Virus record (IMG/VR): IMGVR_UViG_3300009436_000036 | Location: 1 to 46,001 of that record | From: a virus | Taxonomy: Duplodnaviria > Caudoviricetes | Length of the DNA stretch: 46,001 bases | Strand: one strand, 5' to 3' | Shown here: positions 1-46,001 of the stretch, piece after piece | Layout of the letters: each line of letters starts with the position of its first letter | Numbering within the stretch: position 1 is the stretch's first letter | Program-made: the position numbers and the translations under genes | The notes under the pieces: generated by a model | Databases searched by the model: none | What the model was told of the DNA's origin: nothing | What the model saw: only the letters and a program-made list of their open reading frames with translations

Positions 1-675
1 CAACATTACAATTCAACGGATGTTATTCAATTATTGAATAGTATTCCAAAAATAGATGGTTTTATGTATGACGTTAATATCGCCCTACAACCACCAGTAG
101 ACTGGGATTGGGTTGAGGAAAGGTTAAGCCTTCTCAATGGTTTCACAGATGATCTAAACTATTACATGGTCTACAATATGGGCAATGATGATGAGTACAA
201 TTCTAAGGTACTTGAGATGTCGAAGTTAGTTGAAGATAGATTTGACTCAATCCTCACGTTAAACCCATCATTCTTCCGTGCGCCTAAGAGTAAGGTACAT
301 GCTCACTTAATTGAGAAATGGAAGAGCTACGACTTCGCAGATGATCTTATGCCTAAGACATTTATAGATCAAGCACAGGGTGGAAGTTTAGAACTCAATT
401 ACACATACTGCAATGAAAGGTTTTTCTGGACACCATTCGTATATGACATAGCATTGATTGGCACAGATGAATTTGAAGTAAAAGATGAGAATGATATTGA
501 GTCATGGACAGAAGCCAAATCGTTTCAATTTATGGAACAATTATCTTATTCTAGTGAAACGGAAAACTGTGGCTCCTGTCCTAATATGATGACATGTATT
601 GATAAGGGTGTGCTAAGTTATATGAAGCACCATCAATTAACGCTCTGTACGTTTCCTGGTGTAATAACGACCTAA
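1..675 (+). CDS. 5'-truncated protein with C-terminal SPASM-like Cys cluster (probable radical-SAM-associated Fe-S protein)
   Basis: Frame is open from base 1 (CAA CAT TAC...), so the gene starts left of the window. C-terminus CGSCPNMMTC...LC resembles the Cx2Cx4-5C..C tails of the neighbouring rSAM genes. Confidence 0.6.
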   Translation, partial: QHYNSTDVIQLLNSIPKIDGFMYDVNIALQPPVDWDWVEERLSLLNGFTDDLNYYMVYNMGNDDEYNSKVLEMSKLVEDRFDSILTLNPSFFRAPKSKVHAHLIEKWKSYDFADDLMPKTFIDQAQGGSLELNYTYCNERFFWTPFVYDIALIGTDEFEVKDENDIESWTEAKSFQFMEQLSYSSETENCGSCPNMMTCIDKGVLSYMKHHQLTLCTFPGVITT

Positions 676-1356
676 GAATGTTCTTGGGAATGAATCGTTA
701 ATTTTACCCCATTGCTCCAAGCTATCTACGAATATGTTCTTAAAAGAAACATCAACATCTTCCATTGGATAAATCGCCATTAGGTCATTTCCATAATTCA
801 GTCGAACTTCGTATGGCTCATCTTTTAGAGGAAACAATAAGAATACGTTAATCGCATGTTGATCGTAGAAGTTAAGAACCCCCGGTGCTACAAGTATTCC
901 ATGTTTACGCAAATCTTCGCTATAATGAAACTCACAGTTCATAAAGTCTACAGGCTTTTTGGTTTTTAAATACCAAGGGGCTTCTATTTTCATCACAGCA
1001 TAACCTGGGTATAGATCATCACCATACTGCTTTTGCTCGTGCATACCAGTACCAACTTGATGCGAGTGCAATGGGCTTGCGGATGAAACTTTCCCATCAG
1101 GCGTTACCCTAAAAATCATGTCAGACCACAACTTCATTACAATAGCTTTTTGCATGTATTGGGTAATGCCAGGGCAAGCTTTTACAGTAGGGGTTGGAAC
1201 CATAATGCCAGACTTGGAGTTATAGACAGTGTACATCGTAACCAAGTTCTTCCACCACGATGGCTTTCTACTCTTAGATGTCCATTTAAAATTTGCAAAA
1301 ACACTTTTATCATAAGTGTACGCTTCAATCTCTAGTTTTTTTCTTCTCATAATCAA
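637..1356 (-). CDS. Hypothetical protein, last gene of the rSAM operon (PxWW...KxCPG...PW motif family of aquatic phages)
   Basis: 239 aa ORF overlapping the upstream rSAM gene; likely start at ATG 1350; overlaps the convergent gene by 39 nt. Confidence 0.6.
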   Translation of the reverse strand: MIMRRKKLEIEAYTYDKSVFANFKWTSKSRKPSWWKNLVTMYTVYNSKSGIMVPTPTVKACPGITQYMQKAIVMKLWSDMIFRVTPDGKVSSASPLHSHQVGTGMHEQKQYGDDLYPGYAVMKIEAPWYLKTKKPVDFMNCEFHYSEDLRKHGILVAPGVLNFYDQHAINVFLLFPLKDEPYEVRLNYGNDLMAIYPMEDVDVSFKNIFVDSLEQWGKINDSFPRTFLGRYYTRKRTER

Positions 1357-2407
1357 ATCCTGTAATTAAGTTTTGTCCAGTTTTTTCCATATAATTAAAC
1401 CACATTCTCATGATGCAGTCAGGTAAGTCTCGTTCTCTATTCTTCCAGTCCCATTGAGTGTAACATCTAAAGCCACATTTATTCCACCACTTACATGATA
1501 AACAACCGTTTTCATCCATATAAGCTTGCATCATGCCAGCATTATCTTTTGGCTTGTACTCAGTGTTGAAATCACGTTGATCGTATCTATCCCATCTACA
1601 ATTAGATGTAGAGTTGTCAGGAAAGATAGTAACCTTATTTAGCGCTAGGCAATGCATGTGATTTGATTCATTGTAGATCAAATCTTTGATTGGGTTGATA
1701 TCTGGGTAGTTGTGGTATACGAATTTAAGGAACTCAAGATATTCGCTATCTGAGGGTATCATATAATCGAAGCCACGATCTGGAATGTAATCATCAAAGT
1801 AGAAGTTGTCGAACTTCTCGTACAAGTAATGAAAATACTCATCATCGTCTGCCATGAATTTTCTGATGCTCAGCGTAGTGGCAACCATATTGATCGACGT
1901 AATGTAATCAGCGAAGTATTCGATGTTCTTAGCATACGGACCTTTCGTAGGTCTACCATCAAAGTCATATGAGCAAATGATATGAGATGGTATGTCTATG
2001 GCGTTTAGATCATCAAGCAACTTCTGTACCAATTCTCTTTTCGAGAACTGAAATGAAGTAACCCAAACTACTTTAATGTTTTGTTTGTGTTCATCGTAAA
2101 TCTTTTTAATTTCTACTAGAAAGTCATAATAAACCTCGTATGCCCAATCGGAAATACGATCTTGAAACAACTCACCGCCAAGCATATTGATCTGTATGAC
2201 ATCGGCTCTATTCTTCATTTTAATAACATGTTCTTCAACCAAAGGTATCTTAGAGAAGATTTCTTCCCTTGACAAACCTACGGTAGACTTCTTGTCGTGA
2301 TGACAGAAAGAACAATTGAGATGGCAGTTTTCAAACAACGTCATCTCAATCTCTGCTATGTCTGGTCGCTTGCTTTCCAGAAGTTGTTTTGTTATTTCAA
2401 AGTCCAA
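1325..2407 (-). CDS. Radical SAM / SPASM-type protein (rSAM-4)
   Basis: CHLNCSFC (CxxxCxxC), LGGE, C-terminal CLSCKWWNKCGFRC...C. Start reassigned to TTG at 2407 behind GAGG, overlapping the upstream stop. Confidence 0.85.
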   Translation of the reverse strand: MDFEITKQLLESKRPDIAEIEMTLFENCHLNCSFCHHDKKSTVGLSREEIFSKIPLVEEHVIKMKNRADVIQINMLGGELFQDRISDWAYEVYYDFLVEIKKIYDEHKQNIKVVWVTSFQFSKRELVQKLLDDLNAIDIPSHIICSYDFDGRPTKGPYAKNIEYFADYITSINMVATTLSIRKFMADDDEYFHYLYEKFDNFYFDDYIPDRGFDYMIPSDSEYLEFLKFVYHNYPDINPIKDLIYNESNHMHCLALNKVTIFPDNSTSNCRWDRYDQRDFNTEYKPKDNAGMMQAYMDENGCLSCKWWNKCGFRCYTQWDWKNRERDLPDCIMRMWFNYMEKTGQNLITGFDYEKKKTRD

Positions 2408-2795
2408 ATAACATTTCCTCTTTGTAGTATTCGTAGATGTCAGGAACCATACCAAGTTTCTCATTGAAGTCTAGTTGGTGTAATATCTCATCATAGGTTT
2501 CTTTGTCTTGCCAGTAAGGCACGAAATGCGGATCATTATTGAACAACAATTCTGGATCGTTGAGTGCATCGAAGAAGGGTTCGTTGAAGTCTCTATTGAG
2601 CCAATGGGCATAACATATCGCAACCACATATGATTTGGCTGGGTAAATCCATTCATCAACATACTCTCTAAAGTGCTGTAGAGCAAACTCAACTACCAAG
2701 TCGGGTTGCCAATTAATCTCTACATCAGTCAAGTCATCTTTGAATAAAGATGCTGTCAAATGATATGCGCTTTGTCTAGCTTTCCATTCTTTCAT
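2397..2795 (-). CDS. Hypothetical protein embedded in the rSAM operon (WIYPAKSY motif)
   Basis: Overlaps both neighbouring rSAM genes; likely start ATG 2795 (MKEWKARQ). Confidence 0.7.
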   Translation of the reverse strand: MKEWKARQSAYHLTASLFKDDLTDVEINWQPDLVVEFALQHFREYVDEWIYPAKSYVVAICYAHWLNRDFNEPFFDALNDPELLFNNDPHFVPYWQDKETYDEILHQLDFNEKLGMVPDIYEYYKEEMLFGL

Positions 2796-3684
2796 AATAT
2801 TCCAACAATCCTTTGTATCCATTACAACTATTAGTCAAATCTTTAACATATCGGTAATGTTCTGTTAAACAATTACCATAATATTTACACGTCTTACATA
2901 TTTCGCTCAGATTGTTCTCAGGTTCTTCCCTAGCCCACTTCTTATATTCATAATATGTTTTGTATTCTTTGAAGTATTCCTTATCGTATTTATCGAACTC
3001 AAGCACACCAAATTTACCAGATGGGGTAATATAGACGTGATCATTACTAAATGCATCATACTCTTTATCTATACTTCGCCATATATTATCCATATTCTGG
3101 AAGTTAAAGTTCTTCTCTGTCTTTGCTTCATCAAACTTAATAACAAAATCTTCGAAGTCTTTGTGTGTTACAGGGTGTGCGTTCGCTTGGTTAATTGAAT
3201 ATGGTTTAATCTCTACTGACTTGATATTAGACACCATGTTTAGTGTAAATATCATAAATTCAACATCCATCTCCAATACCTTCGGACTAGCCAAGATTAG
3301 AACAGACAAGTCTTTGTTTGCGTTCATCATGTTGTTTAGGACATGCTGTTCTTTCTCCCTTGCACTAAAGTCATAAGACACAGATAAAGTGATATCATCG
3401 TCTCGAAAGAAGTCTGGAAACGCAGAAAGGTTTGTGTTGATGTTTATATCACCTTTATAATGTTTGCGTATCTTTTCTTTTATAGCATAAAAATAATCTG
3501 ATGTCAATAGACCAATTTCCCCACCATATAGATCGACGTGTCCAATAGGATCATCTATCTGACCCAATGAATTATCTAACCATAACGGTGTTATCTTGTG
3601 CCTGTCGTTTAACTGTTCGGGCGTCAAGTAACAAAAATCACAACTGAAGTTGCAATAGTATGTGGGATTAATTGATAGATTCAT
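2776..3684 (-). CDS. Radical SAM protein (rSAM-3)
   Basis: CNFSCDFC, YGGE, C-terminal CKTCKYYGNC...C; ATG 3684 overlaps the end of the upstream gene. Confidence 0.88.
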   Translation of the reverse strand: MNLSINPTYYCNFSCDFCYLTPEQLNDRHKITPLWLDNSLGQIDDPIGHVDLYGGEIGLLTSDYFYAIKEKIRKHYKGDININTNLSAFPDFFRDDDITLSVSYDFSAREKEQHVLNNMMNANKDLSVLILASPKVLEMDVEFMIFTLNMVSNIKSVEIKPYSINQANAHPVTHKDFEDFVIKFDEAKTEKNFNFQNMDNIWRSIDKEYDAFSNDHVYITPSGKFGVLEFDKYDKEYFKEYKTYYEYKKWAREEPENNLSEICKTCKYYGNCLTEHYRYVKDLTNSCNGYKGLLEYYERMES

Positions 3685-4705
3685 CAACATAAGGCGTCAC
3701 CATATCAGGACTCATTCCATTCGTAGCAAGTATTCTTGGAGCAAGTGTTTTCATTCTACGACAATGTTCTTCAACAGTGCCTTCTCTTTTCATATCACGC
3801 ACAGTCTTCTTACAACCATTGCAAATTTCAAACATTGGACATGTATAACAAGCCATCTTCATTGTTTGGATGTGAGGATCATTCGCTAGTGGCGTCTGCA
3901 TCTCACCATTCATTTCTTCTTCAAAGTCGATGGGGTAATCCATATCATCAGCGAAAGAACCACACGAGTAGTAGTCACCACCTGGGTTGAACGCACGAAT
4001 ACCACTGTCACACAGTCTATTTTGTGGGCAAGAGGTTGAGTAACCTTTAAGACGTTTCATCATCTGCTTTGTATTGAACTCGTGTTCAGCCAATCCACGA
4101 TCATATATCTCAAGATATGTTTCATAAATCTTACTTAACTGATAGGTACTGCCTTGGACACCAGATGCCATAGCATAATTTAGCTTACACTCCACACCCA
4201 TTTCTTTAGCAAGTTCAACGTTCTTGATAGCAAGGTGAGCATTTTCATCTACAATAACAGAAATGAAGTCTGGACGTTCGCCAGTGTGCTTTAACATAGC
4301 ATTAGACACCATCCAGAAATCTTTCTCAGTGAATTCTGAGTAATCACCTTTTAATCTACCACCACCATATTGAAATGATGTAGCACAACCAAATCTTTCA
4401 TTCTGAAATATAGGAAGCCATTTCTCTGGTCGCATTAAGAAAGGCCATAGATTAGATGTAAAGCTGATAGATGCTGGGTAATCATGTTCGTTAAGATGAT
4501 CAATCAGTTCTTGGTAATACCCTGGCTTAACCATAAGTGGATCACCACCATTAACGATAATAGTATTCGTGTCTGGGTATCGCTTAAGAAATTTGTATAT
4601 GTACTCTAAGTCCAACAGCCCAACTTCATTGGGATCAATGTCAGTAGAAGAACAAAACGTACACTTAAAATTACATGCTTCGGTGGGTTTAATAATTAAA
4701 TCCAT
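3668..4705 (-). CDS. Radical SAM / SPASM protein (rSAM-2)
   Basis: IKPTEACNFKCTFC, GGDP, SPASM-like C..C..GDYYSC..CYTCPMFEICNGC..C. Confidence 0.9.
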   Translation of the reverse strand: MDLIIKPTEACNFKCTFCSSTDIDPNEVGLLDLEYIYKFLKRYPDTNTIIVNGGDPLMVKPGYYQELIDHLNEHDYPASISFTSNLWPFLMRPEKWLPIFQNERFGCATSFQYGGGRLKGDYSEFTEKDFWMVSNAMLKHTGERPDFISVIVDENAHLAIKNVELAKEMGVECKLNYAMASGVQGSTYQLSKIYETYLEIYDRGLAEHEFNTKQMMKRLKGYSTSCPQNRLCDSGIRAFNPGGDYYSCGSFADDMDYPIDFEEEMNGEMQTPLANDPHIQTMKMACYTCPMFEICNGCKKTVRDMKREGTVEEHCRRMKTLAPRILATNGMSPDMVTPYVDESIN

Positions 4706-5724
4706 CCTTTTTCTCCCGCTAGTTTTAGCATTAGAGTTTTAGGGGCTGGGCAAACATCTTCCATCCATTGTAACTGATGACAATCAGAATGGCAATAGAT
4801 AAACACAGGGCAGTCATAACACCTTGGATCACGATCATGCGTCTCGCACGAAATGATCTCCATACGTTTTGGGCTTTCACGCACAGTCTTTGCTGGCATG
4901 CTGATATCACCATACCATTGAGTGGGCGCAGTATTAGGACAACCTGCTACAGTACCATCGGCATTGATGGTGTGTATCTTTTGTTCGCAATCTCTACAGA
5001 ACGTACCATTAAAGAATTGACCTTTGCTAAACTTGTCATACACAGAATTAAGAAAGTTATTCTCAATAGGGTGGTCTTTAGTTGTCTCGTGCATCTTCAT
5101 CCAAAAGGCATCAAGCTCAGAGTTGTGTGGAAAGATTTCTGTATTGATTGTTGCATTACCATCGTGTGTAAGGCGCTCATAACTAATAGTACCAATGCCT
5201 AAAGAGTGCATATAATCTGCAATCTCAAGTGGTTCCATTGCAACAACGTCTTTAGATACTGAGATAAAGCATTGGATATAACAACCTTCTGCAACTAAAC
5301 GCTTTACATTATCTTCCCAAAGCTGTCTTTGCTTTTCGTTTGCAAAACGAATATTAGGGTCCCATGATGTGCCGATAGAACCAGAGTCTAATACTTTAAG
5401 AAACTCAACACGTTCGTCAGTTAGCTTATACGTAAGATTTGTCGTGATGCCGTGTGTACATTTATCACCCCAATGTTCTTTCGTAACATTATAGAAATGC
5501 CACAGGTCTTTCATTGGCGCAAGCAGAGGCTCACCACCATGATACTCAAAGTGAATGTGGTTTGACCCATCGTCTAGTTCGTTACACCACTTAGCTGTCT
5601 TGTCTGCATCGAAGTAAATTTTACGCCCATTGATACCAGAGGTAAAACAGTGAGCGCAGTTCAGATTACAAGTTTCAGTAGTTTTAACGTATACGATTAA
5701 GTGTTTCTGTGTCGTGAATGCCAT
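4696..5724 (-). CDS. Radical SAM / SPASM protein (rSAM-1, anSME-like architecture)
   Basis: KTTETCNLNCAHC, YHGGEP, TTN, SPASM CRDC..GTVAGCP..CYDCPVFIYCHSDC..C. Confidence 0.92.
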   Translation of the reverse strand: MAFTTQKHLIVYVKTTETCNLNCAHCFTSGINGRKIYFDADKTAKWCNELDDGSNHIHFEYHGGEPLLAPMKDLWHFYNVTKEHWGDKCTHGITTNLTYKLTDERVEFLKVLDSGSIGTSWDPNIRFANEKQRQLWEDNVKRLVAEGCYIQCFISVSKDVVAMEPLEIADYMHSLGIGTISYERLTHDGNATINTEIFPHNSELDAFWMKMHETTKDHPIENNFLNSVYDKFSKGQFFNGTFCRDCEQKIHTINADGTVAGCPNTAPTQWYGDISMPAKTVRESPKRMEIISCETHDRDPRCYDCPVFIYCHSDCHQLQWMEDVCPAPKTLMLKLAGEKGWI

Positions 5725-6136
5725 GTGATAACATCAATGCCTTTTCATAATTTAACGCTCTATGCGGTGTTCCAGATGGTATTAAAACTGTATCGCCTTT
5801 TTTTAATACAACCTCTTTGCCTTCAACTTCCATAATCTTTGTGCCAGCAAGACATTCGATAAGAACATCTACAGGGTCTGTGTGGACATCAAATGATGCA
5901 CCATTCTTTTGATTGTAAAAGGCATGGACAGTTCCTTTTACAAACAGTAAAGTTTCTATTTGCTCTACTTTCATAGTTCTACTCTCAGACAACAACCTAG
6001 CTACAGTCCCAACATATGAGATGAAGTCAGTCTGTTCTAAGTAGTGTTGATTACCATCTTCGTCTATATAAGAAACATCGTGGTTATCAAAACACGTTTC
6101 TGTAAGAAGGAAGTTTTCAAAGTCGAGAAATGTCAT
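5684..6136 (-). CDS. Cupin / JmjC-like (HxD...H) putative hydroxylase
   Basis: FDVHTDPVDV...GDTVLIPSGTPH, typical cupin/JmjC metal-binding motifs. Confidence 0.75.
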   Translation of the reverse strand: MTFLDFENFLLTETCFDNHDVSYIDEDGNQHYLEQTDFISYVGTVARLLSESRTMKVEQIETLLFVKGTVHAFYNQKNGASFDVHTDPVDVLIECLAGTKIMEVEGKEVVLKKGDTVLIPSGTPHRALNYEKALMLSHGIHDTETLNRIR

Positions 6137-6161
6137 AGTCCTTGCCCATATTATATAATTG

Positions 6162-6195
6162 TATTTATACTACCATGTTTAACTCAAAATGTCAA
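6162..6195 (-). promoter_or_regulatory. Overlapping sigma70-type early promoter and T4 late box for the rSAM operon
   Basis: Minus strand: TTGACA (6195-6190)-N17-TAGTAT (6172-6167) overlapping TATAAATA (6169-6162). Confidence 0.7.
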
Positions 6196-6208
6196 CTCAA
6201 AGATTTGT

Positions 6209-6216
6209 TATAAATA
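6209..6216 (+). promoter_or_regulatory. T4 late promoter
   Basis: TATAAATA just upstream of the 2OG-Fe(II) oxygenase gene. Confidence 0.7.
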
Positions 6217-6228
6217 GTATCATATATC

Positions 6229-6813
6229 ATGAGGAGATTGAATATGGAAATGACACCACGTTGGCCTACTATGTTTGGTCAGGGGAAATTTGAAGTTGAC
6301 GGATTATTTGAATACCTATTTGCAAACTACGACTTAAACGATCCAGGCGGTGATGTAGATGGCGCAAATATTTTTACAGATAATTCTGAAATGATGAATA
6401 AGTTTAAGTCCGTTGTTCATGGTAAATTCAACGAATATCTTACAAACACAATCAGTAAGACTATAGAAGACTTTGGCGATCACGAAATTAAAGCTTGGAT
6501 TACAGGTCATGGCAAAGGTTATAGCATGACAACCCATAACCATTCTGGCGCACACATATCAGCGGTGTTTTACGTTTTAGCTGAAGATAAGTATTCTGGT
6601 GGGTCAATTGTATTCATTGATCCAAGAAGTAATGCAAATCGCGGATACGATAGTTCGTTTGATGATTTATTTGCGCATCATGCATTCGTCCCAGAAACTG
6701 GTGATTATGTAATCTTTCCTTCTTTTAATTACCATCACGTAAAACCTTACTACTCTGAATTTAGAATATGTATACCAGTTGATTTGTATTTGTACAGCAA
6801 CAACGACGTATAA
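6229..6813 (+). CDS. 2OG-Fe(II) oxygenase (TIGR02466-like)
   Basis: HNHSGAHISAVFY, GGSIVFIDPR, FPSFNYHHV, terminal R; start may be 6244. Confidence 0.8.
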   Translation: MRRLNMEMTPRWPTMFGQGKFEVDGLFEYLFANYDLNDPGGDVDGANIFTDNSEMMNKFKSVVHGKFNEYLTNTISKTIEDFGDHEIKAWITGHGKGYSMTTHNHSGAHISAVFYVLAEDKYSGGSIVFIDPRSNANRGYDSSFDDLFAHHAFVPETGDYVIFPSFNYHHVKPYYSEFRICIPVDLYLYSNNDV

Positions 6814-6816
6814 ATA
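6809..6816 (+). promoter_or_regulatory. T4 late promoter
   Basis: TATAAATA; a second GATAAATA lies at 6847-6854. Confidence 0.65.
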
Positions 6817-6886
6817 CACATATAACTCAAGATAAACCGTCTTTCAGATAAATAAGACACTACTACAATTAAAACGGAGACATAAA

Positions 6887-7270
6887 ATGGCTTTTACATA
6901 TACATACACTGTCCGTAACCTCAAGGTTAAGGATGAAGTGAACGCAGATGGCGACACACTAACTAATGCTGTTGTGCAAACATACTGGGATATTACTGGT
7001 ACTGACGAAGAAGGCAACACTGGTCAATTCACTGGCGCAACACCTTTTTCAGCGGCTAATGTTCCTGCTGGATCATTCACAGCTTTTGCTGATTTAGACG
7101 AAGCAACTGTAATCGGTTGGATCACAGGCGTAATCAACGGCGATGCAGGTTACAAAGCACACATCGATACGCAAATTCAAAAAGAGATCGACAGAAATAT
7201 TGCAACTGAAGTGGCTGGAGAAGATTTGCCATGGGGTGAAGCCACGCCAGCACCTGCTGACGATATTTAA
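6887..7270 (+). CDS. Small acidic late protein, putative tail-fibre-associated
   Basis: Late boxes and GGAG RBS upstream; YTY..V...W...G....F.AF.DL.E..VIGWI pattern shared with the next gene. Confidence 0.6.
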   Translation: MAFTYTYTVRNLKVKDEVNADGDTLTNAVVQTYWDITGTDEEGNTGQFTGATPFSAANVPAGSFTAFADLDEATVIGWITGVINGDAGYKAHIDTQIQKEIDRNIATEVAGEDLPWGEATPAPADDI

Positions 7271-7285
7271 TAGAAAGAAACAATC

Positions 7286-7615
7286 ATGACATACACATGG
7301 GAAATACTAAAGCTTGGAACCCTTGACCAGACAAACAGTGATGGTGATGTGTTGGCTGATGCAATCATTTCTATTAAATGGAAAAAAATTGTGACCAACG
7401 ATGACAATAAGAAAGCAAGTTTTGTTGGTAAAACCACACTCGACGTGTCTGATGTTTCATCGGCTGACTACGTTGACTTGGATGATGTGACAAAAGCAAT
7501 TGTCATTGAATGGATCGAAGAAACAATGACTGAAGCTGAGATAAATAACATTAACAACATTTTATCCAAGAAGCTACAAATTGAAACGATGACTACGTTT
7601 AAGCCTGATTGGTAA
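7286..7615 (+). CDS. Paralog of the preceding small acidic protein
   Basis: MTYTW..L...W....SF.G....Y..L.DVT...VIEWI, same pattern as 6887-7270. Confidence 0.6.
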   Translation: MTYTWEILKLGTLDQTNSDGDVLADAIISIKWKKIVTNDDNKKASFVGKTTLDVSDVSSADYVDLDDVTKAIVIEWIEETMTEAEINNINNILSKKLQIETMTTFKPDW

Positions 7616-7648
7616 AAACCACAGTCTACTTTATATGATGGAGAAATC

Positions 7649-8686
7649 ATGCACGACTTGCACATGGGCGGTTTGGCAACATACGCTTTAAAAAGAGGGG
7701 GTTCATTACACCCTATTTGTATACCTACTGAAGTTTTAGGTAACGAAACTGGAATCATGAACCCCTCTATATTCTCTCACAAAGGAAAAATCCTTGTCAA
7801 TGTGAGACACGTAAACTATTATCTATATCACAGCGAAGGTAAAAAGTTTCCTCACCAGTGGGGTCCTTTGGTGTATATTCATCCCGAAAATGACGTAACA
7901 CTCACAACGCACAATGTAATGTGTGAGTTGGACAAGAACATGAATCTTGTGAATGCCCAACGTGTTAAGATGGCATTAGACACAGGCAAGCCAACATGGA
8001 ATTTCATTGGTCTTGAAGATGCACGGCTATTCAGTTGGGACGATAGGTTGTTCCTATGTGGTGTGCGTAGGGACTGCTACGACGATAAAGGTCGTGGACG
8101 AATGGAGATGTGTGAGATCGAATTCATTAACGGTGAATGGACAGAAATTTCACGAAACCCCATTCCAACACCTGGTGACGATAGTTCTTATTGTGAAAAG
8201 AACTGGATGCCAGTTAATGACATGCCTTGGCACTTTGTTAAGTGGACAAACCCAACACAGGTTGTCAAGTTTGATATTGAAAACGGCACAACTGTTGATG
8301 CAATCTATGACGCAGAAAAGAAGGTCGAAGCTAATAAAGACTACAGAGGTGGCTCACAAGTAGTACGTATTAATGACAATCAGCGCATGGCTTTTGTTCA
8401 TGAAACAAATTTGTTGCGTGATCCGTTTGGCAGAAAAGATGGCAACTATGCACACCGTGTAATTATATGGGATAACGATTGGAATATTGTTCACAGAAGC
8501 AGAGAGTTTCACTTCATGGGAACTTACTACGATCATGTGAAGGCACAAGACTATAACATTGAATTTGTTACTGGGGTCACAACACTTGGCAATGATATTC
8601 TAATATCTTTTGGATGGCAAGACAATGCTTCATATATATTGCGTATGCCACAGGTTATATTTTCACAATTCTTGATGGGTGAATAG
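7649..8686 (+). CDS. Beta-propeller glycosidase/phosphorylase-like protein
   Basis: NPSI, GLEDARL, CEKNWMP, RGGSQ, IEFVTG, ISFGWQD motifs typical of GH43/GH130-like five-bladed propellers. Confidence 0.65.
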   Translation: MHDLHMGGLATYALKRGGSLHPICIPTEVLGNETGIMNPSIFSHKGKILVNVRHVNYYLYHSEGKKFPHQWGPLVYIHPENDVTLTTHNVMCELDKNMNLVNAQRVKMALDTGKPTWNFIGLEDARLFSWDDRLFLCGVRRDCYDDKGRGRMEMCEIEFINGEWTEISRNPIPTPGDDSSYCEKNWMPVNDMPWHFVKWTNPTQVVKFDIENGTTVDAIYDAEKKVEANKDYRGGSQVVRINDNQRMAFVHETNLLRDPFGRKDGNYAHRVIIWDNDWNIVHRSREFHFMGTYYDHVKAQDYNIEFVTGVTTLGNDILISFGWQDNASYILRMPQVIFSQFLMGE

Positions 8687-8920
8687 ATGACCAAAAAACT
8701 AATTCAAATTACTGATATACTTGAGACTAAGCTTCGTAAAGAAAAAGAAATAGAATATTACAGGCAACAAATTGAAAAGATACAACAGAAGATGATGTTT
8801 CTTCAAAAAGACCTTGACTTAACACAATTGATAATTTCCATCATAGAGAAGGAAAAGATTTACGACATCAAAGAGACGATGGAAAAACGAATGATAGAGG
8901 GTGACGATAATGAAGTTTAA
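8687..8920 (+). CDS. Small coiled-coil hypothetical protein
   Basis: Abuts the upstream stop; heptad-like K/E/Q-rich helix. Confidence 0.65.
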   Translation: MTKKLIQITDILETKLRKEKEIEYYRQQIEKIQQKMMFLQKDLDLTQLIISIIEKEKIYDIKETMEKRMIEGDDNEV

Positions 8921-10148
8921 AAATATGCAAGTTCTAAATGATGTTGTTTTAGACTATAGTAATCCATGGAAAATGTTTGAACTCGCACGTGAGTACGATA
9001 AGTTGAAACAAGGTGCGGCGGCATTTGGTTGGTATCTTAGAGCGGCTGACTTCTGTGAAGGAGAAACATACGAAGAAAAATGGTTGCAATATAGATGTAT
9101 GCTTTTTGGTGCGGCTATCTTTGACAGATCGGAAGCTAGAAATCAAACCACACAAGGTCTTCTTAAGATGGCTATGGCTGTGTTACCTACTAGACCAGAA
9201 GCATATTACTTCATGGCTAAACATTCGATGGACACAAACAACTTTCGTGATGGGATAATGTATTCTCAAATGGGTCTTGCCTTAGATTTGGTTCCACGTG
9301 ACGATGATAATGAGTTGGGATATCCTGGTCGTGTTGGTTTGGAACATGCATATGCGGTTTCTAAATGGAAGACTGATGGTAGGGATGCTTCCAAAAACCT
9401 ATTCTTCGATCTAAAGCACAAATGCAAATTAGAAATGACTAAAGAAATACGTGACAGTGTTGATTGGTGGATTGAACAAATCGGCTACCCAAGTACACTT
9501 CCATACACAAGAGAAGAAGAAAAGAAATACAGATGGAAATTTGATGGTCTTAAGTCCGTAGATAATAACTACTCTCGACACTTTCAAGATATGTTTGTCT
9601 TATCACTTCTTAAAGGAAAGATGGAAGGTACGTTTGTAGAGATTGGGTCTGGACATCCTACACTATTCAACAACACTTACTTGTTGGAGAAAGACTTCGG
9701 TTGGAGAGGATTGTCTGTAGAACATAGCGAAAGAATGTGCGCTCAGTTTAGCAGAGAGCGTAACACAAGCATTGTTATGGATGATGCCGCAACCTTGGAC
9801 TATGATAAACTATTCAAACAACATTGTCTTGAGCAACATATCGAATATTTAAGAATTAATGCAGATCAAGCATCTCTTGCGGCTTTGAGTAGAATTCCGT
9901 TTTCAAAACATGAATTCTCTATTATCCAATTCCAACATAATGAATGTTGGTGGGGTACTGAGATTAAAGAAAAGTCAAGAGAAATGTTGAATAGTATTGG
10001 TTATAAATTGTTTGTTTCTGATGTGGCTATCGATCCCATCAACTCTTATGAGGATTGGTGGGTACATCCATCAATCATAAATGACCATATGAAGAGCGAT
10101 AAAGGTATTAACTTTGCTTGGGATTACATGATGAAGGGAAGAAAATGA
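8910..10148 (+). CDS. TPR-like N-terminus fused to FkbM-like SAM-methyltransferase domain
   Basis: Helical repeats (PTRPEAYYFMAK), then QDMFV...GTFVEIGSGHP..NNTYLLEKDFGWRG...EDWW. Confidence 0.65.
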   Translation: MKFKNMQVLNDVVLDYSNPWKMFELAREYDKLKQGAAAFGWYLRAADFCEGETYEEKWLQYRCMLFGAAIFDRSEARNQTTQGLLKMAMAVLPTRPEAYYFMAKHSMDTNNFRDGIMYSQMGLALDLVPRDDDNELGYPGRVGLEHAYAVSKWKTDGRDASKNLFFDLKHKCKLEMTKEIRDSVDWWIEQIGYPSTLPYTREEEKKYRWKFDGLKSVDNNYSRHFQDMFVLSLLKGKMEGTFVEIGSGHPTLFNNTYLLEKDFGWRGLSVEHSERMCAQFSRERNTSIVMDDAATLDYDKLFKQHCLEQHIEYLRINADQASLAALSRIPFSKHEFSIIQFQHNECWWGTEIKEKSREMLNSIGYKLFVSDVAIDPINSYEDWWVHPSIINDHMKSDKGINFAWDYMMKGRK

Positions 10149-10924
10149 AACCAGTGATCGTAACAGGTGGATTTGATCCACTACACTCAGGACATATTGC
10201 ATACTTCAAAGCGGCTAAAGAATTAGGTTCTATCCTATTCGTTGGTCTTAATAGTGACGAATGGCTGACACGTAAAAAGGGCAGACCTTTCATGTCTATT
10301 GAAGAACGTATGTCTATTATCAAAGAAATTGGTTGTGTGGGTCATGTGTTTACTTTTGATGATTCAGATGACACTGCATGTGATGCTATTCGATATGTAG
10401 CAAAACAAACTCCTAGAAACTCAGAAATCATATTCGCTAATGGTGGTGATCGTAAAAAAGGAACAACACCAGAAGTTGAGTTTGCTAGAGAATTACGTGA
10501 TGAATGTAACATATCATTTGCATTTGGTGTTGGTGGAGAAGATAAGAAGAATAGTTCATCATGGATATTAAAGGAGTGGGACAAGCCCACTACAGATAGA
10601 CTATGGGGTAAATATAGAGACTTAGATCAGAATGGACATTGGAAGGTTAAAGAGTTGTCTATTGATGTTGGTAAGTCATTATCTGATCAAAGACACTTCA
10701 TACGTTCTGAACATTGGCATATTGTTGATGGTGACCTTAAAATGGACTTAGAGTTCTCTGATGGTTATTCGACATCTAAGGTTTATGGAACTGGTGATAG
10801 TATAGACATTCCATCTAATACTTGGCATCATGCAACTAATGTTGGTGATAAACCTGTTAAGGTTATTGAAGTATGGATGGGTAATACATTATCTGAAGAT
10901 GATATTGAAAGAAGATATGCTTAA
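10145..10924 (+). CDS. Cytidylyltransferase-like (HxGH) domain fused to type II mannose-6-P isomerase-like cupin
   Basis: TGGFDPLHSGH, GLNSD, FANGGDR, KNSSS; C-terminal WG.Y...LSDQRH..RSEHW...EDDIER. Confidence 0.8.
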   Translation: MKPVIVTGGFDPLHSGHIAYFKAAKELGSILFVGLNSDEWLTRKKGRPFMSIEERMSIIKEIGCVGHVFTFDDSDDTACDAIRYVAKQTPRNSEIIFANGGDRKKGTTPEVEFARELRDECNISFAFGVGGEDKKNSSSWILKEWDKPTTDRLWGKYRDLDQNGHWKVKELSIDVGKSLSDQRHFIRSEHWHIVDGDLKMDLEFSDGYSTSKVYGTGDSIDIPSNTWHHATNVGDKPVKVIEVWMGNTLSEDDIERRYA

Positions 10925-10954
10925 ATGCATTAAAGAATCTATTATTATATCATA

Positions 10955-10994
10955 AGGGTTAACCCTATTATACACGACTTCTGAATGTTGTCAA
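10955..10994 (-). promoter_or_regulatory. Orphan consensus sigma70 promoter with a 12-bp palindrome at its start site
   Basis: Minus strand TTGACA (10994-10989)-N16-TATAAT (10972-10967), followed by AGGGTTAACCCT (10955-10966). Confidence 0.55.
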
Positions 10995-11003
10995 CTAGTT
11001 TTT

Positions 11004-11011
11004 TATAAATA
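11004..11011 (+). promoter_or_regulatory. T4 late promoter
   Basis: TATAAATA upstream of the AGGAG RBS of 11043. Confidence 0.75.
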
Positions 11012-11042
11012 TAAGAAAATACATGCAACAAAGGAGAAGACG

Positions 11043-11450
11043 ATGGCTTTTCAGTTATCCCCACAAACAAGAAATGGTACACTCCAAGCAATCGAAACGA
11101 CAATTGGCGCAAATCCAGTTCTCACGATTGCTACAGGAACAGTTCCAACAGAGTGTCCAAGCGCAAATACAGGTACTATAGTAGCTACTATGGTTTTACC
11201 AACAGATTGGCTTTCAGCACCTAATAACGGTGTTATGCAATTATCTGGTAATTGGCAAGACCTTTCAGCAGATGCTTCTGGTACTGCTGGTTACTTTAGA
11301 GTACACCAAAGTGATGGAACAGTATGTCACTTGCAAGGTACTATCTCAGCATCTGGTGCTGGTGGTGATATGCAACTTGACAACACAAACATCGCTATTG
11401 GTCAGCAAATCACAATCACTACATTTACAATTACTGCTGGTGGCGCATAA
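11043..11450 (+). CDS. Putative virion structural protein
   Basis: G/T/A-rich beta protein (ADASGTAGYFRV..GGDMQLDNTNI) behind a late promoter. Confidence 0.6.
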   Translation: MAFQLSPQTRNGTLQAIETTIGANPVLTIATGTVPTECPSANTGTIVATMVLPTDWLSAPNNGVMQLSGNWQDLSADASGTAGYFRVHQSDGTVCHLQGTISASGAGGDMQLDNTNIAIGQQITITTFTITAGGA

Positions 11451-11463
11451 AAGGACGTTCTAA

Positions 11464-12045
11464 ATGTCTAACGGCGTAACTACAGGAAGTATAGATTTCA
11501 ACTTCTTCGGTGGGGGCTATTCAGTCCTTGTCGGTGATGTTTCTGGCGCGTTCGATGTATCAATTGCATCTGACGTGTTCGTTCCTGTACATGCTAATGC
11601 TAACAACACTCTTGACTTTTTTATTACTGCTGGAATTGAGACGCCAACTATCTTTGGTGAAGCATCTGGTACTATAGACTTCTCGTTAAATCAGAGTGGA
11701 CGCATTGAGTTTGGGATACAGAGTTACCTTTACTCTGGTAACAATGAGATAACATTTGTTGGATCGGCTACTGCCTTCAACCCTATTGTTGGTGGGTTTG
11801 ATAATGTCTTTCCAATTACTTTCTCTGGTACTATGGCTCAGTTTTCATTGGGTCAGACCACAGGTGCTTTCTCTTACGCATTGCAGTCCAAAGTTATAAA
11901 TTATACATTGTTAAACAAAAGCAGACCAAATCTTAAAAACGGTATCAAACTACAGGATACACAAAATAACCAAGTAAACATAAAGCAAGAACCAAATGGC
12001 GTAAAAATACGTAATAATGGCGAAACTTTTGTTGAAATCAGATAA
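11464..12045 (+). CDS. Putative virion structural protein
   Basis: G/F/S/T-rich beta-strand repeats, in a late operon. Confidence 0.55.
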   Translation: MSNGVTTGSIDFNFFGGGYSVLVGDVSGAFDVSIASDVFVPVHANANNTLDFFITAGIETPTIFGEASGTIDFSLNQSGRIEFGIQSYLYSGNNEITFVGSATAFNPIVGGFDNVFPITFSGTMAQFSLGQTTGAFSYALQSKVINYTLLNKSRPNLKNGIKLQDTQNNQVNIKQEPNGVKIRNNGETFVEIR

Positions 12046-12083
12046 TAACTTTTTAGATAAATAAAAGTAAACGGAGAGAACAC

Positions 12084-12416
12084 ATGTCGGATAACTTCTA
12101 CATCAAGCAAAACGATACTGCCCCATCCCTAGAAGTAGTCCTAACAAGTTCGTCTGGACGTGCTAAACCTATGACTGAGGCATCATCTATTGCATTCAAT
12201 ATGTCAACAGAAGCTGGCGTTAATCTTGTAAACCTTGGTACAGGGACAATCGTTAACTCAGCAAAAGGTATTGTTGCCTACACTTGGCAGACAGGCGATA
12301 CTTCAAATACAGGTATCCACAATGCAGAATTTCAAGTTACTTATAATAATGGACAGATCGAAACTTTTCCAAACTCTGGCTACATTAAAGTAATCATTAA
12401 AGGTGAGTTAGCATAA
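12084..12416 (+). CDS. BppU-N-like Ig-fold structural protein
   Basis: FYIKQNDT.P.L...GIVAYTW...DT...G.HNAEFQVTY..G.IETFP; GATAAATA at 12056-12063. Confidence 0.6.
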   Translation: MSDNFYIKQNDTAPSLEVVLTSSSGRAKPMTEASSIAFNMSTEAGVNLVNLGTGTIVNSAKGIVAYTWQTGDTSNTGIHNAEFQVTYNNGQIETFPNSGYIKVIIKGELA

Positions 12417-13159
12417 TGGCACAACCAAGATCAAAAGAAGACTTTAAAGACTACATCCTAAGAAAAATTGGCGCACCTGTAATTGATATCAACGTTGCAG
12501 ATGAACAAGTTGAAGACCGCGTAGATGAGGCTATCTCTTTCTGGCGCGATTACCACTACAATGGTAGTCAACTGGTGTATCTTAAGCATGCAATTACAGA
12601 AGCAGATAAGGTTAACGGATGGATACCACTACCAGAAGGCTTGCTAGGCATTTCTAAGATATTTGACCTAGATACAAGTATTTCAACTGGCACAGGGATG
12701 TTCAACGTAAACTACCAGTTTGTTCTGAATAACATTCAAGACATGACTAGCTATAGCATGCAGAACTACTACATGACTATGCAACACATTGAGTTTATGC
12801 AAGAGATACTTGTTGGTAAACCACTGATCCGCTACAACAAGCATGTAAATAAATTACATATTGACACTGACAAAAAGAGTTGGGTAGTTGGCAACTACAT
12901 TGTTATCGAAGCATATGATGTCGTTAATCCTGATGAGTACGCAGATGTTTGGGGTGATCGTTGGCTTCAGAATTATGCCGCTGTGCTTGTACGTGAACAA
13001 TGGGGTCTAAACCTCACTAAGTTTACACAGATGCAATTAGTTGGTGGTGTGCAGTTTAATGGTGAGCAAATCCTTGCAGAGGCTAGGGCTGACCGCGAAC
13101 GTATGGAAGAAGAAGCAATTCGATCATTGCAACCTTTGACCTATAACTTTATTGGATAA
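12416..13159 (+). CDS. gp13: Neck protein gp13
   Basis: KDYILRKIGAPVIDINVADEQVEDR...QWGLNLTKF..GGVQFNG. Confidence 0.93.
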   Translation: MAQPRSKEDFKDYILRKIGAPVIDINVADEQVEDRVDEAISFWRDYHYNGSQLVYLKHAITEADKVNGWIPLPEGLLGISKIFDLDTSISTGTGMFNVNYQFVLNNIQDMTSYSMQNYYMTMQHIEFMQEILVGKPLIRYNKHVNKLHIDTDKKSWVVGNYIVIEAYDVVNPDEYADVWGDRWLQNYAAVLVREQWGLNLTKFTQMQLVGGVQFNGEQILAEARADRERMEEEAIRSLQPLTYNFIG

Positions 13160-13162
13160 GAT

Positions 13163-13843
13163 ATGGCAACTAACGCATATTTCAGAAATACGACGAATAG
13201 CTACGAACAGAACTTGATCGATGACTTGGTTATCGAGTCAATCCAGATGTATGGCCTTGACGTCAAATACGTTTCGAGAAATAACGCCAATATCGATTCT
13301 CTATTGAATGAGGATGATATTCCCACATTCGATGCATATTACGATTTTGAAGTTTATATTAAAAACGTAGATGGGTTTGAGGGCGAAGGCGACTTCTTGA
13401 GTAAGTTCGGTCTTCAAATTCGTGACTCTATTACATTTACAGTTGCAATACGAACATTTGAGCGCTTCGTCACAAGAGAAAACGATAAGAGAATAAGACC
13501 TATCGCTGGTGAAGTTATATTCTTGCCTCTGAACAACAAGCTTTATAAAATCCAACACGTAGAACACGAGAGTGTGTTTTATCAAAGTGGTGCGCTACAG
13601 GTTTATGACATGCGTTGTGAACTTATGGAATTCTCTGGTGAGCAATTCGATACAGGCATTTACGAGATTGATCACTTCTTTGATGATATTGATACTACGG
13701 CTAATACGGTAAATACACTTACAGCTTTGACCGCTGTTGATCCCCTTGCTGACAACTTGGCATTTGAAACACAAGCTGATGATATTTTAGATTTCTCTGA
13801 GATGGACCCATTCAGTGAAAATATTAGCATACAGGATTCATAA
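13163..13843 (+). CDS. gp14: Neck protein gp14
   Basis: EQNLIDDLVIESIQMYG...GFEGEGDFLSKFGLQIRD...DFSEMDPF. Confidence 0.93.
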   Translation: MATNAYFRNTTNSYEQNLIDDLVIESIQMYGLDVKYVSRNNANIDSLLNEDDIPTFDAYYDFEVYIKNVDGFEGEGDFLSKFGLQIRDSITFTVAIRTFERFVTRENDKRIRPIAGEVIFLPLNNKLYKIQHVEHESVFYQSGALQVYDMRCELMEFSGEQFDTGIYEIDHFFDDIDTTANTVNTLTALTAVDPLADNLAFETQADDILDFSEMDPFSENISIQDS

Positions 13844-13845
13844 AC

Positions 13846-15951
13846 ATGGCAATTGCAAATTATTTTTACAATTCGACTACTAGAAAGTACGTGGCTATAT
13901 TTGGTACACTCTTTAATCAAGTAAAGATTCAGAGAACCAATAATGCTGGGGCTTTGCAACAAGAAATGATTGTTCCACTGTCGTATGCACCATTCCAAAA
14001 AATCTTAGCTAGGGTAGCGGCTGACCCTGATCTTATTAACAGCACTCGACCAGCTATGACGCTTCCAAGAATGTCTTTTGAGATTAATAACGTAACATAC
14101 GATCCTCAAAGAAAAATAGCTACGACACGTAAGGTGTTGAAGCCAACAGCCAACGAAAATACCAACCAAAGAGAATTCATGTATTCTGGGGTTCCTTATA
14201 ACATCGACTTCTCATTGTACATCATGACAAAGTATGCTGAAGACGCAACTAAGATTATGGAGCAAATCCTTCCGTTCTTTACACCTGACTGGACGGTAAC
14301 GGCTAAGATGATACCAGATCACGAGCCTGTTGACATTCCAATTATCTTGAACAGCGTTACAACTGAAGACTTGTATGAAGGTACGTTTGAAGAAAGACAG
14401 TCAATTCTATACACACTAACCTTTACACTCAAGGGTTATTATTACGGACCTCAAAAGACCAAAAAGGTAATTAAGTTTGTTGACGTGGACTTTCACAACG
14501 GTACAGATACCAACTCTCCATTTGTAGAAGGTGTGGACGTAAGACCTGGCCTCAGTGCAAACGGTCAACCCATTTCGACAGAAGGTCAACAAGCTACAGC
14601 AAAAGCTGTTGTTTCAAATGGTTCATTAACATCTATTGATCTATTAGTCAACGGCGAAAAGTATAACGCCAACACTACAGTTACTATTGCCGCACCAGAT
14701 ACAGCCAACGCATCTATTACTACTACAATGGCAAATGGTTCTTTGAGTGGTATCAATATTCTAAACGGTGGTGGTTACTTCTCTACACCCCCAACAGTCA
14801 GCTTTAGTGTTCCAGATGCGACACCACAGACTGCTGCTGGTACGGTTACTGTTATTGGTGACTCGATCACTGAAATTGCAGTTACCAGTGTAGGTAATTT
14901 CTACAACACACCAACATTCACTATTAGTCCACCCCCAACTGTTGCCTCTGTGGTTAAGTTTGGTGACGATGCGTTGCCTCACACATCCGAAACAGATGTT
15001 ACGTTGCTACACACATTCGATGGCTTCTATAGCTCTAATACTGGCTACAAAGTACAGTTCTGGATTTACCCAACTGAAATTACTGCTGGGAACCCATACT
15101 CAATATTATTTGCGCCGTTCACAAAGATATTCTTGAATGTCGATGGTAGTGTTGGTTTTCAATACTCTTCACAACCAGTCGTAACTTCTGACACAAACGT
15201 GACAGTAAATCAATGGAACCATGTTGAGCTAGAACATTCTGGTACTAGCATCAGACTTAATGTCAATGGCGTTAAGGGTACTACCGCAACACGCGGTGCT
15301 GGTAATGTTATTCTTCCAACTCACACATATAAAGCTGGTGATGCACAAGGTAATCAATCGGTATTCGATGGGGCTAACAGAAGTTTCGTTGGTGTCTTGG
15401 ATAACGTTACATTTGAATCACAAGCTCAATTAGTTGGTACAGATGGATCATCTTACACGATGCCTACGTCAGCCAACAGTGGTGATATTTTCGAAAAGAA
15501 CTTTGACAAGACACTTCCTACTGCAACAGCTACGGTAGTCGATGGTGAAGTCACTGCAATGACTGTTACGAGTGGTGGTCTTGGTTACACAGGCGATGCA
15601 CCAACAATCACATTTGACGCCCCTGATGACGTTGCGGCAAGCTTTACAGCATCTGCAACACCTGTTTTAGTTAATGGCTCTATTACAAAGCTGTCAATAA
15701 ATAACGTAGGTAAGTTCTATCTCACTGACGCAATCATTTCTGTGTCAGCACCAACTGCCACTACTGCTACTGCAACCGCTGTAATTGCATCCAATGGTGA
15801 TGTTTCGTCTATTACAGTTACCGATGCTGGTCTAGGTTATAGAACAGTGCCTACCGTGACTATATCACCACCAAACTTCGGCTCAATACCATACCAAGAA
15901 ATTGAGTTCGATGATGATTGGGGTATCATTAAAACAATAGTGAGTGAATAA
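13846..15951 (+). CDS. gp15: Tail terminator / sheath stabiliser gp15 with large repeat + LamG-like insertion
   Basis: N-terminal YFY..TTRKYVAIFGTLFN..VPLSYAP..LPRMSFE..EQILPFF; canonical-looking end DDDWG; about 450 aa inserted. Confidence 0.88.
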   Translation: MAIANYFYNSTTRKYVAIFGTLFNQVKIQRTNNAGALQQEMIVPLSYAPFQKILARVAADPDLINSTRPAMTLPRMSFEINNVTYDPQRKIATTRKVLKPTANENTNQREFMYSGVPYNIDFSLYIMTKYAEDATKIMEQILPFFTPDWTVTAKMIPDHEPVDIPIILNSVTTEDLYEGTFEERQSILYTLTFTLKGYYYGPQKTKKVIKFVDVDFHNGTDTNSPFVEGVDVRPGLSANGQPISTEGQQATAKAVVSNGSLTSIDLLVNGEKYNANTTVTIAAPDTANASITTTMANGSLSGINILNGGGYFSTPPTVSFSVPDATPQTAAGTVTVIGDSITEIAVTSVGNFYNTPTFTISPPPTVASVVKFGDDALPHTSETDVTLLHTFDGFYSSNTGYKVQFWIYPTEITAGNPYSILFAPFTKIFLNVDGSVGFQYSSQPVVTSDTNVTVNQWNHVELEHSGTSIRLNVNGVKGTTATRGAGNVILPTHTYKAGDAQGNQSVFDGANRSFVGVLDNVTFESQAQLVGTDGSSYTMPTSANSGDIFEKNFDKTLPTATATVVDGEVTAMTVTSGGLGYTGDAPTITFDAPDDVAASFTASATPVLVNGSITKLSINNVGKFYLTDAIISVSAPTATTATATAVIASNGDVSSITVTDAGLGYRTVPTVTISPPNFGSIPYQEIEFDDDWGIIKTIVSE

Positions 15952-16408
15952 TATGAATGATAAGATAGCTGAGAACCTTGGTCTTAGACCTTTGGCAGAG
16001 ATTAGGGTAGAAGAATTAGAACAAGAAGTTCTTCCTGTTGAAATTGAAGAAAGCACATCATCTGTGATTGAGCATGAAGTGCCTATTGACGATGAAAACC
16101 TTAAAGACCTCACCAAAGTTCGTGAAAATATCGAAGGCGTCATTGCACTAGGTAACGAAGCAGTACGGGAAATGCTTGAGATTGCCAAACAATCAGAGTC
16201 TGCAAGAGGCTTTGAAGTCGTGTCCACACTCATGAAAACCTTGCTTGATGCCAACAAAGACTTTGCTGATGTGTCAACTAAGAAGAAATTTGCAAAAGAA
16301 GAAATTATGGTTCCCAGAGAAAACGCTCAAACAAATGTTACTAATAACAACTTGATCGTTTCCACTGCGGATTTATTGAAAATGTTGAAAGAGAATGAGA
16401 ATGGGTGA
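15944..16408 (+). CDS. gp16: Terminase small subunit gp16
   Basis: AKQSESARGFEVVSTLMK..TNNNLIVSTADLLKML; position before gp17. Confidence 0.88.
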   Translation: MNNMNDKIAENLGLRPLAEIRVEELEQEVLPVEIEESTSSVIEHEVPIDDENLKDLTKVRENIEGVIALGNEAVREMLEIAKQSESARGFEVVSTLMKTLLDANKDFADVSTKKKFAKEEIMVPRENAQTNVTNNNLIVSTADLLKMLKENENG

Positions 16409-18011
16409 TGGTTATTTAGGGAATGTACATCTAAAGAAAGTTTCGGAAGACGTAGAATGGACACCAGAACTTCTTAAAGAGTTCATGAAGTGTGCCAATG
16501 ATCCTGTATACTTTGCTAAAACTTATATTAAGATTATCCACGTTGATAAAGGGCTAGTACCTTTTGATATGTATGATTACCAAAAAGATATTGTTCAGAA
16601 AATTACTGATAATAGACGTGTCGCAGTTCTAACTGCTAGACAGTCTGGGAAGACAACAACGGCGGCGGCTGTTATTTTACACTACGTACTATTCAACGAA
16701 TACAAAACTGTTGCTATCCTTGCAAACAAAGGAGATGCGTCTCGTGAGGTTTTGGCTAGGGTTAAGTTGGCTTATGAAGCACTTCCTAGATGGCTACAGC
16801 AAGGCGTTAGTGAATGGAACAAGGGTAACATTGAACTTGAGAACGGCTGTAAAATTCTTGCTGGTACTACATCTTCATCTGCTATCCGTGGTAAATCTAT
16901 TAACTTTCTATATCTTGATGAGGTTGCATTTATTGAAGGTTATGATGAATTCTTCGCATCAGTTTATCCTACGATCTCATCTGGTGAAAGTACAAAGCTA
17001 TTGATGACATCCACACCTAATGGTCTGAACCACTTTTGGAAGACGTGTAAGGGTGCAGAAGAACAAACGAATGGTTATGAGTTCGTTAAAGTTATGTGGG
17101 ATGATGTTCCAGGTCGTAATGAAGCTTGGAAGAATGAAACCTTAGAGGCACTAGACTTTGACCAAGAGAAATTCAATCAAGAATATTGTTGTCAGTTCTT
17201 GGGTAGTTCTGGTACACTTATTGATAGTGGCAAGCTAAAAGAATTAGCACCATCTCGCCCTATATTAGAACAAAACAATATATGCCAATATGAAGCGCCA
17301 ATCGAAGGTCACACATATGCTATGACATGTGACGTATCTCGTGGTAAAGGGCTTGATTATTCTACGTGTAATATCATTGATATCACAACTATGCCTTATA
17401 AACAAGTTTGTACATACAGAGATAATATGGTAACACCTATTGACTTTACGGCGGTTATCTATAGATTGGGCAAACTTTACAACGAATGTGCAGTCTTGAT
17501 TGAGATTAATGACATTGGAGAGCAAGTCTCTGATACATTGCTCATGGACTATGGTTATGAAAATATGCTTTCTACTGAAAGCGCTGGGCGAGCAGGCAAA
17601 CGCATCTCAGCAGGTTTTGGTAAGAATGTAGATAGTGGTATTCGAACGACTAAAAGTGTTAAAGCTGTTGGTTGTTCCATCTTGAAGATGTTGATTGAAC
17701 AAAATCAATTAATTCTACAAGATTTCGAGACAATACAAGAACTTTCAAGGTTCTCTAAGAAAGGTGTCTCTTATGAAGCCGAATCAGGTTCCCACGATGA
17801 TTTGGTAATGAATTTGGTTATCTTTGCTTGGCTGAGTGATCAGATGTATTTTAAAGATTTAACAGACATTAATACACTTATGAAATTGAGGGAAAAGACA
17901 GAAGAACAAGTTGAACAAGAAATGTTGCCTTTCGGCTTTATTGATGATGGCTCTGATGATGATGATGTGGTTTGGCAAGATGATGAACGCCAAGGGTGGG
18001 CTTTATATTAA
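16401..18011 (+). CDS. gp17: Terminase large subunit gp17
   Basis: ARQSGKTT Walker A, YLDEVAF Walker B, STPNG, DVSRG, HDDLVM. Confidence 0.96.
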   Translation: MGDGYLGNVHLKKVSEDVEWTPELLKEFMKCANDPVYFAKTYIKIIHVDKGLVPFDMYDYQKDIVQKITDNRRVAVLTARQSGKTTTAAAVILHYVLFNEYKTVAILANKGDASREVLARVKLAYEALPRWLQQGVSEWNKGNIELENGCKILAGTTSSSAIRGKSINFLYLDEVAFIEGYDEFFASVYPTISSGESTKLLMTSTPNGLNHFWKTCKGAEEQTNGYEFVKVMWDDVPGRNEAWKNETLEALDFDQEKFNQEYCCQFLGSSGTLIDSGKLKELAPSRPILEQNNICQYEAPIEGHTYAMTCDVSRGKGLDYSTCNIIDITTMPYKQVCTYRDNMVTPIDFTAVIYRLGKLYNECAVLIEINDIGEQVSDTLLMDYGYENMLSTESAGRAGKRISAGFGKNVDSGIRTTKSVKAVGCSILKMLIEQNQLILQDFETIQELSRFSKKGVSYEAESGSHDDLVMNLVIFAWLSDQMYFKDLTDINTLMKLREKTEEQVEQEMLPFGFIDDGSDDDDVVWQDDERQGWALY

Positions 18012-18023
18012 GATGTTCTTTTG

Positions 18024-18031
18024 TATAAATA
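18024..18031 (+). promoter_or_regulatory. T4 late promoter
   Basis: TATAAATA upstream of gp18. Confidence 0.75.
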
Positions 18032-18095
18032 GAACAGAGAAGAGAATTAACACAATTAAGAATAACGTCGTTTTCAATACATAAAGGAGAAAAAT

Positions 18096-20030
18096 ATGGC
18101 TTTTTCCGTAAGTCCTTCCGTTATCGTTCGAGAAGTGGACGCTTCACAGGCAGTACCAGCCATCGCGACTCCACCAGCCGCTATGGCTGGTGTTTTCAGA
18201 TGGGGTCCAACCAATGAGCCGATACTACTTTCATCAGAGAACCAACTCGTAGACCGATTTGGCGCTCCGAATGATGCAACATATGAAACTTTCTTTGTTG
18301 CGGCTGACTTTTTATCTTATTCCAACGCTCTATACGTAGTTCGCGCCGATGATGGCTCCGCAACTGCTGTAGGCGATGACTTGGTTTTAGATGGAAACAA
18401 TGCTGTAATTGAGGCAAGCTCAACATACGGTGCTTTCAAAGCAAAATACCAAGGCGCTCTTGGCAACTCACTTGAAGTTGCATGGGTTTCCTCAACAGGA
18501 TTTAGCAACGATGTCCTTGCGACAGGTGCTATTCCAACTAATAAAATTTCAAATAACCAGATTGATCAAGTAATTTCTTTCAATTCTTCTACTGTATCAT
18601 TTGATGTTGCTAACACACAACAATTGGATGAACTCTCAGCAGGAGACGTTCTAGTAATTGGTAACGAATCTGTTGGTTATCAAGAGTTGAAGGTTGCTAC
18701 ATTCACAGAAACCGTGGGTACTGTTACAGAAGGCTCTGGCAACAGCGCAATCACATACGTTGGGGCTTATGCTTACGACATTACATTCTCAAACAGATAC
18801 ACATTGGCAGAAACTGATCTTAACAAACTTTCTTTGGAGCGCAAGTGGCAACACAATACTAGCTTCTCAAGAAAACCAGATGCAGGTAATGTACACATTG
18901 CTGTTATCGATAAGACAGGCACAATCAGTGGTACTGCGGGCTTCATGCTCGAAAAGTTTGAAAACGTATCTACTACAGCGGGTGCTGTTACACCAGAAGG
19001 TGCTACAAATTATTACTCAACTGTAATTGATAATTTCTCATCTTGGGTTGCTATCGCAAACACAGTGGTAGTAGGTACAGCGGATACTGCAATTTCACGT
19101 TACGAAACGATGACTGGTGGTACAGACGCAACTACTGAAAGTACAGCAACACTAGCACACATTGGTTTTGCGCTAGATACACTGAAAAACTCTAACGAGA
19201 TCGACATTTCCTTCGTCCTACAGGGTAAAGGCGATGATATGGCTACAAGAGCAAACTATATTGTTTCAAATATTTGCGAAACAAGAAAAGATTGTGTGGC
19301 TTTCCTATCTCCATCTAAAGAAGCAGTTGTAGATGAACTTAAAATGAACTCAAAAATGACTAACGTACTTGCGTATCGTAATAAAGTTCAAAACTCATCT
19401 TATTCATTCATGGATAGTGGGTATAAGTATCGCTACGACAAATACAACGATCAATACCGTTGGACACCACTGAATGGTGACATGGCAGGTCTTGCCGCTA
19501 GAGTTGAACCATGGGAATCTCCTGCTGGTTTCAGAAAAGGCGTAATCAAGAATGTTATCAAACTAGCTTTCAACCCAAGCAAGCCACATAGAGATACACT
19601 TTATGGTTCAGATGTGAACCCTGTTATCTCACAAACTGGTCAAGGCATCGTACTATTCGGTGACAAAACTGGTCTAGGGTTGCCTTCAGCATTCGATAGA
19701 TTGAATGTTCGTAGACTGTTTATCGCAGTTGAGAAAGCAATCGCAACAGCGGCTGAAAGCTTCTTGTTTGAACTTAACGATGATTTTACTCAAACACAGT
19801 TTAAAAACATTGTTGATCCATTTTTACGTGACATTCAAGGACGTCGTGGTATTATTGATTTCAGAGTTATCTCTGATAGTACAGTCAATACTCCTGAGGT
19901 TGTTGACCAAAACAAATTCCGTGCAAGCATCTTTATCAAACCAGCACGTTCTATTAACGTCATTGAATTGACATTCGTAGCAACACGCAGTGGTATTGAG
20001 TTTGACGAAATTGTTGGTCAGATATCGTAA
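18096..20030 (+). CDS. gp18: Tail sheath protein gp18
   Basis: SPSVIVREVD..FRWGP..SPAGFRKG..FDRLNVRRLF..IKPARSIN. Confidence 0.96.
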   Translation: MAFSVSPSVIVREVDASQAVPAIATPPAAMAGVFRWGPTNEPILLSSENQLVDRFGAPNDATYETFFVAADFLSYSNALYVVRADDGSATAVGDDLVLDGNNAVIEASSTYGAFKAKYQGALGNSLEVAWVSSTGFSNDVLATGAIPTNKISNNQIDQVISFNSSTVSFDVANTQQLDELSAGDVLVIGNESVGYQELKVATFTETVGTVTEGSGNSAITYVGAYAYDITFSNRYTLAETDLNKLSLERKWQHNTSFSRKPDAGNVHIAVIDKTGTISGTAGFMLEKFENVSTTAGAVTPEGATNYYSTVIDNFSSWVAIANTVVVGTADTAISRYETMTGGTDATTESTATLAHIGFALDTLKNSNEIDISFVLQGKGDDMATRANYIVSNICETRKDCVAFLSPSKEAVVDELKMNSKMTNVLAYRNKVQNSSYSFMDSGYKYRYDKYNDQYRWTPLNGDMAGLAARVEPWESPAGFRKGVIKNVIKLAFNPSKPHRDTLYGSDVNPVISQTGQGIVLFGDKTGLGLPSAFDRLNVRRLFIAVEKAIATAAESFLFELNDDFTQTQFKNIVDPFLRDIQGRRGIIDFRVISDSTVNTPEVVDQNKFRASIFIKPARSINVIELTFVATRSGIEFDEIVGQIS

Positions 20031-20061
20031 CTAAATAAGAATAGATAAAGGAGAAAAGAGA

Positions 20062-20595
20062 ATGGCATTTAATATCAACCAGTTCAAATCAGAACTCGTC
20101 GGTGGCGGTGCGCGTCCAACTCTGTTCCAATGTCAGATCACTAACCCAATTGCCCCAGAAGCAGACATTAAAGTACCGTTTATGATACGCGCTGCTGGTA
20201 TTCCAGAGTCTACTCTAGGGCAATTTACGGTTCCATACTTTGGTCGTCAGATCAAGTATGCAGGTGATAGAACATTCGCAGACTGGACTGTAACCGTAAT
20301 CAACGACGAAGACTTTGCTATCCGTAACGCAATGGAAGCTTGGTCTAACGCAATCAACTCGCATGACTCTAACTCAAGAGCCTTGCCACAAGACTATAAA
20401 TCGACAGGTCAGATTACCCAGTTTAGTAAAGATGGGTCAATTCTGAGAACATATATATTTGAGGGGATGTTCCCCATCGGTATCGATGGAATTCAAATGG
20501 ATTGGTCACAGACTGATGCAATTGAAGAATTTGGTGTTACATTCCAATACGACCTATGGCGTGTTGAAGGTAATACTGGCGTACCGACTACATAA
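20062..20595 (+). CDS. gp19: Tail tube protein gp19
   Basis: GGARPTLF..VPYFGRQIKYAGDRTFADWTVTVINDEDF. Confidence 0.96.
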   Translation: MAFNINQFKSELVGGGARPTLFQCQITNPIAPEADIKVPFMIRAAGIPESTLGQFTVPYFGRQIKYAGDRTFADWTVTVINDEDFAIRNAMEAWSNAINSHDSNSRALPQDYKSTGQITQFSKDGSILRTYIFEGMFPIGIDGIQMDWSQTDAIEEFGVTFQYDLWRVEGNTGVPTT

Positions 20596-20618
20596 ATTTA
20601 AAATGAGAAAGTGATGAT

Positions 20619-22181
20619 ATGAAGATATTTGGATTCGATATCAAAAGAGAAAGCGATGAGGATGGTTTTGTGCCATCCTCATTTGCTGAACCGTCTAATG
20701 ATGACGGTGCTATTACCGTTGGTAATGCAATGGGTGGCTTCTACAGTACCCTATTGGATATGGAAGGTTCTGCCAAGACAGAATCAGAATTAGTTACAAA
20801 ATATAGGGGTCTGGCACAACAACCAGAAATTGCCCAAGCCGTTGATGAAATTATCAACGAAGCCATTAGTATTGATACTGATGATAAAGTTGTTGAGGTA
20901 ATCCTTGACGATACGAACATGCCTGATAAGGTAAAGAATAAAGTTATTGAAGAATTTGAGAACGTACTATCGCTTCTCGATTTCTCTAACAATGGATATG
21001 ATACTTTTAGTAAGTTCTATGTAGATGGAAGAATTAACTACCACGTAATTATCGACAACGAAAACTTGAAAGAAGGTATCCGTGAGCTACGTTACGTTGA
21101 TCCTCGCAAACTCAAGCTTATTCGTGAAGTAGACAAAAAAGAAAAAGACCCACATAGTGGAATTCCTGTTAAGAAGGTCAAGAATGAATACTATATGTAT
21201 TCTGAAAGTGGCTTTGCCCAAAGTGCATCTGGTGCGCAAGGTGGTACACAGGGTTTCAAAATCGCAAAAGACTCTATCGCTAGAGTTACATCAGGAATGA
21301 TGACTGAAAACAACTCTTTGGTGTTGTCTTTCTTGCACCCATCAATCAAACCACTCAATCAGTTAAGGATGCTTGAAGATGCGACAGTCATTTATACTCT
21401 TACACGCGCTCCTGAGAGACGAATTTTTTACATTGACGTTGGTAACTTACCTAAATCGAAAGCTGAGCAGTATCTAAGAGATATGATGACTCGCCACAAG
21501 AACAAGTTGCAGTACGACTCTTCTACAGGTGAAATCAGCGATGCTCGTAAGATGATGACAATGACAGAAGATTTCTGGTTCCCACGCCGTGGTGGTGAGA
21601 GATCGACTGAAGTTGATACAATGCCAGGTGGTAATGCACAAGCATTGAGTTCAGATGAGAATATGCTATACTTCCAACGTAAGTTATATAAATCTCTTAA
21701 GGTTCCGTTGTCAAGACTTGAGCCTGAGACTATGGCTTCATTTGGACGTGTTTCTGAAATTACTCGTGACGAATTGAAGTTTAGTAAATTTGTAAGACGT
21801 TTGAGAAGTCGTTTTTCTTCACTGTTCACACAGATTTTGGAGAAGCAATTGGTACTCAAGGGTATCATGACACCAGAAGAATTTGCAGAAATCAAAAATA
21901 CTGTTCGTTATGACTTCGTACAAGACAACTACTTTACAGAGTTGAAAGAAGCTGAAATCGCAAGAGAAAGACTTACTACTTTGCGTGAAGTTGAAGAACA
22001 TGTTGGTACATACTACTCAAGAGAGTGGGTACTACGTAATGTGCTTCGTATGTCTGATGAAGAAATGAAAGAAATGAAAGAACAAATCGAACAAGAGGCT
22101 AAAGATGCGCCAACTGAAGATGATGAGGATCAAGCCCCTCAACAGCAAGAAGCGCCACCTCAAGAAGATGAACAAGAATAA
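20619..22181 (+). CDS. gp20: Portal protein gp20
   Basis: RAPERRIFYIDVGNLPK.KAEQYL..EDFWFPRRGG..EITRDELKF. Confidence 0.96.
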   Translation: MKIFGFDIKRESDEDGFVPSSFAEPSNDDGAITVGNAMGGFYSTLLDMEGSAKTESELVTKYRGLAQQPEIAQAVDEIINEAISIDTDDKVVEVILDDTNMPDKVKNKVIEEFENVLSLLDFSNNGYDTFSKFYVDGRINYHVIIDNENLKEGIRELRYVDPRKLKLIREVDKKEKDPHSGIPVKKVKNEYYMYSESGFAQSASGAQGGTQGFKIAKDSIARVTSGMMTENNSLVLSFLHPSIKPLNQLRMLEDATVIYTLTRAPERRIFYIDVGNLPKSKAEQYLRDMMTRHKNKLQYDSSTGEISDARKMMTMTEDFWFPRRGGERSTEVDTMPGGNAQALSSDENMLYFQRKLYKSLKVPLSRLEPETMASFGRVSEITRDELKFSKFVRRLRSRFSSLFTQILEKQLVLKGIMTPEEFAEIKNTVRYDFVQDNYFTELKEAEIARERLTTLREVEEHVGTYYSREWVLRNVLRMSDEEMKEMKEQIEQEAKDAPTEDDEDQAPQQQEAPPQEDEQE

Positions 22182-22213
22182 AGTTTAACTCAAGGGTTAA
22201 ATTTACATAAATA
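22181..22213 (+). promoter_or_regulatory. Short hairpin followed by late-promoter variant
   Basis: TTTAAC-TCAAGG-GTTAAA hairpin, then CATAAATA at 22206-22213. Confidence 0.5.
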
Positions 22214-22242
22214 ATACTAAAGAATCCAGTAGGAGAACAGAA

Positions 22243-23454
22243 ATGAAGTCCTTTAGACAAATTTTAGGTGAGGTTGCACAGCCAAAGCCAGAAGAAGAAC
22301 GTGCTTTTAAAGACATGCACTCATACGAGACTATGCCACATCCAGTGGCTCTTGACCATCAGTTTACTGGTGCAATTGGTGCTGACGATCTTCCAAGAGA
22401 AAAGGCAAAAAGAATTGCTGATCAAGAAGGTGACGCTAATTACGACACTTCCTATGATGATGCATTCGAATATGCAGGACCTTCTTTTGACGAATCTGTC
22501 GAACTTGATGAAGCAGAAGACCTACAGGAATTATCTATTGGAACACTCTCAAAATACGTTCAGAAAAAAGTTGGCAAAAACGCAAGAGCTAGTGAAGCTT
22601 TAAAAGCTATGTACGCCCTTTCCAAAGTACCAGCATTTAATAAACTTAATAAAGCCGACAAAGACGCCGCGATGAAGGTGATCAAAGACCAAGAAGCTAT
22701 GGTAAAGAAATCTGAAAAGGGTATCGATTTAGCCAAATTAAAAGCTACGGCAAAGGCTGACGCCATGGGTATTGATATTGTTTTTGGTAAAGATGGCAAA
22801 TCAATGGCTAGATCAAAGATCAGAGAACAAGCAGACCAAGCTATTGTGAATAGACTTTCAGAAGGTTCAGCAATGGCTAAATCAGCGGCATTGTCAAAAG
22901 CATCTGCGACTTCTAAAAGTGGTAAAGCTAAAGTATCATTGAAGAAAGCTCCTTGGGACAAGAATGAAGAAGTCGAACTTGATGAAGCATCTGCATCTGT
23001 CTACAAAGACATGCCAAAAGCGCCAGGAAAAATGATTTCTAATAGAGTGCAAGTAAAAGCATTTAAAGATGTAAATGCAATGGGTGCGTTCCTTAGTAAA
23101 CAAAATGACAACTCTTGGCAAGATACTGGTGTTTCTGGTTTGAAATCAGGCAAATACAAAATTGATATGGTAAAAAAAGGCGGCAAGCCATCTAAAAACT
23201 TTATCAAGGTAAACGAAGAAGTCGAACTTGATGAAGGCTTTTCTGATAAAGATATCGCTAAGTTGAAAAAAGCATATGCAAGTATGCCTGATCGTGTTCC
23301 TATGGACATGGCGCAGAAAATGGGTGCAATGTTGAAGAAGCGTAGCAAAGAAGAGTTGATTGCAATCGCTCGTGCTGACATCAAATGGCTTTCAACAACA
23401 GCGGCTACTAACCTAATCATGCAAGGTGTTAAAGCCTCAGAGATTAATGGGTAA
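22243..23454 (+). CDS. Modular prohead core/internal protein 1 with VELDE repeats
   Basis: Lies between gp20 and gp21; N-terminal MKSFRQILGE; three VELDE motifs separate Lys/Ala-rich segments. Confidence 0.7.
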   Translation: MKSFRQILGEVAQPKPEEERAFKDMHSYETMPHPVALDHQFTGAIGADDLPREKAKRIADQEGDANYDTSYDDAFEYAGPSFDESVELDEAEDLQELSIGTLSKYVQKKVGKNARASEALKAMYALSKVPAFNKLNKADKDAAMKVIKDQEAMVKKSEKGIDLAKLKATAKADAMGIDIVFGKDGKSMARSKIREQADQAIVNRLSEGSAMAKSAALSKASATSKSGKAKVSLKKAPWDKNEEVELDEASASVYKDMPKAPGKMISNRVQVKAFKDVNAMGAFLSKQNDNSWQDTGVSGLKSGKYKIDMVKKGGKPSKNFIKVNEEVELDEGFSDKDIAKLKKAYASMPDRVPMDMAQKMGAMLKKRSKEELIAIARADIKWLSTTAATNLIMQGVKASEING

Positions 23455-24706
23455 AATGATATGAAAACGTTTAAGCAAATTGTAGAAAATATTGTAGTCC
23501 TTGATGAAGCAGTCATGGATCAAAAGATGTGGGATCAAACTAAGAAGGGTGATAAACTCACTATTAGTTATGACTCAGGCATCAAAAAAGGCAACAAGAC
23601 TACATTTGTTGTAGGAACGAAAAATATTGTTGGTAAAGCTAGAGTTGGCAAGATCACAATGAAAAGAGAAGATGGCAAGGGCGGTAAGTTCTTCCTATAC
23701 AACCGTAATGGTAACATCTCTTTAGCGTTGGGTGACATGGCGGCTTCTATGACTGGTCTAGTTAAAGAATCTGTAGAAGTAGAACTTGATGAACGCAACT
23801 ATGCTAAAGAGTATGCAAACTACCATAGCAAACCAGAGCAAATTGCAAACCGTTCTTCAAGAAACAAAGCACGTAGAATTATGGCTAAAGAGAATGATGT
23901 TGACGGTATGGATGTTGGACATGCGGATAATAACCCATTGAACAATGATCCTGCAAACTTACGTATCGAAAATCCAAGTGATAATCGTCGTGAGCCACGT
24001 ATGCGCAACGAAGGTAAGAATGACAAATACCCTCTTTACCACAAAGATTTCTCAGGTGCTATGAAGACAGCATACGATCACGCTAAGAAAAATCTTGGTG
24101 TAATTGTTGATCCATCAGAGATTGATGACAAGGTTGCAATGGGACCTAAAAAGCCAAGCACAGGTAAGACAAACTCTTATCGTTTGACAGACAAAAGCGG
24201 TAAGAAAGCTATCCAAGTACAGGTATACAACACTGGCAAAAGCTATGAGTTGAACATGTATAAAGAAGACTTGGATGAGGCTGTTGAACTTGATGAAGCT
24301 TCTAAAACTTTGCAAGCAATGATGAAAATAGTTGACCAAAAGCAAGCGGCAAAGATTGACGGTGTTATGGTTGACATGTTCACAGCTTCTGCTGTCACAC
24401 AGATTTACAACAAAGTAAATGACGCCAATAAAGCAAAACTAGATAAGATGAAAGCAACTCAACTTGCAAACGTTGCAATGAAACTAATGAAAAAAGAAGA
24501 CGTTCAGCTTGATGAAGCACCTCGTAGAAAAGGCGCACCAAAGATAAAGCCTGACTTCCTTAAAGTTCAACGTGCAAAAGACGCTGAACATAATGCGGCT
24601 ATGGGACGCACCAAGACTGGGCGTAAGAAACCAGTACGCACAATGACTTCTACACAAAAATCTTTGGCTTCAATGCGCAGAGAATGTGCTGAAGTTCTTG
24701 ATGAAA
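22498..24706 (+). repeat. Dispersed CTTGATGAA (LDE) repeat, 8 copies
   Basis: Copies near 22498, 22966, 23215, 23500, 23776, 24283, 24502, 24691; GAAGAAGTCGAACTTGATGAAG is identical at 22966-22987 and 23215-23236. Confidence 0.85.
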
Positions 24707-25062
24707 AAGAATACGATCCATATGCTAAGTCTACAAAGAGAGCAGTTCAACATGCTAACGCAAACAAAAAAGTTGCCAAAGCTAGAAATGATGCTGTCAA
24801 AACTTCAAGAGAAGTAAAAAGCAAAAGAGACTTGGCGGCTTCTTATGAAGAAGTACAACACATCCAAGAAGCATTCAAAGCTGGTGGTCTTAAGTTAAAA
24901 GATGGCAAGCAAGTAATGGTCAAAAAAGACGATGCTACGATGTTGAATGATCTTATGAAGCAACTTAGTAAGCCTAACGTCAAGAAGATGACTGACACTG
25001 CTATGAAGAATAAAAAAGGTTATGCTGAAATTCTTGGGTTCGCTAGGGATAGTCACGAGTAA
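23461..25062 (+). CDS. Modular prohead core/internal protein 2 with LDE repeats and an HNH-like module
   Basis: N-terminal MKTFKQIVE; VLDE, VELDE, DLDEAVELDE, VQLDE, VLDE, IQE junctions; DVGH.DNNPLNN...NLR..N segment. Confidence 0.7.
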   Translation: MKTFKQIVENIVVLDEAVMDQKMWDQTKKGDKLTISYDSGIKKGNKTTFVVGTKNIVGKARVGKITMKREDGKGGKFFLYNRNGNISLALGDMAASMTGLVKESVEVELDERNYAKEYANYHSKPEQIANRSSRNKARRIMAKENDVDGMDVGHADNNPLNNDPANLRIENPSDNRREPRMRNEGKNDKYPLYHKDFSGAMKTAYDHAKKNLGVIVDPSEIDDKVAMGPKKPSTGKTNSYRLTDKSGKKAIQVQVYNTGKSYELNMYKEDLDEAVELDEASKTLQAMMKIVDQKQAAKIDGVMVDMFTASAVTQIYNKVNDANKAKLDKMKATQLANVAMKLMKKEDVQLDEAPRRKGAPKIKPDFLKVQRAKDAEHNAAMGRTKTGRKKPVRTMTSTQKSLASMRRECAEVLDEKEYDPYAKSTKRAVQHANANKKVAKARNDAVKTSREVKSKRDLAASYEEVQHIQEAFKAGGLKLKDGKQVMVKKDDATMLNDLMKQLSKPNVKKMTDTAMKNKKGYAEILGFARDSHE

Positions 25063-25304
25063 TGGCTTGGGTAGATGTCCTTGGGTCTGAAAATGCGGCT
25101 AATACCTGTATTTGGGAATATGACAATGCCGCTCTTGCGGCTGATACATACGCAGATGCTAATGGCACGACTGCTGCTGGGGTGAGAACATTCACACCTC
25201 CAAACGGTGGAAATGTTCAATTGACGTATGTTAAGGTTCGAAAGAAAGGTTCAACCACAGAACGTGGTGAATTATCTAAGAATTATTATGACGCAAAGAT
25301 ATAA
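25062..25304 (+). CDS. Small hypothetical late protein
   Basis: TAATG coupling to the upstream gene; MAWVDV..IWEYDN. Confidence 0.65.
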   Translation: MAWVDVLGSENAANTCIWEYDNAALAADTYADANGTTAAGVRTFTPPNGGNVQLTYVKVRKKGSTTERGELSKNYYDAKI

Positions 25305-25307
25305 ATA
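25300..25307 (+). promoter_or_regulatory. T4 late promoter
   Basis: TATAAATA upstream of gp21. Confidence 0.75.
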
Positions 25308-25328
25308 AGTTTTTAAGGGAATAGAAAT

Positions 25329-26018
25329 ATGAGATTAATTACAGAAGTAGTAGAGGATTGCAACGTAGCAACCGAAATTAACGAAGAAACAGGAAAGAAA
25401 TCCTATTTCGTTGAAGGTATCTTCATGCAAGGTGATATTAAAAACCGTAATGGTCGTATCTATCCTGCACAGATACTTGAGAGCGAAATGGTACGTTACA
25501 ATAAAGACTTTATTGATACCAAACGTGCCTTGGGCGAACTTGGTCATCCAGATGGTCCGACCATCAATGGTGATCGCGTCTCTCACTTAATTACCGACAT
25601 GAAACGTGAAGGTTCAAACTTCATTGGTAAAGCCAAAATTCTTGGTACTCCAATGGGCGAAATCGTCAAAACTTTCATGGATGAGGGTGTCACAATTGGT
25701 GTGTCTACTCGTGGTTTGGGTTCAGTTAAACCAACAAAAGATGGGATTATGGAAGTACAAAATGATTTCCACCTTGCAACGGTTGACATTGTAACAGACC
25801 CATCAGGTCCGAATTGTTTTGTTAATGGCATCATGGAAAACGCTGAATATTATTTTGACATTGCTTCTGGCAATTGGATAGCGCAAGCACCTATTGAACA
25901 AGTAATTGAAGAAATACAGGAAGTGGTAGAGAAGCAAATAAGTCGTGTTGTTCGTCGTGTTGACGAAGCTACAGCCAAACAACTGTTTGAGCGATTTGTT
26001 CAGTCTCTGAAAAAATGA
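25329..26018 (+). CDS. gp21: Prohead protease gp21
   Basis: EGIFMQ..KNRNGRIYP..ALGELGHP..GVSTRGLGS..DIVTDPS. Confidence 0.96.
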   Translation: MRLITEVVEDCNVATEINEETGKKSYFVEGIFMQGDIKNRNGRIYPAQILESEMVRYNKDFIDTKRALGELGHPDGPTINGDRVSHLITDMKREGSNFIGKAKILGTPMGEIVKTFMDEGVTIGVSTRGLGSVKPTKDGIMEVQNDFHLATVDIVTDPSGPNCFVNGIMENAEYYFDIASGNWIAQAPIEQVIEEIQEVVEKQISRVVRRVDEATAKQLFERFVQSLKK

Positions 26019-26031
26019 AAAGTAACAAAAT

Positions 26032-26039
26032 TATAAATA
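26032..26039 (+). promoter_or_regulatory. T4 late promoter
   Basis: TATAAATA upstream of gp22. Confidence 0.75.
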
Positions 26040-26076
26040 ATACTAATATAAGTATCCAAATAAAGGAGTAGAACAT

Positions 26077-27036
26077 ATGTCTCACGACCTAGAAGAAAAG
26101 TTCGTTTCTGACGATGGGGTTTCAACTGTTGAAGACCCAACGACACCAGAAGGCGGCGCAATTAAAAAGAAGAAAGCAGACGTAGCTAAAAAAGTCGATC
26201 CAAAGGCTGAAAAAGTTGCACCTGCACCAGTAGCAGAAGAAGCAGTTGAAGATGAAGCTGTAGAAGTTGTTGCGGAAGAAGTTATCGAATATGAAGCTGG
26301 CATTGCGGCTATGTTTGAAGGCATGGATTTGTCTGAAGACTTTACAAGCAAAGTTACTGTAGTATTTGAAGCGGCTGTAAACGAAGCATCTATCAAAAGA
26401 TCAGACGCTATCATTGCAGAAAAAACAGAGGCTCTTGCAGTATCAATGAAAGAAGCATCTGACGCATCAATCGATAACGTTGTAGAAAATCTTGATTCAT
26501 ATCTCGACTACGTTGTAGAAGAGTGGATGAAAGAAAATGAATTGGCAATCGAAGCTGGTATTAAAGTAGAGATGGCTGAATCGTTAATGGACGGACTTGC
26601 AACATTGTTTGAAGAGCATAACATCGAAATCAACGAAGATACTGTTGACGTAGTAAAAGGCTTGGAAGAAGAAGTTGAAGGTCTTAAAGCTGATGCAAAC
26701 AAAGCAATCACTGAAAACGTAACTCTTGCAAAAGAGATCGCTTCATTGAAAGCTGACGCGGCATTTGAAGAAATGACTGAGGGTCTTACACTTACACAAG
26801 TTGAGCGCCTAAAGGTTCTTTCAGAAAAACTAGCCTTCGATGATATCGAAGCTTACAAATCTGATCTTACAACACTAAAAGAATCTTTCTTTGCAAAAAG
26901 CAAGCCTTTGGTAGAAGAAGTAGCAGACGAAGAAGAAATCATTGTTGAAGATACAGCCGTTAAACAGCCAGTATCTGAATACAGCAATATCAACGCACTT
27001 CTTGAAGGCTTCAACAGGATGCCATCAAACTCTTAA
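26077..27036 (+). CDS. gp22: Prohead scaffold protein gp22
   Basis: Acidic coiled coil, LSEDF..VFEAAV..LDSYLDYVVEEWMKENELAIE.G. Confidence 0.93.
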   Translation: MSHDLEEKFVSDDGVSTVEDPTTPEGGAIKKKKADVAKKVDPKAEKVAPAPVAEEAVEDEAVEVVAEEVIEYEAGIAAMFEGMDLSEDFTSKVTVVFEAAVNEASIKRSDAIIAEKTEALAVSMKEASDASIDNVVENLDSYLDYVVEEWMKENELAIEAGIKVEMAESLMDGLATLFEEHNIEINEDTVDVVKGLEEEVEGLKADANKAITENVTLAKEIASLKADAAFEEMTEGLTLTQVERLKVLSEKLAFDDIEAYKSDLTTLKESFFAKSKPLVEEVADEEEIIVEDTAVKQPVSEYSNINALLEGFNRMPSNS

Positions 27037-27058
27037 CCCCAGATGAAAATCTAATTAT

Positions 27059-27066
27059 TATAAATA
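27059..27066 (+). promoter_or_regulatory. T4 late promoter
   Basis: TATAAATA upstream of gp23. Confidence 0.78.
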
Positions 27067-27101
27067 AACTCAGGTAAATACAAACAAGGAGATAGAATCA
27101 T

Positions 27102-28409
27102 ATGACTCAGTCAAACTATCAGCAACTGGTAGAAAAATGGGGTCCAGTTTTGGAACACGCATCTTTCGCACCAATTTCAGACAACCACAAGAAAAGCGTA
27201 ACAGCTACTATTCTTGAAAACACAGAGAAAGCTCTCATGGAATCAGGCGACACGTCTGCTAACATGTCTGGTTTCTTAGCAGAAACTGCGGCTAACGATG
27301 CGGGTACAGGCGGCTTCGGCGGTTCATCCACAGCGGCTGGTCCAACAGCAGGTTATGACCCTGTATTAATTTCACTAGTACGTCGTGCGATGCCAAATCT
27401 AATCGCATATGACATTGCTGGTGTTCAGCCAATGACAGGTCCAACAGGCTTGATCTTTGCAATGCGCTCTCGCGTAACTAGCCAAGCTGGTGGCGAAGTG
27501 TTCTACAACGAAGCAGATACTGATTTCTCAGGTGATGGTACACATGCTAACGCATTGGGTGCAGGATCAGAAACAACTGGTACTGGTATGGGTACAACTG
27601 AAGCAGAAGCTTTGGGTGACGGAAACGGTACAGATTTCGCAGAAATGGCTTTCTCAATTGAAAAAGTTACTGTTGCGGCAAAATCTCGTGCGTTGAAAGC
27701 AGAGTACACAACTGAACTAGCACAAGACTTGAAAGCTGTTCACGGTCTTGACGCGGAAACAGAACTTGCAAACATCTTGCAGTCTGAAATCCTCGTTGAA
27801 ATCAACCGCGAATTGGTTCGTACAATCTACACGAACGCTAAAGCGGGTGCAGTAGCTACTGCGGTTGCAGGTACTTTCGATCTTGACGTAGACGCAAATG
27901 GTCGTTGGTCAGTTGAGAAGTTCAAAGGTCTTATGTTCCAAATCGAGCAAGAAGCTAACGCTATTGCTAAAGGCACAAGACGTGGTAAAGGTAACATGGT
28001 TATCTGTTCATCTGATGTTGCATCCGCACTTCAAATGGCAGGTGTACTAGATTACACACCAGCGCTTAACAGCAACTCTTTGAACGTAGATGACACAGGC
28101 AACACATTTGCTGGTGTTCTTAACGGACGTTACAAAGTGTATATCGATCCATATGCAGGTGCTAACTATCTCGTAGTAGGCTATAAAGGTTCTTCATCTT
28201 TCGATGCAGGTCTATTCTATTGCCCATACGTACCGTTGCAAATGGTTCGTGCAGTTGGTGAGAATTCCTTCCAGCCAAAAATCGGCTTTAAGACTCGCTA
28301 CGGCATGGTTTCTAACCCATATGCACAAGGTGCTACTCAAGGTAACGGCGCACTTACAGCCAATACTAACGAATACTACCGTCGCGTAAAAGTAACTAAC
28401 TTGTTCTAA
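27102..28409 (+). CDS. gp23: Major capsid protein gp23
   Basis: LVEKWGPVL..PVLISLVRRAMPNLIAYDIAGVQPMTGPTGLIFAMR..YCPYVPL..KIGFKTRYG. Confidence 0.97.
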   Translation: MTQSNYQQLVEKWGPVLEHASFAPISDNHKKSVTATILENTEKALMESGDTSANMSGFLAETAANDAGTGGFGGSSTAAGPTAGYDPVLISLVRRAMPNLIAYDIAGVQPMTGPTGLIFAMRSRVTSQAGGEVFYNEADTDFSGDGTHANALGAGSETTGTGMGTTEAEALGDGNGTDFAEMAFSIEKVTVAAKSRALKAEYTTELAQDLKAVHGLDAETELANILQSEILVEINRELVRTIYTNAKAGAVATAVAGTFDLDVDANGRWSVEKFKGLMFQIEQEANAIAKGTRRGKGNMVICSSDVASALQMAGVLDYTPALNSNSLNVDDTGNTFAGVLNGRYKVYIDPYAGANYLVVGYKGSSSFDAGLFYCPYVPLQMVRAVGENSFQPKIGFKTRYGMVSNPYAQGATQGNGALTANTNEYYRRVKVTNLF

Positions 28410-28440
28410 GAATAAGATATCGGTTAACGATACAAACTTT

Positions 28441-28470
28441 AAGGGGAGCCTTCGGGCTTCCCTTTTTTTT
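28441..28470 (+). terminator. Rho-independent terminator with cUUCGg loop
   Basis: GGGAGCC-TTCG-GGCTTCC followed by a T-tract, directly after gp23. Confidence 0.9.
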
Positions 28471-28495
28471 GTTAAATTTTATGAGGAGTGTGTTT

Positions 28496-28711
28496 ATGAC
28501 TATCGAAGAACTCAAGAAAATAAACGAAGTGTTCTATGCTGTTAAGGGTCACTTATTTCCTACTGGATATAGCCTACATGAAATGCGTGTTGTATACGAC
28601 AGTTACTTCAAACGTCTTTGGAACAACCACGAAAGACTACCTACTTGTAGAGAAGATTTCGAAAAGGTTTGGGAAACCAGAACAACTTGGCTTCACGACA
28701 TAGAAGACTAA
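28496..28711 (+). CDS. Hypothetical protein
   Basis: ATG 28496 behind GAGGAG; the listed 28469 start lies in the terminator. Confidence 0.6.
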   Translation: MTIEELKKINEVFYAVKGHLFPTGYSLHEMRVVYDSYFKRLWNNHERLPTCREDFEKVWETRTTWLHDIED

Positions 28712-29472
28712 GCTAAGTAATCTGCTAATCTGTCAGCTTTGTTAACGAAGTCATCGTATGCATCTTCAACCTTTTGTTGGTTGTAGAAGAAATACTTGTG
28801 TATTCTTTGCCAAATACTTTTCTCTACCATAGAATAGCCAAACGAAAATACGATACACTCGTAATGTGTGTAGTTTCTACAGGTTTGCACATTCCAAAAC
28901 CTAGTTAAATCTAAATCAGTATATGGTTTTTGTCTTCTTCGCTGTTGGGGTGCTTCATTATATAACTGATCATCAAATACAATGTGAAGTGTAACTCCAC
29001 CATCAGACCACCAAGGAACATCTTTACAGGGTCTTTCTACGGTATTAATGGCATTGTCATACCAATGTATATCACAATTAAGTTTATTCATTTCAGAAAC
29101 AAATTCTTGCTTTTGTTCTGTATTATTAAACACAACACCAATATATCGATGTTTTGAATCATCATGACCTTGGCAACTCGTAAAGGTTAGATATCCTTTT
29201 TTGTGCAAAGCACGAACACCATCCTTAACTCGTGGCTCAAGGTTGTCTTCTATTATATCGGAATATTGACTTACGAAACTGCTTACATAATTGCCATCTT
29301 CATCTTTAAAGCAGTATGTTCTACCACCAATCAAATGATCGTTACCCTTTACGAACATGGCGTACCTATGACCATCCTCTGCATTCTTGAACATAGGTTC
29401 TTTTTGTTCTTGCTGATATTGGTGATAGTAGGGTACTACAATTTCATATTGGCTTTTCAATAGGTTCTCCAT
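28708..29472 (-). CDS. Hypothetical protein with TSCQGH motif
   Basis: 254 aa ORF; CATAAATA on minus strand at 29499-29506. Confidence 0.6.
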   Translation of the reverse strand: MENLLKSQYEIVVPYYHQYQQEQKEPMFKNAEDGHRYAMFVKGNDHLIGGRTYCFKDEDGNYVSSFVSQYSDIIEDNLEPRVKDGVRALHKKGYLTFTSCQGHDDSKHRYIGVVFNNTEQKQEFVSEMNKLNCDIHWYDNAINTVERPCKDVPWWSDGGVTLHIVFDDQLYNEAPQQRRRQKPYTDLDLTRFWNVQTCRNYTHYECIVFSFGYSMVEKSIWQRIHKYFFYNQQKVEDAYDDFVNKADRLADYLA

Positions 29473-29475
29473 AGC

Positions 29476-29502
29476 AATAAAGGGGCTTGACGCCCCCTTA
29501 TT
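29476..29502. terminator. Hairpin/terminator downstream of the GapR-like gene
   Basis: AATAAAGGGGC-TTGAC-GCCCCCTTATT inverted repeat. Confidence 0.6.
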
Positions 29503-29521
29503 TATGTGTTATTCTGAAAGT

Positions 29522-29803
29522 TTACATGCCTAGTGCTGACATATACATTTCTGTAACAGCATTTTCGTTATCAACGTCGTCACGATTACGTTTGCGGATT
29601 GCCACGATTTTACGGATAATCTTAGCTTCATACCCACGAGATTTTGCTTCTTGCAACACTTCTTTTGTGCTATCAGCAATACCCGCTTTCTCAGCATCAA
29701 GGGTTTCTACACGCTCTACAAAAGATCGCAATTCTTCAGCGGTTACCTTATACACTTCTTGTGATGAGTCAGATAAGATAGTTTCTGTTGTGCCGTTATT
29801 CAT
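29522..29803 (-). CDS. GapR / DUF2312 family DNA-binding protein
   Basis: ELRSFVERVETL..EK..I....KEV..EAKSRGY..KIIRKIVAIRK...E......Y..ALGM. Confidence 0.85.
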   Translation of the reverse strand: MNNGTTETILSDSSQEVYKVTAEELRSFVERVETLDAEKAGIADSTKEVLQEAKSRGYEAKIIRKIVAIRKRNRDDVDNENAVTEMYMSALGM

Positions 29804-30120
29804 TATGTATTCCTTTTCAAGTTATAGTATTTGTAATAGGTCTGTTTGACCTTATCTAATTCTGGATGTCGATGTATCCATTGTCCAGTTGAAGGATTAA
29901 ATTGTTCTCTAAAGAACCTATCCATCACTTCATTACCAGTGTCTATAGACGTATCGACTTCCAGACATTTCTTATCAAACTCAGCATCTGACATTATCTC
30001 AGAGTTTTCTATCTCGTAAGCATATGCGGCTATACAGAGTTTGATGCGAAGGTGCGTCTGCTTTTCGACAGGCGCACCCCATTTTGGTTTCTCCTCTTCG
30101 AAGAACGCTTCTAAAGACAT
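29803..30120 (-). CDS. Stand-alone NAD-ligase domain Ia-like protein
   Basis: AYAYEIENSEIMSDAEFDK resembles LigA Ia YY..D.P.ISDAEYD; likely start ATG 30120. Confidence 0.55.
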   Translation of the reverse strand: MSLEAFFEEEKPKWGAPVEKQTHLRIKLCIAAYAYEIENSEIMSDAEFDKKCLEVDTSIDTGNEVMDRFFREQFNPSTGQWIHRHPELDKVKQTYYKYYNLKRNT

Positions 30121-30353
30121 TATCCCCCTACTGTTTTGATATGATCTTCTACAGACCAGTCGAACCACGATGATGCCAAAGCACTCTGCTTTGTTTCTTG
30201 AATGAATGCGCCCATCTTATCCCAGATTTCTTTCTTCACCATATCCCAGTCGATACCGTGAATATCCTTTTCAAAGTTTTCGCTGTTCCAAACAGCAACA
30301 TTAAAGGCTTTGTTCATTTCACAAAGAAGTTCTTGTTGATTTGATTTATACAT
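30120..30353 (-). CDS. Hypothetical protein
   Basis: AGGAG RBS; coupled to the next gene. Confidence 0.6.
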   Translation of the reverse strand: MYKSNQQELLCEMNKAFNVAVWNSENFEKDIHGIDWDMVKKEIWDKMGAFIQETKQSALASSWFDWSVEDHIKTVGG

Positions 30354-30363
30354 ATCGTATCTC

Positions 30364-30564
30364 CTACCAATACTTTTCTACAGTTACAGACCAATGAGGC
30401 TCTTGCCACTGTTCACCAGTGACAGAATTGATACCGTCATTGAAAAAAGGACCTCGTACATAATAGTCTGCATTAGGCGCAGTATAACGAACGTTCGCAT
30501 AGCTATCTACTTCAGCTTGGGCGGCTTCTTTCGTTTCAAACACAAATGTTTCTTTCTTATGCAT
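30364..30564 (-). CDS. Hypothetical early protein
   Basis: Directly downstream of the early promoter at 30594-30622. Confidence 0.6.
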   Translation of the reverse strand: MHKKETFVFETKEAAQAEVDSYANVRYTAPNADYYVRGPFFNDGINSVTGEQWQEPHWSVTVEKYW

Positions 30565-30593
30565 CTCAGTATCTTTCTTGTTGTTACCTATAC

Positions 30594-30622
30594 TGTATAG
30601 CCTATGATTCGTGTGGTGTCAA
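30594..30622 (-). promoter_or_regulatory. Sigma70-type early promoter
   Basis: TTGACA-N17-TATACA with GAATC in the spacer. Confidence 0.65.
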
Positions 30623-30627
30623 CAGGT

Positions 30628-31590
30628 TTATATAAAAAAATCTTCTAAAGTTGTAGGTTTTTCGTACTGTGGAACTAAAGTACCGTCTGTTACTTGACGA
30701 TCAAAATTCATAATACGATCACCAAGCCACTTAACAACAGGAACTGTCATTCCATTCAGCATGTACAATTGCATATTAGATAGATCACAACCATCAAAAA
30801 AGTCAGTAGGGTAACCCTGTAGGGCTAAACGCTCATTAACAGCCAACTTACGTAGACCACCACTGTCTAGTACCAGATCAGTAAAGTCTTTGTAATCACG
30901 TTTCAAGATAGTAGATGCTACTCCTTTTTCGCCAAACTGGTCACTTCTTTGTCTAGTAAAGAAGGCAAATGGATATCCGTCTTTGCATCCCTGTTCAAAA
31001 TTCCAAGGGCGGCTTTCTTGGATATGTAAAGTTTTGGATTGGATTGCTTTGTCACTGCGCTCGACAAATCCGAATATATCGGCTCCTTCGGGGATTCCAT
31101 CACGGACTGCCAGAATGTAAACTCTACGTCTTCGCTGTGGGACTCCAAAGTATTGGCTGTCGCACATCGTCCAAGTCGCATCGTACCCGATTTCGGCAAG
31201 GTCTTGCAGAATGACATTAAGTCCTCTTGAAAGCAATGCGCTGACGTTTTCAATAACTGCATATTTTGGTTTTGTTTCATCAATTAATCTCCTAAATTCA
31301 CGCCAAAGGCCAGAACGTTCGCCTTCAATGATACCTTTGTTTTTACCAGCTATAGATATGTCTTGACACGGAAACCCACCACAGATCAAATCAAAGTCAA
31401 CCCCATCACGTTTAAGGTCTTCGCCAGTTACTGTTGTGACGTCACCATATATGGGAACCCCTTGCCAATTCTTTTTCAAAACACGTTTGGCGTATTCTTC
31501 GTATTCACAAAACGCAACAGTCTCCATGCCAGATTGTTCAAACCCTAGACTGTAGCCACCACTGCCACTGAATATATCGAATACCTTCAT
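30628..31590 (-). CDS. C5-cytosine DNA methyltransferase-family enzyme with atypical motif X
   Basis: FSGSGG (I), GGFPCQDIS (IV), IENV (VI), QRRRRVYI (VIII), ERLALQGYP (IX), LNGMTVPVV (X). Confidence 0.9.
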   Translation of the reverse strand: MKVFDIFSGSGGYSLGFEQSGMETVAFCEYEEYAKRVLKKNWQGVPIYGDVTTVTGEDLKRDGVDFDLICGGFPCQDISIAGKNKGIIEGERSGLWREFRRLIDETKPKYAVIENVSALLSRGLNVILQDLAEIGYDATWTMCDSQYFGVPQRRRRVYILAVRDGIPEGADIFGFVERSDKAIQSKTLHIQESRPWNFEQGCKDGYPFAFFTRQRSDQFGEKGVASTILKRDYKDFTDLVLDSGGLRKLAVNERLALQGYPTDFFDGCDLSNMQLYMLNGMTVPVVKWLGDRIMNFDRQVTDGTLVPQYEKPTTLEDFFI

Positions 31591-32252
31591 GCTTCGTTTC
31601 TTTCTATGATATAACCACCAAATTCACCATAGCGAAAAAATTCAGTGTATTTGTATGAACTAAAAAGAGTTTCTGGATTTATCGGACGCTGTACACCAGA
31701 CAAAGATAATTCTTTCTTTATGATATCGTCTGGTTTCGCGCCACTTTGCATCTTTGCTCTCAACGTAAGTCGAGAAAGCACGGTAGATACATACCCACCT
31801 GTGGGAATAGTTTTCTCTACTATAACCAAAGCACCATCATCTCTGAGACTGTCCATCATACGATCAAGCAATAAGTTTCGTCTGTGTGGTGGTATGAACA
31901 TCATTGTGAGAAACATTACACCAAAGTCAAACTCTTGAAATGAATGTTCTGTGGCATCTGCAACAATCACAGGATTGTCACCAGTGTACATATCAGCCAT
32001 CTGTTGGCTTTTCTCAATCGGAATAAAGTCTACGTTTCTCTCAATGAGAATAGACTTCAAGGTACGCTCTACATTACCTGTACTCGCACCAACATCATAA
32101 ACAGTACCCTGTTCTGGTATGTAGTGATTAGCTATTTGAGCAATAGCACTACTTACCATATCGTACCAAGGTAGTTGTTCGCGCACATGATCGTCAAAGT
32201 TGCTTGCAACCTTGACGTCATTAAATGTCCAGTTTGTGGGTATATCAATCAT
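31587..32252 (-). CDS. CmoA-like (carboxy-SAM synthase family) SAM-binding protein
   Basis: WTF...VASNFDDHVREQLPWY, VYDVGASTG, LTMMF.PP..R, LVIVEK; 4-nt ATGA overlap with the MTase; start probably 32252. Confidence 0.75.
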   Translation of the reverse strand: MIDIPTNWTFNDVKVASNFDDHVREQLPWYDMVSSAIAQIANHYIPEQGTVYDVGASTGNVERTLKSILIERNVDFIPIEKSQQMADMYTGDNPVIVADATEHSFQEFDFGVMFLTMMFIPPHRRNLLLDRMMDSLRDDGALVIVEKTIPTGGYVSTVLSRLTLRAKMQSGAKPDDIIKKELSLSGVQRPINPETLFSSYKYTEFFRYGEFGGYIIERNEA

Positions 32253-32275
32253 ATTTCCATACTTTCTTTTCATAC

Positions 32276-32304
32276 ATATTACATTATGATTGATATAATG
32301 TCAA
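32276..32304 (-). promoter_or_regulatory. Sigma70-type early promoter of the CmoA-like/MTase pair
   Basis: TTGACA (32304-32299)-N17-TAATAT (32281-32276). Confidence 0.65.
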
Positions 32305-32309
32305 CCTTT

Positions 32310-32933
32310 TTATTCGGCTTGTTTTTTTCGGCTGGCTTGTAGTTCTATCTGATCCTGTATAGTCGGTGTGATCACTTCCATCATGCTAATGTGGAGAGTT
32401 TCCCACAGTTCTTCTTGGAAGACATCTTCGGCTTCATCATCTACCCATTCTTCATCATCTGAATTCCATGAATCTTCATTTAGAATTTCAGAAGCTCCAA
32501 TGACAACTTCGCGGATTTCTTCGTAATCATATTCCAAACCATCAACTTGCACGGAACCCTCGAAAATAGCACAACCAACAAAGTTGGGACATTCATCTTC
32601 GTATGTAACAGAAGTGATAATGTCTGGATCGAATTCTTCTAGGATTTCCAAAAGTTTGGTAATACCTTCTTCTGGGTAACACCATGCGCTTGTTCCATTC
32701 ATGAAAGTTTCATCAAATTCTTCAAGGTAACACCACTTAGGTCCGATATTTGCAGTTGTCCATTCATACTTGCCTGTATCTTCATAAGTCAAGTCGCCTT
32801 CAACGAACATGTCACTAAACCATGCGTGACTGCTTTCTTCATTACGAATACGAGCATAAAGCTCTTTTAGTTTTGCTGTTGCGGCTTCGTTGATTTGATC
32901 AAAGTTTACCGTAAAGTTTACATAATTTGCCAT
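32310..32933 (-). CDS. Acidic hypothetical protein (YEW...NIGPKW..SAW, DUF1281/YubB-like)
   Basis: 207 aa ORF coupled by TAATG; the family resemblance is weak. Confidence 0.55.
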   Translation of the reverse strand: MANYVNFTVNFDQINEAATAKLKELYARIRNEESSHAWFSDMFVEGDLTYEDTGKYEWTTANIGPKWCYLEEFDETFMNGTSAWCYPEEGITKLLEILEEFDPDIITSVTYEDECPNFVGCAIFEGSVQVDGLEYDYEEIREVVIGASEILNEDSWNSDDEEWVDDEAEDVFQEELWETLHISMMEVITPTIQDQIELQASRKKQAE

Positions 32934-33340
32934 TATAATTTCCCCTCTTTTCTCATTTGTTTACGAATTTTAGTTGCAGAGATATTATGCACATTTTCAC
33001 CCAAGTCATGCTCAGTGAATGTGTATCCTACACCACGTCCATAGCTAATATCAACAATGTTAGGAACCTCTAAGATAAGGTACTGGTGACCGTTATGGAA
33101 GCCGTGTGGGGCTAGTCCTCTTTCGATGTTAGCAATGACGTCAATCATACCAAAGGGGTTGTCATCTTGCTCAGCAGTGCGCCCAGCGCCTGCGTCACCA
33201 TCGTAGTTGAATACGTCACGTACCATGATAACAACTTGTCCAGTGATAGCGTGAGCCTTCTTAAATAGCTCTGTATGACCATCGTGCCAAGGTTGCCAAC
33301 GTCCTAGCATTTGTACTGTTGGTTTCTTATAATCAAACAT
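32933..33340 (-). CDS. Cytidylyltransferase-like (HxGH) protein
   Basis: LGRWQPWHDGH..DNPF..YGRGVGY..ISATKIR. Confidence 0.8.
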   Translation of the reverse strand: MFDYKKPTVQMLGRWQPWHDGHTELFKKAHAITGQVVIMVRDVFNYDGDAGAGRTAEQDDNPFGMIDVIANIERGLAPHGFHNGHQYLILEVPNIVDISYGRGVGYTFTEHDLGENVHNISATKIRKQMRKEGKL

Positions 33341-33618
33341 TAAGCTCTAAGCTCCTTTGTTCTGAAGAAACCCTCAAACTCTGGGCAGTCATTCATCAGT
33401 TTTCTTGCGTAGTGAGCCGTATAGTTATTACTCAACTTAAAAGACTCCCCCACTGTTTCGATTTCTGAGTGCCAACGCATACGCTCAAAAATTGATTTGG
33501 CAGAATAGCTATTCTTTCCAGTATCTTTAACTTGCGTTGCGAACTTTTTGAATGCTTCAAACACATGTGGATTTTCACCATCAAATCTTTCGAAGTTTTG
33601 TTTAATTACGTCAACCAT
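33340..33618 (-). CDS. Conserved phage hypothetical protein
   Basis: ENPHVF..F...A...YSAKSIFERMRW..FKLSNNY..YAR; likely start 33618. Confidence 0.6.
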   Translation of the reverse strand: MVDVIKQNFERFDGENPHVFEAFKKFATQVKDTGKNSYSAKSIFERMRWHSEIETVGESFKLSNNYTAHYARKLMNDCPEFEGFFRTKELRA

Positions 33619-34064
33619 TACAGTTCTCCTTCCCATTTTTTTCCATCTTTAATTGCCACATATCGTTGCACTACTCTGTGCAAGACATCTGGGGTATTAG
33701 TAAACCATTTTTCTACATGATAGTCTACGTTCTCAGGTGGCTCAAACATATCATTCGTATCTTCAAATCTACCACGAGAAATAGTATCCATCCATACTGT
33801 AAAGTCTGGATTGAACTGTGATCTTGTTTCTTCTGTGGGGCAAACAAAGTCAGCTACTGCAACTCTATCTGCCATTACAATTCCATCTGATAAATGCTTC
33901 ATACGATTTGCTTGTCTGATGCGCCCTTCTGGCGAAAAGTCCCAATCGTTGTAGCTTGTTCGTATGATGTCAGCATTGACCCACACGCCCCCCAGAAGCT
34001 CTGCTAGGGGCTTTGCAAGGGTACTCTTGCCACTACCTGGCAGACCCATGATAAGTATCTTCAT
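33618..34064 (-). CDS. Adenylylsulfate kinase-like P-loop protein
   Basis: GLPGSGKSTLA, NAD.IR, DFS.EGR.RQ, ADFVCP, FEPP. Confidence 0.8.
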   Translation of the reverse strand: MKILIMGLPGSGKSTLAKPLAELLGGVWVNADIIRTSYNDWDFSPEGRIRQANRMKHLSDGIVMADRVAVADFVCPTEETRSQFNPDFTVWMDTISRGRFEDTNDMFEPPENVDYHVEKWFTNTPDVLHRVVQRYVAIKDGKKWEGEL

Positions 34065-34429
34065 TCGTCGTCTCCTTCGATGTCACCCAAGTTTACGTTA
34101 CTCATAGTGATAATAAGTGAAATTGCCACAACAAGAAGGTAAAGGGCAGAAAAACCCGAAACAAAAGTCCATCCTGCTACATAGAACATATAGACAGAAA
34201 ATGCTTGGGTCGCGTTGTGTAAAAGCTTCCAACTATCTGGGATGTGCTGAGCATACGCCAGTTCAACGTCCCAATTTGGGCTAAGAACTAAGACACATAC
34301 CTTGATGAATTGGAATAATGCGTATCCCATTACAGCCAAGTTTAAAAAGAGGTACGTTGTGTCACCAGTATTTTGGTATGCTATAGCGCCACCTAAGTGT
34401 GATGCCATAAAAAACATAGTATAATTCAT
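34061..34429 (-). CDS. Membrane protein
   Basis: Several hydrophobic segments. Confidence 0.6.
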   Translation of the reverse strand: MNYTMFFMASHLGGAIAYQNTGDTTYLFLNLAVMGYALFQFIKVCVLVLSPNWDVELAYAQHIPDSWKLLHNATQAFSVYMFYVAGWTFVSGFSALYLLVVAISLIITMSNVNLGDIEGDDE

Positions 34430-34472
34430 TTAATTTATTCCACGAATGATCATTAAAGGGTCTGTCCAAATT

Positions 34473-34496
34473 AGGAGTAGCCCTAAAGCTACCCCC
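34473..34496 (-). terminator. Hairpin after the DUF932 gene
   Basis: Minus strand GGGGTAGC-TTTAGG-GCTACTCC. Confidence 0.5.
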
Positions 34497-34517
34497 AGTA
34501 ATATTACATCTGTTACT

Positions 34518-35474
34518 TTAAGATGCATCAGCCATTTCCAATGCCAAGTCAAGTGCTTTAACTTTGCGGTTTGCATTATTACCAAACCAAGCAGAAGTCA
34601 TACGTGTATCAGCAGAACGTCCTAGCTCGTGATCAGCCATGTATGTCACTGCGTTGTAAGCATTCCACCATGTCCCTGGGCGAAAGTTGTCACCAGGTTG
34701 GTTCTCAGTTACTTCCATTGCACGACGTGCTGTAGTTGAAAGTGTCTGGTCTTCACGAGTAGACTCTCCGAAGATTTTGCCAAAGAACTTCTCAAGGGTT
34801 TCACGCTTGTAGTTGCGGCTACCAAGGAACTCAGCGGCTTCTTTGAATTGCTCTACTTTGTTGTGAGAAACACCAAGGATTTCTTTCACACGCTCTGGAT
34901 TGAACTGTGTACGGTGGTTGACACGCACAGAAGCTTGACGATCATCACTCAACGCTACTGCAAGAGTGTTGTTGCATACTACACGCTCCATCACAAATTT
35001 GATATCGATTGACTTACCGTACATATGTGGGTTTGAAAAGAGCAAGTAGCCTTTCACTTCGTCGCCATTAAAGAGTGAGAAACCGTCCTTCACATCAGCC
35101 ATAGCCCATACGATCTGTCCACCTTTAAGAGAACCCGCAGTGTCCATAGCCATATCACCGTTAGAAACAAACTCTGTGAAGAAGTCGAAAGCTTCTGGGT
35201 TCTGTACAGGGTTCCAGTTCTTACCTACTTGTGTTAGAACTTTACCGTCTGTCTCACGTACTAGTGCTTGTTGACCTGTAGCGATGTTGTCACCTTTGAA
35301 GCGGAAGTAGGTATTAACCTTCTCTACGCCCCAATTAAGATTGGCGGCTTCCATCATCTCTTGTGGTGACATGTCATCACCTACTGGTGTTCCTAGTCCA
35401 TGCCAAGGAAGACCGTTGCTTGCGCGATACGCCATTTGTGCTTCGCCGTTAATCATTTCAAGTTCGTGTGCCAT
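34518..35474 (-). CDS. DUF932-family protein
   Basis: MAHELE..PWHGLG..PVQN.EAFDFF..TAGSL.GG..RVVCNNTL..GTWWNAYNAVT. Confidence 0.85.
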   Translation of the reverse strand: MAHELEMINGEAQMAYRASNGLPWHGLGTPVGDDMSPQEMMEAANLNWGVEKVNTYFRFKGDNIATGQQALVRETDGKVLTQVGKNWNPVQNPEAFDFFTEFVSNGDMAMDTAGSLKGGQIVWAMADVKDGFSLFNGDEVKGYLLFSNPHMYGKSIDIKFVMERVVCNNTLAVALSDDRQASVRVNHRTQFNPERVKEILGVSHNKVEQFKEAAEFLGSRNYKRETLEKFFGKIFGESTREDQTLSTTARRAMEVTENQPGDNFRPGTWWNAYNAVTYMADHELGRSADTRMTSAWFGNNANRKVKALDLALEMADAS

Positions 35475-35520
35475 GATATAACCCTTTCAAGGTTTTAAGT
35501 TTGTTTTCATTACATATATT

Positions 35521-35548
35521 AATGTAACATAGTTTTTGTAGATGTCAA
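35521..35548 (-). promoter_or_regulatory. Sigma70-type early promoter
   Basis: TTGACA-N16-TACATT upstream of DUF932. Confidence 0.5.
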
Positions 35549-35799
35549 CTATAATTTTGTGATTGAGCAACAATTTCTTCAAACATGATTTTAGCGCCCA
35601 TGTCTGTTTCAAACATTTCTTCAGTCGCAAAGTCCATTGAAGAAGAGAAGTACAATTCATTGTTGTCGATGCCGTACTTATTGACCCAATACACACCGTC
35701 TTCTACAGTGTCGGCTCTACACTCTATTGAACCTTGGTCTGCACATTCAATGCTAAAAACAAGACCACTATTATCGGCTGAAACATAATTAATTGACAT
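35545..35799 (-). CDS. Hypothetical early protein
   Basis: Immediately downstream of promoter cassette copy 1. Confidence 0.6.
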   Translation of the reverse strand: MSINYVSADNSGLVFSIECADQGSIECRADTVEDGVYWVNKYGIDNNELYFSSSMDFATEEMFETDMGAKIMFEEIVAQSQNYS

Positions 35800-35804
35800 T
35801 TTTT

Positions 35805-35872
35805 TCTCTTTCGTTTGATTCTTAACTTACTCTTACTTTGTAACGAATCTATCAAACGTTGTCAACAACTTT
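35805..35872 (-). repeat. Early promoter cassette, copy 1 (68-bp direct repeat)
   Basis: TTGACA-N17-TACAAA with internal CGTTTGAT/ATCAAACG inverted repeat; 3 mismatches to 36545-36612. Confidence 0.85.
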
Positions 35873-35881
35873 TTTCAACTT

Positions 35882-36205
35882 TTAATGAAGTTCTTGGCTT
35901 GGTGTGGGCATGACATCTATCATGTCCCAAGCATAACCACCAAAACCAGACCTACATATATCTGGAATACTAACGAATTGTTCTTTGGTATCGCTATCGA
36001 TCTCTGCCACGAAACAATGTTCCAGATGACGTTTAATGTGTCTGTACATGTAAGATGTGGCTTCTTGCCTAGTCTTCCAACAAGTTGCTCTGGTGATGTA
36101 TAAAAAATTGTGAGATGAGAACAACATTCCCATCCCACCCATTTCTTCATCTTTTCTTGTACCCAGAAAAATTCCTTCGTCTGGGTCAATGATGATGTAA
36201 CGCAT
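35882..36205 (-). CDS. Hypothetical early protein
   Basis: Coupled to the upstream gene (TAATG). Confidence 0.6.
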   Translation of the reverse strand: MRYIIIDPDEGIFLGTRKDEEMGGMGMLFSSHNFLYITRATCWKTRQEATSYMYRHIKRHLEHCFVAEIDSDTKEQFVSIPDICRSGFGGYAWDMIDVMPTPSQELH

Positions 36206-36537
36206 TACATTCCTTTCTTAGCTTTCCACTTAGCAATGATGTCCTTAGACCATGTTGGGTTTTTGGTTTCGATGATAGCGTGTGGTGTCAAACCTTCGGC
36301 ACGTTTAGCGGCGTATTCTTCAACAGTCCAATTTGCCTTCAACTCTTTAACAAATTTTGCTTTAGTGATAGGAGTACCACTGTATTTAAAACGAGCGATG
36401 AACAAGTCAATACGACGACCAACATTCGAAGGGTGTATGTTTGGCTTGTTTTCATAAACTGGCTGACCTTCATAAGCGCCACGAAACATCAAGTAGCCAC
36501 CGTGGAAGTCTAGGTTTTCATTTGTAAAAGCAGTCAT
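36205..36537 (-). CDS. Hypothetical early protein
   Basis: Downstream of promoter cassette copy 2. Confidence 0.65.
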   Translation of the reverse strand: MTAFTNENLDFHGGYLMFRGAYEGQPVYENKPNIHPSNVGRRIDLFIARFKYSGTPITKAKFVKELKANWTVEEYAAKRAEGLTPHAIIETKNPTWSKDIIAKWKAKKGM

Positions 36538-36544
36538 GTCATTC

Positions 36545-36612
36545 TCTCTTTCGTTTGATTCTTAACTTACTCTTAATTTATAGCGAATCTATCAAACGTT
36601 GTCAACAACTTT
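36545..36612 (-). repeat. Early promoter cassette, copy 2
   Basis: TTGACA-N17-TATAAA; near-identical to 35805-35872. Confidence 0.85.
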
Positions 36613-36615
36613 GTT

Positions 36616-36813
36616 TTAAAAATGTTTTTCTAGCATATCTAACACATCTTGGTACTTGGCAATTTCCATAATCTCTTGTTCCATGGCTTCAAATACATCA
36701 GGATGTTCACCAATACCCGCTGGGTTGGCTAGATATACTTCTACATTCATTTTGTGCTTTTCGATATGTCCAATCGCATGTTGGATCATAGCATTAATCA
36801 TTTTCTCTCTCAT
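36616..36813 (-). CDS. Conserved T4-like hypothetical protein
   Basis: MREKMINAM..GHIEKHKMNVEVYLANPAGIGEHPD; start probably 36813. Confidence 0.65.
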   Translation of the reverse strand: MREKMINAMIQHAIGHIEKHKMNVEVYLANPAGIGEHPDVFEAMEQEIMEIAKYQDVLDMLEKHF

Positions 36814-36814
36814 A

Positions 36815-37483
36815 TCATATTCCTTTTTGTTTTTTGTACTCTTTGCGTACATTTAAGAAGTGTTCCAAATAATCGTATGTATTTATCTTGAATACTTGAG
36901 GCTCATGATGATCTACAGTAATAAGAATTACGCCCTGTTTAATAGGTATACCTGTCCTCTCATAGAAAGCGGCGGCGTAGAAAGATGCTTGAATGAAGTA
37001 ACTTGTAATCCATTCTTCTTTCTTTGGTTTTCGAGATGTTTTGAAATCAATAATAGACAACTGCCCATCGAACTCTGCAATACAGTCAACCTGTCCAGCA
37101 GTCTTTAAACGATCACTATACAAGAACACCTCTTGCATCCAGATGTTATCCAAGCGCTTATCCATGATTTTCTTGATGTCTTCAAACGAGAATAGGTTAG
37201 TTGGCATTGCGCCTTCTTTCCAATTTGGATCGTTGTTTAGATAGTCCTCAGCCAACTTGTGGACTGCCGTACCTCTTACAGATGCTTGTTGGGATATCTT
37301 ATTGGCTTCTACTTCGCCAACCTTCTTGCGCCATTCAAGGATACCCTGTTTGCTCAATATACCTAACACGGTAGTTATTGATGGGTATGCGTTACCTTCT
37401 GGGGTGAAGTATCTTCGTCCACCCTCAGTCGTTTTTCTAGTCAACGTAGGCAGTTCTACGTCGTGCTTCACATGATTAAACAT
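36815..37483 (-). CDS. PD-(D/E)XK exonuclease (Cas4/lambda-exo-like)
   Basis: YPSITTVL, RGTAVH, AGQVDCIAE, IIDFKTS, Q...YA. Confidence 0.85.
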   Translation of the reverse strand: MFNHVKHDVELPTLTRKTTEGGRRYFTPEGNAYPSITTVLGILSKQGILEWRKKVGEVEANKISQQASVRGTAVHKLAEDYLNNDPNWKEGAMPTNLFSFEDIKKIMDKRLDNIWMQEVFLYSDRLKTAGQVDCIAEFDGQLSIIDFKTSRKPKKEEWITSYFIQASFYAAAFYERTGIPIKQGVILITVDHHEPQVFKINTYDYLEHFLNVRKEYKKQKGI

Positions 37484-37529
37484 AATATAACTTTCTATTG
37501 ATTCTGTATTATACCACAGAAAAAATTAT

Positions 37530-37874
37530 TTATCCACCTAAAAATACTTTACCTGATCCAGATGTGATTTCTGCGCCACATTGATAAGTATCGCCCTTAC
37601 GTCCAGCACCTTTACCTTCGATAAAAACTTTGCCACTGTAAGATGATAATCCTGGAGTGTGAGTTGCGCATCCGGGGAATGTGTGGGCGGTAACGGCGTC
37701 ATCCTTTCGAACAACGCCAGTACCTTCTGCAAAAACTTTGCCACTACAAACATTAGTAGATGTCGTAGTCGGAGCCGCATCACAAGCGATACCATCGTTA
37801 GGGTTTGCATCCCCAACGGCTACGTGTACTGTATCTACAGTCTCTACTGCATCTCCTCTAGCGGCTTCTGGCAT
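37530..37874 (-). CDS. PAAR-domain spike tip (gp5.4-like)
   Basis: MPEAARGD..H..C..SGKVF.EG.G..R.GD...CGA.I.SGS.KVF. Confidence 0.8.
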   Translation of the reverse strand: MPEAARGDAVETVDTVHVAVGDANPNDGIACDAAPTTTSTNVCSGKVFAEGTGVVRKDDAVTAHTFPGCATHTPGLSSYSGKVFIEGKGAGRKGDTYQCGAEITSGSGKVFLGG

Positions 37875-38623
37875 TATGCGGCTTCCAATATCTTTTCTTT
37901 GGCGATGATATATTCTTTCACCAAACCAGATCGAACAATATCATCTACTGTAAATTCAACTGTTTTGAATGACGGAATGTCTTTAAGAACCTTCATAAAA
38001 TCACCAAGACCAGAAATATCTGCCCTGTTACGGTTGGTTGCCAAGTCATCTTGTCTTGTGTCTCCACAGAAGATAATTTTTGACGATTCACCAACACGTG
38101 TAATGATCGTATCCAATTCGTGGTATGTCATGGACTGGCACTCATCAACTAGGATAATTGCGTTGTCAAAGGTCAATCCACGAACAAACGAAGATGTCAT
38201 AAACTCAATCATCCCCTTTTGCTTTAGAATTTGGTATGCATCTTTCCTTCCGAATAAATCATTTGCGATGTCTTGGTATGGGGCTTCAAATACAGCCGCC
38301 TTTTCTGCTTGAGAACCAGGCATAAATCCCTGTTCTCTTGTTTGTACTGCTGATCTAATGATCACGATCTTTTCATATTCTTTTTTTGTCATGACGTCTG
38401 ACATTGCTAGATATAGGCCGCACATCGTTTTACCTGTGCCTGCCGTACCTATAGCGGCGAGATTTTTTCCTTCTTTATAAGAGTTGAATAAGTCAGATTG
38501 AGAGACGGTTAGTGGTGAAATTTGGCGCATTGCGAACTTTTGGTTTAAAATGCTTACTAAATGATCACTGTCTCTGTCTAGTCTACGCTTTTCTTTGCGA
38601 GATAATCTGCGCTGTTTTGTCAT
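37874..38623 (-). CDS. phoH: PhoH-family ATPase
   Basis: GTAGTGKT, GFMPG, SFVRGLTF, VDECQ, GDTRQ.D, DIVRSGLVK. Confidence 0.92.
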   Translation of the reverse strand: MTKQRRLSRKEKRRLDRDSDHLVSILNQKFAMRQISPLTVSQSDLFNSYKEGKNLAAIGTAGTGKTMCGLYLAMSDVMTKKEYEKIVIIRSAVQTREQGFMPGSQAEKAAVFEAPYQDIANDLFGRKDAYQILKQKGMIEFMTSSFVRGLTFDNAIILVDECQSMTYHELDTIITRVGESSKIIFCGDTRQDDLATNRNRADISGLGDFMKVLKDIPSFKTVEFTVDDIVRSGLVKEYIIAKEKILEAA

Positions 38624-38655
38624 GAAACCTCCTAGCGATAACCCAACAATTTTTA

Positions 38656-38892
38656 TTAGAATGTGTTGATGTTATCTTTTTTATGATGATGTTTAACGTT
38701 TCTAAGTACATCACGAAATCCCTCATCGGGCTTCATTCGCCCAAGACGGTACGGGTCAACGAACCCCGGAAACTTTGTAAAAATTTGTTTGATTTTAGGA
38801 TTAGTCTCTAGGTAATGCTCTAAGTCTGCCCAAGGCATACTCTCTTCAAACTGTTCATGTGTTTCTTTGTTTTCAAAACTATAGGTAGGCAT
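38656..38892 (-). CDS. FmdB-like small protein
   Basis: MPTYSF.N..T.E.FE; usual neighbour of phoH in T4-like phages. Confidence 0.65.
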   Translation of the reverse strand: MPTYSFENKETHEQFEESMPWADLEHYLETNPKIKQIFTKFPGFVDPYRLGRMKPDEGFRDVLRNVKHHHKKDNINTF

Positions 38893-38918
38893 TAACGCTC
38901 CTTACTTTTCCATACATG

Positions 38919-38926
38919 TATTTATA
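38919..38926 (-). promoter_or_regulatory. T4 late promoter
   Basis: TATAAATA on minus strand upstream of FmdB-like/PhoH/PAAR. Confidence 0.65.
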
Positions 38927-39509
38927 CAATTGAGTCGTACAAACCACGCCAATTTTTAATATTTGTTACATTTGGGTGAGAAAAATCTTTGCTGTGGTTT
39001 GAGGTTAGGAGATATGAGTTCAACCCCATCTCTACACCAAGTACGGCATTCTCTGGTTTATCTTCAACCCAGATACATCCACTATCACGATATGGTTCAA
39101 GAGCCTCATCCTTGTCAGCACCACACGGTAGGCAGATGATTTCTTCGAAAATCTTTCGACCAAATACAGCTTCAAGGTTTTTCTTTCGTAGCTTACCTGC
39201 ATAGATGTCATCTGATAGAGATGTGATTACATGGAATACATATCCATGATCTTGGTTTAATTTGCGCACATACTTAACAGCATCACGGAATGGTGTCAGC
39301 CATCCAACAGCCGCTGACTGGTTGAAATACTCAATTAGTCCATGTGCTTTCTCTGGTGTGATGCCAAACGTAGCACCCATGCAGTATGTCGAGATGGTTG
39401 GGTCTACAGGCTTGTAGCCCTGTTTCTCCATCCATCTAAAGAAGCTGTATGTCCATTCGAGTAGTACACCATCACAGTCTACCATTATTACTTTTTCATT
39501 CATCATCAT
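38922..39509 (-). CDS. HAD-family 5'(3')-nucleotidase-like protein
   Basis: DCDGVL, ITS, K, WVEDKPEN. Confidence 0.8.
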   Translation of the reverse strand: MMMNEKVIMVDCDGVLLEWTYSFFRWMEKQGYKPVDPTISTYCMGATFGITPEKAHGLIEYFNQSAAVGWLTPFRDAVKYVRKLNQDHGYVFHVITSLSDDIYAGKLRKKNLEAVFGRKIFEEIICLPCGADKDEALEPYRDSGCIWVEDKPENAVLGVEMGLNSYLLTSNHSKDFSHPNVTNIKNWRGLYDSIV

Positions 39510-39523
39510 AATATATATCTTTC

Positions 39524-39688
39524 TTAATCGTCTTTTTTATCAGAGAAGTTTGCTTGTTTCTCTTCACGCTTCATGCGCTTTCGATCACGGCGTTGTTTCA
39601 TCCGATACTCTTTGTCATCGACAGCATCATCGCCTGATCCCCATTCTTCGTCGTAATCTTCACGGAACTTCTTAAAACTTTTAGCCAT
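39524..39688 (-). CDS. Small charged hypothetical protein (54 aa, absent from the ORF track)
   Basis: MAKSFKKFREDYDEEWGSGDD...KKDD*, fills the gap between neighbours exactly. Confidence 0.65.
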   Translation of the reverse strand: MAKSFKKFREDYDEEWGSGDDAVDDKEYRMKQRRDRKRMKREEKQANFSDKKDD

Positions 39689-39694
39689 ATTCTT

Positions 39695-40123
39695 TTACTC
39701 TTCGATTAGTTCTGGAAATGCTTCCATTAATGTTTTCTTTGTAAGACCTTTAACAGACTTATGCGATATCATATGGTTTGCCAATAAATTAGCATCGTCA
39801 TTATCAATGTCTTCCAATAAGCTGATGAACAACTGTTCACGTTTCATTGGCTTCAGAGTGTCATAACCACCACCTTCTACAAAGATACGAAGTCTACGCG
39901 CTTCTTGGAATAGAAGGGCTTTTGCTTCATCTTCGTACTCATTATGTTTCCACGGTGGGGGTGTGTCTGGTATTAAAAACTTTACCCCTACATCATATAT
40001 ATTCTTTAGCACAACTCGCAACGGTTGGCTGTCATTTTCGCGCAACCATGCGATCTTTTCGCTCTTAGAGTCGAGTGTTTGTACATGATTTACGATTTCT
40101 GAAATAGATCGTCTTACTGCCAT
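39695..40123 (-). CDS. Conserved T4-like hypothetical protein downstream of RNase H
   Basis: ISEI..KI..LR....L..VL...D....F..P...PP...L..E.RRL..F..GG...KREQLFI.LLE. Confidence 0.7.
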   Translation of the reverse strand: MAVRRSISEIVNHVQTLDSKSEKIAWLRENDSQPLRVVLKNIYDVGVKFLIPDTPPPWKHNEYEDEAKALLFQEARRLRIFVEGGGYDTLKPMKREQLFISLLEDIDNDDANLLANHMISHKSVKGLTKKTLMEAFPELIEE

Positions 40124-40124
40124 T

Positions 40125-40985
40125 TTAAAAGTCCTGTATATCTGAAACTAAGTTTTTTAGTTTCTTGGTAATAAAGAAGCTGAACAACTGTGATCGTCCA
40201 ACGGTTTCCTCTTTGTTATATTCAGCCATGATCATATCTTTATAGTTCTGAGGTACTTCATTCAAGTCAATCATCTTTTTGTTCCGATTGTATCTTGCGA
40301 TAGTTTCCTCATCCATATTCTCACTAGTGCCTTTATATAAAGCCATACGCTTCTGTGTCATAGGCTTCTGTCGTTCTCCAACAGCCAAACAATTGTCAGG
40401 CGATAGGATATTAGGTACACCATCACCGCTATCACCTTTGATGATATGTTCCTCAAGGAACTGCGTGGGGTTATTGTCACTCAACCAACGCTTACGGATA
40501 GGATCATATTGATCAACATTCGCATACGTCTGTAGTTGAATAAAGTCTTTATCGGCAGACAGTACAAGGTACTTTTCAGCGCCTGTGTTCATCGTCGTAC
40601 CTTCATTGTGAATAATAGTACCAATGATGTCATCTGCTTCACAGTGATCAATATGGATTACCTTATACGGAAAGAATTCTCGCATCTCATCACGGATAAC
40701 GTTCATAATATTAAAAACATTATTCCAATCAAGATCAGACTTGTCTCGTGTCTTCTTGCGATTAGCTTTATAGTACGGATACGCCTCGCGTCTCCATGTG
40801 TTTTTGCCATCAGCACAAATAATTATCTCACCATAATCGTTATGAAATTTCTTTCGGTTCATCCGTACTGAGTTCAAGAACATATGACGAATGACGTTTT
40901 CATCAATGTCTATGTTCGTATGGTTACCTACTGCTTGAAAAAGCGAAGCAAGGATAACCTGATTGAAGTCCATTAGTATTGCCAT
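40125..40985 (-). CDS. rnh: T4-type RNase H (5'-3' exonuclease)
   Basis: WRR..YPYYKANRKK, EADDII, SADKDF.QL, GDSGDGVPN. Confidence 0.92.
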   Translation of the reverse strand: MAILMDFNQVILASLFQAVGNHTNIDIDENVIRHMFLNSVRMNRKKFHNDYGEIIICADGKNTWRREAYPYYKANRKKTRDKSDLDWNNVFNIMNVIRDEMREFFPYKVIHIDHCEADDIIGTIIHNEGTTMNTGAEKYLVLSADKDFIQLQTYANVDQYDPIRKRWLSDNNPTQFLEEHIIKGDSGDGVPNILSPDNCLAVGERQKPMTQKRMALYKGTSENMDEETIARYNRNKKMIDLNEVPQNYKDMIMAEYNKEETVGRSQLFSFFITKKLKNLVSDIQDF

Positions 40986-41014
40986 TATATTTCTCTTTGT
41001 TTTGTTTATAGATC

Positions 41015-41043
41015 ATTCTAATCTATATCTTCCTCATTGTCAA
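41015..41043 (-). promoter_or_regulatory. Sigma70-type promoter
   Basis: TTGACA-N17-TAGAAT upstream of rnh. Confidence 0.65.
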
Positions 41044-41371
41044 GTATTTTATCTACCTCTTCGTGATATTCGTCTAAATCTATCGCATCATTCGCAAAGT
41101 CTTGTAGTGGATGGTGCAATCCTTGGCTCAGTAGATGTAGTGATTTAATTGTTTCCAAAACAAGAACTATAGAAGGGAAGTATTCTGATGGATCATCACC
41201 AAAATCACATCCACTTCTAATAAGTTCAGTTAATACACTTTGCCATATCAGTTCTGAAACTTGATCAGCCAACCCATATCTGAAGTCTGCTACTTGTTCT
41301 TCAAGTTCATCTTCATTTTGGGGTGGCGTCCCAAGCCTTTTTTGCTTGGGAAACTCTATAATATCAGCCAT
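41018..41371 (-). CDS. Hypothetical protein
   Basis: MADIIEFPK start; overlaps the glycosyltransferase stop. Confidence 0.65.
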   Translation of the reverse strand: MADIIEFPKQKRLGTPPQNEDELEEQVADFRYGLADQVSELIWQSVLTELIRSGCDFGDDPSEYFPSIVLVLETIKSLHLLSQGLHHPLQDFANDAIDLDEYHEEVDKILDNEEDID

Positions 41372-42323
41372 TAGCTCTCAATTCTAGCAACAACTTTGTC
41401 CAGTTGCTCTTAAATATATCAATACTATGAGGATACAACTGCGCTCTATCGCTTGTTGTCATCTTAGTAAGAAAGTTTGGATCATCTTTTTGGATGTCAA
41501 GAACTTGCTTAGCATATGCGTAAGCAATATTAGCATGTGCAGACTTATCTTCGTTGTAGTTGTATTGAATAGTTGCGTTAGCACTTGTCTCACCCAAAGC
41601 ACCAATGTTGGGGTGAATGCAAAGTACACTAGAACGGATAGCTTCGATCATTGCAATGCACGACGTCTCTTGCCAAATACATGGATACAAGAAGATGTGT
41701 GCATTTTCCAACGCTTCCATAACTACCTCATTAGGCTGTGCGCCATGGTAGGTAATGTTGGGATGATCTGTCAATTCCATAAACAATTCACGGTATGGTT
41801 CGTCTCTCTGTTCCCATCCATAGATAGAAAAAGAAGAGAAAACGTCTAGGTGAATATTATCATGCACCTTAGTCAGTGCGTCAAATACTGGATAGAGCAA
41901 TTCTAAGCCCCTGTGAGGCGTTGTATGGTAAATAAACCGAATTTGTTCAGTCGGTTTCTCTCTTGGCTCGTAGGCAGTCTCTACGGCGTTCTGAATGATA
42001 GAACACTTAGAGTGTGGAAGTCCATACATCGCAATATATTGATCACGTTGCCACTGCGAAACAAACACAAAATGGTCAAACTGTTTCCACTTTTCATTGC
42101 GCAATACCGCATTTTCTGGGTCTTGTGCTAGATCATGGCAGTATAGAATATTCTTATTGACATCTGCTGGTACGTGTCTTGGTCTTGAAAAGTGAATAGC
42201 TACATCACTCAACAGGTCAAAGTCCACGTTGTCTAATAGACGCTTACGCATCATCTCTGTACCACCGTTAGCGTTCTTAGATTGTTCGCTTTCGACAATA
42301 TGTCCTTTATGAATCATGCTCAT
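41364..42323 (-). CDS. GT-B glycosyltransferase (GT4-like)
   Basis: GGTE, FVSQWQ, TPHRGL, YP..WQETSCIAMIEA, GALGET. Confidence 0.85.
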   Translation of the reverse strand: MSMIHKGHIVESEQSKNANGGTEMMRKRLLDNVDFDLLSDVAIHFSRPRHVPADVNKNILYCHDLAQDPENAVLRNEKWKQFDHFVFVSQWQRDQYIAMYGLPHSKCSIIQNAVETAYEPREKPTEQIRFIYHTTPHRGLELLYPVFDALTKVHDNIHLDVFSSFSIYGWEQRDEPYRELFMELTDHPNITYHGAQPNEVVMEALENAHIFLYPCIWQETSCIAMIEAIRSSVLCIHPNIGALGETSANATIQYNYNEDKSAHANIAYAYAKQVLDIQKDDPNFLTKMTTSDRAQLYPHSIDIFKSNWTKLLLELRANG

Positions 42324-42338
42324 TATTAATTCTCCGAA

Positions 42339-42608
42339 TTACAATAGTTTAAAATCAGTTACAGAATCCCAACGAAATGAACGCCAACCTGGGGCTTTCA
42401 CATCATACACCACGCAAACTTCTTCGCTCACGGCGCGAACTTTTTTCTGTGTAAGGGGTTCTTCTTTTTTTGCGATTGGCAGTACACTTTCCATCAGTGT
42501 ACACTGCATTACACGAACATCACCATTTTGCTTAGTGAAAGTTACTTCGCAAGTTCTTTCTTTTAGATTGGCAATGATGCCATCTTTATATGATTGTTCA
42601 ATTCCCAT
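42339..42608 (-). CDS. Small SH3/WYL-like protein
   Basis: VTFTKQNGDVRVM.CTL..VYDV...GWRSFR. Confidence 0.7.
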   Translation of the reverse strand: MGIEQSYKDGIIANLKERTCEVTFTKQNGDVRVMQCTLMESVLPIAKKEEPLTQKKVRAVSEEVCVVYDVKAPGWRSFRWDSVTDFKLL

Positions 42609-42634
42609 AATATATATTCCTTATTTGTCACTTA

Positions 42635-42892
42635 CTACTTAGGTACGAATTTAACCAAACCTAAGTCTTTGCTTAGAACTTTAAAAACCACGTCAGCCGC
42701 ATCTTGGAGTGGGTCTAGTCTTAGGTTGGCAATGAAACGATCTACATAGAGTAGTTCTTTATCATATCGCCCTGCTATTTCCATTCCTTCAAAAAAAGTT
42801 TCAACATCGTATGGATTCTCATAGAACATCGATTGTGAATCCTTTGTTATTGCCTTTGGCTCAGCACTATGCTCTTTCTTTGACTTTGACAT
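42635..42892 (-). CDS. Hypothetical protein
   Basis: 85 aa ORF in the operon. Confidence 0.55.
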   Translation of the reverse strand: MSKSKKEHSAEPKAITKDSQSMFYENPYDVETFFEGMEIAGRYDKELLYVDRFIANLRLDPLQDAADVVFKVLSKDLGLVKFVPK

Positions 42893-43502
42893 TCGTTTCC
42901 TCTTTATGTATTGCGTTTAGAGCGTTATGCAAGTCTGCAATAGTTCCATTATTGTGTATTCTGTGTGTCCTTACGTCGAACTTGTAGTCTTGCATGTATT
43001 TAGTGTCAATCTCAGTTCTTGATGAAATGACATATTCACGCACGATATTACCATTAAAGTATCTACGGCTATCTGTTGAATAATCACACCCATCACGTAC
43101 AAGCTGTACAAGTACGAAATTCTTAGCTCCAATTTTATTTATGATAGGAAACAACTCATGTGAGAACCCACCATCAGATATAACATAATCTTTATTTGGG
43201 TCTATCTCTTCTGCTACCATTTTACCAAAGTAATCTAGTCCACGTTTTGGTTTGATAACATTTTCTGATACATGGATCATAGCCTCACGTCGAGAGAAAC
43301 CCCCAAGATGAACAGATGCTCTTTCTTTTACGTCACGATTGTCATAATCAGTCATGAACCAATCTTCACTCACATCAAAATACTTAAAGGTTTCTTTAAA
43401 CAATTGGTACTTGAATGAAAGATGTTTGTACCCCTTGGTTTTGAAAAGATCAGCCGCGCAATCTTTACCTGATGCTGGAGGACCGTTGAATAATATAATC
43501 AT
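42867..43502 (-). CDS. Deoxynucleoside monophosphate kinase-like P-loop protein
   Basis: NGPPASGKD, SRREAMI..SE..IKP..G..YFG, ISDGGF..E, DSR, NNGT. Confidence 0.7.
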   Translation of the reverse strand: MIILFNGPPASGKDCAADLFKTKGYKHLSFKYQLFKETFKYFDVSEDWFMTDYDNRDVKERASVHLGGFSRREAMIHVSENVIKPKRGLDYFGKMVAEEIDPNKDYVISDGGFSHELFPIINKIGAKNFVLVQLVRDGCDYSTDSRRYFNGNIVREYVISSRTEIDTKYMQDYKFDVRTHRIHNNGTIADLHNALNAIHKEETNVKVKERA

Positions 43503-43711
43503 GCAATATCACTTTCTGCTTTAAATGCTTCTTCCCATTCACCCTCTACTATGCCAGATAAGATAAACTCACGATCTCTATCTGATAGATATGGCATGGC
43601 TTCGCTAATACAAACCATTCCTGTTTCATACAAAGCCCAATCATCTGGGGCTACTGGTATATCTTTAGAACGAACTTTGCCGCTGTAGGCACTTTTTCTT
43701 TGTATTTTCAT
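43499..43711 (-). CDS. Hypothetical protein
   Basis: MKIQRKS..SG...DI.V..AMPYLS..DREFI.SG...EW; start probably 43711. Confidence 0.6.
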   Translation of the reverse strand: MKIQRKSAYSGKVRSKDIPVAPDDWALYETGMVCISEAMPYLSDRDREFILSGIVEGEWEEAFKAESDIA

Positions 43712-43729
43712 ATCACCACGACTCCTAGA

Positions 43730-43767
43730 ATTTCTAATAGGATACACTATTCTATTAGAAATGTCAA
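43730..43767 (-). promoter_or_regulatory. Sigma70-type promoter overlapped by an 11-bp inverted repeat
   Basis: TTGACA-N17-TATCCT; ATTTCTAATAG (43730-43740) / CTATTAGAAAT (43752-43762). Confidence 0.55.
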
Positions 43768-44169
43768 GTCTTTTACGTGGCTTCTATGAATTTTGCAGTT
43801 AATGATACCGTTGTAATAGTCATCACGCAGTAGTACGTCATGCTCAAACTGGTATTTGGCTTCAAGGTAGCCAAGTTCGCCTTTTTTCATGCATAGAGTT
43901 AGTATCTCTCTATGGAAATTATCAGCACCTTTTTCTTCAAGCATAAGCTGTACAGCCTCAGAAGAACCGTAATAGGTTTTCCAATCCGACTCTTTTATAA
44001 CAGTACGCTTTCGCTTGTACCCCTTGAGAGGTGGCAACTTACGAACAGACCTCAGTAGTTTCTTTCCAACGTATTTTTTGTCGTTAGACTTGTCTGTGAT
44101 AAGGTACACGAAACCAATGTATTCCCCAATCATCTCAGACGTAAACTCTTTGCCTTTGTAGTGCCACAT
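43747..44169 (-). CDS. GIY-YIG-like protein
   Basis: GFVYLIT....KKYVGKK..ESDWKTYYGSS..F.REIL..YYN; late box at 44197-44204. Confidence 0.7.
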   Translation of the reverse strand: MWHYKGKEFTSEMIGEYIGFVYLITDKSNDKKYVGKKLLRSVRKLPPLKGYKRKRTVIKESDWKTYYGSSEAVQLMLEEKGADNFHREILTLCMKKGELGYLEAKYQFEHDVLLRDDYYNGIINCKIHRSHVKDLTFLIE

Positions 44170-44199
44170 AATATAAACTCCATGATGTTATGAAGTTAT

Positions 44200-44412
44200 T
44201 TATAATGTTGGTTCAACAACCCTTGGAATACAGACTGCTTGGCTACCTTTAGGAAATGTTCCATGCTCTCCACTGATCTGCAACCCAAGTACAGATCGTG
44301 CTTCAAAGCACTCTATCATAGTATCATAAGTCCAATGACCTTCTACTGTGGGTTCGTGGTATTCTCCATTAAACATGAGACTTATTAATACTAATGTCCA
44401 TACCTCAATCAA
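44200..44412 (-). CDS. Small hypothetical protein with hydrophobic N-terminus and two Cys
   Basis: Likely TTG start at 44412 behind GAGGAG. Confidence 0.55.
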   Translation of the reverse strand: MIEVWTLVLISLMFNGEYHEPTVEGHWTYDTMIECFEARSVLGLQISGEHGTFPKGSQAVCIPRVVEPTL

Positions 44413-44569
44413 TGCGAATCTCCTCTTCATCCTCGAAGGTTACCATGACTTTCAAAGTTCGATTATCATCTTGCAACGAAAGCCATACACGCTCAACATT
44501 ATGTTTTGTGTATGATCTTCCGTTGTTATCAATAACCTCTACGCGAGTTACATCATCAAGATTAATCAT
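44405..44569 (-). CDS. Small hypothetical protein (54 aa, absent from the ORF track)
   Basis: MINLDDVTRVEVIDNNGRSY...SLQDDNRTLKV...*, overlaps both neighbours. Confidence 0.65.
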   Translation of the reverse strand: MINLDDVTRVEVIDNNGRSYTKHNVERVWLSLQDDNRTLKVMVTFEDEEEIRID

Positions 44570-44792
44570 AACCACGCCCTGCTACTTTATCTACGTCATT
44601 TGGGTCTTCGTTGTCTACTTCCCACATTCTAACGTATTGAAAGAAATCGCCATACTTCGCCAGTTCAATCTCTGGGTAACCTTCAGAAATCAACCAAAGG
44701 GTTAGGCTCCAAGGTTGGGGCAGAGGATTTGGTAACGCTTTTGGGAAGCCATACTTCCATCCACTTGGTGGATCAACCATAGTTGTTTTCAT
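44562..44792 (-). CDS. Hypothetical protein (DPPSGWKYGFPK)
   Basis: AGGAG RBS. Confidence 0.65.
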   Translation of the reverse strand: MKTTMVDPPSGWKYGFPKALPNPLPQPWSLTLWLISEGYPEIELAKYGDFFQYVRMWEVDNEDPNDVDKVAGRGYD

Positions 44793-44804
44793 AATATATC
44801 TCCT

Positions 44805-45059
44805 TTATAGTTTTCCATCACCAAATCCACCAGAAGTGTCTTCAAGTTCTTTGGCTAATTCGCTATACCCACCAATAAGTTTTCCATAACGGAATATTTG
44901 TGGTACAGTATTATACCCTTCAGTGAGCAAATTGTCAAGTTCATCTCTATACTTGGTGTAGGTAATATCTTTGTATTCGTACTTAAGTCCCATACGCTCA
45001 CATAGTTTCTTAGCCCTAACACAGAATGAACATGTTGGTGTTCCGTAAATATCAATCAT
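44805..45059 (-). CDS. nrdC: Glutaredoxin
   Basis: CSFC, TVPQIF, IGGY. Confidence 0.88.
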   Translation of the reverse strand: MIDIYGTPTCSFCVRAKKLCERMGLKYEYKDITYTKYRDELDNLLTEGYNTVPQIFRYGKLIGGYSELAKELEDTSGGFGDGKL

Positions 45060-45285
45060 CGTTTGACCCCATTAAATAAGCACCTTCTGGTAAGTGCATT
45101 GCCGCATTCATTTCATTAAATTGTTCTGGTGACATTTCGATAAGAGAATAGCCGCCACCATCTTGATCCCACTGACGAATATAAGCAACATCATCATAAA
45201 TCAGGAATTGAACATCTTCGTGGTTTCCTGTCGAATCTAGTATGGTCAATGCAGTTTCGTCCCAATCCATTTCAATCGTAAACAT
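45052..45285 (-). CDS. Hypothetical protein
   Basis: AGGAG RBS; MFTIE..D.T...LD..G..EDV..YIRQW. Confidence 0.65.
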   Translation of the reverse strand: MFTIEMDWDETALTILDSTGNHEDVQFLIYDDVAYIRQWDQDGGGYSLIEMSPEQFNEMNAAMHLPEGAYLMGSNDD

Positions 45286-45286
45286 A

Positions 45287-45994
45287 TTACTCTCCTAATT
45301 CTTTAAGTTTATCCCATGTGTCCTTCCAGTCTTTGACTGTAAAGTTCTTACCGTATTTATTCGCAATTTTCAAAGCATAATCGTTACCACCCTCATCCAT
45401 TGCATCTCCAAAGAAATAGACTTCAGCACCTTTGAAGTCAGTTAGAATTTGTGATTTGTCTGCACCTTTTGGAGCTATATCTATTCCAGTCTCTCCACCA
45501 ACGTTAGCTTGTAGGTCTGGGAACATCATGTTAAATGCGTTTGCTATATTGGAACGTTCATCAATTTTCTTGTCCCACAAGACATACTCAGCACGATTCT
45601 TCTTAGTAGCATTTCTGCCAACTACACTAAAGTTTACACATCCAGGACGTTCTTCAATATGTCTTCCTGTACGCAAACCAAAACCACTTTCGTATTCACA
45701 GCTAATAAGGAATGTTCTTGCTAGTTCTGGTAACTTCCATTCGTTTCTTCTCAAGTTTTGGTCACGCTCATATACGTCATTACCAGAACAATTATACACT
45801 CGTTTACATGCATGATAGATGTATGCACCAACTTGTTCTACAGTCTTAGGTTTATCACTACCAGTAACTAAGTATACATCATTATGTTCGCAAAATTTAC
45901 TAAACCACACTGCAAAGTGTTTGTTCATTCTTCCCCTACTAGGAGTCAATGTACCGTCTACGTCAAACACATATTTAATCTTCGTCTTCTTCAT
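45287..45994 (-). CDS. HAD-IIB phosphomannomutase-like protein
   Basis: FDVDGTLT.SR, VTGSD, IEER...NFS.VGR, GGETGIDI.P.G.DK, FFGD...GGND. Confidence 0.8.
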   Translation of the reverse strand: MKKTKIKYVFDVDGTLTPSRGRMNKHFAVWFSKFCEHNDVYLVTGSDKPKTVEQVGAYIYHACKRVYNCSGNDVYERDQNLRRNEWKLPELARTFLISCEYESGFGLRTGRHIEERPGCVNFSVVGRNATKKNRAEYVLWDKKIDERSNIANAFNMMFPDLQANVGGETGIDIAPKGADKSQILTDFKGAEVYFFGDAMDEGGNDYALKIANKYGKNFTVKDWKDTWDKLKELGE

Positions 45995-46001
45995 AAATGT
46001 A

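Follow-up and report, generated by a model that had tools for sequence, protein, structure and literature searches.

The window, that is, the whole stretch of 46,001 nt analysed here, lies in a T4-like region of head, neck and tail genes and contains no tRNA genes. Near its left edge, seven minus-strand ORFs overlapping each other by 10–68 nt (positions 637–6136) verify the operon from a cupin to a PxWW gene that the preliminary description of this DNA had proposed, flanked by a truncated radical SAM (rSAM) gene and a divergent 2OG-Fe(II) oxygenase gene. The first gene of the operon encodes a cupin/JmjC-like protein with conserved H85, D87 and H125 (5684–6136), followed by the radical SAM/SPASM-type proteins R1 (4696–5724) and R2 (3668–4705), with eight conserved C-terminal cysteines each, and by the rSAM protein R3 (2776–3690), with four conserved C-terminal cysteines and His278. 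The WIYPAKSY (WIY) protein (2397–2822, PHROG20737), whose true start is probably at 2795 judging from its homologues, the rSAM protein R4 (1325–2464, six conserved C-terminal cysteines) and the PxWW/CPG protein (637–1356, PHROG7084, function not assigned) complete the operon. The PxWW gene was found in 12 of 84 other loci, every one a close relative, and is an accessory outside the core kit.

The motif TATAAATA, which we take to be the T4-type late promoter consensus, is located 26 nt before the cupin start (6162–6169, minus strand) and again on the plus strand (6209–6216) ahead of the divergent 2OG-Fe(II) oxygenase gene (6229–6813, plus strand; PF13759, PHROG81). Ten such sites were found against 3.1 expected, and the capsid and sheath genes are preceded by them as is the rSAM operon; in 28 of 28 distant loci the match is absent, which counts against our main reading. 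At the other end, the truncated plus-strand ORF (1–675), with four conserved C-terminal cysteines, is the 3′ part of a gene of X12, a fifth rSAM family, encoding about 350 aa; full-length copies in the closest relatives, with 87–92% identity to it, present CxxxCxxC and GPTD. X12 closes a convergent operon that, in relatives, opens with a fibre gene and two genes for the tail proteins described below. The earlier count of four complete rSAM genes and a cut fifth stands for the window, but the locus in relatives holds nine; the window encodes one half of a late-promoter gene kit. A displaced accessory gene (28708–29472, minus strand) shows 64% identity to a protein encoded inside the rSAM cluster of other phages, and its homologue in the locus L047, for which no Pfam family was found, sits between R3 and WIY.

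R1–R4 all match PHROG1802 (E from 1e-19 to 1e-58) and PF04055, of which the gathering score is reached only by R2, and CxxxCxxC followed by a glycine-rich SAM-binding motif (GGE/GGD) is present in at least 90% of the homologues of each, X12 having GPTD instead. The preliminary description noted CxxxCxxC and C-terminal cysteine clusters in all four and little other visible similarity; at profile level they are homologous (R1–R4 98%; R1–R2, R2–R3 and R3–R4 96% each). The eight C-terminal cysteines of R1 and R2 are predicted to bind two auxiliary clusters; with the SPASM model TIGR04085, whose cut-off is 27 bits, R1 scored 24.7 and R2 22.9. The best matches, although weak, were DarE, PapB, DarW and anSME for R1, and DynA and anSME for R2, with anSME as the only PDB sequence match of both (E 1e-3 and 9e-6, respectively), so that for these two the family searches point to peptide maturases and anSME rather than to QueE, NrdG or MoaA, the outcome that the preliminary description had named as refuting. 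All these maturase-family matches are far under the cut-offs, the best being 50 bits against 450, which counts against tail maturation, as do the best NCBIfam matches of R4, weakly to NrdG, viperin and MoaA (E 7e-4 to 6e-3). The anSME model TIGR03942 gave 38.7 bits of the 349 needed, the cyclophane synthase models XyeB, YhhB, FxsB and AmcB all less than 30 bits against cut-offs of 370–450, and the HXS enzyme models TIGR03978 (HxsB) and TIGR03977 (HxsC) at best 34.5 against 370 and 23.7 against 267.9 bits.

In relatives, these enzymes are accompanied by a folded protein of 120–400 aa ending in CHxSCHxSCHxSRGRR (hereafter, the tail protein). A six-frame motif scan and a profile of the protein body both found no tail gene inside the window, which is the entire assembly, consistent with the earlier failure to see a precursor there; the CHSDCH stretch of R1 was rejected as a tail because it belongs to R1's own auxiliary-cluster motif. 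The inspection of homologous loci for a co-conserved Cys/His-rich substrate, which had been proposed at the outset, was fruitful: all 17 close relatives whose upstream sequence reaches 7.1 kb or more have the tail, 6.6–8.4 kb left of the position equivalent to the window edge, where it follows a fibre gene within a nine-rSAM locus. Judging from these relatives, two tail genes of the phage itself are predicted to lie left of the assembly, 6.6–7.6 kb before position 1.

The association extends well beyond close relatives. The tail is beside the enzymes in all four cultured phages examined, and at least one of these rSAMs occurs in 80 of 80 tail loci found by motif and with flanking sequence, the loci being mutually related and some contigs having also trained the profiles. 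Among the 42 tail loci with full flanks, all four rSAM genes are present in 38 (in three of the other four, R1 and R2 lie a little past the flank), with R4 in 42, R3 in 41, R2 and R1 in 39 each, the near-core WIY gene in 35, usually directly behind R3, the cupin gene in 34, and the 2OG-Fe(II) oxygenase gene, a frequent but non-obligatory neighbour, in 32. In most loci with a single tail gene, R1 lies immediately before it. A comparison of the twin-tail with the single-tail clade gives identities of 49% for R1, 63% for R2 and 59% for R3, against 21% for H8, a putative helper protein, while the substrate body and a second putative helper, H11, give no alignment. A fibre gene ending in Peptidase_G2, an autocleaving chaperone domain, ends at most 3 kb upstream in 55 of the 80 tail loci; the other 25 lack it just upstream, which counts against tail maturation. 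The kit was found in hundreds of viral contigs, in T4-like and phiKZ-related jumbo phages, and its cultured carriers include Atu_ph07, Phosso and pQBR103. A literature search, which covered few subscription journals, found no published description of the tail, the kit or a virion finishing of this kind.

The tail is far more conserved than its carrier (mean identity 81% against 37% for the body), and yet the body-only profile recovers 124 of 125 ORFs that end in the tail. Two positions after each His (n = 816), Ser was found in 716 cases, Asn in 67, Ala in 27, Gln in three, Arg in two, Lys in one and Gly in none, whereas the residue directly after the His is Gly in 131 of the 816; some other constraint could also produce the absence of Gly at His+2. 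Gly is found at position −3 of the tail in 88%, and the number of repeats is three to four, reaching 13 Cys-His pairs in L124. Searches of Pfam and NCBIfam placed neither the tail protein nor H8, H11, WIY or PxWW in any family. Among named Atlas clusters, PF27846 comes nearest to the tail protein, as a lead only (score 0.79), and the two phage tail proteins scanned have no Pfam peptidoglycan-binding domain of the kind that, with a signal peptide, marks the HXS effector. Foldseek returned no PDB match for the tail protein (VIA best Z 4.2), and its BFVD matches are solely uncharacterised or unnamed phage-type homologues; long fused forms were sought and none was found, which is weak evidence. 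For WIY, predicted to be a partner protein and modelled as mostly helical (pLDDT 91), a PqqD-like RRE fold was sought among 48,161 chains with no clear match (best Z 3.6), and the Atlas features were uninformative; such weak or missing fold matches of the tail protein and WIY are not proof of new folds. An HxsD-like identity of WIY found no support: with E values up to 1 allowed, TIGR03976 matched none of 30 WIY proteins, and the H8 and H11 examples did not match this model either.

Published evidence from virions comes from one phage, Atu_ph07, in which the tail protein gp170 was detected with eight peptides and 35% coverage (the supplement gives no list of peptides), while the kit enzymes are absent from the virion protein list. 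Despite its 31.9 kDa, gp170 reaches its highest abundance in the top gel band, one in which 3 of 33 proteins of 25–37 kDa peak. No reductant is listed among the components of the gel buffer; the high position might therefore be due to disulfides or to a stable oligomer.

Since the enzymes of close relatives adjoin small proteins with a nearly invariant Cys-His repeat tail, they likely rebuild this tail chemically on a protein of the virus particle. Our main reading, to which we give a probability of roughly 0.7, is that the rSAM kit cross-links the Cys-His-x-Ser tail of a small folded protein, a predicted part of the virion beside the trimeric fibre. That the enzymes of the kit modify this tail in some way is very probable. 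The RiPP-like, multi-step modification of a virion protein suggested earlier is favoured by the co-conserved substrate and by gp170 in Atu_ph07 virions; the earlier idea of fibres as the target is not, the likely substrate being the small tailed protein beside the fibre.

In the proposed mechanism, H8 and H11, whose divergence parallels that of the substrate body, would grip the substrate in its folded form; recognition of the invariant tail would fall to the rSAMs, which are better conserved. One or more of them, R1 and R2 being the best candidates, would abstract a β-hydrogen from the Ser, Asn or Ala at His+2, and this residue would join the imidazole in three-residue cyclophanes (−2 Da each). 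The remaining rSAMs would act on Cys, giving thioethers or links between subunits. Tailoring would come from the optional oxygenases and a B12-rSAM, although the cupin and the 2OG oxygenase may act on other substrates. The rigid tail would then contact the host surface or lock the protein onto the fibre. A His-Ser cyclophane among the products has, in our opinion, slightly less than an even chance, and a role of the modified tail in attachment is somewhat more tentative still. The presence of four to nine rSAMs per 16-residue tail is a number that the cross-link reading leaves without explanation, and it counts against it.

Among characterised systems, anSME modifies Cys or Ser in a full-size protein. 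It resembles the kit in this and in the PDB matches of R1 and R2, and differs in that both are far under the family cut-off and no sulfatase was recognised among the neighbours. The targets of ranthipeptide (SCIFF) and CXXX-repeat systems (TIGR04114/PF27846) share the CxxxCxxxC spacing and the association with rSAMs, but in the tail protein every Cys is followed by an invariant His and the sequence closes with RxRR, and seven tail proteins had no NCBIfam match to these target models at E up to 1. The kit likely works in a manner comparable to HXS or triceptide maturation, although it fails the family cut-offs of both. The rSAM maturation of an HxS-repeat protein has a precedent in HxsA, a protein that keeps phage DNA from entering (PMC13128918). 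As in HXS, several rSAMs with a small partner accompany a full-size protein with basic-rich His-x-Ser repeats; in contrast, the phage-kit repeats each have Cys as their first residue and form the very C-terminus, and there are four to nine rSAMs rather than two. The kit is moreover encoded by phages, its virion substrate has no signal peptide, and it fails the HxsB, HxsC and HxsD models. Triceptide enzymes such as XyeB and minviopeptin MicB, which makes a His-Ala-Ser cyclophane (PMC12912966), are SPASM-type rSAMs acting on an aromatic-x-X motif occurring three times, including His-x-Ser, and a 2OG oxygenase is a possible tailoring partner. The tail has the triceptide motif with a β-hydrogen acceptor at position 3, His-x-[S/N/A/Q/R/K]. 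The kit differs from triceptide systems in its folded substrate of 120–400 aa, its many rSAMs and the lack of a recognised protease or transporter.

The precedent of HxsA also raises an alternative in which the matured tail works off the virion, as a released peptide or periplasmic effector in superinfection exclusion or counter-defence. The HxS repeats and basic end resemble those of HxsA (PMC13128918), plasmid versions have signal-like N-termini, the repeat number varies, and RiPP cleavage by a 2OG enzyme is known to occur at Gly (PMC12912966), the residue found at −3 of most tails. We nevertheless consider this unlikely, given gp170 in purified virions, the confidently folded body (pLDDT 87), the fibre adjacency and the late promoter, the absence of a recognised conserved protease or exporter among recurrent neighbours, and a crude hydropathy scan that found a hydrophobic N-terminus in none of 141 tail proteins, mostly from phages and Bdellovibrionota.

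The three Cys and three His could instead be metal ligands, the rSAMs assembling or inserting a metal cofactor rather than cross-linking the tail. Six invariant potential ligands favour such a role, as does the fact that metallocofactors of other pathways are built by several rSAMs acting together. In line with this possibility, Fe-S carrier genes are present in marine T4-like genomes that have 12 rSAM genes (PMC5332604). However, His+2 and the terminal RxRR are conserved too, the repeat number varies, the best family and PDB sequence matches are peptide and protein maturases, and the substrate body is highly variable with no recognisable enzyme fold, making a metal site quite improbable. Still less probable is that the enzymes modify fibre proteins, e.g. 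their collagen-like repeats, with the tail protein merely a co-assembled partner. Such a role is easier to envisage for the two oxygenases than for the rSAMs. In its favour, collagen-repeat fibre genes are directly upstream in close relatives, and the 2OG gene has a separate promoter and is not found in 10 of the 42 full-flank loci. Against it, the tail accompanies the rSAMs in 80 of 80 loci, compared with 56 of 80 for the G2 fibre gene, and tail and related rSAMs also occur in Bdellovibrionota and plasmids. Finally, a set of auxiliary metabolic genes that modify nucleotides, cofactors or DNA bases hardly seems credible. R4 matches NrdG/MoaA, and R1 a QueE-like PHROG, weakly and at the N-terminus, all far below cut-offs (QueE, NrdG and MoaA family models give at most 27 bits, limited to the N-terminal stretch), R4 aligns with R1 over 269 columns, and the genes combine a structural context and a late promoter with a co-conserved Cys/His protein.

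Related kits lie close to pilin-fibre genes in assemblies of Bdellovibrionota, and behind pilus operons on Pseudomonas and Vibrio megaplasmids. A 200-aa protein from Bdellovibrionota resembles Peptidase_G2 by eye, and this identity was rejected at 22% probability. In pQBR57/pQBR103-type megaplasmids, the cluster corresponds to an "Arylsulfatase/SAM region" to which no function has been assigned in print (PMC4989453; bioRxiv 10.64898/2026.03.27.714766). It encodes distant homologues of R1 and R2 (22–27% identity) and, within the cluster and directly behind a type IV pilus operon, a 124-aa protein whose end consists of four CHxA repeats and RGWR, which has gone unremarked in print. In contrast to the phage proteins, this tail protein has a signal-like N-terminus; two plasmid tail proteins of this kind look exported rather than virion-like, which counts against our main reading, and homologues of H8, H11 and WIY were not detected among the plasmid proteins. 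On a wider and distinctly speculative view, which we regard as doubtful, large phages, predatory Bdellovibrionota and megaplasmids might share an rSAM chemistry of appendage tips, grafting the same Cys-His tail onto unrelated carriers at fibre or pilus, where a polycyclic RiPP-like moiety would grip, or covalently anchor to, the Gram-negative surface; on the virion, this would amount to a displayed natural product.

To our knowledge, the finishing of virion proteins by multiple radical enzymes is generally not expected. The kit now has an identified candidate substrate, and its 16-residue tag appears portable among unrelated carrier proteins. The dozen rSAM genes of marine phages (PMC5332604) and the function of the megaplasmid SAM region (PMC4989453) thereby become one testable question. 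If the proposal is true, five or more uncharacterised rSAM families would act on one 16-residue tag.

Gene and family searches placed the radical-SAM (rSAM) cluster of the preliminary description at the left end (first 6.8 kb) of a 46-kb fragment from a T4-like phage, where seven minus-strand genes overlap (cupin, R1, R2, R3, the WIYPAKSY protein or WIY, R4 and the PxWW/CPG protein), opposite one truncated plus-strand gene and with a divergently transcribed 2OG-Fe(II) oxygenase. The four rSAMs, R1 to R4, each contain CxxxCxxC and match PHROG1802, are mutually homologous in profile comparison, and conserve eight (R1, R2), six (R4) or four (R3) C-terminal cysteines in alignments of 54-67 homologues. 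Clustering with QueE, NrdG and MoaA was named in the preliminary description as a finding that would refute its interpretation; in the family search none of the enzymes qualifies as a member of those families. The best curated matches, all weak and far under the cut-off, are DarE, PapB and DarW for R1, DynA and anSME for R2, and, over N-terminal stretches, NrdG/viperin/MoaA for R4; anSME is the sole PDB sequence match of R1 and of R2. The motif TATAAATA, the T4 late-promoter consensus, lies 26 nt ahead of the cupin and also ahead of the oxygenase, and likewise precedes the sheath, protease, scaffold and capsid genes of the window (10 sites against 3.1 expected; none of 100 shuffles attained 10). 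Of 43 close loci, 26 retain it ahead of the cupin, as against 0 of 28 distant ones.

Elsewhere in the window, the gene at 28708-29472 (-), directly after the major capsid gene, encodes a product 64% identical to a protein within the rSAM cluster of other phages and is a displaced accessory member of the cluster. The block at 6887-10924 (+), comprising two DUF7936 proteins, two unannotated proteins (345 and 415 aa) and a nucleotidyltransferase-cupin fusion, accompanies the cluster in numerous close relatives and, differently ordered, in L043-L049. At 13846-15951 (+) lies the gene for a gp15 tail sheath stabiliser to which a laminin-G domain and virion-protein repeats are fused; among relatives, members of this family range from ~260 to >1,900 aa. 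Two long basic proteins encoded between the portal and prohead protease genes (22243-25062, +) contain repeated ELDE motifs, and one of them an HNH-like stretch; they are possibly protease-cleaved internal head proteins, although this is a guess.

The candidate substrate is a small folded protein ending in a near-invariant Cys-His repeat (the tail, of CHxSCHxSCHxSRGRR type). In each of four cultured phages examined, the translated neighbours of the rSAMs include a 178-306 aa protein with a terminal CHxSCHxSCHxxRxRR-stop. That no precursor lies in the window, as first reported, is borne out, since the contig ends before the tail gene. Among the 26 loci related to the truncated gene, all 17 with at least 7.1 kb upstream carry a tail gene (the remaining nine are too short), and in 16 of the 17 the gene is present twice, in the order fibre gene, tail pair, X12 (a further rSAM family), the helper proteins H11 and H8, and four further X12 rSAMs, the last of which is the gene truncated at position 1. 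By extension from these loci, the most likely complement of this phage is inferred to be nine rSAMs and two tail proteins. One contig (L263 and L226) holds a twin-tail locus without R3, and a third tail gene ~18 kb off.

The association also holds in reverse. A tail-only DNA pattern search of the viral collection found 123 of an estimated ~300 loci, and one or more rSAMs of these families were present in all 80 with 5.6-20 kb flanks (43 short loci were left out). In the 42 full-flank loci, R4 occurs in 42, R3 in 41, R1 and R2 in 39 each, a B12-type rSAM in 16 and X12 in 14; among the partners, H8 occurs in 42, H11 in 37, WIY in 35, the cupin in 34 and 2OG in 32 (these tail-locus counts include three contigs twice, come from related phages and partly use contigs that had served in profile training). 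R1-R4 occur together in 38 of the 42, and in three of the other four R1 and R2 lie just beyond the flank. The B12-binding rSAM (e.g., L064:8286-10007), optional and present in 22 of the 80 loci, is a candidate methylating tailoring enzyme.

A profile of the body (the protein without its tail) matched 125 ORFs, 124 with a terminal tail, and among the best 120 database homologues the tail is terminal in 119 and 12 residues from the end in one. Mean identity across 22 sequences, in rows selected by motif, is 81% for the tail versus 37% for the body. The body is predicted to be folded (pLDDT 87, falling to 51 in the last ten residues), and structure searches found no clear match to any solved fold. 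In the one pair compared between the twin-tail and single-tail clades, R1-R3 retain 49-63% identity, WIY 44% and R4 30%, while H8 retains 21% and neither the body nor H11 can still be aligned. This conservation of the enzymes while body, H8 and H11 diverge suggests a division of labour in which tail recognition would fall to the enzymes and the body to H8/H11.

Among phages, the records matched by R2 and those matched by WIY are the same 15 (Atu_ph07, Phosso, RSL2/RSF1 relatives and DT01); R2 has 317 relatives in IMG/VR, 80 of which were retained. R1-R4, WIY and the cupin recur across clades in rearranged gene order. In L012, L013, L015, L026, L030-L037 and others, the R2 match is ~250 nt longer than the gene, a second piece being joined. 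Phage-like contigs bearing the kit (rSAMs plus partners) are binned under Rhodobacteraceae, Marinovum, Methanobacteriota and Rickettsiales labels (L099, L102, L106, L107, L116), binning that does not establish the host.

Outside phage records, 17 of 28 genome loci with R2 relatives are labelled Bdellovibrionota, 13 of these 17 with a full tail. S74-type fibre genes lie inside 10 of 16 Bdellovibrionota loci examined; Pfam verified 11 proteins in seven loci, with a prepilin N-terminal motif match in five. Prepilin-like N-termini fused to the S74 chaperone domain occur near the kit in L101, L103, L109, L110, L112, L113, L117, L120, L122 and L123, usually accompanied by a conserved 200-aa partner that matches no family. 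At 22-27% identity, R1 has matches in 26 plasmid records. In pQBR103, about ten rSAM genes behind a type IV pilus operon surround a gene for 124 aa, whose product has a signal-like N-terminus, four CHxA repeats and RGWR; a homologue occurs in 129 plasmid records. In a Vibrio plasmid, six rSAMs follow the pilus genes and the tail gene is ~130 kb distant. Two reports name the plasmid cluster the "arylsulfatase/SAM region" and give its function as undetermined (PMC4989453; bioRxiv 10.64898/2026.03.27.714766). On a Dysosmobacter-labelled contig, L124:3-359 encodes a tail enlarged to 13 Cys-His pairs in spaced groups and adjoins H11, R4 and R2 homologues.

Taken together, we consider it probable (roughly 0.8) that the enzymes modify the tail. 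By its family matches, the kit qualifies neither as a triceptide nor as a CXXX-repeat system, and its rSAMs do not qualify as anSMEs. The closest working analogy is HXS (PMC13128918), but the kit does not match the HxsB, HxsC and HxsD models or the effector architecture. For one T4-like genome of marine origin, 12 rSAM genes have been noted, with no substrate named in the accessible text (PMC5332604); general background on cyclophane RiPPs comes from bioRxiv 10.1101/2024.12.16.628070. Our literature search, whose coverage excluded most subscription journals, found no published description of the tail or kit. At His+2, the 272 tail contexts compared (96 different 12-mers) always have Ser, Asn, Ala, Gln, Arg or Lys; Gly occurs there at 0 of 816 His positions, by contrast with 131 at His+1. 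This is the pattern expected if the His+2 residue were to give its beta-carbon to a His cross-link, and other constraints could yield it too. A His-Ala-Ser cyclophane is present in minviopeptin (PMC12912966). For the tail, we rate His-Ser cyclophanes at a little under an even chance. The invariant cysteines would suggest additional thioether chemistry, for which ranthipeptides are a precedent.

The virion proteome of Atu_ph07, in the accessible part of PMC6102473, includes its tail protein gp170 (8 peptides, 35% coverage) and gp176 (14 peptides), and lists none of genes 144-169 and 171-175. In the same data, gp170, although only 31.9 kDa, peaks in band 1 alongside 76-139 kDa proteins; of the 33 proteins between 25 and 37 kDa in the rows examined, 3 peak there and 19 in bands 7-8. 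The accessible text lists no reductant in the gel buffer, and this peak is therefore compatible with disulfides, with a stable oligomer or with other cross-links. Upstream of the tail gene lies a gene family of which 22 of 25 members end in a Peptidase_G2 autocleaving chaperone domain; its best PDB match is the phi29 preneck appendage, and in 55 of 80 loci it stops at most 3 kb from the tail gene. The fibres of this family are collagen-like in close relatives. The tail may have a role in attachment, a proposal that we hold slightly more tentatively than the cyclophanes.
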